Shown here piece after piece: positions 1-64,000 of a stretch of 64,000 bases of DNA. Numbering within the stretch: position 1 is the stretch's first letter; each line of letters starts with the position of its first letter. The translations under genes were made by a program, and so were the position numbers. The stretch is taken from the NCBI RefSeq assembly GCF_006345805.1, contig NC_043003.1:1-64000 (forward strand). Reading direction: 5' to 3'. Under the pieces are notes generated by a model. That model was not told the origin of the DNA. It saw only the letters and a program-made list of their open reading frames with translations, and made no database searches. The stretch comes from Octopus sinensis. Taxonomy: Eukaryota.

Positions 1-106
<106 letters not shown>

Positions 107-414
107 GAGGCGCAATGGCCCAGTGGTTAGGGCAGCGGACTCGTGGTCGTAGGATCGCGGTTTCAATTCCGAGACCGGGCGTTGTGAGTGTTTATTGAGC
201 GAAAACACCTAAAGCTCTATGAGGCTCCGGCAGGGGGTGGTGGCGATCCCTGCTATTCTCTTTCGCCACAACTTTCTCTCACTCTTTCTTCTGTTGGCCA
301 GCTCGCTTAGCCAGCAGGGTGGCGTCATTTGACGGCTAAAACAATGCGAAGCGCATTGTGACCAGTGATGTGTAGCAACATCTGATAGCCTGGTCGGTCA
401 CGGTGGTCAAGGTG
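107..414 (+). mobile_element. tRNA-derived SINE (family A)
   Basis: A-box TGGCCCAGTGG and B-box-like GGTTTCAATTCC; a similar inverted copy lies at 5689-5987 and a related head at ~47780-48100. Confidence 0.8.
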
Positions 415-504
415 ATATATATATATATATATATATGAATATAAAGGAAGAGTGATTTGGAGACTAAACCAAAATGGTGAGTTTTTTAATATTACTTGTT
501 TTTT

Positions 505-2644
505 TGGCTTGGAGAAGCCATTACGAAAGACTGCTGAATGTGGAGAATGAATGGGAGGAGGAGAGTCTGCCAAATGTCGACCCAACTGAGGGACCAGCTA
601 TCCGAATAGATAGCTTGCTGGTAGATAAAGCAATTAAGGGTATGAAGCCAAGAAAAGCCTCCGGCCCACCAGAAATCCCTACTCTGATGCTTAAAATATC
701 TGGTGGTGTGGGCTATGGCCTAGTCATCCGTATTGTAAATCAGGTAGTTCACAAAGGAATCATACCCAACGACTGGCATAGCAGCACCATAGTCAACTGC
801 TACAAAGGTAAAGGTGATGCTCTAGGTAGAAATAACTACAGGGGTATCAAACTACTGGATCAGCTGATGAAGGTCATCGAGAGGGTCACAGTCCATCTCA
901 TTAGGGAGAGAATCTGCTTAGATGAGATGCAGTTCGGTTTTGTGCTGGGTAGAAGCTCCACTGATGCCATATTCATGATTCTACAACTGCAGGAGAAATA
1001 CTTAGCCAAATGCCTATACTTAGCTTTTGTGGACTTGGAGAAAGCCTTTGACAGGGTCCCTTGATCCCTTATATGGTGGGTGATGCGGAAACTGGGGATT
1101 GACGAATGGTTAATAAGGGCTGTACAAGCCTTATACAGAGAAGCCGTTGGGAAGGTTAGGATTGGCAATGAGTAAAGTGAAGAGTTCCGGGTAGAAGTAG
1201 GGGTCTACCAAGGATCAGCCCTCAGTCCCCTTTCATTCACCATCGTCCTCTAGGCAATAACAGAGGAATTCAAGATGGGTTGCCCCTGGGAGCTCCTCTA
1301 TGCTGATGACCTGGCCTTCATAGCAGAATCACTACCGGATCTAGAGAAGAAATTTCAGGTGTGGAAGCAAGGTTTACAATCAATGGCCTTAGAGTCAATG
1401 TAGCAAAGACCAAAGTTCTAGTAAGTAGGAAGGCAAACTCATCACACCCTCAGGTAGGTGGTCCTGCTTGATCTGTAGAAAAGGTGTAGGTAGAAACTCC
1501 ATAAGATGAACCCAGTGTAAGCTATGGACACATAAGAGGTGCAACAACATCAAAGAAAGATTAACCGAGAAGATAGCTTTTGTGTGCAGCAGATGCATTG
1601 GGGTAATAAACACCACAGATGCTCAGAAATTAGATTCCATCACACTCCAGGGGAAGAAACTAGAAGTAGTTGAAAGCTTCCGCTACCTAGGTGACCAAGT
1701 TAGTAGTAGGGGAGAATGCTCTGAGAGTGTTACCACTAGAGTAAGAATAGCCTGGGCAAACTTCAGAAAGCTTCTACCCCTACTGGTGACAAAGCTCTCA
1801 TGCTCAGAGTGAAAGGTAGATTGTACAAAGCATGTATGCAAACTGCCATGCTTCACAACAGAGAAACATGGGCCATGACTGCGGAGAACATGCGTAGGCT
1901 TGAAAGAAATGAAGCTGGTAAGATCCGCTGGATGTGTACTGTCAGTGGGCACACACGACAGAGAGTAAGCACCCTGAGAGAAATGCTGGACATAAGAAGC
2001 ATCGGGTGTGACATGCAAGAGAGACGCTTGTGCTGGTATGGTAATATACTACGGATGGACGAGTGGAGCTGTGTGAAGAAGTGACACTCCCAAACAGTTG
2101 AAGGAATCCGGGATAGAGGTAGACCCAAGAAGACATGATGAGGTAGTGAAGCATGACCTTTGAATGTTGGACCTCACAGAGGCAATGATAAAAGACCAAG
2201 ACCTCTGGAGATATGCTGTGACTGCGAAGACCCAGCAAATAAAGTGAGTTCACGGCTGTATCCTACACCAGTTACAGCCCTAGCCCATTCAAAAGGACCT
2301 TAGATCATAGGGCGACCTGCTTGAGGAGACCTATTGAGCTAAGTACATCAACATCAAAATGAAAATCAAATGGAAATTGTAGTTGTGATACGTGTGCTGG
2401 TGGCATGTAGAAAGCACCACCCAAACGTGGCCGATGCCAGTGCCATCTTCACTGGCTTCCAGGCCGGTGGCACGTAAAAGGCACCCACTACACTCACAGA
2501 GTGGTTGGCGTTAGGAAGGGCATCCAGCTGTAGAAACATTGCCAGATCAGATTGGAGCCTGGTGCAGCCCCCTGGCTTCCCAGACCCCAGTCGAACCGTC
2601 CAACCCATGCTATCATGGAAAACGGACGTTAAACGATGATGATG
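505..2644 (+). mobile_element. RTE-clade LINE, 5'-truncated and degenerate (RT, PHD-like finger, 3'UTR, (GAT)n tail)
   Basis: Motifs YKGKGD..NYRGIKLL, QFGF, AFVDLEKAFDRVP, LLYADDL, FRYLG and GRGRP-type C-terminus; several stops and frameshifts; ends aaacgatgatgatg. Confidence 0.92.
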
Positions 2645-3240
2645 CAAACACACACATATATATGTATATATATATATATACACACGCATACACACACACA
2701 CATATATACATACGTATGCACACATATATATACATACGTATGCACACATATACATACATATACACACACATATATATATACATACATACAAATGCACACA
2801 CACATACATACAATAACACACACACATATATATACACATACATACATGTATATATACATACATATGCAGGTACATATACATATGCACACATAAATCTATA
2901 TATAAATATGCACACCTCTCTATCTATATATATATGCACACATATCTATAGATACACACACAAACATATCTATATAAACACACACATATGCACACACACA
3001 TACACACATATATACATGCATACGTACACACAGATCTAAATACACAGATATCTATATATATATACTTCCAAACATATATCAATATATACATATAGACACA
3101 TAACTATATACATACACACAGATCTATATATTCATACAGACACATGTCCATATATACATATACACACATAACCCATGCTAGCATGGAAAGCGGACGCTAA
3201 ACGATATCTATATATACATACATATCTATATATACGTATA
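2645..3240. repeat. AT/AC-rich compound microsatellite
   Basis: Low-complexity TATA/CACA runs; the Y/I/H/T-rich ORFs here are artefacts. Confidence 0.9.
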
Positions 3241-3242
3241 CT

Positions 3243-3625
3243 CTTTTACTTGTTTCAGTTATTTGACTGTGGCCATGCTGGAGCACCGCTTTAAATCGAG
3301 CAACTCGATCCCGGGACTTATTCTTTGTAAGCCCAGTACTTATTCTATCGGTGTCTTTTGCCGAACCGCTAAGTGACGGGGACATAAACACACCAGCATC
3401 AGTTGTCAAGCAATGCTAGGGGGACAAACACAGACACACAAACATACATGCACATATATATATATATACATATATACGACGGGCTTCTTTCAGTTTCCGT
3501 CCATCAAATCCACTCACAAGGCTATGGTCGGCCTGAAGCTATAGTAGAAGACACTTGCCCAAGGTGCCACGCAGTGGGACTGAACCCGGAACCATGTGGT
3601 TCGTAAGCAAGCTACTTACCACACA
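3243..3625 (-). mobile_element. tRNA-derived SINE (family B)
   Basis: Head on - strand GTGTGGTAAGTAGCTTGC...GGTTCAGTCCCACTG; homologous copies at 22480-22868, 27622-28025, 51150-51520, 53285-53667 and 54665-55035. Confidence 0.82.
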
Positions 3626-3662
3626 CATACATATATATCTACATACATATATCTATATATAC

Positions 3663-5677
3663 ATACAGGGGTTTCAAGCTGTTGGATCAGGTTATGAAGG
3701 TTACAGAGAGGGTCACAGCCCAACTAATTAGAGAGAGAGTTAGTTTAGATGAGATGCAGTTTGGGTTCGTGCCAGGGGAAAGTACTACTGATGCTATATT
3801 CCTGGTAAGACAGCTGCAGGAGAAATACCTAGCCAAAGATAAGCACCTGTACCTGGCTTTTGTTGACATGGAGAAAGCCTTCGACAGGGTCCCCCGATCC
3901 CTTATCTGGTGGTCAATGAGGAAACTAGGGATAGATGAATGGTTAGTGAGAGCTGTGCGAGCCATACAGAGACGCTGCTAGTAAGGTTAGGGTTGGCAAT
4001 GAGTACACTAAAGAATTCCGGGTAGAGGTAGGGGTCCACCAAGGTTCAGTCCTCAGCCCCCTCCTATTTATCATAGTCCTCCAGGCAATAATGGAGGAAT
4101 TCAAGACAGGATGCCCCTGGGAGCTCCTCTATGCTGATGACCTTGCTCTAATTGCTGAGTCACTATCAGAACTGGAGGAGAAGTTTCAGGTGTGGAAGTA
4201 AGGATTAGAATCGAAGGGCCTTAGAGTCAATCTAGCTAAAACCAAAGTCCTAATAAGTAGGAAGGTAGACAAATCACAAATGCTTTCAGGTAGATGGCCC
4301 TGCTCGATCTGTAGAAAAGGCATAGGTAGAAACTCTATAAGATGCACCAAGTGTAAGCTATGGACACATAAGAGGTGCAGCAATGTCAAAGGAAGGCTAA
4401 CTAGGAAAATAGTTTTTGTATGTGGCAGATGCTCTGGTGCAAAAAACACTGAAAATGCGCAGAGACCAACTTCTGCCACTTTCCAGGGAGAAAAACTAGA
4501 AATAGTTGATAGGTTCCGTTACCTAGGTGACCAAGTCAGTAGCGGGGGCGGGTGTGCTGAAAGTGTAACTGCTAGAATAAGAATAGCTTGGCAAAGTTCA
4601 GAGAGCTCTTACCTCTGCTGGTGACAAAAGGCCTCTTGCTCAGAGTAAAAGGCAGACTGTATGATGCATGTGTACGAACAGCCATGCTACAAGGTAGTGA
4701 AACATGGGCCCTGACTGCTGAGGATATGCATAAGCTCGCAAGAAATGAAGCCATACTTGACAGAATGTAAGTACCTTGAGAGAAAAGTTGGACCTAAGAA
4801 GCATCAGTTGTGGTGTGCAAGAAAGACGTTTGTGCTGGTATGGTCATGTGACGAGAATGGATGAAGATAGTTGTGTGTAAAAGTGCAATACCCTAGCGGT
4901 TGAGGGAACCTGTGGAAGAGGTAGACCCAGGAAAACCTAGGACGAGGTGGTGAAGCACGACCTTCGAACTTTAGGACTCACCGAGGAAATGACTAGAGAC
5001 CGAGACCTATGGAAGTATGCTGTGCGTGAGAAGACCCGGCAGGACAAGTGAGACCATAACCCATGGCCTCTACCTGGGATGTAGCCAGTCCACTTATGCA
5101 TACCTTTCCCTCTTGGGACACAAAACTCTAATTGTGAAGACCTGTTGAAGTGAGAATCAAAATTGAAATCGATCAACATCAATAGAAATTGTAGTTGTGA
5201 TACCAGTGCCGGTGGCACGTAAGCGAACCATCCGAACGTGGCCGTTGCCAGAGTGCCAGTGCCATGTAAGCGAACCATCCGAACGTGGCCGTTACCAGAG
5301 TGCCGGTGGCACGTAAGCAAACCATCCGAATGTGGTCGTTGCCAGTGCTGCCCCAACGGGCCTCCGTGCTGGTGGCACATAAAAAGCACCATCCGATTGT
5401 GGCCATTGCCAGCCTTGCCTGGCCCCCGTGCTGGTGGCACGTAAAAAGCACTATCCGACCATGGCCGTTTGCCAGCCCCGCTAGCACCTGTGCCGGTGGC
5501 ACATAAAAAGCACCCACTACAATCACGGAGTGGTTGGCATTAGGAAGGGCATCCAGCCATAGAAACATTGCCAGATTAGACTGGGCCTGGTGCAGCCTTC
5601 TGACTTCCCAGACCCCAGTTGAACCGTCCAACCCATGCTAGCATGGAAAGCGGATGCTAAATGATGATGATGATGAT
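3663..5677 (+). mobile_element. RTE-clade LINE, 5'-truncated, second copy
   Basis: QFGFVPG, AFVDMEKAFDRVP, LLYADDL (~4130), WPCSICRKG..CTKCKLWTHKRC..VCGRC, FRYLG; 3'UTR with hairpin sub-repeats and (GAT)n tail; frameshifted. Confidence 0.92.
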
Positions 5678-5688
5678 ATATCTATATA

Positions 5689-5987
5689 TCACCGTCACTG
5701 TGACCAACCAGGCTATCAGATGTTGCTACACATCACTGGTCACAATGCGCTTCGCATTGTTTTAGCCTTCAAATGACGCCACCCTGCTGGCTAAGCGAGC
5801 AGGCCAACAGAAGAAAGTGTGAGAGAAAGTTGTGGCGAAAGAGTACAGCAGGGATCGCCACCACACCCTGCTGGAGCCTCGTGAAGTTTTAGGTGTTTTC
5901 GCTCAATAAACGCCCGGTCTGGGATTCAAAACCGCGATCCTACAACAATGAGTACGCTGCCCTAACCACTGGGCCATTGTGCCTCCA
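5689..5987 (-). mobile_element. tRNA-derived SINE (family A), inverted relative to 107-414
   Basis: Reverse complement matches 107-414 over ~300 bp. Confidence 0.82.
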
Positions 5988-6039
5988 CATATCTATATAT
6001 ACATACACATATATATCTATATATCTACATATATATATA

Positions 6040-6200
6040 TCTCTATATATAAAACTGAAATGCGTTTTTACCGCTTAGATCGCTTTGAAGGCCACTACAT
6101 CCCGTCCGATTCACTCCAAAATTTACAGGGATATGTAAAATGAGGTGACGATGCCCGTGGGCTACCTTAGAAATCCCTATCTTAAAAGGCGTCGTTGCTA
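6040..6200 (+). mobile_element. possible non-autonomous Helitron 5' end
   Basis: TCTATATATAAAA start resembles the 5' termini of other Helitrons in this window; no matching 3' end found. Confidence 0.35.
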
Positions 6201-7600
6201 GGGCCAAAAACCCACTTTGACAAGTTCACTCCGGTTCTTTAATGTATCTGTCTTCCTCAACTCACTCTCGCTATTTCCTCTCTTCCCAGCACTTTTTCAC
6301 TCAGTCTATTTCATGCATTCCCATTACTTTCACTTCCTCAAACGGCCTTCTTTTATGTATCTGTCTGCATTCATAGAGAGAATTATCATCGCCACGGCTA
6401 TCACATTCTATTGTCTGCCTGTCAACGAGCCAATCGAGCAAATACAAACAGAACACACCAACCAGCATTCGTGTTCTGGTGATAACGTAGGTTTTTCGTA
6501 TCTATTACATTTTAACATTTATTTAGAACCCTGCAAATTTTTCGTGCTAAATTTTCATTTTTTACTACTTTATTATTTTTTCTTAAATTGATGCTTTTAT
6601 TAAAATTAATTCTAATTGTCTGGGTCAACAGTTAATTTCCTCAGAGGATATGGAAATTCCTATTACCCGTCAGAGAAATAACTCCAGCAGCTCACAACTA
6701 TTTCAACAAAGACAAGGTTACCTGCTTACCAGTCGAATTCAGCGTCAACGCTCACATATGAGAGAGACTCCAACACACACACACATATATACATAATGTG
6801 TGCATTATGTGGTCGGTTGAGCTGAAAATATGCACACCTATGTTAAAAGTGCTCGCAAGTTTGCATGACAACTAGTTTTTTCCCTCAAATGAAAGGCGTG
6901 ACCTCTAGGACAAAATTCCTCATCTTATAAAATGTGGCCCCAGTAGACCCAAATGAAATCGGATTATATTAACCAAAATGTGAAAAGGGTCTAAAGGGGG
7001 CTGGAAGGGGATTAAAATTTAAATGAGCGAGTGTTTAGGAATTCTCTGTTACATCAAGCTAAAATATTTGCACCAGCCTTTTAATCGTCAATGTGTTGCC
7101 GTCCATGATGAAGTTTTGAATGCTTGCCATGGTGAGTCTACTGTCGTGAGAAAGAATCACTTCAAAACTTGGTGTTTACGAATTTTCTTTTACATCAAGT
7201 TCAAAATTTTACGCCAGCCGTTAAACTGTCAATACGTTGCTGTCCGTCGTTAAGAAATACCAGCCATGGTGACTCTACTATGCTCAGATTCTATCCCTTC
7301 AAACTTTGGTTTCCAATATTTTATTATTCTTATTCAGCTCGCAAGTTCGTCTGTCCCTTTTAAATGTTAGGGTTTTGCTGTCTGCCTTGAAGCAGACCTT
7401 TCCATTGTTACTGCCTGATATTTATGATTGATCTTTCTAAATATTTTATTTATCAACTTACTCAAGATCTTTTGTTGTTTATAAATGGGAGAGATAGATA
7501 AAGATAGAGAGTAAGAGAAAGCGAGGGAGAGTCCAAGAGAATGGAAGAGTAAGAGAGTGGGGAAAGTGAGAGAGAAAGGAGAGAGAAACAAAGAGGGAGA

Positions 7601-7890
7601 ATCATCATCATCATCGTTTAACGTCCGTTTTCCGTGCTAGCACGGGTTGGACAGTTTGACCGGGGTCTGGGAAGCCAGGAGGCTGCACCAGGCTCCAGTC
7701 TGATCTGGCAGTGTTTCTACAGGTGGATGCCCTTCCTAACGCCAACCACTCTGTGAGCGTAGTGGGTGCTTTTTTTGTGCCGCCAGTACAGGTGCCAGGA
7801 TCGGTTGGTGCTTTTTATGTGCCACCGGCACAGAAGCCAGTCAAGGCGGCGCTGCAATCGGCCACGTTCGGATGGTGCTTTTTACATGCT
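7601..7890 (-). mobile_element. RTE 3'-tail fragment
   Basis: (ATC)n followed by the reverse complement of the RTE 3'UTR at 2390-2644. Confidence 0.8.
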
Positions 7891-8023
7891 GAAAGGAAGC
7901 AGCAGAAAGTAACAACCACACTCTTACCCACGCGTAGAGCGGGTCACCTTCAGCTAGTATACATATATATCTATATATACATATATCTATAAATGCATAT
8001 ATTTATATATATATATATATATA

Positions 8024-8628
8024 TCATCATCATCATCATTTAACGTCCGCTTTCCATGCTAGCATGGGTTGGACGGTTCAACTGGGGTCTGGGGAGCCCG
8101 AAAGCTGCACCAGTCCAGTCAGATCTGGCAGTGTTTCTACAGCTGGATGCCCTTCCTAACGCCAACCACTCCGAGAGTGTAGTGGGTGATTTTATGTGCC
8201 ACCGACACAGGTGCCAGACGAGGCTGGCAAACGGCCACGCTCGGATGGTGTTTTTATGTGCCACCGACACAGGTGCCAGACGAGGCTGGCAGACGGCCAC
8301 GCTCGGATGGTGTTTTTTATGTGCCACCGACACAGGTGCCAGACGAGGCTGGCAGACGGCCACGCTCGGATGGTGTTTTTATGTGCCACCGACACAGGTG
8401 CCAGACGAGGCTGGCAGACGGCCACGCTCGGATGGTGTTTTTATGTGCCACCGACACAGGTGCCAGATGAGGCTGGCAAACGGCCACGATCGGATGGTGC
8501 TTGTTACGTGCCCACAGCACGGAGGCCAGTCGATGCGGTACTGGCTACGGCCACGTTCGGATGGTTTTCTTATGTGCCACGTGCCACCGGCACTGGTACC
8601 ACAAAGATACAAATTCCATTGATGTTCA
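8024..8628 (-). mobile_element. RTE 3'UTR fragment with 5x ~62-bp internal tandem repeat
   Basis: Tail matches the RTE 3'UTR; unit ATGTGCCACCGACACAGGTGCCAGACGAGG... recurs at 8194, 8256, 8319, 8381 and 8443. Confidence 0.85.
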
Positions 8629-8629
8629 T

Positions 8630-9083
8630 CTATATATATATATATATATATCTATATATACATATCTATATATACATATCTATATATGCATATATATATC
8701 TATACATATCTATATATGCATATATATATCTATACATATCTATATATGCATATATATCTATAAATACATATACATATCTATATATACATATACATATCTA
8801 TATCTATATATACATATCTATATCTATATATACATATCTATATCTATATATACATATCTATATCTATATATACATATCTATATCTATATATACATATCTA
8901 TATCTATATATCTATATCTATATATACATATCTATATATGCATATATATATCTATATATACATATACATATCTATATATGCATATATATATCTATATATA
9001 CATATACATATCTATATATGCATATATATATCTATATATACATATACATATCTATATAAACATATACATATATACATATCTAT

Positions 9084-9116
<33 letters not shown>

Positions 9117-9900
9117 AATATATACATACACACATATATATATATACATATATCTATATATACATACACACACACACATATATCTATATATACATACACA
9201 CACACACATATATACATATATCTATATATACATACACACACACACATATATACATATCTATATATACATACATATATATCTATATATACACTTATCAAGT
9301 ATTCACCCTAAATTTGCAGTACCTACTTATATATACACACACATATATATACATACATATATATCTCTAAAAACACATATATAGCTATATATATATATAT
9401 TTACACACACACACACACCTATATATCTATATATACATACACACACATATATGTCTATATATACATACACAAATATATATCAGTATATACATACACAAAT
9501 ATATCTATCTATATATACATACACAAATATATATCTATATATACATACACAAATATATATCTATATATACATACACAAATATATATCTATATATACATAG
9601 ACACACATATATCTATATATACATACACACACATATATCTATATATACATACACACACATATATCTATATATACATACACACATATCTATCTATATATAC
9701 ACACATATATACCTATATATACACACATATATACCTATATATACATACACATACACCTCTCTATATATTCATACATATATACATATTTATATTACATGTA
9801 TAAATCTACAAATATATATAGATATATATTATACATACACACACACAAATATACAAACATACATATATTATACTTACAAAAATACATCTCTCTCTCTCTT

Positions 9901-9954
<54 letters not shown>

Positions 9955-10110
9955 GCGCGCACACACACATATAGGTAAAATGTAAAAAATTTTCTCATAT
10001 AAATATATTATATATACACACACACAAATACATTGTTATATAAACATATACTGTTAATGTACACACATACACTTATATATACACATACACTTATATATAC
10101 ACATACAATA
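8630..10110. repeat. long compound AT/AC microsatellite tract
   Basis: TATATATAC/TATCTA/CACA low-complexity sequence. Confidence 0.92.
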
Positions 10111-10526
10111 CTGTTTGCTTTGTGCGTGAGCAGAGAGAGAGAGATATCTCCATACATACATACATATTATATTAACAATGTATTTCTGTAGACAGGCAGT
10201 ATTGTTAATGCCCAACAATATACACTTGATCTGGTTTGTGTATACAAAGATATATGTGTGCGTGTTAATTGGAAACGAACGTAAATTCTAAAATATTAGC
10301 GAATTTAAAATAATAAAATGCGATCTATAGACATCAAAATGAAAGAATCTCTGGTAAGTGGAAATGAATAAATTGGTAGGTGAGAACAAGTGAGGTTCTT
10401 GTCTTTTACAAGATAATTCTTTTCTTTTTTTTTTCCTGTCTATGACGAGGGTTCTTCAACTGAAGGAAGAATATTGGTGAGATACACTCAAAATTATATT
10501 TAACACTTCAACACTGGAATACTTAC

Positions 10527-10571
10527 CTCCAGGCGCAGGTTAGCAGCCAATTCTGGGTAATCCTCGGCCAT
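10527..10571 (-). CDS. candidate first coding exon of an unidentified gene (MAEDYPELAANLRLE)
   Basis: GTCATGG Kozak-like context, in-frame upstream TGA, 15 codons, consensus donor GAG|GTAAGT; non-repetitive surroundings. No downstream exon found in the window. Confidence 0.5.
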
Positions 10572-11733
10572 GACTTCTTGCCACAATCGTTCATTCCAAC
10601 CAGAATTTCAGTCAAAGATCCGTTTTCATCAAAGACTCTTCACAGGCGACTCTTATACGAAAATATGGTTAAACCTTACAGATTCCTTCTACCTTTCTTC
10701 GTAAATTTCGCATATTTATTAAGAAACTTTAATTAAAAGCCTTAAAAATATAACATTGGAAAATTCAAAGTTTTATGGTCAATTATTATTATTATTATTG
10801 TTTATAAACGAAGGAAGTTGGTCTTTGTTGTCCTCTCTCATTTCTCTCTCTTCCCCTCTCACCCTCTCTCTAACACTTTCTTACTCTGTCACTTTCTCTC
10901 TCTTATCCCTCCCTCTGTCTAACTCTTATCCCTCCCCATCACTGCCTCCTCCTCTCTCTCCATCTCGCCTTCCCCCCTTTCTCTCTCTCTCTGTTAACCT
11001 TTCACTGAATGGACATTTATGATGCGTGTTTTAAAGACATGCAGATAAGTGTCATTTATATGCACCAACAAATACCTACATACACACCTATGTATGTTTG
11101 CATGTATATATCATATATACAGTTATTTACTTTGTGTGTGTGCTAATATAATTATCTAATTCTGTATACATATCTACTATGTATATGTGTGTTTGTATGA
11201 TATATATATATATATATGTGTGTGTATATAGATGTTTATATGTGTGTATGTATGTATGCATACACATATAAACATACACACACACACACGCACATACGTG
11301 AAGGCGCGGGGTCTTGCGGCGGCGGCGGGGTGTGTGCGGTGGATATTGAGCTCATGTCACCCCGTTTCGCTTTATTACACATTGCTCTCATCTATTCAGC
11401 TCCAGTGAATATCAGCTGGGCGCTGATTCAGTTCTCTCTCCTCCAGATGTCACATGCTGGACATTGTAGAGGGTCAAGGGTGAATGGCTGAGTGGGTAGG
11501 TGTGTCTACTCGCGACTGCGTTAGGGAACTCAAGCAATTAGAGAATGCAGCCACCAGCGCACCGAGTCGCATTCGGTCGTCAATGACGGCCTATATGCAT
11601 ATTTACTCCCTCACATACATACATGTACGCGTGCACACGTATACGTACATATACATGTATCGTTATATTTATGTGTATAATATACACATGTATATGTATA
11701 TAAATATATGTGAATATGCATACATATGTATAT

Positions 11734-11780
<47 letters not shown>

Positions 11781-12496
11781 AATATATTGACATATTTAAT
11801 GTCATAAATAAATATATATGTATAGATGTGTATGTGTGCATGTAAAAAAGTGTAAAAAGCTCATAACACACAAAATATCTCGTACATCTCTACACATTTT
11901 TTTTTTGTTTGTTTTGCATAATAAAATACGTTGATACGGCTTTAAATTAAGTAACCAATGCGACATTCACCTTCACCTTTCCATCATCTTCAATGTCTGT
12001 GACAAATTAACATTCCTGCTGAGGACACCCAATCAATACCAAGTGTTCTATCATCAATTGCCACCTGCAATCATTAATGATTCCATTCAGAATAACTGGA
12101 TATGTTTTCCCACTTTCTTCTTTCATTAAATATTTATTTATATCTAAAATGTAGTTATGGTGTAAGAAAATGTTATTTTTTATATTTATTTAATACCTTT
12201 ATTTTCACCGTGTTTAAGTTTAGAATATGTAATACCTTGCTAAACCAAGAAGAAAAACAGAAGCAATTTGTTTCTACATAAAATATACCCGGCCATTGTA
12301 TTTTCAGGAGTATGAAAATAATAGTAACTCGAATTTAAATCCCGTGTGTATTAAATCAGATTTATCTATCACTGGATGGACTAATTTTTCTTTTTCTTTC
12401 TTTTTTTGTTAATCTCACCGATAACAGAACAGTACATCATATATAAAACCGATGAAGGAAACGGAAAACAGATTTAGCACTAGTCTTTATTATATA

Positions 12497-13915
12497 CTAG
12501 CAGTATCGCCCGGCGTTGCTCGGGTTTGTAAGGGAAATAACTATACAAGCATTTTTAGAGAGTTATAGCCAAAAAATGATGGTAAATTGTTTTTTAAATC
12601 GTTGTCCCATCGTAGACATTTTTAGAGAGTTACTTCCCTTATATAATAGCGAAAAAAATGCATTAAAATGGAAAAAATTATGGTAATTTTTTTTTAAATC
12701 GTAGACTCATCGTAGACGCGCGCTAATACCGAGAAGGGCTCGATATGAATCACGACTATAAGATACCCGGTTTTGGTTAAACTGCACTGCAAAATGTGAG
12801 AGTAGTTAGGAATCTAAATCGTAGGAGACAGACACACAACCTTACTTTTATATATAAAGACTAGCAGTATCGCCCGGCGTTGCTCGGGTTTGTAAGGGAA
12901 ATAACTATATAAGCGTTTTTGGAGAGTTATAGCCAAAAAATAGCAAAAAAATGCATTAAAAATGGAAAAAAATGATGGTAAATTTTTTTTAAATCGTTGA
13001 CTCATCGTAGACATTTTTAGAGAGTTACTTCCCTTATATAATAGCGAAAAAATGCATTAAAATGGAAAAAAAATGATGGTAATTTTTTTTTTATCGTAGA
13101 CGCGCGCTAATACCCAGAAGGGCTCGATATGAATCACGACTATGAGATACCCGGTTTTGGTTAAACTGCACCGCAAAATGTGAGAGTAGTTAGGAATCTA
13201 AATCGTAGGAGACAGACACACAACCTTACTTTTATATATAAAGACTAGCAGTATCGCCCGGCGTTGCTCGGGTTTGTAAGGGAAATAACTATATAAGCAT
13301 TTTTAGAGAGTTATAGCCAAAATATGCATTAAAAATGGAAAAAAAATGATGGTAATTTTTTTTTTTAATCGTAGACTCATCGTAGACGCGCGCTAATACC
13401 CACAAGGTCTCGATATGAGCCACGACTATAAGATACCCGGTTTTGGTTAAACTGCACCGCAAAATGTGAGAGTAGTTAGGAATCTAAATCGTAGGAGACA
13501 GTCACACAACTTTACTTTTATATATAAAGACTAGCAGTATCGCCCGGCGTTGCTCGGGTTTGTAAGGAAATAACTATATAAGCATTTTTGGAGAGTTATA
13601 GCCAAAAAATAGCAAAAAATGCATTAAAAATGGAAAAAAATGATGGTAAATTTTTTTTTAAATCGTTGACTCATCGTAGACATTTTTAGAGAGTTACTTC
13701 CCTTATATAATAGCGAAAAAATGCATTAAAATGGGAAAAAAATGATGGTAAATTTTTTTTTTAATCGTAGACGCGCGCTAATACCCAGAAGTGCTCGCTA
13801 TGAATCACGACTATAAGATACCCGGTTTTGGTTAAACTGCACCGCAAAATGTGAGAGTAGTTAGGAATCTAAATCGTAGGAGACAGTCACACAACCTTAC
13901 TTTTATATATAAAGA
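12497..13915 (-). mobile_element. non-autonomous Helitron, head-to-tail tetramer
   Basis: Units 12497-12860, 12861-13244, 13245-13530, 13531-13915; each reads 5'-TC...CCCGAGCAACGCCGGG hairpin...CTAG-3' on the - strand; array sits between A and T. Confidence 0.88.
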
Positions 13916-13975
13916 TTACGGAGATGTACTTGCATAGCAAGTAATTTGATCTGAGATCGTGTGCTGAAACGAAAA

Positions 13976-14136
13976 CAATTGCAGCGTGGAAGGTGTTTGT
14001 AAACCATTTAAGAAACACACAAAAGCCGTTCGATTCACTTCAACATTTTGACAAATTAAACTTAAATGTTGAAGTGAATGGAACGGCTTTTGTGTGTTTC
14101 TTAAATGGCTTACAAACACCTTCCACGCTGTAATTG
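13976..14136. repeat. near-perfect inverted repeat (~72-bp arms)
   Basis: caattgcagcgtggaaggtgtttgtaa...ttcaacattt pairs with aaatgttgaa...ttacaaacaccttccacgctgtaattg. Confidence 0.9.
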
Positions 14137-14278
14137 CTTTATTATATATTTTTTTATTTATTATTATTATTATTATTATTATCTCAACTAGCACTGCGGA
14201 ATTCCTGGCATAGATCCAGAGGAAATATATCCCAACCGTGGATGACACCAGGTAGCCCAAAATGAATGTATCTATAAT

Positions 14279-14412
14279 AATGTATCCATAATAATGCAGA
14301 TATAATTTCCTGATATATGAGAAGATGTTGATCACATATCTATTCGTTTCACAAGACCAACGTCTTCTCCTCATATATCAGGAAATTATATCTGCATTAT
14401 TATGGATACATT
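14279..14412. repeat. inverted repeat (~55-bp arms)
   Basis: aatgtatccataataatgcagatataatttcctgatatatgag pairs with ctcatatatcaggaaattatatctgcattattatggatacatt; a third partial arm lies at ~14435-14478. Confidence 0.85.
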
Positions 14413-14651
14413 CATCTTCTCTGAGAATAAAATCTCTCCTCATATCTCCGGAAATTACACCTGCATTATTATGGATGGATTTGCCTTTTCTGTGAAGCTA
14501 ACAAACTTTTTTTAAAACCTTTTATAAAACTATACATCATTAGAAAACATTTTAAGTCTGCTTACAATCTAACTTTTGCTTTTCATAGAACTCTCTTCGA
14601 TACTTCATGAGTGTAGCCTCACCCCCTAGGATGTTTAGAAAACTCATATGT

Positions 14652-14745
14652 GTTTTGGCTGATGAATACGGGACACTTGTATTTGCTGCAATTTTTGCAG
14701 CTTTTAATAAATCTGTTCTTCGTATGAAACAATTGTACTGAACAA
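14652..14745 (+). ncRNA. minimal type-I hammerhead ribozyme-like motif (Penelope-type)
   Basis: CTGATGA (14659), stem II atacg/cgtat, GAAA (14726), palindromic stem III CAATTG, GUA triplet, stem I tttgg/ctgaa; paralogue at 27101-27193. Confidence 0.62.
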
Positions 14746-14786
14746 CTAATCCATTCTTGTTGCTTTTTTCTTGTTTATATATATAT

Positions 14787-14839
<53 letters not shown>

Positions 14840-14877
14840 AATATATATAATGGAATATATATATATGTCTGTGTGTG

Positions 14878-16015
14878 TGTGGATTAAGTATTTCCTAACA
14901 AACAGGACCCAGCATGTTGTGGTTGATGGCATCCACTCAAGTCCAGCAAAAGTCATCAGCGGAGTCCCGCAGGGTCCACTTCTTTTTATTGTCTATATGA
15001 ATGACATTGCAGATTTCATTGAACATAGCACCATTAAAATATTCGCAGATGACTTAAAGCTTCGAAAAGCCATTAAGGGAGTATGTGATTGAACGATGCT
15101 TCAATCGGACCTATGCGCATTAACTCAAAGGGCACAAAAAAAAAACAATATGTAGCTGAACAAAGAAAAATTTGAGCTCATCCACTTTGGAAAAGAAGGC
15201 ACACTCAAACAACGATATACACTACGGCCGAGAAACCTACTTGAACCGTCGGATAATATCAGAGACTTAGTTGTAACTGTCGACAGCAATTTCAGCTGGA
15301 GTGAGCACATCAACAAAAAAGTCGATGTTGCCCGCAGAATGTGCTCATGGATCTTCAGAACTTTTCAATCTAGGGATCATGAAATCATCGTCCTTCTCTT
15401 CTCCACATTCGCTAGGCCTCACCTCTAATACTGTTGCCCATTGTGGTCCCCTTAAAAAGAAAAAGATATAATGAGGATCCAAGCGTCACAAAGATCAATA
15501 ACTAAAACAATAATAAATGGCATAACGGGACTTTGTTATTGGGCTCGACTTAAACAGCTGAAACTCTATTCTCTGCAACACCGCCGTCAGCGATACATTA
15601 TTCGCACCATGTGGAAGATATTCCACCAATATTATCAAAATGATATCGGTATAATGTTTACAATTCACACAAGACAAGGCCTTCGTGCAATACGTCCCCT
15701 ACAAAGGTGGAGATCACATCACATAAGAACATTGCGACACAATTTCTTCACTGCAAATGGTTCTGCTCTTTTCAGTGTCATCTTGAAAGAAATTAAAGTA
15801 GAAAAAGACCCCACAACTGTCAAACGGTATCTGGAAAAATTCCTCCGGGAAATACCGGATAAAACACCTACACCTAGGTACGTCTCAGCCAACAACAACT
15901 CTCTGCTTGAGTGGCCCATGGTATCCCGAAATAATTGATTAAAAGACTTTTCCAGGGGATGCTATTGAGTTAGTCATGACCTGGGCCGATAATGGCCGAA
16001 ACCAATCTAAGTTAG
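14878..16015 (+). mobile_element. CR1/L2-type LINE 3' fragment, degenerate RT
   Basis: WIKYFLTNRTQHV, SGVPQG, PLLFIVYMND, FADDLK, RLKQLKLYSLQHRR; stops and frameshifts. Confidence 0.85.
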
Positions 16016-16269
16016 ATATCAGATACTGCTTCATGCAAACTATACAACTCAAATATATACAATATGATATATAATATAATGGACCCTCCCGTCGTTAGAC
16101 GGCGGCGTATGAGGATTCGACAATTTCTTACATTACAACCACACAGATGATTCGTTTATAGTGATCAAATGTTTGTATTCACATAAGCTGATGCCCTCCA
16201 TCAAATCGACTTTACTTGTACAGGTGCAACGGGTGTCACATGCCACATGTCAGATGACGACATGATCGC

Positions 16270-16501
16270 TGTTATGCATTGTTCGTTCTCGATGGACTGA
16301 TAGACAACTCAATGAAGGCATTGTTATTGTTTTACGTGTTTATTTACCTTTTCTTGTTACACGAACTGTCAACATTCAGCGTAGTAATACCTATATACTT
16401 TAGACACAGTTCGTACTGTTTACTAACAAAATAGTGCCAAAAGTGGGGATGTATTCTACACATGTATACCCACGTATACGCATAGTTATGAATGTGTAAC
16501 A
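16270..16501 (-). repeat. 3' LTR
   Basis: TGTTATG...GTAACA; purine tract AAGAAGGGA immediately precedes it on the - strand. Confidence 0.93.
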
Positions 16502-16788
16502 TCCCTTCTTGGAAAACATAAAGGGGTCTTTTGGCAGTGAAGACAAATATAAGTAGTCTCCCTTACTCTAATGGATTGTCAGCGCAAGGTGGCAATCCTG
16601 CAGCAGAAACCGTGAGATTATTCTGCCTACTCACGTGGTTTTTCTGCTTTGTAATCTAGCAGAATTAGTAATTTATCTTTTCATTTTCTTTCTTTTTTTC
16701 TTTAACGGTATCGAACCGGTGGCAGAATGTTCGAACTCCATTTGGTGGATCTTGTGCTTCGCACTGGTGTCTGAGGTGTGTTGTTGGG

Positions 16789-18002
16789 CTGCTGATGGGT
16801 GGTTTGTGCCCGTTGGGGTGATGATTCTGTGGGTGTTGTCATTGATGCAGCAGGTGTTGTACACGTTGTCTGCTGATGGGTGGTTGGTGCCCGTTGGGGT
16901 GATGATTCTGTGGGTGTTGTCACTGATGCAGCAGGTGTTGTACACGTTGTCTGCTGATGGGTGGTTTGTGCCCGTTGGGGTGATGATTCTGTGGGTGTTG
17001 TCACTGATGCAGCAGGTGTTGTACACGTTGTCTGCTGATGGGTGGTTGGTGCCCGTTGGGGTGATGATTCTGTGGGTGTTGTCACTGATGCAGCAGGTGT
17101 TGTACACGTTGTCTGCTGATGGGTGGTTGGTGCCCGTTGGGGTGATGATTCTGTGGGTGTTGTCACTGATGCAGCAGGTGTTGTACACGTTGTCTGCTGA
17201 TGGCTGGTTGGTGCCCGTTGGGGTGATGATTCTGTGGGTGTTGTCACTGATGCAGCAGGTGTTGTACACGTTGTCTGCTGATGGGTGTTGGTGCCCGTTG
17301 GGGTGATGATTCTGTGGGTGTTGTCACTGATGCAGCAGGTGTTGTACACGTTGTCTGCTGATGGGTGGTTGGTGCCCGTTGGGGTGATGATTCTGTGGGT
17401 GTTGTCATTGATGCAGCAGGTGTTGTACACGTTGTCTGCTGATGGGTGGTTGGTGCCCGTTGGGGTGATGATTCTGTGGGTGTTGTCACTGATGCAGCAG
17501 GTGTTGTACACGTTGTCTGCTGATGGGTGGTTGGTGCCCGTTGGGGTGATGATTCTGTGGGTGTTGTCACTGATGCAGCAGGTGTTGTACACGTTGTCTG
17601 CTGATGGGTGGTTGGTGCCCGTTGGGGTGATGATTCTGTGGGTGTTGTCACTGATGCAGCAGGTGTTGTACACGTTGTCTGCTGATGGGTGGTTGGTGCC
17701 CGTTGGGGTGATGATTCTGTGGGTGTTGTCACTGATGCAGCAGGTGTTGTACACGTTGTCTGCTGATGGGTGGTTGGTGCCCGTTGGGGTGATGATTCTG
17801 TGGGTGTTGTCACTGATGCAGCAGGTGTTGTACACGTTGTCTGCTGATGGGTGGTTGGTGCCCGTTGGGGTGATGATTCTGTGGGTGTTGTCACTGATGC
17901 AGCAGGTGTTGTACACGTTGTCTGCTGATGGGTGGTTGGTGCCCGTTGGGGTGATGATTCTGTGGGTGTTGTCACTGATGCAGCAGGTGTTGTACACGTT
18001 GT
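16789..18002. repeat. 15 x 81-bp minisatellite in the integrase C-terminal tail
   Basis: Unit starts at 16789, 16870, ... 17922; one 80-bp unit (17275-17354) shifts the frame; encodes TTCTTPAASVTTPTESSPQRAPTTHQQ in the pol frame. Confidence 0.95.
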
Positions 18003-18655
18003 CCTTGACACCTTTGGTGTTGGGTGGATGTGGGCTCTGTTGCGTCTCGGCTGCCTACCAGATTCCGTTTCTATTATATACGATCTTGGATTTTCAGCTC
18101 TACTGACAACCTGTGCTGGGATCCATGTTTTAGTTACGGGATCTTGAGTATGCACATGTTGTCCTCCAAGTATCTCAGGTAAATATTGTGCATGTTTGTT
18201 GTAATATTTCTGTGATTGTTCTTGAGTGGCAGCTAGCTTTGCCCTTGTCTCTTCCTGGTCAATAGGAGGTTGGATCTTACTTGGCAGGGTAGTTTTGTAC
18301 TTCCTGCCATTCAGCAATTCTGCAGGGGATTTCATATCAGCTCTCAGTGGTGTCGCTCGTAGGGACAGAAGTGCCAGGCGTGGGTCTTCCTTAGTCTCTC
18401 GGCATTTGACTAGTGTTCTCTTCACTGTCTGCACCTGTCTTTCTATAAATCCATGACCTTTGGGGTAGTGTGGAGATGAGGTTGTAATATTGAACCCATA
18501 CTCATCGGCTAGCTTTTTGAATTCTTGCGATGTGAACTGGGTTCCGTTGTCACATATGATCTGCTCTGGTATTCCTTGCTCTGCTAGAAGTCCTCGAGCC
18601 ACTGTAGTGATTGTTTTGGCTCTCAGGTCCTTCACTTTTCTCACAAATGGAATTT
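17244..18655 (-). pseudogene. Gypsy integrase core and tail, frameshifted from pol
   Basis: GIPEQIICDNGTQF, SSPHYPKGHGFIERQVQTVK, SPAELLNGR, PRSYII; joined to the upstream ..YYSKF by a frameshift at ~18650. Confidence 0.88.
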
Positions 18656-20566
18656 GGAGTAGTAGCAGGCCATTATCAAATACCATTCTTGGATCTCTGT
18701 GAACAGATCTGCTCCAATAGTTTGCCATGGCCTTCTTGGGATGTCACTAGATATCATTTCTTCCTTTTGTTGTGAGTTTCTGTACTTCTGACAGATGTGG
18801 CATGTAGAAACTGTCTTCTCTATGTCTTTGTACATGCTTACCCAATATACTGCTGACTTGACTCGGAGCTTGCATTTCTCCATTCCGAGATGCCCTTGGT
18901 GGATCTTGTCAAGAATCTCTTTTTGCATTGACTTGGGTATAATTATTCGGGATCCAGCCATCAGGATTCCATTCTCCACTGATATATCATCATGGATGGC
19001 CAAATATTCACGAATGAGGGGCTGCACCTGACGTCTCTTTTCTGGCCACCCCTGAATCACCATCTGAGTAAGGAGCTGGAGTTCTTCATCTTTGCTGGTC
19101 TCCTCTTTGACTTCTGCTAGCTTTGTAGTTGTTACATTTACAATGTGGTGGACCTTTATGCTTAGTCCTTCCATCTCCTGTTTATCATGTGAGGATAGTC
19201 TGGAAAGAGCATCCGCCAATATCATGTCTTTTCCTGACTTGAACCTGATATCGTAGTCGTATGTTTGAAGCCTTAACAGTAATCTTTGCAGTCTGGCTGG
19301 TGCTTTCGTGAGGTTTTTTCTATGTATTTGTTCTAGCGGGCGATGGTCTGTTTTAATATTGAAGTGTCTGCCATACAGGTATGTATGGAACTTTTCCCAT
19401 CCATATACTACTGCCAAGAGTTCCCTTTCAATATTTGCGTACCTTGTCTCTGTGGGTGAGAGAGCTTTCGAGGCATATGCAATGGGTTTACCTTCCTGTA
19501 TCAGTGCTGCGCCAACTCCTCTCATAGAAGAATCGACTTGCAGTGTTACTGGTTTGCGTCTGTCATAGTACTGCAGAGTTGTCTCCTTACTGATGAGCTT
19601 TTTGATTGCTTCGAAATCCTGTGTGTGTGAAGCACACCAATCAAACTCTACGTCATCTTTGTTTAGTTCTCGGAGATTTGCAGTGTGATCAGCCAGTTTA
19701 GGTATGAAGGCTCCCATGTAGTGGATGAGTCCCAGGAAGCTCCTGAGTTCCTTGTCTTTGGGTTCTTTAATGTCTCTGATGGCTTCCACTTTAGCGGAGT
19801 CTGGTTTCACTCCCTCTGCCGAGTATATAATTCCAAAGAATTTGCACTCCTTTGCTTTTACCACACACTTGTTTGCATTGAGTTTGATGCCTGCTTGTCG
19901 GGTTTTCTCCATAGCTTCATGTAAATTGAAGTCATGTGTGGTCTCATCCTTGCCATGCACTTGGATGTCATCTGCTATTCCGATTGCTCCCTTGCAGCCT
20001 TGGTAGGTCTCATCTATTTGAAACTGGAAAAGATCTTGGCTCACCTTCAATCCAAATGGGAGTCGGTTGAATCGATATCTGCCAAATGGTGTGTTGAAGG
20101 TAGTGAGCATGGATGACTCTTTGTCTATCTTTACATTCCAGTACCCATTACTGGCATCCAGTTTGCTGAATAATTTAGATCCAGCCAATGATGGTGTGAT
20201 TTCTTCAAGGGTTGGAATTGGATGGTGCTCTCTTTTTAATGCCTTGTTCAGGTCCCTTGGATCGAGGCATATCCGTAGGGTACCATTGGGTTTTTCCTTG
20301 ATTACGATTGAATTTACCCAGTCTGTTGGTCGTGTCACTTTGGTGATTATTTCTTTTTTTTCCATTTTGTCCAACTCTGCCTTCAGCTTCTCTTTTAGTT
20401 CTAGAGGGACGCGGCGAGGTGGGTGAACAATTGGTTTGATATTTGGGTCGACTGTTATATGGTATCGACATTTCACAAAGCATCCGACTATATCGTCAAA
20501 GCATTCAGGGTACATGCTTATCAGTTCCTCTTTGTTTGTGATTGGTGGTCGGTCTTTGATAGGCAT
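18641..20566 (-). pseudogene. Gypsy pol: RT, RNase H and integrase zinc finger
   Basis: LRICLDPRDLN, KLDASNGYW, FNRLPFGL, IADD, VDSS..GVGA, YANIERELLA, TDHRPL, HQGHLG..C..C. Confidence 0.93.
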
Positions 20567-20569
20567 CCA

Positions 20570-20734
20570 TTAAAGGATGTAGCTTACCTTTTCATCGGCG
20601 GTTGTACCTTTCAGGAAACTTTTGAAAGCTAGTTGAGTTTTCTGTTTGAATTTCTTAAATGCTTCCACGATATCATCGGCGTCCCAGTTCATGAGTGAAT
20701 GTAAATTCATCTGTACGGCGACGGGGGCCGCCAT
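20570..20734 (-). pseudogene. gag N-terminal remnant
   Basis: MAAPVAVQMNLHSLMNWDADDIVEAFKKFKQKTQLAFKSFLKGTTADEKVSYIL*WM, in frame with pol; the rest of gag and the protease are absent. Confidence 0.65.
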
Positions 20735-20843
20735 TTTGGATCCTCATGTGTGTGTGTTCGAAGACGAAGCGATGCTTTGTTAATATTTCTGGTTTGTTGT
20801 GTTCCTGTTTTGTTGTAAAGGCACAGTTTCCGATTAATTATTT

Positions 20844-20855
20844 ACCGCTGCCACC
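20844..20855 (-). promoter_or_regulatory. primer binding site (tRNA-Leu-like)
   Basis: GGTGGCAGCGGT directly after the 5' LTR, complementary to a tRNA-Leu 3' end (ACCGCUGCCACC[A]). Confidence 0.7.
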
Positions 20856-20856
20856 T

Positions 20857-21088
20857 TGTTATGCATTGTTCGTTCTCGATGGGCTGATAGACAACTCAAT
20901 GAAGGCATTGTTATTGTTTTACGTGTTTATTTACATTTTCTTGTTACACGAACTGTCAACATTCAGTTTAGTAATACATATATACTTTAGACACAGTTCG
21001 TAATGCTTACCAGCAAAATAGTGCCAAAAGTGGGGATGTATTCTACACATGTATACCCATGTATACACATAGATATGAATGTGTAACA
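20857..21088 (-). repeat. 5' LTR
   Basis: 232 bp; about 12 substitutions relative to the 3' LTR by manual count. Confidence 0.93.
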
Positions 21089-21200
21089 ATCGCAGAGCAA
21101 CGTGAAATGAAGTGTTTTATTCAAAAATACAACGCAACGCCCGCTCTGGGAATGGAACCCACGATCTCACAATCGTGAGTGCAACACCCAAACCACTGAG
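21089..21200 (-). mobile_element. head of a tRNA-derived SINE interrupted by the Gypsy element (body continues left of 16270)
   Basis: - strand CTCAGTGGTTTGGGTGTTGCACTC...GTGGGTTCCATTCCC resembles A/B boxes; sequence resumes across the TSD. Confidence 0.6.
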
Positions 21201-21479
21201 TTATGTACTTTCACGATATATAGTATATCCGAGTCTAAAATGATATAATAAAATATAATATAAGTGTTCTTGAACCACGGTCGGAAGACATCTAATCCCA
21301 AAATATATCCTTTTTAAATTATCTTTCACTTTCTTATCTGAAGCTTTGCATCTATCTACGCATGCCTAATCTACATAACATTTTTTGTTTCCTTCTACAG
21401 ACACTTAGCATTGTTATTCTTCCACTTGAGTCCGATACGAGGAAGGTCATTATAAATCTGTAGGGACTTCGCTTGGCCC

Positions 21480-21810
21480 TGCCTGAAACGTGTTGTCTTC
21501 AATTTGTTTGCGTGCCTAACCTCACCTTGCAAATAAAAGTGGCCGAAATGCGAATCTCTTGAAGGACCTCTGGAATAACATAACTGGACGGAGTGCGTAG
21601 GTCGGAGATAAGGGAGTCTCTCCATGTCAGGCCACTGCTTCTCTCTACTGAGAGGTCACTGCTCCGGTACTACTGACATTTAATCAGAATGGAGGAAAGA
21701 ATCACAAGACAGATTCTTCAAGCCAAGTTAAGCGGCAGGAGACCTCGGTGTACATTATGAACGAGATGGTGGGATAATATCCTTAGTCTCAGTCGGTCAC
21801 GCTTGACCGA
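21480..21810 (+). mobile_element. degenerate RTE-like LINE C-terminal fragment
   Basis: QIKVAEMR..., VRRSEIRESLHVRPLLL, LIRMEERITRQILQAKLSGRRPR..RWWDNI. Confidence 0.65.
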
Positions 21811-22479
21811 TGCTATTGTAGAAGAAAGACACTTGCAGCGCTGTGAGACTAAACTCGGAACCATGTTTTATGTTTTGCAAACAACTTATATATGCAAGTG
21901 CTAACAGTCGAGTGCTCTGAATACCGGAAGCCAGCAAGTGTATGGGGTCATCAGGAAAAAATGCACGCCGTTTCGGGTCCTACCTCACGGCGGCATCAAT
22001 GCGCACCGCACCCCCCTCACTGATATGAGGCCCCGCTTGCTAGATCAACTGGTTATAAAATATAGCTCAATATTCTTCTAGCCATCGCTCATCGTCTCTT
22101 TTTAACCAAATCCAGTGGCTAACCTTTTCCACTCTAGTTTGGATATTGGAACTATGTTATATATGTACTACATATGTGGAAAATCGGTGTGTGTTTGTTT
22201 GTGGCGTTGTTAGCTAACTCCTCCTACATCGTTTTATTGATTTTGATGAGACTTGACATGTGAGTAGAACTCATGTCTGGAAACCTCGTGACATACTTAT
22301 ATTGTTGATAATACGGCCCTGGAAGGGACCTTTATATCTACCACATATAACTAATTTTTTAAACACCCAAGGGAAATAACCCATAGTACCTGTACAATAT
22401 TTTTTAAACACTCAAGGGAAATAACCCATTTCATTGTTTATGTTAGATTACTTTGAATATTGATTTTTTGTATGTCCTT

Positions 22480-22868
22480 TTACTTTTGCTTGTTTCAGTC
22501 AATTGATTGCGGCCATGCTGGAGCACCGCCTTTAGTCTAACAAATCGACCCTAGGGCTTATTTTTTGTAAGCCTAGTACTTATTCTATCGGTGTCTTTTG
22601 CCGAACCGATAAGTTACGGGGACGTGAACACACCAACATCGGTTGTCAAGTGATGGTGGGGGACAAACACAGACACACATACACGCACATATATGTATAT
22701 ATACGACGGGCTTCTTTCAGTTTCCGTGTACCAAATTCACTCACAAGGCTTTGGTCGGCCTGAAGCTATAGTAGAAGACACTCGCCCAAGGTGCCACGCT
22801 GTGGGACTGAACTCTGAGCCATGTGATTGGTAAGCAAGCTACTTACCACACAGCCACTCCTGCGCCTA
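22480..22868 (-). mobile_element. tRNA-derived SINE (family B)
   Basis: Homologous to 3243-3625. Confidence 0.82.
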
Positions 22869-23129
22869 TACTTATTTCTAATTTTTGCAGACAATATCAC
22901 TTTTATACTTTATTTGACACGTGAGTAGAACTCATATCAGGAAACCTCCTGACATACCTACATTGTTGAAAAAATCGATAATACAGTCCTTCCAATGGAT
23001 CCTTCTATCTACTACATATTACTAATATTTTATTTAAACAACCCAAAGGAAATAACCCATACCACCTGCAGATTTTAGCGAAGCGATCAATATTTGATTC
23101 TCACGATACGATGAAATATATATATATAT

Positions 23130-23354
23130 ATATAATCTTCTGTGTGTATGTTTCCTCTATGCACGGCCAAACCACCGGATCAATCTCTACCAAATTTGGC
23201 ATGAAGACTTTTCATTACTCGGGGAAGGTTCTAGGGGAAGGGTCAAATTTTGGCCCTTGCCCATTAGGGGACTGTAGCCCCCCACCCTATACGACCCTTC
23301 CGATTTTTTTTTCAGCGGTGTAATAGTTTCACTTTTATTGCTTCACTTTTATTC

Positions 23355-23435
<81 letters not shown>

Positions 23436-24666
23436 TGTGTGTGTGTGTGTGTGTGCGTTTCCTCTATGCATGGCCAAACCGCTGGATCAATCTGTAGCAA
23501 ATCTGGCTGTTTGGAAATTATGTCGGTTTTGTTTTTCCGCTTTAAAGGAAAATGATTCTGAAACGCTTCTTAATTGTGATAATGAAACAAGAGGTTTAAA
23601 GAAAAAGAAACAGAAAGGTTTCTAAATAACTAAAAGTCTTCATACAGACACACATTTATACACTGTAGGATATCTTTCAGTTTATACAATAAACTTAATA
23701 AATTTTAAAGTTCAATATTTCCGAGACATAAATTAGAGATATCGACAGGAGTTATTCAAACAATTGTTCGTGGAATGGACCTAATAACATTTGCTAGGGT
23801 ACACTCGAAATTTCATATTTAAATCTGATGTGACTATTTCTACTTGAATACTGGTCCTACCTCAGATTTGAAATTGAATCTATAATCTACCCTTAGCCAA
23901 ACTGCTGGATCAATCTGTACCAAATTTGACATGAAGGTTTTTCATTAATGGGGGAAGGTTCGGAGGGGGGTGTAACTAAATTATTAACTTTTTTTGCAAA
24001 AACAGAAACATGTTTTACATACCTGTTGTACATGTTGGTTTTGTTTTTTGCTTCAAAAAGTAAACTATTCTGATAGAAGCAAACACGATATTGAATAATT
24101 CTCCGCCATACGTCTACGACCCCACCTCTTTATTTTAAAGTAAAGATTAACGCTTTTTTAATTGTGATAAAGAAACAAGAGGTTTAGTACTTACCACCAA
24201 AATTCATTTCTCTTGGGAATATAAGGGTGATAATGTCTTTATTCTACGGATCGTGTTAATCCCATCTGACCTCCCCTATGAATTTAAACAGCTCCAGTTC
24301 CCAGAGAAACTAAGTTTTGCTATGTCCATAAGCAAATCTCAAGCACAATCTCTCAACGCTGTTGGACTTAACCTTGCTTTTCCTTGTTTCTCTCAAGGGC
24401 AATTATATGTAGGATGTTCGCGAGTTGGAGGTCCCAAAACTCTTTTCCTTTCTACACCAATTAAAGGACACACTGAAAACACTGTATAGTTAGAAGTTCT
24501 ACAAAATTAAACTATGATGGATTTCAGGATTTGTTTTAATAACTTCGTTTATACTCACGTCATCTGATAGAATTTTTCTGAAAATAACTTTTTTATCAGA
24601 ATATATATATATCTATTTCCTTTAACAGTCTTTAAACTTCCGAGCAACGCCAGGTACTTAGGCTAA
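23130..24666 (+). mobile_element. deleted Helitron retaining the PIF1-like helicase C-terminus
   Basis: 24225-24490 encodes IPSDLPYEFKQLQFP..LSFAMSISKSQAQSL..FSQGQLYVGCSRV; 3' end CCGAGCAACGCCAGG..CTAA|T; internal triplicated AAACC..GGATCAATCT motif and (TG)n. Confidence 0.8.
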
Positions 24667-24743
24667 TATATATAGAAAAGAAGAAAAAGAAAATGGAGAT
24701 TGGGAAGTTAATAATTGTTTATTATTAACAGCAAATTAACCAT

Positions 24744-24941
24744 CATCCCTTCCAGTTGTTTCAATTAATACTCAGTAAATATTAAATTTGTTTGACCTGA
24801 GCATAATAACTTCAATGAATCCATAAGCACATATGAAATATCCAAAGGTATATTTTTTCCCTCTGAAGATATGCTGAGGTCATATAACTTTGATATTTAC
24901 TTAATATTTACTGAGTATTAATTGAAACAGCTGTTTCAATT
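24744..24941. ncRNA. inverted pair of partial hammerhead-like motifs
   Basis: + copy: ccct CTGAAGA (24863)..GAAA CAGCTG (24924); - copy at 24747-24805 supplies GAAACAACTG..AGGG, completing stem I ccct/aggg. Confidence 0.45.
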
Positions 24942-26543
24942 TCTTTTTGTCTCTCCTTCAAGCATCAATGATTTGGAGGATATACACGCACCATCCTACC
25001 AAATTTTAGAAACACACACAGACACATCTGTTTACACCACATATATATGTACACACACACACTCGCTCCATTCTGACCTCTAAAGACCAATCCCCCAAAT
25101 CATTGATGCTTGAAGGAGAGACAAAAAGAAATTGTTTTCAGTTCCACATTACTCTTCCTTCCCCCCACCCAAACACACCTACAGTGCCCATTGAAATAGA
25201 AAATAGTATTTTACGATAACATGGTGGACCAGGTCAGTTTGAGCTTCCCTACTACTATAATGTAAACTTTTTTGAACTCATAATATTCTGTGCGTGTATG
25301 TATATACAGATACAATATCAATATACTCTACTGAACTTTTTAATAATTCCTTCTGGAAACTATCTTTAACATTTTCTTGAGAATGTATATTTATGTTGTA
25401 ATCTTTTGTGTCCAATATTTTAAGGAACTTGTTAAACTTTTTTTATGTCCCTAACATGTTCTTGTTACCAAAGACTGTATATATGTATTGTAGTATTTTG
25501 TGACAACCAATAATTAACACAACCAAACTTTTACATGTTACTTTTGACAACTTTTTCTAAAAAGTGAAACCGGTAAAGTGAATAAACATCTTTTAAAATT
25601 GCATTTTCAAACCTTCTTTCATATATATACACACATAAATATCTATATATATGTATGTGTGTGTATGTGGGGGGGGGCATGTATTTGCGCACATATTTAT
25701 TTGTATATTTGTATGCGTGTCTATATGTGTGTATGTTTGTATTAATCTTATGTGTGCGTTTCGCAAGCTGAACTTTCGTTAGATACTTATAGGAACGCCA
25801 ATCATTTCACTCTCTCTACCACTATCTATTTCCCCCCTTCTCTCTCTAATTTTCTGTTTCTTTTTCGTTTATTTCCCCCCTTTTCTTTCTCCCCACCCCC
25901 AATTTATTATTCTCTGATGTTTTCCCTTTTCTTCCTTTCGCCTATAATAACTAAGTTGTATAAGCATACACCAGGAGGTGCGTGTGTGTGTGTGTGTGTG
26001 CATACACATATATGCATTTGTATATATTTGTATTGCCTATATATGTCTGTATATGTATGCAGCCATGTACCTACATCTGTATGTTTAGTGTATATATGTA
26101 CATTATAAATTGTTTGGTATGTGTATATATTGCTAAATGTACATGTATTTTAGCGTGAACATTTTTAAAACGGATATATCTTTTAATTTATAAATTTATT
26201 ATTATTTTTACAACTAATTATTTACCCGGGGTATTCAGGCCTTTTCCCTTGTTCATAAGCTATTTTTGATATAAAGGTTTCTTCGATTTTAAAAAATAAT
26301 AATATGATTTTAAACCGCAATTTGTTATTTCATGCAACTGGTTATTGAAAGGCCGTTAGTTGAAAGGACCAATGAAATAAAACCATTTTCAGATGTGTAT
26401 CTATCAAAATAATTGCATTTCTGCATATAACTTTATTTTGCTCCATTCTAAACAAAACTGTCAGTTTTTGTGATATTTTTGCTGCTTTTTAATAAAGTAT
26501 ATATATATATATATATTATTTCCCTCTGTTTAACTCTCACATC

Positions 26544-26591
26544 GTCTGTGATGATGAGATATCTTTTATATCCCTGAAACAGCTGTAAGAC
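26544..26591 (+). ncRNA. degenerate minimal hammerhead-like motif
   Basis: gtct gTGATGA, gatat/atatc hairpin, GAAA CAGCTG TA agac; the C3 position is mutated. Confidence 0.45.
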
Positions 26592-26677
26592 TATTCTTTT
26601 CTTTATAAAATGTCCTAGAAATTTCATACTACCTTGGCTTTGTTGTCTCATTTTATTTAACCTGTATATATATATAT

Positions 26678-26867
26678 ACGCCATGATAGATCGGTAGCCC
26701 CTACGCACATTTTTTCTCTCCTTGTTTTTTTCTGTGTCCCTTTCTGTAGAAGAGCGTAGGCTCGAAACGTAAAAGACTTTTTCAATTCCTGAGCGTTATA
26801 CTAATACATCTGTTTGTTTTGTACACCACCTGTCTTCGTCTTTTGTTTTTTCGTGAACTCCCCCCCA

Positions 26868-26929
<62 letters not shown>

Positions 26930-27068
26930 AGAATTCACACACATAAAAACGAAAGACGAATACATTTTGACGAATAACATTTTGAGCCTACGCTCTTCCA
27001 CAGAAAGGAACACAGGAAGAAACAAGGAGAGAAAATAAAGGTGTAGTAGCTAGCGATCTATCATGGCG
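26678..27068. repeat. inverted repeat pair around a (CT)n(AT)n microsatellite; probable Penelope pseudo-LTR
   Basis: cgccatgatagatcg.. / ..cgatctatcatggcg and gaagagcgtaggctc / gagcctacgctcttc; contains GAAGAGCGTAGGCTCGAAACGTA, a hammerhead-like remnant. Confidence 0.7.
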
Positions 27069-27100
27069 AATATATATACATATTATTGGAAAACCTATAT

Positions 27101-27193
27101 AAAATTAGCTGAAGATTACTCGGCATCTTAAATCTGGTGTAATATTTACAGCTTTTAATAAAATGTTGTAGTATGAAACAATTGTACTAAATT
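27101..27193 (+). ncRNA. minimal type-I hammerhead ribozyme-like motif, paralogue of 14652-14745
   Basis: ttag CTGAAGA (27109), stem II tact/agta, GAAA CAATTG TA ctaa. Confidence 0.6.
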
Positions 27194-27225
27194 ACCGGAT
27201 TCATTCTTGTTGCTTATTTTTGATT

Positions 27226-27242
27226 TGTGTGTGTGTATATAT

Positions 27243-27332
<90 letters not shown>

Positions 27333-27377
27333 ATAATATATATATATATATATACATACATATATATATATATATAT

Positions 27378-27429
<52 letters not shown>

Positions 27430-27480
27430 ATCTCTCTCTCTATGTATATCTATCTATCTATCTATCTGTCTGTATGTATC
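27226..27480. repeat. (AT)n microsatellite
   Basis: Direct observation. Confidence 0.95.
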
Positions 27481-27621
27481 AAATAAAACGTAAGATTAAA
27501 AAAAATGATGTAATGTGTGTCAGCATATATGCGTGCGCGATCACCAATTCTTTTGTTTTTGCATTAAATCACGATATAATCGTAATCTGCACAGTTTGAA
27601 AGATTGTTATTCGTTTAATGT

Positions 27622-28025
27622 TTTACTCGTTTCAGTCATTTGACTGCGGCCATGCTGGAGCACCGCCTTTAGTCGAGCAAATCGACCGGAGGACTTATTC
27701 TTTGTAAGCCTAGTACTTACTCTATCGATCTCTTTTTACCCAACCGCTAAGTTACGGGGACGTAAACACACCAGCATCGGTTGTCAAGCGATGGTGGGGG
27801 TACAAGCACACACTATAACATATGCATGCGCGCGCTCACACACACAAGCACACACATATATACGACGAGCTTCTTTCAGTTTCCGTCCACCAAATCCACT
27901 CACAAGGCTTTGGTCGGCCCGAGGCCATAGTAAAACACATGCGCAAGGTGCCACGCAGTGGGACTGTACCCAGAACCATGTGGTTGGTAAGCAAGCTACT
28001 TACCACACACCCACTCGTGCGCCTG
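27622..28025 (-). mobile_element. tRNA-derived SINE (family B)
   Basis: Homologous to 3243-3625. Confidence 0.82.
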
Positions 28026-28276
28026 TTGAAATTTTCTTTAAAGAGTGGCCATTTTTCAAAAAATGACGAGGAATCACAGTCGGTGAGACACACTTGTAGA
28101 GGTATACCCAGATAACTTCTTTCAATTTTCCTCTGCTTTCGACGCTGAATTATTGAAAAAAGAAACAAAAGCAAAAGTGGAAATTTTTCATTGGTAGTAC
28201 CTTCGTGACAAACATGTCGCAACCACCTAATATCTCTAGTTTTAACATTCAAAGCACTTTCCTATTTACAAATAGA

Positions 28277-29796
28277 CTACCTGTATATCCCGTCGTTGCC
28301 AGGTAATTTTCACACTAAAAGGCCTTGGTGGACTTTCGGAATAGCACCCTCACTTAAGTTGGATTTTCTCCGTATTGACGGGAAGTTTTCAATTCTTTCC
28401 CCCACCAAACCCTTACAAATGATGGGGAGAAGCTTTTTATGAAAAACAATTTTTTAAAATTGATAAATCTCCCCTTTCCCTACATTCCAGACTGATTTTG
28501 TCCATTTTTTTTTGTACGATTCTCATTACAATCAACACTTTATTTTGAAACAGAAAACGAAACGTAATTTAAAATCAATAGTAAAATTTTTTTAAAAATT
28601 CATCACACACCCCTCCCCCCTCCCCAAATCCTAAAATTTTGGGGTTTTTTCGAAATTTTTAAATCATAGTTTTAAAATACGGTCAGTCCGAATCTGCAAT
28701 TTTTTCTGTTGATAAGTTCAAAATAATTTTCAGACGAAAAGGCGTGTGATTTAAGGGAGATTTAGCTGTTGTTTCTTGCACATATCACGATCATATGGTA
28801 CCTTCCTCATTTCTTTGTCACGTGCCATGATGTTTTTAAATATCCGACCCCCCCCCATAAACACAGTTTATGGAATGATGATGTGGTCCATTGATGGGAT
28901 TTAAGCAACAAGAAAAATATTGTAACTTAAATTTTTAATCCCCCACCCCACATCGAACGAGTCCCTTTATATGTGTAAAAAAAACATATTTACTACAGAA
29001 AAGTATGCTATTAAATTAAATTATCTTTTACATATCTTCTTAAAATCACCGTCGCCATAATGAAATTCTATACACACATGCACACACATATTGACAAACA
29101 CACACACACACATAGAGACTCAGCGTGAGCTATATACTTTTAGAGGGAGGGAGAGAGAGAGAGAGGGGGGAGGGAGAGAGAGAATAGTAAATATATGTAG
29201 AGAGAGTTGAAACGCTTACCATCAGATCCCCCCCCTCCCGAAAAAAAAAATGAAAGCGATAAACAAATAGGAAGATCTTTTTTGTTGCTGTCACAGATTT
29301 TGAAATTTTAAAATTAAATGAAATATTTCACATTTAGTATGATGTCCTTTTTGATGCTGAATCAGAATTTGTGATTAATTTATTCCAGATAAATTTTAGA
29401 AAAATGCTACAGAGATTTAAAGTTTAATTATTTTAATCCAATCAGAAATTCGGAATTGTACCTGACAGCTGCCACGAAATGAAAGTAAACATTAGAAGAC
29501 GAAGTTTTAAACAAAATGAAAGCAATGTGAGAGAGATAGTTTATATAAACAGAGACGGGATAATTAATAATACAGAGAGGTAGAATGACGGTGATAGAGA
29601 GTGGGAAGTTGTCGATCTAAAAGTTAAGTTATTTCTCGCAGCAAACTATATTTTTTCTTATTACTTCCAGACAGCATTCTCTCTGGGATGCAGATTTCGA
29701 AAATGAAATTCGTTTTTCTCGGGTATGCATGGTTTCAGATCCTTTCGGGGTTAAACACACATACATAACCGCATACACTTTCATTTATATAGAAGA
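28277..29796 (-). mobile_element. putative older non-autonomous Helitron
   Basis: - strand begins TCTTCTATATAAATG and ends CCTGGCAACGACGGG..GTAG|T, resembling the termini of the 12497 family. Confidence 0.5.
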
Positions 29797-29797
29797 A

Positions 29798-30193
29798 CTA
29801 GCAGTGTCGCCCGGCGTTGCTCGGGTTTGTAAGGGAAATAACTATATAAGCATTTTTAGAGTTATAGCCAAAAAGTAGCAAAAAAAATGCATTAAAAATG
29901 GAAAAAAAATGATGGTAAATTTTTTTTTAAATCGTTGACTCATCGTAGACATTTTTAGAGAGTTACTTCCCTTATATAATAGCGAAAAAATGCATTAAAA
30001 TGGAAAAAATGATGGTAAATTTTTTTTTAAATCGTAGACTCATCGTAGACGCGCGCTAATACCCAGAAGGGCTCGATATGAATCACGACTATAAGATACC
30101 CGGTTTTGGTTAAACTGCACCGCAAAATGTGGGAGTAGTTAGGAATCTAAATCGTAGGAGACAGACACACAACCTTACTTTTATATATAAAGA
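29798..30193 (-). mobile_element. non-autonomous Helitron monomer (same family as 12497-13915)
   Basis: Near-identical to the array units; TC...CTAG termini. Confidence 0.88.
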
Positions 30194-31354
30194 AGATACA
30201 AAAATGGCTCCCTATCTTTCACGTTCGATTTATTAGGGCGACAGCATGATGTAAAAAAGACATGTAAAACTTATTTCTCTTTAGATGTGGCGTTTTTCAA
30301 GCATTTCTTTGTATACACAGTTACAATTTATCTTTTATTCAGCAACAGTATTCAACGTTAGAACCAGTACTTAACTTTACTGTATAATAATTATACTGTA
30401 GAATAAAATAATTGTTTTAATGGTACCTATTTTATCGACTGCGAAAGGATGAAAGGCAAAGTCGACCTTGGCGGAATTTGAATCAAAGCGTAAAGCCGAA
30501 AAAAATGTTGCTAAGCATTTTGTCCGACGTGCCATCTCGCCGCATTTTCTTCCCTTGTAAAATACCTTTCTGAAACCTAGAGATAACAGCTAAATTAATT
30601 TTGAAATGTCTTTGATCATGAAAGTCTGGCAGATAAATTCTAGCAGCCATTCTTCATTATTAGCGCCGTTGTATGTGGATTTCTTTTAGTTATTGCAGTG
30701 AATTTATAACCAATTTGTTGTGTGATAAAATGTGAGGTTGACGTTGCAATTGTAGCGTGCTAGAAATGGCAGCTTCCCGTTTGATAGACAAACAGGAAGC
30801 TGTGTTAGTTTCATTAAATTCGTTTAGTTTAATTCTCTTACAACAAATTTTACATTATAACAACACAAACATTCATGAAATAATTGGCGAAATAAAATTA
30901 GATGGAATTGGCGGAGTTCGTTCGGGTCGAAGGACGTACTAAAACCTCTCGTAACTTTTTCATTTTCACGAAATTCCGCAAATTTTTTGCGATTCTGTCT
31001 TTATTGAGACATGAATTTGTTTATTCATGTCTGAATAAAGTATAACCCAACATCTCCCGCGTCGGTATTCTTTCGTTACAAACAGCATTAAGAATACCCG
31101 CGTGGTATTCCGCTTGTTTTGAAAACATTCATTTTGACCCAGTTTTTATTATGCTTGTTGCAAGTCGATCTTTAAACCCGGCGCTGTTGGATTCAACGAT
31201 GAGGTTGTCGGACTAACAATTTCTCTGATGGTACAACCGTTTTCATAGTATTCGCCAACAAATAATTTCATGGCGGAATTCTGCTTTACGCATCCCATAT
31301 AACCTCTCATAACTTTTTGATATTTTGGAATTTTCAGAAAATTCTTATGAATTT

Positions 31355-31660
31355 GTAGGATCTTTTCCTTTTGAACGGCACTTTGTAACATAATTTCTAG
31401 TTAACTAAACACTTTTAAACTTCGTATACTGGTAGAATGTGTTTATAAAAAATCATTTTTTCTTGGCTTTATTGAGAAAATTCTATAGGTTGTAAGATAT
31501 TTCGTCTTTAATTTCGAACATTTCGGCAATTTTAACCAATCGCTGGAGTCCATTTAGGTGAACAACATTCCGTGCTGTATGAATATGTCCCTCCTTTAAG
31601 AAATAGATTGGGTTTATTTACATTTGTGAAGAAAAAAAGATACCCTTCCCCAACCCCTAA
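31355..31660. repeat. unclassified dispersed repeat, second copy at ~35480-35790
   Basis: Shared ttctagttaactaaacacttttaaacttcgtatactggtagaatgtg...ccctaa block. Confidence 0.7.
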
Positions 31661-32689
31661 ACAAAACAAAAACTTTTGGTGCGTGATTTAAGGCCATTTT
31701 AGGTATTATTTTAAGCATATCTCACGACCATCTCATGTGTTTTAAGTATTTAATAAGTGAAAAATGTCCATATTGGTAAGCACTTTGGTAACAGCTTGGA
31801 AACAGGCACCTATATGTCGGTAGCATTCGATTGGCTAAAATTACCCAAAAGTTACAAAATTATTTATTTATTTATGGCAAAAATGAATTTCATGTCAATG
31901 ATTACCATACAAAACTACATCAACACACCAAATATGCAATCAATTGGAACAAAAATTGAAGAAATTGAGAAGTGGCAACCGAGCAGAACAGATGTGAGAT
32001 AGCAGCTAAATCATTTTTGAAATGCCTTTGATCATAAAAGTCTGGTATATAAATGCTGACCAGTAAGCATCCATCGGTCTCGAGGAACCATGGATCTGCA
32101 TCTGAAAAATTGTGTCAGCTGTTGATGGTGGTGCAGGCTCTGCTGTGATTGTGGAGGCCCACACGGGTAGTAATAACCAACAACAACTAGATTCAATGCA
32201 ATGATATGTTAATTCCAAATTTCATGAAAAGTGTGTTTCTTTACTACAAGTAAACGTAAAGATGGGGATTTATCTATTTCAATAATATCAACTGCACTTT
32301 CCCACCACTTGATAACCGGTGTTAGCTTGCTTACGTCCTCATAACTTATCAGTGTGGCGAAACAGTCCATAGAATAAGTACAAGATTTAAAAGGAAAAAG
32401 AAGTATTGGGATTCAAAGTGATGCCCCAGTATGGTCATAGGCTAGTGAGTGAAGCAAAAAATTAATTAACCACAAAATCGTGTAATGACGAGGAATATCC
32501 CCATTTTTAAAATGTTGGTGCGCGCGCATGCGTACACACGCTTTATTCCCGGTTCAGCCTGATCCCGTTGATCTCTGATTAAAGCCATTCTAAGCTCTAT
32601 TTTTGCTTAATTTTTCATGCAGAATGTTCTGTATTACATTTTCTAAAATAATAAATCTCTGAACGAGGTATAAACAGTAACTGCACGAC

Positions 32690-32840
32690 AATGTGAGGTA
32701 TACTTGCCATCTCAATATGGCTAAGGGTTAGGGTTAGGGTTACAGTAACGCCCACCCTTAGTGGTGATTCTTTATTACCCACTAGGGGCAACCCACCCTT
32801 AGTGGTTAGCCATATTGAGATGGCAAATATACCTCACATT
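32690..32840. mobile_element. MITE-like element with 35-bp TIRs and internal (GGGTTA)3
   Basis: aatgtgaggtatacttgccatctcaatatggctaa / ttagccatattgagatggcaaatatacctcacatt. Confidence 0.75.
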
Positions 32841-33388
32841 TTCTAAAATATTTTTAAAAAAAGAAAAAAATGGTAGGGTGAGTATCAGGTCTTTTTCGAG
32901 TCACATCTCTCTTATGAGAGACAGCCACATTTGGAACGTTTTTAAGAAAGACGGAATGAACGTTGTTACATTAAAGTTAAACCCAAATGACCACGGGGAG
33001 CCCAATTAGGAGATGCACACTTCGCGTGTCCGCGCGATAACAAATATGTGCGCTTGCGCATCACAAATCCACGCATGCGTAAAACTCAGACCGGTTATTT
33101 TCAATTTTGAAAATTTTTACCTTTTCGGTGCCTGAACAATAAAATATACAAAAACAAGAGGAAAAGAAAGAAAAGAAATTACTAATTACATAAAAAAAGT
33201 TTGAATAAAAGTTCTTTCACACAAACAATAGTTTAGATTAAATAAAATTAAAAACGTCTTTAAGGGAGATAATCTTTGTCTCTGCAGATGGCGCTGCTGT
33301 AATTGTTGCTAGCTCTGAAGAAAAAATTTCCTTTGTTGCACGCTTTCGTATAAAAATAAGCGGAGCGAAACCATTGGAAGCGACCGAA

Positions 33389-33434
33389 ATGACATCATTT
33401 GCAACATTTTCCGAGTCTGATGAAGTAGGCAAAG
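33389..33434 (+). CDS. candidate first coding exon of the SETDB1-like gene (MTSFATFSESDEVGK)
   Basis: ATG plus 15 codons and one G, donor AG|GTAGTG; the phase-1 end matches the phase-1 acceptor at 41892. Donor is weak. Confidence 0.3.
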
Positions 33435-35958
33435 GTAGTGTAGTATTATTGGCTTCTTTCCCACCATAGAATTATATGTAAAATATCGATATATTCTGAA
33501 TAGTCGAGTAACACGCTTCATTCCGACCTCCCGACGGCAACTTTGACTCGCCCTCCTTATAAACCCTGTTTTGTTCTTACATTTCCACGTTTTCCCCTTT
33601 TTCCAGCAAATATACCTTTAGAGAATCTGAAATATTGTTTGTATTTGAACTGATTTTTATTTTTATTTAGCGTAGGTGCAAGAAAACTAAATAATAGTTC
33701 CATTCACCCTGGTAAATATTTAACTGCAAATTCTATCTCTCCCTTTCATAAATAGCTTTGTATGTTCTGTTTGTGTACATTCCTCGTTAATGTCCGAATG
33801 CGATAGAATGGAAGGAGACTTTCTGTATAGTCACGGTGTGTGTAGAGCGTGCTGCCTGATTTCCTTCACATTACATCCTACGTTCTCAAGCATACTTCGG
33901 ATAACAGAGACCGATGTACCTAGGGACGAAGACGCGATAGTCATGGTTGGGATGTCATAGACCAAGGCTCAATCATCAACGATTGCTTGATCAGAACAAC
34001 TGACAAACTTTGATTCGATTTACAAAACTAATTATCGGGGCGATATGTTATTCTTGATTACAATACATAATAATATCATTTACAGGTTCAAAGTGGAGAG
34101 CTGGCAGAATCGTTAGCACGCCGGACTAAATACTTAGCGTCTTTTCGTTCGTCTTGAAGTCCTGAGTTCAAATTCCGCCACGGTCGACTTTGTCTTTCAT
34201 TCTTTTGCGGTCAATAAAATAAGTACCAGTCAAGCACTACTGTCAGTGTCATCGACTTCGCCCTCCCCCAAATTGCTGGCCTTGTGCTAAAATTCGAAGC
34301 CAATATTAATTACTGGTAAACAGAAAGTTACAGAGGCGGGACATGTGTTTCTTGTATATCTTTTGGTAATGTTAAACTTGGTCAATTTTTCTCTTTTCTT
34401 GACACAAAATTCCCTTGAAGTTCGGTGTAAACAGTATTTTGCATGTTCCTCCTTGTTTTTTTGTTAACGAATGGAATAATTATTTCAATGCCTTTTTTTT
34501 TCTATTTATAAATTTTTGAATATTTTTGTAGGAGGAATTGGTTTCAGTGTGCTTCTCTAAGTGTATTGAATTTCAAGAGCGAAGTTTCGTAAAATGAATA
34601 TCAAACGTAACTTCTAATTACCAAAGGGCATTTTTCGATGATTTGCAATATTACTATTTACAACAGGAAGTACATAACGTCGTTAACGATTGATAGTTTC
34701 TATAAATATTGGGTATTTATCGTCCGAAACTCTACGATTATAAATTTTGTAAGGTTCTTTAAGCTCTGTACGAATTGATGTCGCCCAACATGGTGTGTGT
34801 GGTTTGGTGAAGTGGACACTTTGAACAGATGATTCCACAAGTGAGCCCTCCTTCTATGTGAATGTATTTCATTAGATCAATCTCTGCAGTTTGAAATAAA
34901 ATAGTGAGCTGTCTAATTTTGTGTTTGACCAGTTTGCATTCAATATGTGCATGCAGATGAGATTTAGTCGACTTAGTGGAGGTAGAATGTGAATGTTGTC
35001 GCTGATGCTTTCCTGATGATAGAAAGATCTAAGATCCAGAACAAATAAGAGAACATTTTATTAGGCATAAACAAAACGCTTTAAATATTTGATATATTAG
35101 GATTGTGGCAAAATGGCTGAAGGTAGTCAGCTACTTGTTCTGAAACACGGGTTCAAACTCGCTACAGGTTATTTTGTTGCGCTCTGTGTATGAAATAGTT
35201 TATCATTCCGTGTTTAATATTACCTAAAGCCATCCACCTGTCAGGAATTTGTATCACTATCAACTGGACGGGTTAAATGTGTTGTGAAATGTGAAATTTC
35301 TCCTACATGTATATGTGTGTGTGTGTAGCCTCGGTGCGCATGCGTGGACTCGAGAGTCAACTGTTAGAGACAACAGGCATGGAAGCTGACTCGAATCACT
35401 GACTAAAACTTTTTGGAAGTATTTCTTTGTTTTCTCAACAGTCTATTTAGTCATTCCCACGACACTTTTCAGTGAATTCCTGGGATCTTTTGTTTTTGAA
35501 CGGCATTTTTCAACACAATTTCTAGTTAACTAAACACTTTTAAACTTCGTATACTGGTAGAATGTGTTTATAAAACATCATTTTTTTCTTGGCTTTATTG
35601 CGAAAATTCTATATGTTGTAACATATTTCGTCTTTAATTTTGAGCATTTCGGCAATTTTAACCAATCGCTGACCTCTCTTTAGGTAAATAACATTCTGTG
35701 CATAATGAATATGTCCCTCCTTTAAGAAACAGATTGGGTTTATTTACATTTGTGAAGAAAGAAAGATACCCTTCCCCTAACCCTAAATCTAAAATAGATT
35801 GAAATGCAATAAATCGATACTAGGGTTATAATTATGGGTGACAATTTCATACGACACCACTACGGAAAATGGGATTTTTTTCTAGCGGTGTCAAATAAAA
35901 ATCCGGTGGTGTTGGAGGGCTTTATATTTTTTCATAGCTCCCATGGTTACCAAGATAA

Positions 35959-36344
35959 TCTACTATAATAATACTCTTGGGGTGATGTTAGACTTGGTAG
36001 TAGGATGATGAAAATTGTACGCTGAAAAAATAAATCAAACAGCGTTTCAACTCCGTGAATAAATGTGTGCGTATATAAAAGGTGTGGGTGCATGCGCAAT
36101 GGAAGTGGGATGGTTCATCTTTGTTCGCTTAGTATTTGGGTTTATATTTTGATTTGGTTGAATCTTGGTTAGTTTAAAAATTTTTTTTGTTGGTCAGTTA
36201 TTTTTAGTGTTTTGACAGAAAAAAGTCATTCTAAAATTGTTTTTTTTAACGTAAGCGTGCCCAAACAAGTTGAATGCTTACACAGAGCAGGTTTTAAAGC
36301 CACATTATCCAAACCGACCGGGTGAAACCAGGCTTAGCTGCTAG
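35959..36344 (+). mobile_element. putative non-autonomous Helitron
   Basis: A|TCTACTATAATAA ... CCGGGTGAAACCAGG hairpin .. CTAG|T. Confidence 0.6.
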
Positions 36345-36559
36345 TTATTAATAAACTATGCAGTTTATTAATAATTTATCTCCTTTTGTTATTGACTATT
36401 TAAAAAGAAAATGTTGACTTGGTGGTAAGAACTTTGCTCTCCAGATGCTCTACATCTGCGAACCTGTTGCCATGTCCTATGTAACGTCTTTGTAGATTGT
36501 ATTAAAAAAACTGAAGTAACTTTATGTTAAACTAAAAATAATTTTGCTTGTTATGTTGA

Positions 36560-37053
36560 GAAGACCCATCAAGCCAAGTAAAATCACAGTTGTAGCAAAT
36601 ACTGGTGTCATGCAAATGGCACCTGTGCTTGTGGCACATAAGAGCACCCATTACACTCTCAGAATGGTTGGCATATGGAAGGGCATCCAGTCATAGAAAC
36701 CATGCCAAATCAGACAGGAGTCTGGTGTAGCCTTCCAGCTTGCCTGCCCTGGTCAAACTATCCAACCCATGCCAGCATGGACAATGGACGTTAAATGATG
36801 ATGATCCCTGACTGGCTCCCGTGCTGGTGGCATGTAAAAAGCATTATCCGAACGTGATCAATGCCAGGACCACCTGACTGGCTCCCATGCTGGTGGCATG
36901 TAAAAAGCACCCACTGTACTCTTGGAGTGGTTGGCATTAGGAAGAAACATTACCAGATCAGATTGGAGCCCGGTGCAACTGCTGGCTTTCCAGATCTCAG
37001 TTAAACCGTCCAACCCATGCCAGCATGGACAACGGACATTAAATGATGATGAT
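36560..37053 (+). mobile_element. two tandem RTE 3'-tail fragments
   Basis: Both end ccaacccatgccagcatggac..ttaaatgatgatgat. Confidence 0.75.
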
Positions 37054-37214
37054 GTATTGGCAACTCACAAGTAACCTAAATTAGTCTACCAATAGCCTCT
37101 AGTCATGTCATGTGACATTTAAGCTGAAGTTATTTTGAAGCAGTATCAGCTCCTGAAGAGTGTGAAGTAGGCATAGAAGATGCCCTTATTGCAGTTTCTT
37201 TACAACAGAATGCT

Positions 37215-37805
37215 ATCATCGTCATTGTTTAATGTCTACTTTCCGTGTTGGCATGAGTTGGATGGTTTGACATGAAGCTGCCCAGACTCTAGCTGTCTGC
37301 CGATGCATGGTTTCTACAGCTAATGCCAACCACTTCACAGTGTGCTGGTTGCTTCTTAACCTGCTTTTTAACCTGAAAAGACAAGTCTGTGTGTGGGTGG
37401 AAGACAGTGATTTTACTTAGCTTGATGTGTCTTACCAAGGATAGCAAATCATCACATCTCGTGGCCCCTTTGTCATTTCCTCAGGCTCAGCATCCGAAGA
37501 TCTTTTCTCACCACTTTTTCCCACATCTTCCTGGGTCTACCCCTTCCACAGGTACCCTCCACAATTAGAGCTCTCAGCACTTCTTTATGCAGCTGTCCTC
37601 ATCCATACACATCATATCACTAAACCAGTGCAGTCTCCTCTCTTGCACACCTGCTTTTATACTTAGTTTTCCTCTTAAATCATTTACTCTCTTGTGCATG
37701 CACACTGACTTTACCCAGCCACTGGAGCATGCTGGCTTCATTTCTTTCAAGCGTTTGCAAGACCTCTGTAGTCAAAGCCAACATTTCACTGCCATATAAC
37801 ATAGA
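37215..37805 (-). mobile_element. RTE LINE 3' fragment
   Basis: Reverse complement encodes GTCGRGRPRKMWEKVVRKDL followed by the RTE tail. Confidence 0.7.
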
Positions 37806-38225
37806 TGTATGTATAAAGGCTAATTTTGTAGAAATTTCATTGGAAAATAATGAGCTCTAATTAGATGATACAATACAATAAGTACTTGCATCAAAACAGG
37901 CTCAGGTGAATGCTAATTGTTTTCATTCCAAATTAACAAACTATTGGTGCAGGTGTGGCTGTATGCTAAAAGTTTGTTTCCCAACCATAGAGTATTACTG
38001 CGACAATGCTGGGGCACCACCATGAAAAATTTTTAGTCAAGCAAATTGTCTCCAACACTTTCTTTTTTAACCTGCTACTTTTTTAACCACTAAGTTACAG
38101 AGAACTAAACAAACCAACACTGGTTTTCAAGTGGTGTAATGGAGGACATTTTTTGATTGACAATGTATTCAATGATTTAATCAGTAAATTAATGACAGAT
38201 AATGCTTTGGAGATAACTACAATGT

Positions 38226-38553
38226 TATCTACATTATTTACATTTAATGGATATTTGTCCTCATCTTGTTTGTTGTTAACACGTTTCGGCTGATATACTC
38301 TCCAGCCTTCATCAGTTGTCTTGGGGAAATTTTGAACCTGGGTTCTCATTCCTAAGGTATTTTACGATGTTATTCAGGTCACTGCCTGGAATCAAACTCA
38401 GAATCTTGGGGTTAGCAGCCTGCGCTCTTAACCACTATGCCATATGCCCTCGGGCATGCAGAGGGTATATCAGCCAAAACATGTTAACAACAAACATGAG
38501 GACAAATATCCGTCAAATGTAAATAATTCTTCATCTCTTAAATATAGAACTAT
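38226..38553 (-). mobile_element. Penelope-associated tRNA-head plus hammerhead unit with inverted partial copy
   Basis: tRNA-like 38375-38449, CTGATGA at 38309-38315, GAAA at 38284-38287; inverted partial copy at 38460-38553. Confidence 0.7.
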
Positions 38554-38583
38554 ACAATATCTATTTCTTGTGTACACACATTG

Positions 38584-38880
38584 ATGTCTGACTTAGAATT
38601 GTCCGGTTTTTCATCAAGTGACTTGGACAAAATTGCTGAAGAATGGTCAGATACTGAAACTTTAGTGAGCGTTGTTGGCCCAAAATAACCTTTAGGACTT
38701 GATGTGAAACCTGTTCAGATTTTTTAAAACTGTTTTCATTGAATTTTAATTGGTCTGATCACCAATAAAAAATTTTTATGCACAACAGATAGAAGCAGGA
38801 AACTTCGCTCCTACATGTATTGAGGAAATTTATGCACACCTAGGTATATATTCTATCTGATGAAAGTAAACAGTTTACCT
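38584..38880 (+). mobile_element. piggyBac-like transposase N-terminal remnant
   Basis: MSDLELSGFSSSDLD..WSD, GP..LGLDVKPVQIF, FYAQQ and PTCIEEIYAHLGIYI resemble the PGBD N-terminus; stops and frameshifts. Confidence 0.55.
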
Positions 38881-39374
38881 GTAAATTTCATGAGGAATGA
38901 ACTGCAAAAAGATTAAGGGATGGGAAATCATTCATATTTTTCTTTTTGTTTGTGATCATCTATTTTCACTATTCCCAATGTCCCAACTCATCTTCGCAAT
39001 CGCCTCTCTCTGTCTTACTCTCCAGCTCACTCTCCTTGGTTTTCAAACTGGAGTATACACGCATCTGTTCTACTGATATCTGCCCCCTCTATACCTTAAA
39101 TCTCTCAACTGGTATAAATCCACACTCCCTCAATACTGCTCCCCACTTGCAGTTGAGGGGTTTTTGTCTTGCAAGGTACTTGGTGACTGTTGATGCCATG
39201 CAAAAAGCAGTACATTCTACAAAGTCGTTGGTATTAGGAAGGGCATCCAGCTGTAGAGACCCTGCCAAAACAGACAATGGAACCTGAGATGTCACTCTTG
39301 GCCTTGCCAGCTCCTCTTAAACTGTCCAACCCATGCCAGCATGAAAAATGGACATTGAATAATAATTATGATAC

Positions 39375-40091
39375 AGTTCTCTATTTAAGAGATGAGGAAT
39401 TATGTACATTATTTACATTTGACCTCATCTTATTTGTTAACACATTTCAGCTGATATACCCTCCAGCCTTCATCAGGTGTCTTGAAGAAATTTCGAACCT
39501 AGGTTCTCATTCCTAAGGTATTTTTCAATGTTATTATTATTATTATTATTATTATTCAGGTCACTGCTTGGAATCAAACTCAGAATCTTGGGGTTAGTAA
39601 CCCACGCTTTTAACCACTATGCCATATGCCTGAGGGCAATTATGGAGTGAATTTTTATGGCTTATAAATCTAATATTTTCCTATCCTTCCTTAATACCAG
39701 TTCCCATATGCTGCTCATATCTGCACTCGGTCTGCTTAGGAGGTTGTTGTGTTCTAGCGTATGTGCTGCCTCTTTTAGTTTTTGCATTTTCCAGTGGTGT
39801 TCTCTGTCTATTATTTTAACTTCATCCCAAAGGAGGAGGTGGTCTCCATTTTTCCATACATGGTCAGCTATATCTGATTTTTCGATATCTCCTCGTGTCA
39901 CAGCTTTGCGATGTTCCTCTACACTTATTTTGAGAGGGGCGGCATGTTTCACCTTTGTATAACCTACCACAACTGCATGGGATGGAAATTTCCCCAAGAC
40001 ACCTGATGAAGGCTGGAGGGTATATCAGCCAAAATGTTGTGTTAGCAACAAACAAGATGAGGACAAATATCTGTCAAATGTAAATAATGTA
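39375..40091 (-). mobile_element. Penelope-like element 3' fragment: GIY-YIG endonuclease remnant, pseudo-LTR and inverted pseudo-LTR
   Basis: SIPCSCGRLYKGETCRP / LKISVEEHRKAV..SDIADH..WDEVKII..KLKEA (39662-39990); tRNA-like 39557-39631; hammerhead ~39440-39480; inverted copy at 39985-40091. Confidence 0.82.
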
Positions 40092-41099
40092 ATGTTGATG
40101 TGTCCATGTCTATTACTAATTGTATTTATTACTAGGATTTTATTACTTTTCTTTGTGTGTGTGTGTCTGTGTTGTTTTAGGTTTGCAATCAGACTGGAGT
40201 CTGGTGCAGCCTTCCAGCTTACCAGCTCCAGTCAAACCGCCCATTGTCCATGCTGGCATGGACAATGGACGTTAAATGATGATGATGAATTGATTGCCAC
40301 ATGTGCCAACCATTAGTGCTGACGAGCTGGCAGAACTTTTAGCACACTGGACACAATGCTCGTCAGCAGCATTTCTTTTGACTCTTAAGTTCTGAGTTCC
40401 AATTCTACCAAAGTTTCATTTGTCTTTCATCTTTTCGGGCCTTGTGCTTACAGTAGAAAGGATTATTTGCAGCACAAATAACTGCTTAAAAAAATTATCG
40501 TCTATTAAAAGTTAAACTTATCATCATTCAACCATTTCGATACCAACCCGACTGAAACCACCTCTGGCTCTGTAGTACAAATGTCTTGTTTTCATAAGTT
40601 CTGAATTAAAATCTTCCACCAAACCTAAGTCACAATTTATGTTCCTAACACTAGCTTAATGATAATGAAGTTATTTTACTAAATTCTTTGTTATATTTAA
40701 AATTAATTGAAAGAAACTCACAGCATTTCAATAAATATGGTAACAAAAGGAGTTAATGGCTGTTTTTCATGCTGGCATGTGTTGGACAGCTTGATGAACT
40801 GACAGGGCCAGGGGCCACACTAAGTTCCATAGTCTGTTTGGGCTTGGTTTCTACAGCTGAATGCCCTTCCTCAACAACTTTTTGGGTGCTCTTTACATGG
40901 CACCCCCCCACATCAATGCTTTTTTATGTAGAACCTTGGTTTTGGGATATCAGTTCTGTTGTGGTGGGTGGCTCCCCTTGTCTATAGCAATGTGCAGCAT
41001 ATCTCGGTTCTCTGTCATCTCCTTACAAAGGAGATGACAGCATTTTGAGAATAGCCTTTACTTTAAAATAATAACTTGATAATTTAACCCCCCTTCCCT

Positions 41100-41364
41100 C
41101 CCCGACCGGCTCCTGTGCCGGTAGCACGTAAAAAACACCATCCGAATGTGGCCGATGCCAGTGCCACCTGACTGGCTCCCATGCCAATAGCACGTAAAAA
41201 GCACCAACTACACATGCAGAGTGGTTGGCGTTAGGAAGGGCATCCAGCTGTAGAAACATTGCCAGATCAGATTGGAACCTGGTGCAACCTCCTGGCTTGC
41301 CAGTCTCCAGTCAAACTGTCAACCCATGCTAGCATGGAAAACGGATGTTAACGATGATGATGAT
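41100..41364 (+). mobile_element. RTE 3'-tail fragment
   Basis: Matches 2390-2644; (GAT)n end. Confidence 0.8.
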
Positions 41365-41891
41365 TTTTTTTTATTTTAAGAAAATGCTAGTGTGAAGCTA
41401 TAAAACTGAATCTAAAAAGGAAGTATATTCTATGTAATAATAAAAAAGAAATAACTTTAAAGGTTGCTGGGAATATTCCCAATCCACCTGCAGATGGATT
41501 CCACGATATTCATATTAAAGTACAGCCACATTTATCAGTTTCTCATTCCCTTTTCTTTTTTACAAATCTCAAAAACAATTTCAGTAGTTTCATATTGTGT
41601 TCTTGAGGCTGCGTACACTTTGAACAGTTGATGAATCTGAAATGTCAACTTCCTTGATTGCAATTAACTTGAGACTGCCTCTAGTTTCACGATACAAATT
41701 CTTTCATTTTTTATTGTTGATTTTTAAATTAAAATATTTCCTAATAAATTTAGTTAATTTCAGACACCAGCTTATTAATTAAAAATTTTTATGAGATACC
41801 ACCAAATATTTTTTCAATTAAAACATGTGATTGTCATTAGACATGTAGTATCTGACATAATGCTAATTTATTTTTTCTGTTTTTGTTACAG

Positions 41892-42869
41892 ATCAAGTTG
41901 ATGAAGAAGAGATGGAAGTTGAGAAAGATGCTGATGCAAATGGTAACAGCAAATCAGATCAAGATACACAGGAAACATCAAGGGAAGAAAAACCCCCTAA
42001 ATTATCAGAGAAAAGTGGCAGTGATAGTGTAATTAGTAACATTAAAAAGGATGATGACAGAGATGTAACGAGTTCAGAGACTGAAATTGCTGAAAAGAAG
42101 GTGACTATTAAAGTGGAAGAAAGAAGTGAAAACACAAGCTCCCATGGGGATACTGATATTTGTTCTTCAGCTGACATAACGAAGAAAGCTGATATAAATG
42201 GAAAGAAGCAAATGCAAGAAGCTGTGAAGGATTTTGAGGGTAAGAAACGCAGAGAGAACATTTTGAAGTCAGGGGATGAGATTTGTGAACAAAAGAGACC
42301 ACGTATTCTTGATGCCCAAAAAGTTGAACATTCAAATACGAGTGACAATGAAGAAGGGAAGGAGGATATGGCTGCTGCTGCTGAAAGCCCTAAAGCTGAT
42401 GATACAGAGATGAAGATGGAGGATGTAGAGAAAGGAAGTAATAAAAAAGTAAAGACCGAGAGTGATGATAATGAAAATTCTATGGAAGTTGATGAACCAA
42501 GTGTTGCAGGAATAATAAAAGAAGAGGATGAGAGTGGCTGCAGAGGTTTAGATCAGAAAATTACTGTGAAACAAGAAGTTAGGAATGTAAAAGAGGAGAT
42601 TACAGCATCGAAAGAAGAGGTTGGTACAATGAAAGAAGGGAAGAATGGTATCAAAGAAGAAATAGATATGAGTAGTTTTAAGAAACAATTAAAAGAGGAA
42701 GATGTGAAAGATATAAAGCTTGTGAATGGGATCAAGAAACCAGAAACCATCTACAAACTGAGCTTTGATGCTGAAAAATTTATTTCAAATCAAATTTCCA
42801 AAATGGATCTTGACCAGACAAATTTGCAAAAACTTAATGGAATGAACTGTCAAGTGAAAGCCACAGAAA
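41892..42869 (+). CDS. SETDB1: SETDB1-like exon: long acidic/charged N-terminal region
   Basis: Polypyrimidine-TTACAG acceptor, 978 nt open, donor GTAAGT, phase 1-1; splices in frame to the Tudor-encoding exons. Confidence 0.8.
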
Positions 42870-45086
42870 GTAAGTTGCTTTGTTTTTTTATGTTATATGA
42901 GGAATTAGGTTGAGTGTGGTTGCTGAATATATGAGTATTGCTCTTAAAAATATCGCATTTCATTGGGTCTGTGGTACAGAGTTAAAGGAATGATTTTTAA
43001 CTCCTCATAAAGTCTAGTTTCTTCTCTTCATATGTTTATTTCCCAGAATAAGATGATTTGGTGAGGTTGTTTGGATGCTAGCGATTTGGCATGGCTGACT
43101 GTATGTAGAACCTGTTTTGGGAAATGTATCTTTTGGCATTAGAGGCAGAAATGCACACATGAATATTTACATACAGTGAGAGAGATGGGGGGAGTGACAT
43201 AACAATTTATTAAGTGAACACGGGTGACATAAATGTTTTTCCTTTCCTCATATACATAAATGGGAAGGGGGAGAGAGAGAGAGAGAAAGACAACATATGC
43301 AAACATAGCTAGGTGCTTATGCACATAAAAAAGGAGAGAAACATCACAATTTATTCATTGAACATGACTCACATAAACACTTTCCTTCTCCTCAGATGCA
43401 CAAAAAGAAATATGCTGACACACATAAACAGAGAGGGAGAGAAAGTCCAATGTCAAATAAGTCAGCATTGAATCAGCAGCACCAAAACATCTCTTCCCCA
43501 TTATTCCTTGTTATCAACTGCTGGAGGAATTGAGAAATGACATCAATGTTGGCAGGCATCAAATATAGTGTCTAGATTTACTAAAAATAACCCAAATTTG
43601 TAATTACTAAATTATTTGAGGCTTTCAATCAAGCAGCACTATATTGTTCTGCAATCATTTCGTCTTTCTATCAGCTACATCCACTTGAGAATTAGTTATT
43701 TTTATTGTATTATAATCTTAGGCCAGGTCAGTTGAAAAGTTCTGTATTCTGACAGTGAAATTACCTGTGGTAGAACAACCTCATCATTTAAGGTCCATGT
43801 TCCTTGTTGGTGTGGGTTGGATGCTTTTACAGAATCTGATGGGCCCAAGGATCGCATTATGCTCCAGTGTCTGTTTTGGCATGCTTTCCATGATTGCCAG
43901 CCACTTTATAGCTTGTACTGGGTGCATTTTTTTCGTTGTTTGTGCAACTGGTGCTAGTGAGGTTATTATGCAGCTCACAAGACTATGAAACCTGATGTGA
44001 AGGGGCAACTTTATGTTAGGGGATGAGGGTCAAGAGATGAAAAAAAGGAGGTGAGGTAAAGCAGGTTCTTGTAGAGGAGCTACTTGCATTTAGAAGGGAG
44101 AGAATGAATCAGTTGTAGCTGCAAGCAAGTGAATAATAGTGATGATGTGTCCAGGTTGCCAGCCCTCAAGGTTAAAGATGAGAAGAAGTGGGTGGGGACA
44201 AAAAAAAAATAAGGAGTATGAGTGTATTTCTCAAACTACCCAATTAAGGACTTTCAGAATCTGGGTTGTGGTTTGTGAAATTAGAAAATTAAAAAAATTG
44301 AAAATACTGTTAGTAGAATTTGTGGAAAATTTCTGAGGGAATTGCAATGGAACTAGTTGTACCATGACTCTCAGAATGTCACTGGAAACTCCAAGGACGG
44401 CAATATGCCCTACCACAGACCCCCATCTAGCCCTTCTGTCTGGATAGAAAAAAATGCTTACTAAAAGAGCATTGATGATGAGTTTTCAATGAAACTAACT
44501 GAAAACTGATTGCACTTCCATGTGTTGATTTAGTTCTAAGTACTCAAGCATTCGTTTCAGATATTTTACTCTTCAGCTTTTAAACTGGCCATATCTTGCC
44601 TGAATATTCTACTTGTTTTATGTTCAAAGATGCCAGATCCCATCTCTCACACCAACCCTACAATGTCCTTCTAGAAATAAGCTATCATTACTGGGGTTGA
44701 TCTAATTGTCTAGATCAGGCTTATTTCAACACTGTAGAACCTGCCCATTTAAGAAGACCTGTTGAGGCAAGTGAAATCGCTGTTGTGGCCGATGACAGTA
44801 CCACCTGATTGGCACCTGTGCCAGTGGAACATTAAAAGCACCATTTGAGTGTGATTGTTACCAGGGCAGCTGACTGGCTCCCATGCTAGTGGCATGTAAA
44901 AAGCACCATTTGAGTGTGGCTGATGCCAGTACCGCCTGACTGGCCCATGTGCCAGTGGCTCATAAGAAGCAGATGTTGAACGATGATAATGCTAGACTTC
45001 TTTTTCTGCAGTTAAAGAAAAAAAAAAAGAAAAAATCCTTTTGCTGCGGCATCAGTAACATAGATAATGTTTACTTTTAATTTCAG

Positions 45087-45174
45087 GAAAACAGAGAGAA
45101 ATTAGCAAAATATTTTCTGATTGTACTAACCTCTTAGCCAAATTCCGTGCTACACTGGAAGCAACTGAAGCCAT
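45087..45174 (+). CDS. SETDB1: SETDB1-like exon (RKQREISKIFSDCTNLLAKFRATLEATEA)
   Basis: TTTCAG / GTAAGT, phase 1-2. Confidence 0.82.
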
Positions 45175-45317
45175 GTAAGTAGTCTCTTTTAATGTGTTTT
45201 AGATGATGATAAGTATCTACAATAAAGAGTTGCCAGTACCAAGCAAGTCTTGAAGCTGAACATGAAAGTAATTCAGTCTTGTCCCCATTACATATCTTAT
45301 CTGTATTCAAAGTCTGT

Positions 45318-45602
45318 CAGTGGTTCTCAACTGAGGTCCGCATGACCCCTGGGAGTCCATGCTAGCAAAAGAGTACATTGGGGATCAATGGTAGTATTTT
45401 AAGTTTTGATTCAAGTGTATGTGTTGCAAGAAACAGGTTTCTTGCTCTGATGTTTTACATTGTTGAACCTCTGCAAGTGAATGTGTGAAAACAAAATAAG
45501 AATTTTAGAACTAGTTTTTAAACATTGAATGACTTTGGGTTTCCACCAGAATAAAGTAATAATCAAAGGGGTCCAGAGATAAAAAATGGTTGAGAACCGC
45601 TA
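45318..45602. mobile_element. hAT-type MITE
   Basis: TIR CAGTGGTTCTCAAC / GTTGAGAACCGCT; TSD not clear. Confidence 0.6.
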
Positions 45603-45881
45603 GTGTGCACTTGCTGGAAATAGCAACCAAGTCTCTTTCCTTCTTTATTTCCTTTGTCCCTTTCCTTCTTTTCTTTATTTCTTTCTTTCTAGTTTTGTTT
45701 TGTCTCCTTTTTTCTCCTTTTTTTTGTTTTCTCTCTTTCTCAACTTTTTATTAGTTTAAGAAGAAATAAAATAGTTTTTTTTCTTCTTTCTTCTCCCATT
45801 GATGATCAAAGAATAATTTTTCCTTTCTCTACTGTTATGAGTTTCTGGTGATTTTGTTTTCACATCACTTCGTTCTTACAG

Positions 45882-46010
45882 AGAATCTGAGGAGAAAGTT
45901 GGCGGCAATGTGGAAACGGTAGAAATCAGTGACGATGATGAAGTGGAATTCATTGAAACAACTTTTGAACCTGACCTTGTTGCGAACCGACCACATCAGC
46001 AGTCAGCAAC
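45882..46010 (+). CDS. SETDB1: SETDB1-like exon with SUMO-interacting motif (VETVEISDDDEVEFIE)
   Basis: TTACAG / GTAAGT, phase 2-2; resembles the vertebrate SETDB1 IIEIPDEDDDVLSI segment. Confidence 0.85.
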
Positions 46011-47442
46011 GTAAGTTTATTGATTACATATCATACTGAAGTTTTCTAAAAAGAATGAAATAGTACTATACATAATTTACAAACTTTGTTGATACAAAAA
46101 AAATAAATGGCTGGTGTTAGGAAGGGCATCCAGCTGTAAAAACTGTGCGAAAACAGACACAGAAGTCTGGCGCAAGCTCTTGCCTATCCAGTTCCTGTCA
46201 AACCATCCAACCCATACCAGCGTGGAAGGTGGACGACGACTACGACGATGATGATGATGATGATGATGATGAACTCCTTTGCATTTCTTGATTTCGAATT
46301 CAAATTTGAATTACAGAATTGCCCACATCAATTAATCAGATTGGTCTTTCACCAGCTGAAATATCTCATCATCTGTTCATGCCACAATGTCGGATGATAG
46401 CAGTAATTTGTTAACTGAACTGGTTGATCCTAGCCATTGACAGTTTCTTGTCTCTTCATCTGTTTAGCATTTAGTGATGTTTGCCATTGACTCAATAAGT
46501 TTGTCTGCTGAAATAATTCATGTCCACCATTCTGCATCTGATGATTTCAGGGAAATCCTGGTTTGGGTGCTTACCAGGTGGTTGGCCTTCACTGCATATA
46601 TTAATTATTTATTTTTTAGTCGACAACAAATAATGTAGATAAGGTATTGGGCTCTTGATCATAAGGTTGTGTGTTCACTTCTTGGACCACATGACACATT
46701 GTATTCTTGAGCAAGGTACTTTATTTTACGTTGCTGTTGTCTTTTCAGCCAAGAATTGAGTTCTAACGGAATGCTGGTGCATTGTTCCTGTGGCTATTCA
46801 CACAATCTGTTGGGTTATCTCCCTTGCCTTGCATCTTTGTAATACCAGGAAGCTAAGTGGAAAAGGTGCTGGATGCATTGAATGAGAAAGGAAAGGGCTG
46901 CGATGAATAACTTCAATGCTTTTTATGTGGCATTTTGGTTTTACAATCTCAATTTTGTTGTGTTGGACAGGTTTTCTTGAGTACAGCAATGCACCACATA
47001 TCTTGGTTGTCTGTCATCTCCTTTGGGCTTGGCATTTTCAAATTGGCCTTCAATACTTTCACTCCATGTCCTCCTGGGTCTCCCTCTTCCCCAACTTCTC
47101 TCCACTTTATGCAAGTGTCCTCACCCATGTGCCAGTGGCACGTAAAAAGCACCAACCAAATGTGGTCGATGCCAATACCCCTGACTGGCCCCTGTGCCAG
47201 TGGCAGGTAAAATGCACTATCAGAACATGATCGATGCCAGGCCCACCTGACTGTCTCCTGTGCCAGTGGCAGGTAAAAAGCACCCACTACAATCTCGGAG
47301 TGGTTGGCGTTAGGAAGGGCATCCAGCTGTAGAAATATCAGATTAGATTGGAGCTTGGTGCAGCCGCTGGCTCTCCAGACCTCAGTCAAACTGTCCAAGC
47401 CATGCCAGCATGGAAAACGGACGTTAAACGATGATGATGATG

Positions 47443-47475
<33 letters not shown>

Positions 47476-48247
47476 CATACATACAGGGATTGTATTGACT
47501 CGAATGGAAAAATGTGTCACTCAAGAAGGACTTTCAACAATTTTCATGATGTTTCATATTTCAAATGCTTTTATTCAATTCATTCAGTTGTTAAACATAA
47601 ATAAACATTGGAATTAAATGGTTTTGATTTACTGTCAGGTGGTTTCTGGCCAACCCTGTATATGTATTGTTTATGATGTAGTACGAAGAAACCTGCCCAA
47701 AGTAATTGGCCTGAAAGTGTGTACAGGTCTGCTCTTGGTTACTTTAGGTGAAATAAAACAGACTACATAACTCAAACCCAACAACAGAACAGCTTGCTCG
47801 TGAAATTAACATGCAAGTGGCTGAGCACTCCACAGACACGTGTACCCTTAATGTAGTTCTCGGGGAGATTCAGCGTGACACTGACTGTGACAAGGTTGGC
47901 CCTTTGAAATACAGGTACAACAGAAACAGGAAGAAAGAGTGAGAGGAAGTTGTGGTAGAAGAGTGCTGCAGTGTTTGCCACCAGCCCCTGCTGGAGCCTC
48001 GTGGAGCTTTGGGTGTTTTTGCTCAATAAACATTCACAATTCCTAGTTTGGGAATCGAAACTGCGAGTCCGCTGCCCCAAACACTGGGCCATTGCGCATC
48101 CACACAGCCCATGCATAACCTGACTCTTGTATCGATCTTACACCTGTTAGTCTATGTCTGTCTTCCCTTTTATGCATATGTTACGCATGTCCGCTTGATA
48201 ACAAGTAATGATGTTTCTTGATCACGGTCTTAATATTTTTATCACAG

Positions 48248-48332
48248 AAATCCTTCCATGACCAATGCTTCCAACATGGACTCACTGAGAGCAGCACTAA
48301 CAGAAGCACTGAACAAACAGATGCCTTCTCAG
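48248..48332 (+). CDS. SETDB1: SETDB1-like exon (NPSMTNASNMDSLRAALTEALNKQMPSQ)
   Basis: TCACAG / GTAGGT, phase 2-0. Confidence 0.78.
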
Positions 48333-49966
48333 GTAGGTTTTGTCTTGAAATTTTTCTTTTACATCAGACTCTCAAGAGGTGCAGCAGTACATGGGAATCA
48401 AAAGGTGTGTGGCCTAGTGGTCAGTGTTTGCACTTGTGATCGCAAGACTGGTTTCAACTCCCAGACTGGGTGATTCATTGTGTATCTGAATAAAACACTT
48501 TATTCCACATTCATTCAATCCACTCATCTGTAAATGAGTAAATCTGTTACCAACTGGCAGAAATATGGGATCCTTGCCCCTTGCATGCTGAAGGAATAGT
48601 GTGAGTGACTCTGAGTCTTAGGGACACAACAATAATACCGAGGGGTTGGTGATGATGATATACATTGGATCCAAGCAAGCAGTGCCTCTGTTGAAATATT
48701 CCTCATACCCCCTAAATACTACTCCCTTTCTCTCAGTTGAGGGGTGTTTTGTCTTGCAAGGTACTTGGTGACCCTGTCATTGATTGTGCCACATAAAAAG
48801 CGCTCAGTATACTCTGTAAAGTGGTTGATGTTAGGAAGGACATTCAGCAGTAGAAATCCATCCCAAACCGACAATGGAATCTCGTGCAGCTCCTAGCCAA
48901 CTCTCCTAACCCATGCCAGCATGGTAAATAAATCTCGAATGATGATGGCTAGACATCATGTGATGGCTATAAATGAACATTGTTGTCATACAAGTGATAT
49001 TGTTCATTTGCAGTCTTCCAGGTTTTTACTTGTCTAGCTCGGAAACAAGTGAGGGCTGACAACAGAAAGGGTGTCCAGCTCTAGAAAATTTGCTTCAGCA
49101 AATTCTGTTTGACTCATGTAAGCATATGATCCAGTAAAGCACATTTGTGGGGCTTTCATAAATTAATTATAAGCATGGGTGCTTTTTACAAGGCACCATC
49201 ACCTGTGCTTTTTATGTGGCACCTGCCCAGGTGCTTTTTATGTGGCAGTGTGGTTAAAAAGTTTACTTCACAACTATTTTGGAGGAATCTCATTTCAGCC
49301 ACTTGTGTTTGCAATTGTACTCTTTTTGTCATTTCCCAAGCTTTTCTGGCTTACAGTAATTAAAATTCCAATGTAATTAGTTTGTAGTGGAAATATATAG
49401 TCAGAACAAGGTGTTGATGTGGCTGTGTGTATGTTATTACAAATAGCTCATAATGAGATGAAGAATAAATTCAAGACCTATATATTTACCACATAAAAAT
49501 ATATTTTATTTACTGGTCAATGATGATACATAGAACTGATATGTAGAATCTAGTTGAATGAAGTAATCTATGCAAGAAAGTTCAGAGATAAAAAATGTAG
49601 AAATAATAGCTAAGTGATGGTTTTCAGTCATGTGTCATAGAGAAAGAGACAGGCAGAGCAAAGACTTGAATGGCTCAGAGTCTAGTCGATTGAGAAGCGA
49701 AAAACTGGGTTAGCAAGCTGTTTTTATTAATGAAATGCTAGACATTCTAGAAACTTCTAAGAGAAACGCTAAGCTTCTTGAAAATGTGTGTCATGAGAAT
49801 CAAATCTCATGACACACATGCTTCAAGAAACTTAGAGAAGGGAGGTTACTCTATAATCTTTCTTGCAAGGGAGATCATTCAACTATTTTGCTACGTAGAC
49901 CACTACAAGTTGATATGTCATTGAAACTTTGTTGTTTTGTTTCATTGATAATTTTATTTTTGCCAG

Positions 49967-50013
49967 GTCAATCAGTCTTTACACAAACCATTCTCAGACG
50001 AGGACCGTAAACT
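49967..50013 (+). CDS. SETDB1: SETDB1-like 47-nt exon (VNQSLHKPFSDEDRK)
   Basis: TGCCAG / GTAAGT, phase 0-2; needed to keep the frame. Confidence 0.78.
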
Positions 50014-51670
50014 GTAAGTATCGGTCTATCTTTCTTTATCTCTTCTTCAGTTTCTATCTCTACACCTTTCTCTCTCTCTCTCTCTTTTTCTCAAGAGAGT
50101 GATAGCTTCTTAGCATAAGCTTGACTCTTAAACGGTAGACATATGCAAGCAGGCCGATGTTACACTATTATAGAGCAACCATTAACCTGTATCAACAGGG
50201 GTGTCCTGTATCGTCTGTGTTTCGGTATGTCAGGTCTTCTCACAAGACTCTTTGTGTGGCATTGTTGAACCATTCCAATCCCAGAACTACCAGAACGATT
50301 CACAAAACTGGTGAGGCATTCTTCAGATGGATTTCAGATTTAAATTTGAAGGAGAGTGTGACTCCTTGTTTTGACACCAGGCAACTGATATTTGCTCATT
50401 TTCTGTCTTCTGTGAAAAACATGTCTAGTTATGGGAAAATATTACTTTGCTTGAAAGCAGGCGAGGGTTGGTGACAGGAAGGCCATCCAGCCGTAGAAAA
50501 TCTGCCTCAGTAAACTCTGTCCAACTGATGCAAGCATGGGAAAGTGGACATTAAAACGATGATGATGTGATATTGTATAAAAGAACAACCTTATGGTTGT
50601 TGTGGTTGAATGGAGTGTTGTGAGTGATTGAAAATCCCCCGGATCCAGGTGTGGTTATGTGGGGGCTGCAGGTATTTTATTGGTGGTGGTGGTGGTGGTG
50701 GGGGGACAAGCATGACTGTGGTTCAGTTTGCTTCACAGCCATTTAGTTTTTGTGTGTGTCCACTACTGGCATCTTGGACAAGTATCTCCTTCCATCCTTT
50801 TGATCAATACCTTGTTAGTGAAAGTTGTTGGACTGAAACTGCAGATGCACGTCGTGTGTGTGAGTGAAGAAAAAAGATAAGATGCTTCCTCTGAAGAAAA
50901 CTGCTACCTTGTGTGGGTTTTCTTCTGTTCGAGTTGCACAGGCAGTCTCTTGTCACTCACCCCATTATAAATACAGTGAACCAGGGATTTACGCATTATC
51001 AATGACATTGTTATTCACAAGATGAGACATAAAATAATTGTTTCTAATTTTAGCATAAGGCCAGTAATTTTGAGGGGAGGGGGCATGTTGATTACATCGA
51101 CCCAAGTTCTTGACTGATACTTTGTTTTATCTTTCTGTAAAGGACGATAGGTGCAAGTGTGGCTGTGTGTTAAGATACTTGCTTTCTGACCATATGGTTC
51201 TGGGTTCAGTCCCCCATGTGGCACCTTGGGCAGGTGTCTTCTGCTATAACCTCTGGCTGACCAAAGCCTTATGACTGGATTTGGTAGATGGAGACTGAAA
51301 GGAGTCCATCATGCATATGTGAGTTCCTCCCCTACTGCTTGACCACCAGTGTTGGCATGTTTACGTCTCCCCTATCGTAGCAGTTCACCAAAAGCAACCA
51401 ATCGAATGAGTACCAGGCTTTAAAAAAAAAGAAAAAGTTGCGGGTTGATTCATTCAACTAAACATTCTTCAAGGCTGTGCCCCAGCATGGTCGCAGTCTA
51501 ATGCCTGAAACTGGTAAAAGATAAGGAAAAGGATGAAAAGAAATACTACCAGTTAAGTACCAATGCCTGCTGGGAAAAGATTTCACTGGTTTGGGATGGT
51601 AGAGATTGTTTCTTTGATTAGTCCTGGAACCAGCTGGATTGATTTCAGTTAATTTAATAATTAATCAGTG

Positions 51671-52297
51671 AAGGTGGTGAGCTGGAAGAAACGGTAGCAT
51701 GTCAGGTGAAATGCTTAGTGGTATTTCGTCTGTCTTTATGTTCTGAGTTCAAATTCCACCGAGATCGACTTTGCCTTTCATCCTTTTGGGGTTGATAAAT
51801 TGAGTACCAGCTGCATACTGAGATCAATTTAATCGACTGACCCCCTTCCCCAAAATTTCGGGCCTTGTGCCTAGAGTAGAAAAGAATATCTAGGTCTCTG
51901 TAAGGCGGTGAGCTGGCAGAAACGTTAGCATGCCTGGTGAGATGCTTGGCAGTATTTCGTCCACCTTTGCATTTGAAGTTCAAATTCTGCTGAGGTCGAC
52001 TTTGCCATTCATCCTATTGGGGTCGATAAATTAAGTACCAGTTGAGTACTGGGGATCGATCTAATTGACTGCCCCCCCCCATATCATAATTTCGAGCCTT
52101 GTACCTAAAGTAGAAAAGATTATTAAAAGGAGGCAAGCTGGCAGAATCGTTAGCACGCTGGGCGAAATGTTTAGCGGTATTTCATCTATCTTTATGTTTT
52201 GAGTTCAAATTCCACTGGAATTTGCCTACTGGAGTTGATCTAATCGACTGCGCCTTCCCCCAAAATTTTAGGCCCTGTGCCTAGAATAGAAAAGAAT
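51671..52297 (+). mobile_element. three tandem copies of a tRNA-derived SINE (family C)
   Basis: AAGGCGGTGAGCTGGCAGAA..GTTAG..GAGTTCAAATTC..TCATCCTTT.GGGGTCGATAAA at ~230-bp period; dispersed copies at ~30420-30545(-), 34090-34300, 40320-40460, 61445-61860(-) and 63761-63978. Confidence 0.8.
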
Positions 52298-52682
52298 ATT
52301 TAATCAGTGGCTTGTTGGAGAAAACCTACCATTTGACCAAAGGGCAGCTGAAATTTGGACCAGTTAGTAAACTAGGAATTGTTTACATAAAAGGTTTGCT
52401 GTTGTACCTGAGTGCCATTTCAGTAGTTTGGATTTGGTAGACAGAAATTGTGTGTGTAGGTTACCGTCCCATTGCTTTGACATTGTGTGATAGCTATAAT
52501 ATTCTGTGACAACATGTCTCGTCATGAGGAAATAACTTACTTGAAAATAGGTGAGGGTTAGCAACAGGAAGGCCATCTGCTGTAGAGAAATCCATCTCAG
52601 CAAATTCTGCCTTACCTTGGAAAAGTGAACCTAAAAATAATATTACATTTTATTCTGCTTTTTTTTTAAATTTTTGTTTCAG

Positions 52683-52779
52683 GTTTGATATCAGTGTTGG
52701 CAGTAAGGTACTTGCTAAAAAGTTGAATGATATCTGGTATAAAGGTATTGTTCAGGAAGTAAGCCAAAAAGAACGATCG
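52683..52779 (+). CDS. SETDB1: SETDB1-like exon, Tudor domain 1 N-half (FDISVGSKVLAKKLNDIWYKGIVQEV)
   Basis: TTTCAG / GTAAGT, phase 2-0; aligns with SETDB1 [21 protein letters not shown]. Confidence 0.9.
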
Positions 52780-52864
52780 GTAAGTCAAATCTAATTTGAC
52801 GAGTGTCTGAAGAAATGTATTTCTGCAGAGAATGATTTTGTGAATTCTTTGTCCTTTTACTTAA

Positions 52865-53071
52865 CCCTTTAGCATTCAGCTTTCTCTGTCAAATGTGATG
52901 CTCATTTATTCCACCTTGTTTTGAATTAACAATGCATTAACTTCTTACTCTGAGATTTTGATGGTGCGATTGCTTATTTTAAGAATAACATTAAAGCATA
53001 GGTGTGAGGGGCCAGAATCTAATTGATTTAGAATATTTTGGCCAGATTTGGCCGATTGAAATGCTAAAGGG
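52865..53071. mobile_element. piggyBac-type MITE
   Basis: TTAA|CCCTTTAGCATT ... AATGCTAAAGGG|TTAA; relatives at 59961-60134 and ~40530-40756. Confidence 0.8.
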
Positions 53072-54664
53072 TTAAATAATGTACATTGTAATCCTTTGTG
53101 TGTGTGTATGTGTGTGCATGGCCATTATTTTCCTGAATTCATCTCTTTTGATGTTACACACATGATCTGCTGTAACTTCTGCCATATATTGTTATAAATT
53201 CTCAAGTCTTTGAATTACCAGTTTTAATTTCTAAGACTGGAATGTCTTTAGAAAGAAGGCAGAAAATTTAAGATATAAGCTTTGCATGGCTGTGTGGTAA
53301 GAAGCTCACATGGTTCTGTGTTCAGTCCCACTGTGTGGCACCTTGGGCAAGTGTCTTCTACTATAACCTTGGGCCAACTAAAGCAGTTTGAGTGGATTTG
53401 GTAAATGGAAACTAAAAGAAACCCATCATGTGTGTGTGTGTGTGTGTGTATAGAGGTATCTATGTGTGTGTGTGTCTGTGTTTGTCCCTCACCTTGACAA
53501 CTGGTGTTGGTGTGTCTATATCCCTGTAACTTAGCAGTTTGGCAAAAAAGACTGATAAAATAAGTACCAGGCTTTAAAAAAAAAGCAATTAGTGTGGTTG
53601 ATTCAGCTAAAATTTCCTCAAGGTGGTGCCCCAGCATGGCCACAGTCTGACCGAAACAAGTAAAAGATAGTTTCTCCTGAATAAGTTTCATTATTTTAGC
53701 CTTGATTTTAACTGGAAAAATTGGGTGTGACTTCTACATGGAGCAAAACAAAAACTATGAAAGGAATAAAAAAGTTTGCACCCTGATTTAACCCTAAATT
53801 TAAGGGTACAACGTGTGTATTAGCCAATAGGGTAATTGTTGTTCTTAGTTTAAAATGTCATTTTGTTCTCTAATGTATTAAATGCTACAGTGTATCTTTT
53901 TATTCCGCTGTGTAGAGTAAAATATCTTCTTTGATGATGTTGATGGTTGACTTGCTAACCTTGTGCTCTGCACCTATCAGAACGCTTCTGTTTACTTATC
54001 AGCTTATTGTATTGTGGGTTATCCTTATCATCAGTTTAACATGCAATGAGGCAGACCTGCATATTCATCTCTCTCTCTCTCTCTCTTTCGTACCTCCACC
54101 CTCCATCTCTCTTACAATTTTAGTAATGAAATCTAACTTCTTCAGACCAACTGAATCTCCTTTCATTGGCCATTCTTCTTTATCTGTCTTTTCCAGTAAC
54201 CATTTGGTCCACTCTTTCATATCATTTTATGTTTCAGTATGTGCAGCATGTGTGGTTAAGAAACCTGCTTGCCAACCTTGTGGTTTTTAGTCCACTCCCA
54301 CTGTGTGGCATTCTGAACAAGTGTCTGTCACTATAGCTCTGGGCTGACCAAAACCTTGTGAGTGGGTTTGGTAGAAACAGAAAGAAGCCTGTCGTGTATG
54401 TGTGTACGTGTTTGTATGTGCCCTTGTCTAGATATCACATGATGGTTGCCAAGAAGCATCATAGTCACACGAGCAAGATTGTTTTGTTTTCCAATCTTCT
54501 GTGAAAAATGTCTGGCCATGGAGAAAATAATTACCTTGTTTGGAAATAGGTGAAGGAAGAACATTTTGTTGTAGAAAATCTGTCTCAACAAATTGCATCT
54601 GCCCTCTGCAAGCATGGGAAAGTGGATGTTAAAAAGATGATAATAAGCATAAATTGTTTTACAT

Positions 54665-55035
54665 AGGTGCAGAAGTGGCTGTGTGGTAAGTTGCTTGCTT
54701 ACCAACCACATGGTTCCAGGTTCAGTTCCACTGCATGGCAGCTTGGGCAAGTGTCTTTTACTATAGCCTCGGGCCAACCAAAGCTTTGTGAGTGGATGTG
54801 GTAGATGGAAACTGAACGAAGCTAATCGTGTCTACATGTGTGTGTGTGTGTGTGTGTCTGTGTTTGTCCCCCTACCATCGCTTGACAACTGATGTTAACA
54901 TGTTTATGTCTCCATAACTTAGTGGTTCGGCAAAAAACTCCAATAAAATAAGTACTAGGCTTACAAAGAATAAGTCCCGGTGTTGATTTGTTTAACTAAT
55001 GGTGGTGCTCCAGCATGGCAGACAAGCAAAAGAGT
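54665..55035 (+). mobile_element. tRNA-derived SINE (family B)
   Basis: GGTGCAGAAGTGGCTGTGTGGTAAG..GGTTCAGTTCC head and shared body. Confidence 0.8.
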
Positions 55036-55739
55036 ATGAGCATAAATTGTTTTACATAACTGGCGCACTGTCAGTTACGATGACGAAGGTTCCAGTTGAT
55101 CCGATCAACGGAACAGCCTGCTCATGAAATTAAAATGCAAGTGGCTGAGTACTCCACAGACACCTGTGTACCCTTAACATAGTTTTCAGGGAGATTCAGC
55201 ATGACACAGAATGTAACAATTATGGCCCTTTGAAATAAAGTCACTTGTTGAAGGACACAAACTCTCCTCACTATATAATCAGGAGCTGAATGCCCTAACC
55301 GCTAAATCACACCTTCACTGTTTTACAAGCATCATCATCATCATTGTTAACATCCGCTTTCCATGCTGGCATGGGTTGGACAGTTTGACTGAAGACTCCT
55401 AAGCCGGGAGGCTGTACCTAGCTCCAATCTGATTTGGCAAAGTTTCTACAGCTGGATGACCTTTCTAATACCAACCACTCTGAGAGTGCAGTGGGTGCTT
55501 TTTTACAGGCCACCGGTACGGGAGCCAGTCAGGTGGCACTGGCCTTGGCCATGCTTGAATGGTGCTCTTTATGTGTCACTGACATCAGCCAGGCTCAATG
55601 GTACTTTTTATGTGCCACCAGCATTGGTGCTAGTCAGGCGGCACTTGCAGTAGAATTATAAAACAATAATGGGGAAATAGACTAACTAATCAGAATTTAG
55701 CTGCTGCATTATAATCTTATTGCTGTCTTTTGTTTTCAG

Positions 55740-55851
55740 AAAAAGTTTAAAATAAAATTTGATGGGAAAGGCACTAAAGTTCTTGGTGCTAAACTTGTTG
55801 CCTTTTTTGAGAACTGGAACATACCTATCAAAGTTGGTAGCAGAGTAGTTG
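55740..55851 (+). CDS. SETDB1: SETDB1-like exon, Tudor 1 C-half (KKFKIKFDGKGTKVLGAKLVAF..IKVGSRVV)
   Basis: TTTCAG / GTGAGT, phase 0-1; matches SETDB1 [30 protein letters not shown]. No further exon recognised before the window end. Confidence 0.92.
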
Positions 55852-56609
55852 GTGAGTATCTTTTTTTTTAATTTGGTTTACATTTAATTTTGTGGTAATA
55901 TTAACTTTTTCTTATTTAACAAGCCACTGAAGGCCTGCGGACTCCGTATCCAATAACTTGCTCTGCCGCATCTTTGGTAAACCAATCTTATTAGAATAGT
56001 TGATTTTTTTGCAAACTAGTACCACGAGGAAGCTTGTTCACCCTAATAGGTAGGAGAGGCAATGATAACTTCAGGAAATTTGTGGCATGTAAATTCTCAC
56101 ACGGGCTACTGTTCTTATGGTTAGAAAATGGAAGGAATAAGTCCCAATTCCTAATTATCTAAAAAGAAAAAAGAAAAGAAAAAAGAGAGGAATCTATTTT
56201 ATGGGGCTTCCTTAGGTTAAGCTAAAGATTCATAGTTCCTTATCTTTTTGAGATTAATCTAGACAGATTGCAGACATGATAGTTGCTGTTTGAAATTTGA
56301 AGAATTTAGCAATTACCTTGAGGTAACCTGGTGGTATAACCATAATATGCTAAGAAGTCCCTTACCCTCTCTAATTGTTGCAATCTATTCACACCTTTTA
56401 ATTAAACTACAATTACCTGACCTACTTCATCGCTTGCAGCTTTGTTTTTCCTGTCTTTGCTTAAAGCACCTGTCCTTGTCTTTCTCATTTCTCACCTTTT
56501 CTATTTTGTCTTGCTTGCATTACTTACTAATAAATTACTCAATAATTTGTGCCTCAATTTTTCTTGGGTTCTGTTTGTTTTTATAATCTCCAACATCATT
56601 CCTGTGCAC

Positions 56610-57030
56610 TTCTGTATTTAAGAGATGAGGAATTATATACATTATTTACATTCGACGGATATTTGTCCTCATCTTGTTTGTTGTTTACACAATGTTTCAG
56701 CTGATATACCCTCCAGCCTTCATCAGGTGTCTTGAGGAAATTTCGAACCTGGGTTCTCATTCCTAAGGTATTTTTTGATGTTGTTGTTCTTCAGGTCAGT
56801 GCTTGGAATCGAACTTGGAATCTTGGGGTTAGTAGCCTGCATTCTTAACCACTACGCCATATGCCCTGAACAACAACAATAATAATAATATTGAAAAATA
56901 CTTTAGGAATAAGAACCCAGGTTCGAAATTTCCCCAAGCCACATGAAGAAGGCTGGAGGGTACATCAGCCGAAACGTTGTGTGAGCAACAAACAAGATGA
57001 GGACAAATATCCATCGAATGTAAATAATCA
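56610..57030 (-). mobile_element. Penelope-associated tRNA-head plus hammerhead unit with inverted copy
   Basis: - strand tRNA-like 56792-56866, hammerhead 56687-56730; + strand inverted copy with hammerhead at 56939-56982. Confidence 0.75.
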
Positions 57031-58259
57031 TTCCTGTGAGTCCACAATGTGACCATCCACAATGCTCAGGACAATTTGGAGCCTTGGAATAAAACCTATC
57101 TTTGCTATATGTTCTGTTGTTCATTTAACCCTGTGTCTTTTTGGAACATAACAATTGTGATAAATGAGGGGAGATGTATAACTTTCTTCCCCCTTCAGTA
57201 GGACTTCATGTTTTTTGCTTAAATTATGAAACTTTTTCAATTTCTCATTGTCTTCTCTGAGTAGATTTGAAACATGATGTGTGTGGCCACCACATGCATG
57301 TGTGTGTGTGTGTGTACATATGAAATTGTAAATTTGATAGTGTGATACCCTTTTACAAAACTTAAGCAGAGCAAGGATCAAGAAATAGCTACAACCAGGA
57401 ATTGAAACTGGGATGCAGATGCAGCTCACCGAGAGCTTACTGCCCTTCTCAGTAGGGCTTACAGCAATGAAATACATTTTGCTACAGGAAAGTAAAATTC
57501 CATTGACAAGTGGACACAACATGAATTGAAGATATTTCTAGAGTCCAGTAATGTGCAGAAAGCTACTGACCTCATAAAACCATTATTTAACATGCAGACT
57601 CTTCGACTCTTTTGCTGTGAGGTCACCCAAGACCACCTCAGGTTATATGATACAAAACCTCTATTTCTAAATTATGTCTAAATGAAATCCTTCCATCCTG
57701 ATTATCTTTGAGAATATTTTATGTTTCAAGTATCATTTTCATCAAAAAGCTCAGTCATTTTGTGAATTCCATCCAATTTGTTGATTATTTTCAAAATTAA
57801 TTAAAGCACATAAGCAGTGTATTTCATAAGAAATAATCTAGAAGGTCAAAGCTCCTTAACACGTGCTTGATAACTGTCTCAACTTGGCTGTCTTGTTTGA
57901 AGAATTTACTAATTTGTATTGAGGTAATTTATGAATGTTCTTCCTTTGTTTGCATGCTGTTTGCCTATAACCATTCCTCTTATCTTTATTTTACAGTATT
58001 TTAAAGTTTCTTATATTTTGTTTTTGTAATTTTTTTTATTTGACTTCATTTCATGTATTTTGGGAATAGTTGAACCATGCTTTCCTGACAGGAAATCACT
58101 GGTTCATTGCATTTCCAATGGTCAAAGTGACAAGGGTAGTTATTGTGTGTAAAGTGGGCAGAACAAATGCCAGAAGGTGTCATTTGTTGATGCATGATTT
58201 AGCAGCAATTTGTTGCTGATGTATTTGTTTCCTTGCTTATGTTGGTACATCTAATTTGA

Positions 58260-58354
<95 letters not shown>

Positions 58355-58359
58355 TAGCC

Positions 58360-58760
58360 TCGGGTTGTGAAGAGGAGAGAACATCAATTGGCTACACCGC
58401 ATAGGGCCATGGAAAGATCCATGCTAGGAATATAATTATGAGAGCCTATTTGAAACTAGATAATTTAACAAAGGTGAGAAGTGAACAATGTGATTGCAGT
58501 ACTGAAAGCACAAGTTCCCCTGGGCTTGGGGCATGTCACAAATTCACAGACAACACAGGTGGACCTGTGCAGTTACCAAGTGGTATCCAAGAGACTGGAA
58601 AAGGCCAGTTGGAAAGCCTCTAAGACAATGGGTAGGTGATTTAATTAAAAGCAATTTGGCTCAAGATGGAAAAGAATGGTGTACTCAAGACAGAATTGGA
58701 AGTGCTGCATTGTGACCAGTGGTGTGTAACAGAATCTGAAGGTCTGGTTGATACTGCGAT
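58360..58760 (+). mobile_element. old RTE-like LINE C-terminal remnant
   Basis: RAMERSMLGI, GHV, RWTCAVTKWYPRDWKRPVGKP. Confidence 0.65.
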
Positions 58761-59960
58761 AAATATGTTCATATGTATATACCTATGTAACAGGATTCAG
58801 CATAGTTTCCATCCACCATATTTTAATCACAAGACTTTTGGGGCTGAGGTAGCTCTACAGCTTGTTTAGATTCTGTCACTATAAATAAGTCATCAATGCC
58901 AGTTGTTGAACAAGAATCTGGAGGGTTCACTGTCTTGTACAGAAATCAAGCACTGTATCCTATTTTTGTTGCTTCATCATCATTTAATACCTGTTTTCCA
59001 TACTGGCATGGGTTGGCTGATTTGACAGAAGCTGGCAAGCTGGTGGGGGGCACTACACTGGGATGCCCTTCCTTAATGCCAACCACTTTGCAGTGTGTAC
59101 TGGGGGCTTTTCACATAGCATCACAGCTGAAATAGATTTTAAGAATGACTTATTTCTTGTGAAATTTATTTACTGCTTTTCATATTTTTTATTTGCGCAA
59201 TTTGTTTTTAATGAATGTTTGTTGAATTCTCAAATTTATCTTCTGTTTTCTACCCTCTCCAAAATATACCCTGAACCAAAAACTTAGACCCCTTAACCTT
59301 TTTTTTCATTTCTGATAACATTTATATTATTTCCCTTTCTTTCTATTCTGTTATAGGAAACAAAAGTTGTAAGTTTTTTAGGTTTTATTTCTTCGAATTC
59401 TTGGAAATCCTTATCTTTTTTTAAATTTTTTCCCCCAATTTTCTCATTCTTGACCCCTCAAGATCCCATTACTTTTTTCCTTCTCTTCATGCCCCAAAAT
59501 CCATTACCTTGAGTATATCAGCAGGCATGTTGCGTATCAATATAAATCTGGCTAAATCTGTAATTTAGCTGAATTAAATGTTTATATAATCTGTTAATTA
59601 AAATTGTCTTTTTTTAAAAAGTTATTCCTAACTTATTTCTAAAATAGAAAGTGAGTTTAAATCAGTAGTTTATCCTCTTTTTTATTTTCCAGTTTGATTC
59701 AGGTGTCAATAATTAGCTGTAAAATCTTATTTGAACCCTTTTCCCTTAGTAAGAATTGTAATTTTATGCAATAAGGTTTTTAATATTTATTTCTGCTACA
59801 GAATTATTGTTATAAAAATATGACATTCTTGGCATAGAAAATTTCCACTATATCATATAACAAGCCACATTAAAAGGTTAAATTTATATTGTCACACATT
59901 TCAAAAAAATAGATTACTGATATTGAATCAAAACTGAGATATATGTGGTTAAAGATCTAA

Positions 59961-60134
59961 CCCTTTAGCATTTAAACTGGCTAGATTTGACCTCTCACAT
60001 GCACCCTACTCTGTCATTCTACTAAAGATAAACAGCCACATCATAGATGTCTCGAAGCTACAAGATAATGTATAATTAATTCAAAACAGTGTAAATAAAT
60101 AAGCATTAAATTTGACAATCTGAATGCTAAAGGG
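59961..60134. mobile_element. piggyBac-type MITE
   Basis: CCCTTTAGCATT / AATGCTAAAGGG TIRs with degenerate TTAA flanks. Confidence 0.7.
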
Positions 60135-60751
60135 TTACACCTTATAACGTTATACTAAAAAAAAAAAATTTTTTTTCTTGAATTAAAAGATTAGAATTTA
60201 TTGAGCAGTTTTCAAATACTTACCCATCACCCATAAAAACACTGATCTAAAATCACTTTTAACTAACTTACACAAATTTCGGTAATTGATCCTTAAAATT
60301 TGCGAAACACAACTATGTCAGCTGATGAAAAGGTAAAACTATCTCACAGAGAAATAATCTTGGTTCCCAGCTTATCACATCTAGTTGCCACTTATTTTGC
60401 ATGTAACTCTTTTTTAACAATATGCATATATATTTTGTTTCCTAAGTTTTGTTGTTGATTATATTTAAAAGCCCCTTGATAGAAACAGAATTATAATTAA
60501 AGTTAAAAATATAGTAGATCTCTCCTGCCTTTAGACAAAGCATATTTAAGTTTCTATTTGCATTAAGCTAAATGAAATAATACCATTACTGTTATAGATG
60601 AGTAATTACTATCTTAGAAGGATGTCCAGGGGTTAAAAGAATTTTTTAAATGAGCAAATTTAATGATTTATATAAGTATTATTCAACTTTTGTATATGGT
60701 TTGCAAGATTCTTTCTGTGAACTCATGTATTGAAATACATTTTGTTGTATC

Positions 60752-61117
60752 TTGGGAGGGTCATTGTGCCAATAATTAATACACACACTGGTTCAGTTTC
60801 ACTTCTTTATTATTTGTTTGTCAGCTGGTTAACCAGTAAGCTAATTAACTAAGTGATTGTTTCATCATTCTGTTAAGCAAGCAATCAGCCAGGTTTGTCA
60901 GTCCTTTTGCTGTTGTTGGTGACCTCTTCAATGACATGCCCTCTCTGCTTCAGGTCTATCTGTCTGTTACACAAAAGGACTTTGACAAACCTAACTGAAT
61001 GATTAGTCAAACAATCAATTAGATAATTGGTTAAATAATTAACCAATAGACAAATAAATGATAAAGAAGTGAAATATAGCCAGGGCGTGTATTATTGGCA
61101 TAATGACCCCTTCCAAT
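60752..61117. repeat. diverged foldback (MITE-like) element
   Basis: gggtcattgtgccaataat..tttcacttctttat / ataaagaagtgaaa..attattggcataatgaccc; inner arms aggtttgtcagtcctttt / aaaaggactttgacaaacct. Confidence 0.7.
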
Positions 61118-62602
61118 TAAAAAAAAAATTCAAATTTATATATCTATGGAAGCCCCATGCTAGCAAGGATTGGTTGATAGATTGAGGGGTGGGGGAACAC
61201 ATTTTATAAACATGGAATTGTGTCGTTGACACTTCATAGTTTGAAATACTATCAGTAAACATAGCAGAAGGAGAGAGAGAGAGAGAGAGAGACAGCTTGT
61301 CATTGATGAGGTTGTGAATGTTGACTTAAGGACTTTGATAAATTGTTTGGTCCAATCAGTTAGGTTTGCCAAACAACCATTGAGTTAGTTGGGTGAATAT
61401 TTAATCAAATGCCAGCTGAAAATAAAGAAATGAAAGTAAATATACTCCTTTGTACTCTAGGCACAAGGCTTGAAATTTTGGGGGAGGATCTTAGTCAATT
61501 GCATTGACCCCAGTGCTCAACTGGTACTTATTTTGTTGATCCCAAAAGGATGAAAGGCAAAGACAATCTTGGCATTTTGAACTCGTAATGTAGACTGACA
61601 AAAGACCACTAAGCATTTTGTTACGTGTGCTAATGATTCTACCAGCTGCCTTGATGATAATGGTTTCAAATTTTGGCATCAGGCCAGCAAGTTCAGGGGT
61701 GGTGGTAAGTTAATTACATCGACCCCAGCGCTCAACTGGTCCTTATTTCATCAACCCCGAAAGGACTTCCACCTCAGCAGAATTTGAACTCAGAACATAA
61801 AGGATGGATAAAATGTCATGTTGCCCAGCATGCTAACAATTCTGCAGCTCACTTCCTTACCAAATTCAATATAATTAGATGTGTGTATGTCTTTTCTAAA
61901 GCTCTCATGACTTCCATAATATAATTACTAAAAGAAAAATATTTTCCTTTTTTTTTCACTATTTTGGTGAAAATAAATTATGTAAATAACTTGTTGAAAG
62001 TTGATTAACATTCTTTGATTTTGCAGTGAACCATGTCAGTAGTATACCATTAGGGATTGCTTATTGCATCAAGATTTGTACAGCTTTTCTTTGCATGGTT
62101 GCTTTTTAAGCTTAGTGTGTATTGGGTAGGTTTGTTGGGCAGGTAGGGGTTGATTCATTCAAATGAATTGTATTTAATGATTATTGCTTTAGAGCAAATG
62201 CCTTGTCCCTGTGTCTTGTCACTCAGCTAGGTTCTGCACTGCTCCCATCACCACCACCACTGCATTGCCTATTTCTCGGTTTAATTAATTGGGGTCTCTG
62301 GTGTGTGAGGCCATTTCAAAGAAATTATTTAAAAAATTTTTAGTTGTTGCCCACCCTCTTTAAAATTTTTTTTAAAGGTAGATTTAAGCATTCTGTGCGA
62401 CATTGTTTATCTCTTCCATATAAGGGCACATCTTGATTAAAATTATCATACATACCACAGTTTGTTAGTACACATTTTACTGCATTTAAATTAATGTAAG
62501 AAATAATTAGTGATTTCTCTATCAAGATATAGCAATATTGATTATGGGACGTTCACTATCATCAGACTTATCATGATTGTCATTTGAACATGTGTTTTGC
62601 AC

Positions 62603-62797
62603 TTTTTTAATGGGTTTGATGTATGTTTCCATACTTTTTAATTGGGTTGGACACCAGTTTTTAACTCTTAATGGGCTAGACATTTAGATCAACATTTTTT
62701 TAATGGGTTGGGCGAAATGCCCTGTACTTTTAATGGGTTGAGCACACCTTTTTAATGGGTTGGGTAGGTAATTGCTTTTATGTTTTTTAACGGGCTG
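62603..62797. repeat. cluster of seven TTTTAATGGGTTG-like motifs with unrelated spacers
   Basis: Motif at about 62603, 62635, 62667, 62695, 62728, 62748 and 62783. Confidence 0.7.
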
Positions 62798-64000
62798 CAT
62801 GTATTGGTAGATTGATTAAAAAGACAGGTTTTTCCATCTGTCATTAATAGAAAATTGTTTAAATTACTGGACAATCTGTTTTAGTTTTATTTCTGGTTGC
62901 CAGAGATTGAATTTTAGCTTGGCTAACAGTTCCAAGACACTACAGCATCTTACTGATGTTATGAAAGTATATTTCTGTATTGTATTGTTTTGTACAAATC
63001 AATAGAATTACCATATTTTCTGGCTTATAAGACATGCTCTCACATAAGACGCACCCCTAATTTACAAGTATATTTTTTAGAGAAAACCCCAAATTTAGTG
63101 TTTGATCATACACCCATGCACTCAGTATAGCATCTGTAATACGGTTGCATTAGATGCATAGCAATTTTTTGCTACATTTAAGAATTTAAAAAAATGCATC
63201 ATTTTATATACCCGCATATATGGTAATTCTGTCTTCTGGTATTTCTTTAGTGAATCCAAAATTTGAGTGATATTTTTTTCTCCAAGATGTTCATGATTTC
63301 TCTTCACATTTAATTACCATTCATTAGTGCCCCCCTCTCCCCACACACAACAAGAGAGAGAAAACCTCTGTGGTTTTTCAGCCTGTTGGAAATAGCAACC
63401 AAATCTTCATTTTACACTCATCCATTTTGAAAAAAGTGGTTCATACTGGGTAATATAGTCCTAGAATACACAATATTTGACAGAATGATGGGATGGTCAT
63501 GATTGGTGTGCCCTTGCTCAGGGATATCCTAGAATTAAGCAGCAAGCATCAAATCTTCCTACATGTTAAAATTATTCCAGCTGCCTCTCTCTTCTCTCTC
63601 TCTCTCCTCATCCTTCCTCTATTTTATTACTCAAAATAGCTGCTTCTCACAGTGCAGTTGAAGATTGGTTATGGTCTTAAGACCCTTTGGTTTCTAACCT
63701 GAGATTTCCTATCTTGTAGACATTATTTCATGCTTAATATTTATTATTATTATTATTATTGAAGGTGGCGAGCTGGCAGACTCATTAGCACACCAGGCGA
63801 AACACTTAGTGGTATTTCATCTGCTGCTATGTTCTGAGTTCAAATTCTGCCGAGGTTGACTTTGCTTTTCATCCTTTCAGGGTTGATAAATCAAGTACCA
63901 GTCAAGTACTTGGGTCGATATGATTGACTTGCCTCCTCCCCCAAAATTTCAGGCCTTGTGCCTATAGTAGAAAGGATCATTATTATTATTATTATTATTA

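What the first reader, a model, noticed from the sequence alone, without database searches (positions are those of the whole stretch)
38226..57030. tRNA-headed hammerhead unit tied to a Penelope element: a candidate Pol III-driven, self-cleaving retrozyme/SINE family
Seen: three loci (38226-38553, 39375-40091, 56610-57030) share one unit. It consists of a 75-nt tRNA-like head (GGGCATATGGCRTAGTGGTTAAG..GGCTRCTAACC..AGTTYGATTCC..TGACCTG, with A and B boxes), an (AAT/AAC)n spacer, ~45 nt, and a hammerhead with consensus acac CTGATGA a ggctg-loop-cagcc GAAA cg TT gtgt. At 39375-39990 the unit directly follows the stop codon of a GIY-YIG endonuclease remnant; the other two loci have no coding sequence. 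Known: Penelope pseudo-LTRs carry minimal type-I hammerheads with a palindromic stem III (here AACGUU) thought to act as dimers, and schistosome Sm-alpha repeats pair a tRNA-like promoter with a hammerhead. Inference: this Penelope lineage captured a Pol III promoter inside its pseudo-LTR, giving a small RNA that could be transcribed, self-processed and mobilised by the Penelope RT/EN, unlike typical LINE-dependent SINEs. Each copy here has at least one damaging change, several consistent with CpG decay.
Basis: partly seen in the sequence, partly recalled or inferred. Interest (0 to 1): 0.8.

Follow-up and report, generated by a model that had tools for sequence, protein, structure and literature searches.

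The report
Penelope element with built-in tRNA promoter
This is the end repeat of an abundant Penelope jumping gene in which most copies begin at a tRNA-derived sequence, so the element likely uses the cell's small-RNA polymerase (Pol III) to make its copying template, while its hammerhead ribozyme is the ordinary Penelope kind and the copies run intact across its cut site.

Summary
The unit is real and genome-wide (roughly 20,000 arms), but it is not a separate SINE or retrozyme. It is the pseudo-LTR of one Penelope-like family: ORF stop, 30 nt, a tRNA-Arg-like head with A and B boxes, (AAT)n, then the ORF's own ATG overlapping a minimal hammerhead, ending at two 3' ends 30-40 nt apart. The head is fixed (20 of 20 ORF-end copies). 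23 of 30 position-ordered heads stop within about 8 nt upstream of tRNA G1, against about 3% expected from truncation, and junctions place the template's 5' end near G(-6), 13 nt before the A box. Short and ORF-linked copies share subfamily variants. The 2.6-kb sense strand has no shared TTTT, whereas 9 of 9 LINE families have some. Best reading: a captured Pol III promoter starts the template RNA, so the pLTR spreads like a SINE. 'Self-processed' is not supported: cleavage would remove the head, and head-bearing copies span the cut site. Pol III use is inferred; RNA-seq showed only passive read-through.

The parts
38377..38449 (-). Locus 1 tRNA-Arg-like head (A box 38432-38442, B box 38388-38399)
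38226..38376 (-). Locus 1 rest of pLTR arm: short AAT spacer, ORF ATG 38347-38349, damaged hammerhead 38275-38319, short 3' end without tail
38450..38553 (+). Locus 1 inverted arm: hairpin junction at the head start, jump into hammerhead stem II, ends with the tail
39375..39558 (-). Locus 2 pLTR arm: (AAT)n, ORF ATG 39508-39510, damaged hammerhead 39436-39480, tail end at 39375
39559..39631 (-). Locus 2 tRNA-Arg-like head (A box 39614-39624, B box 39570-39581)
39632..39661 (-). 30-nt spacer between ORF stop and head; holds the inferred start G(-6)
39662..39985 (-). 5'-truncated 3' end of the Penelope ORF (GIY-YIG region, one frameshift near 39941, stop 39662-39664)
   Evidence: 61% identity to P0002, E 2e-36
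39985..40091 (+). Locus 2 inverted arm: damaged hammerhead 39999-40046, short 3' end
56608..56793 (-). Locus 3 pLTR arm: AAC spacer, ORF ATG 56758-56760, damaged hammerhead 56683-56730, tail end at 56608
56794..56866 (-). Locus 3 tRNA-Arg-like head (A box 56849-56859, B box 56805-56816); copy begins here
56869..57028 (+). Locus 3 inverted arm: AAT run, damaged hammerhead 56940-56986, short 3' end

Best explanation
The unit is the pseudo-LTR of a high-copy Penelope-like retrotransposon that carries a fixed tRNA-Arg-derived head, and this head likely acts as an internal Pol III promoter that starts the RNA which the element's own RT/GIY-YIG protein then copies into new sites. Shown: anatomy, fixed linkage, sharp 5' boundary at about -6 to +1 of the head, shared subfamilies, two 3' ends, inverted arms. 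Inferred: transcription starts near G(-6) of a pLTR that sits upstream of an ORF; RT starts internally at two sites about 120-135 and 163 nt after the ATG (as shown in vitro for anole Poseidon); it reaches the RNA's 5' end after about 270 nt, which gives the abundant SINE-like copies; cDNAs primed from both target strands join into inverted arms; longer RNAs that read through ORF and head give the ORF-linked minority. The hammerhead is the inherited Penelope one and is uncut (or resealed) in the templates of head-bearing copies.
For: Head fixed: 20 of 20 ORF-end loci run into it; 28 of 30 head loci have the hammerhead part in one arm; no head-less pLTR among 30 RT/EN hits, 27 of which run on to the head. 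Pile-up: 23 of 30 position-ordered heads stop within about -8..+1; truncation rate upstream predicts 2.8% (p 3e-30; 4e-11 even at 20%). Calibrated counts fall from about 18,000 head arms to about 2,900 ORF-end arms within 50 nt. Of 66 heads not classed as ORF-linked, 13 are palindromic hairpins and 53 are not (2 of these are misclassed ORF-linked copies); the leader kept is 0-7 nt. Joins of an ORF piece or an A-run straight onto G(-6) in L214, L318, L337, L347, L326. Head aligns to the genome's own tRNA-Arg(ACG), scores 61-74 against shuffle means of about 31 and maxima 43-52, for 6 of 7 gene variants. Three non-CpG variants are shared by both classes (Fisher p 0.74, 0.34, 0.16). No TTTT in two 2.6-kb copies, none in column majorities over 2592 columns, 18 unshared singletons in 44 kb of 30 copies; 9 of 9 LINE families have 0.7-6.7 per kb. 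PMC11167929: internal RT starts, tail, hammerhead overlapping the ORF start, uncut RNA is the substrate.
Against: No direct Pol III evidence. Two RNA-seq runs show equal strands, 69-80% of reads running into unlike flanks and no pile-up of starts at the head; they cannot see capless short RNAs well, but give no support. A sharp start does not name the polymerase. The TTTT deficit is modest under codon-aware nulls (P 0.005 on overlapping pieces; 0.05-0.37 on four non-overlapping tilings; Markov P 0.02-0.07) and rests on one ancestral sequence; no other Penelope family was found as a control. No full-length copy with a 5' pLTR reaching the head was seen. A few columns differ between the classes (p down to 5e-6), probably gaps, CpG decay and pattern-based sampling, not resolved. 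3' ends of 66 ORF-5' pieces do not fall at T runs (3 observed, 5.4 expected).
Confidence: 0.65

Rival explanations
1. The head is a dead SINE or tRNA relic inside the pLTR; the sharp boundary is an ordinary Pol II start of the pLTR promoter that happens to lie at the head.
For: D. virilis Penelope has a LINE-like TATA-less internal promoter (abstract); pLTRs hold the start site. Protein must be made from some RNA, most easily a capped one. RNA-seq gives no Pol III signal.
Against: The start lies 13 nt before an A box with a B box at tRNA spacing, both intact in column majorities. No extra G before GCCCAC at the five clean joins, as a cap often leaves (recalled). No shared TTTT in 2.6 kb.
Confidence: 0.17
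2. No start site at all: RT copying long RNAs stalls or snaps back at the GCCC-AC-GGGC palindrome or at the tRNA-like fold, or RNase P trims the RNA there, so truncations pile up at the head.
For: The palindrome lies exactly at the boundary; 13 hairpin junctions with AC or GT spacers; a sub-peak of ends at G1.
Against: About 51 of 64 short ends do not use the palindrome; A-run and ORF-piece joins land on G(-6); a fold should stall RT at its 3' side, not its 5' end (inference); the head is not called as a tRNA and ends at -6 lie upstream of an RNase P cut.
Confidence: 0.1
3. One reading: an independent small Pol III RNA that cleaves itself (retrozyme/SINE) and is mobilised in trans from its own master copies.
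For: Short copies outnumber ORF-linked ones about 6 to 1. The core is a complete minimal hammerhead, intact in 6 of 30 position-ordered copies. 5' ends are enriched just 3' of the cut site (12 against 4.2 expected, P 0.001), so some RNA may be cleaved.
Against: Cleavage removes the head; head-bearing copies span the site. Variants are shared with ORF-linked copies. Copies are dispersed, tandem pairs are rare (L110/L111). The unit has no terminator or own tail; its 3' half is ORF. The enrichment at the cut site also fits RT stalling at stem I and includes internal deletions.
Confidence: 0.08

Closest known systems
Penelope/Poseidon PLEs with minimal hammerheads (PAc of Anolis, PMC11167929; min-HHRs, PMC4209133)
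   Same: Single ORF with RT then GIY-YIG region; pLTR; inverted 5'-truncated arm; 30-40 nt tail; hammerhead overlapping the ORF start with extra base after A9, G10.1-C11.1 and palindromic 15.2-16.2.
   Different: A tRNA-derived A/B-box head marks the start; described PLE promoters are LINE-like internal promoters. Sense strand lacks TTTT.
TRIMp3: Cassandra, Helenus, Ajax (PMC10886601, passages)
   Same: A small-RNA-gene promoter sits inside the terminal repeat, proposed to come from a SINE insertion.
   Different: Those are non-autonomous LTR elements whose autonomous partners are argued to need Pol II; here the head is in the repeat of the coding element itself, and it is a PLE.
Schistosome Sm-alpha / Sj-alpha repeats (through review PMC6765202, passages; the original paper was not held)
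   Same: Pol III-type promoter followed by a hammerhead.
   Different: Non-coding tandem repeats whose hammerhead frees monomers; here dispersed pLTR copies with ORF sequence and an uncut site.
Non-LTR retrozymes (PMC7229834 passages; bioRxiv 10.64898/2026.07.22.740005 part 1 and passages)
   Same: Type I hammerhead, pLTR-related, PLE-dependent.
   Different: Defined as tandem repeats giving circular RNA; 'tRNA' and 'promoter' do not occur in the preprint's main text.
Octopus tRNA-derived SINEs OK, OR1, OR2 (Ohshima and Okada 1994; title seen in a reference list; names and tRNA-Arg origin recalled)
   Same: tRNA-Arg-type head in a genome whose repeats look octopus-like (recalled, not tested).
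   Different: Sequences could not be compared; the head may come from, or be, one of them.

Membership tests
Penelope-like element (EN+, C-terminal GIY-YIG) | Single ORF with RT followed by a GIY-YIG-type endonuclease | tested here: met
   RVT_1 on L044 piece (E 8e-7, 29.5 bits against cut-off 29.6); homologue P0002 RVT_1 E 1e-11 and 61-63% identical to the C-terminus; GIY-YIG Pfam only weak, in 2 of 7 full-length homologues (E 0.017, 0.001) and not on the window remnant; N-terminus matches P0016 (E 2e-11).
Penelope-like element (EN+, C-terminal GIY-YIG) | pLTR with partial tandems, inverted 5'-truncated arm and 30-40 nt tail | tested here: met
   3' ends cluster near +120-138 and +160-163 from the ATG (the +120 peak is partly a reference artefact); definition from PMC8557442.
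Penelope/Poseidon clade within PLEs | RT phylogeny groups with Penelope/Poseidon, not Neptune or Nematis | not tested
   No tree with named references; assignment rests on layout similarity to PAc and recalled motifs.
Minimal type I hammerhead of PLEs | Core CUGANGA/GAAA, extra base 9-10.1, G10.1-C11.1, palindromic 15.2-16.2, stems I and II | tested here: met
   columns; stems I and II form in the MFE fold of natural copy L101 (-13.0 kcal/mol); criteria from PMC4209133. Rfam models do not hit.
Minimal type I hammerhead of PLEs | Self-cleavage as a dimer | not testable with these tools
   Cofold MFE was a strand-swapped dimer without the stem III duplex; the AACGUU duplex is only -3.5 kcal/mol.
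tRNA-derived SINE | 5' head from a tRNA with A and B boxes | tested here: met
   Only tRNA-Arg(ACG) genes were compared, so the isotype is not tested against others.
tRNA-derived SINE | Transcribed by Pol III | tested here: inconclusive
   Start position and TTTT deficit fit; RNA-seq shows passive reads only.
tRNA-derived SINE | Non-coding family with its own master lineage, separate from the partner element | tested here: not met
   3' half is the partner's ORF start; variants shared; the head is part of the coding element.
Non-LTR retrozyme | Tandem repeats with a hammerhead in each unit | tested here: not met
   Dispersed single or inverted copies; one tandem pair among 30 position-ordered hits; spacing of hits.
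Non-LTR retrozyme | Circular monomer RNA bounded by the cut site | not testable with these tools
   No suitable RNA data; copy ends are set by the head and the RT starts.

The most novel reading that the evidence does not exclude
The whole 2.9-kb protein-coding retrotransposon is a Pol III transcription unit: the tRNA head is its promoter, its coding strand has been purged of TTTT terminators, and the uncapped RNA serves as template and perhaps as mRNA. It would be an autonomous retroelement that is at once its own SINE.
Probability: 0.25. Interest if true: 0.85.

Novelty: new variant of a known kind. Interest (0 to 1): 0.6.

Why it matters
It would add the Penelope class to the elements that captured a Pol III promoter in their terminal repeat, and unlike SINEs and TRIMp3 the promoter sits in the coding element. 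It offers a concrete route from a PLE pseudo-LTR to Sm-alpha-like promoter-plus-hammerhead repeats, and it explains some 20,000 short repeats that annotation would split into 'SINE' and 'Penelope'. The large copy set also maps template 5' ends, RT start sites and arm joining, which tests the still open PLE insertion mechanism. If the full ORF is Pol III-transcribed, it challenges the view (PMC10886601) that autonomous partners must use Pol II.

Tried and rejected
Rfam (window and two good copies) and ARAGORN: no tRNA or hammerhead call. An intron after ATGAGGACA was considered and dropped: the frame is open from an upstream ATG. Search for other Penelope families as controls, by a hammerhead pattern and by a distant protein, returned only this family. 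Pol III termination at T runs for ORF-5' pieces: not seen. Sequencing runs: no RNA holder listed on record; laid raw RNA reads were passive. PDB sequence search gave only weak RT hits. Earlier findings of this scan: none. Literature: ten full-text searches listed no paper on a tRNA-derived promoter in a PLE; Repbase, Dfam, SINEBase, subscription papers and supplements were not seen, so prior naming is possible. PMC108972 and PMC5785218 were not held.
Full report
Observation. The three loci hold the unit on the minus strand as described. Each is an inverted pair: one arm ends with a 30-40 nt tail, the other stops short of it. At locus 2 the head starts 30 nt after the stop of a reading frame that is 61% identical to the C-terminus of an RT protein. 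All window hammerheads are damaged. ARAGORN and Rfam do not call head or hammerhead.

Family. The window's genome G000 (2.72 Gb; the repeats look octopus-like to me, a recalled impression) holds 6731 exact hammerhead 22-mers, 3638 head 22-mers and 572 ORF-end 22-mers, reversed controls 0. Calibrated by how often independently sampled copies match each pattern (64 of 208, 22 of 109, 13 of 67) this is about 22,000, 18,000 and 2,900 arms. Copies are a median 94% identical to column majorities, equally for short and ORF-linked ones. 20 of 24 listed runs, under five organism codes, hold over half of the sampled words. Near-complete copies are 2.6 kb and encode an N-terminal domain, RT and a C-terminal region like that of 750-870 aa homologues with weak GIY-YIG hits. 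The frame opens at an ATG about 35 nt before the hammerhead core and runs through hammerhead and tail into the ORF in 15 of 18 junction copies. So the unit is the pseudo-LTR, and its 3' half is the ORF start, the layout reported for anole Poseidon (PMC11167929, parts 1 and 2 read).

The head. It aligns end to end with the genome's own tRNA-Arg(ACG) genes far above shuffles (no other isotype compared) and keeps A and B boxes at tRNA spacing. It is fixed: 20 of 20 ORF-end loci run into it, some with small deletions, and 28 of 30 head loci have the hammerhead part in one arm; L127 and L151 are head-only.

A sharp 5' boundary. Of the first 30 head matches along contig C1, 23 stop within about -8..+1 of G1 and 7 run upstream. 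The spread of 5' ends in 20 ORF-end copies predicts 2.8% in such a window (p 3e-30). Two hammerhead-anchored, position-ordered samples agree by my reading, about 10 stopping against 4-5 running on in each 30; a score-ordered sample had 0 of 29 reaching the ORF. A palindrome, GCCC-AC-GGGC, lies at the boundary and yields hairpin junctions, but only 13 of 66 short ends are such; the others keep 0-7 nt of leader (two rows misclassed). In five copies an ORF piece or an A-run is joined onto G(-6), which I read as RT jumping from the end of one RNA to another. G(-6) follows a T and lies 13 nt before the A box, as expected of a tRNA-type start (recalled). Head-started arms continue into the ORF for 49-444 nt in seven loci, so the source is a pLTR upstream of an ORF.

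One lineage. Three non-CpG variants define subfamilies (G-T-T 66, A-C-A 22, A-T-T 21 arms) and occur alike in short and ORF-linked copies. Some other columns differ, probably through gaps, CpG decay and sampling; I did not resolve them. One of the three variants is hammerhead position 7, the only free core position.

No terminators. Two 2.6-kb copies have 20 and 25 TTT runs but no TTTT against about 6 expected from composition. In 30 long copies the 18 TTTT runs are all unshared. Nine of nine LINE families from the same assembly have 0.7-6.7 per kb. Codon-aware nulls weaken this (P 0.005 with overlapping pieces, 0.05-0.37 per tiling), and no second Penelope family was found as a control. It is suggestive only.

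The hammerhead. It has the features listed for PLE minimal hammerheads (PMC4209133, parts 1 and 2 read) and is intact in 6 of 30 position-ordered copies. The cut after GUU lies about 180 nt 3' of the head and 70 nt 3' of the ATG, so a cut RNA loses both. Head-bearing copies span the site, and for PAc uncut RNA is the substrate. 5' ends are mildly enriched at 0..+6 of the site (12 against 4.2), which fits some cleavage or stalling at stem I.

RNA. Two 2026 RNA-seq runs (about 6% read) gave thousands of reads, equal on both strands, 69-80% running into unlike flanks, with depth beyond the tail under 1% as in DNA contigs, and no start pile-up at the head. This is read-through of embedded copies; strandedness of the libraries is not known. 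It neither shows nor excludes Pol III RNA.

Comparison. It is a Penelope-like element by every feature tested. It works like a SINE and like TRIMp3 (PMC10886601, passages) but fails SINE membership on independence and retrozyme membership on tandem layout (PMC7229834 passages; bioRxiv 10.64898/2026.07.22.740005 part 1 and passages). Sm-alpha is known to me through a review (PMC6765202 passages). PLE structure and promoter come from PMC8557442 passages and the PMC2377424 abstract. PMC13725137 (abstract) reports cleavage-driven cap-independent translation in viruses; here the cut would remove the first ATG, so I do not lean on it. PMC6962438 and PMC13282606 passages do not mention this link. Ten searches found no report of a tRNA promoter in a PLE; repeat databases were not available.

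Verdict. New variant of a known kind, interest 0.6. Pol III-started templates from the pLTR: 0.65. Whole coding element as a Pol III unit: 0.25.

Noticed in passing
hammerhead cut site, family-wide (e.g. window 38275-38285 and 39436-39446): 43 of 198 arms lack 2-3 nt right at the GUU/GUGUU cut site (13-17% gaps). Could be slippage in a GTT/GTG micro-repeat, a subfamily, or a scar of cleavage and rejoining.
   Followed up: partly
L213-L242, L317-L351: Most copies holding the pLTR-ORF junction are short ORF-5' pieces (30-1100 nt) joined directly to another pLTR arm, often at the head or the AAT run, suggesting frequent template jumping by this RT.
   Followed up: partly
hairpin junctions, e.g. 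L111, L134, L077, window 38450-38451: The 2-nt spacer occurs as AC and as its complement GT (7 and 3 of 13), as expected if two cDNAs anneal at the palindrome and mismatches are repaired either way.
   Followed up: partly
window 16676-20569 (-): Ty3/Gypsy-like pol (RT, RNase H, integrase) whose frame runs into a 15-copy, 99% identical 81-bp tandem array at 16789-18003.
   Followed up: no
window 12491-13915 and 29792-30193: Repeat of 286/384-bp units starting ACTAGCAGT, four tandem copies plus a dispersed one; Helitron- or MITE-like, not classified.
   Followed up: no
window 41867-42910 (+): 348-codon open frame, acidic and Lys/Ser-rich, no Pfam hit; probably a host exon, which would put the copies in or near a gene.
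   Followed up: no
G000:C2:3121910-3162223: Cluster of about 95 tRNA-Arg(ACG) motif matches, mostly at about 206-bp spacing; the genes at its edge were confirmed by ARAGORN.
   Followed up: no
L243-L272 (small unplaced contigs): The best RT hits are near-identical intact LINE ORFs crowded on unplaced contigs: a very young family or DNA of another organism in the assembly. This bears on their use as TTTT controls; three of the nine control families came from large contigs.
   Followed up: no
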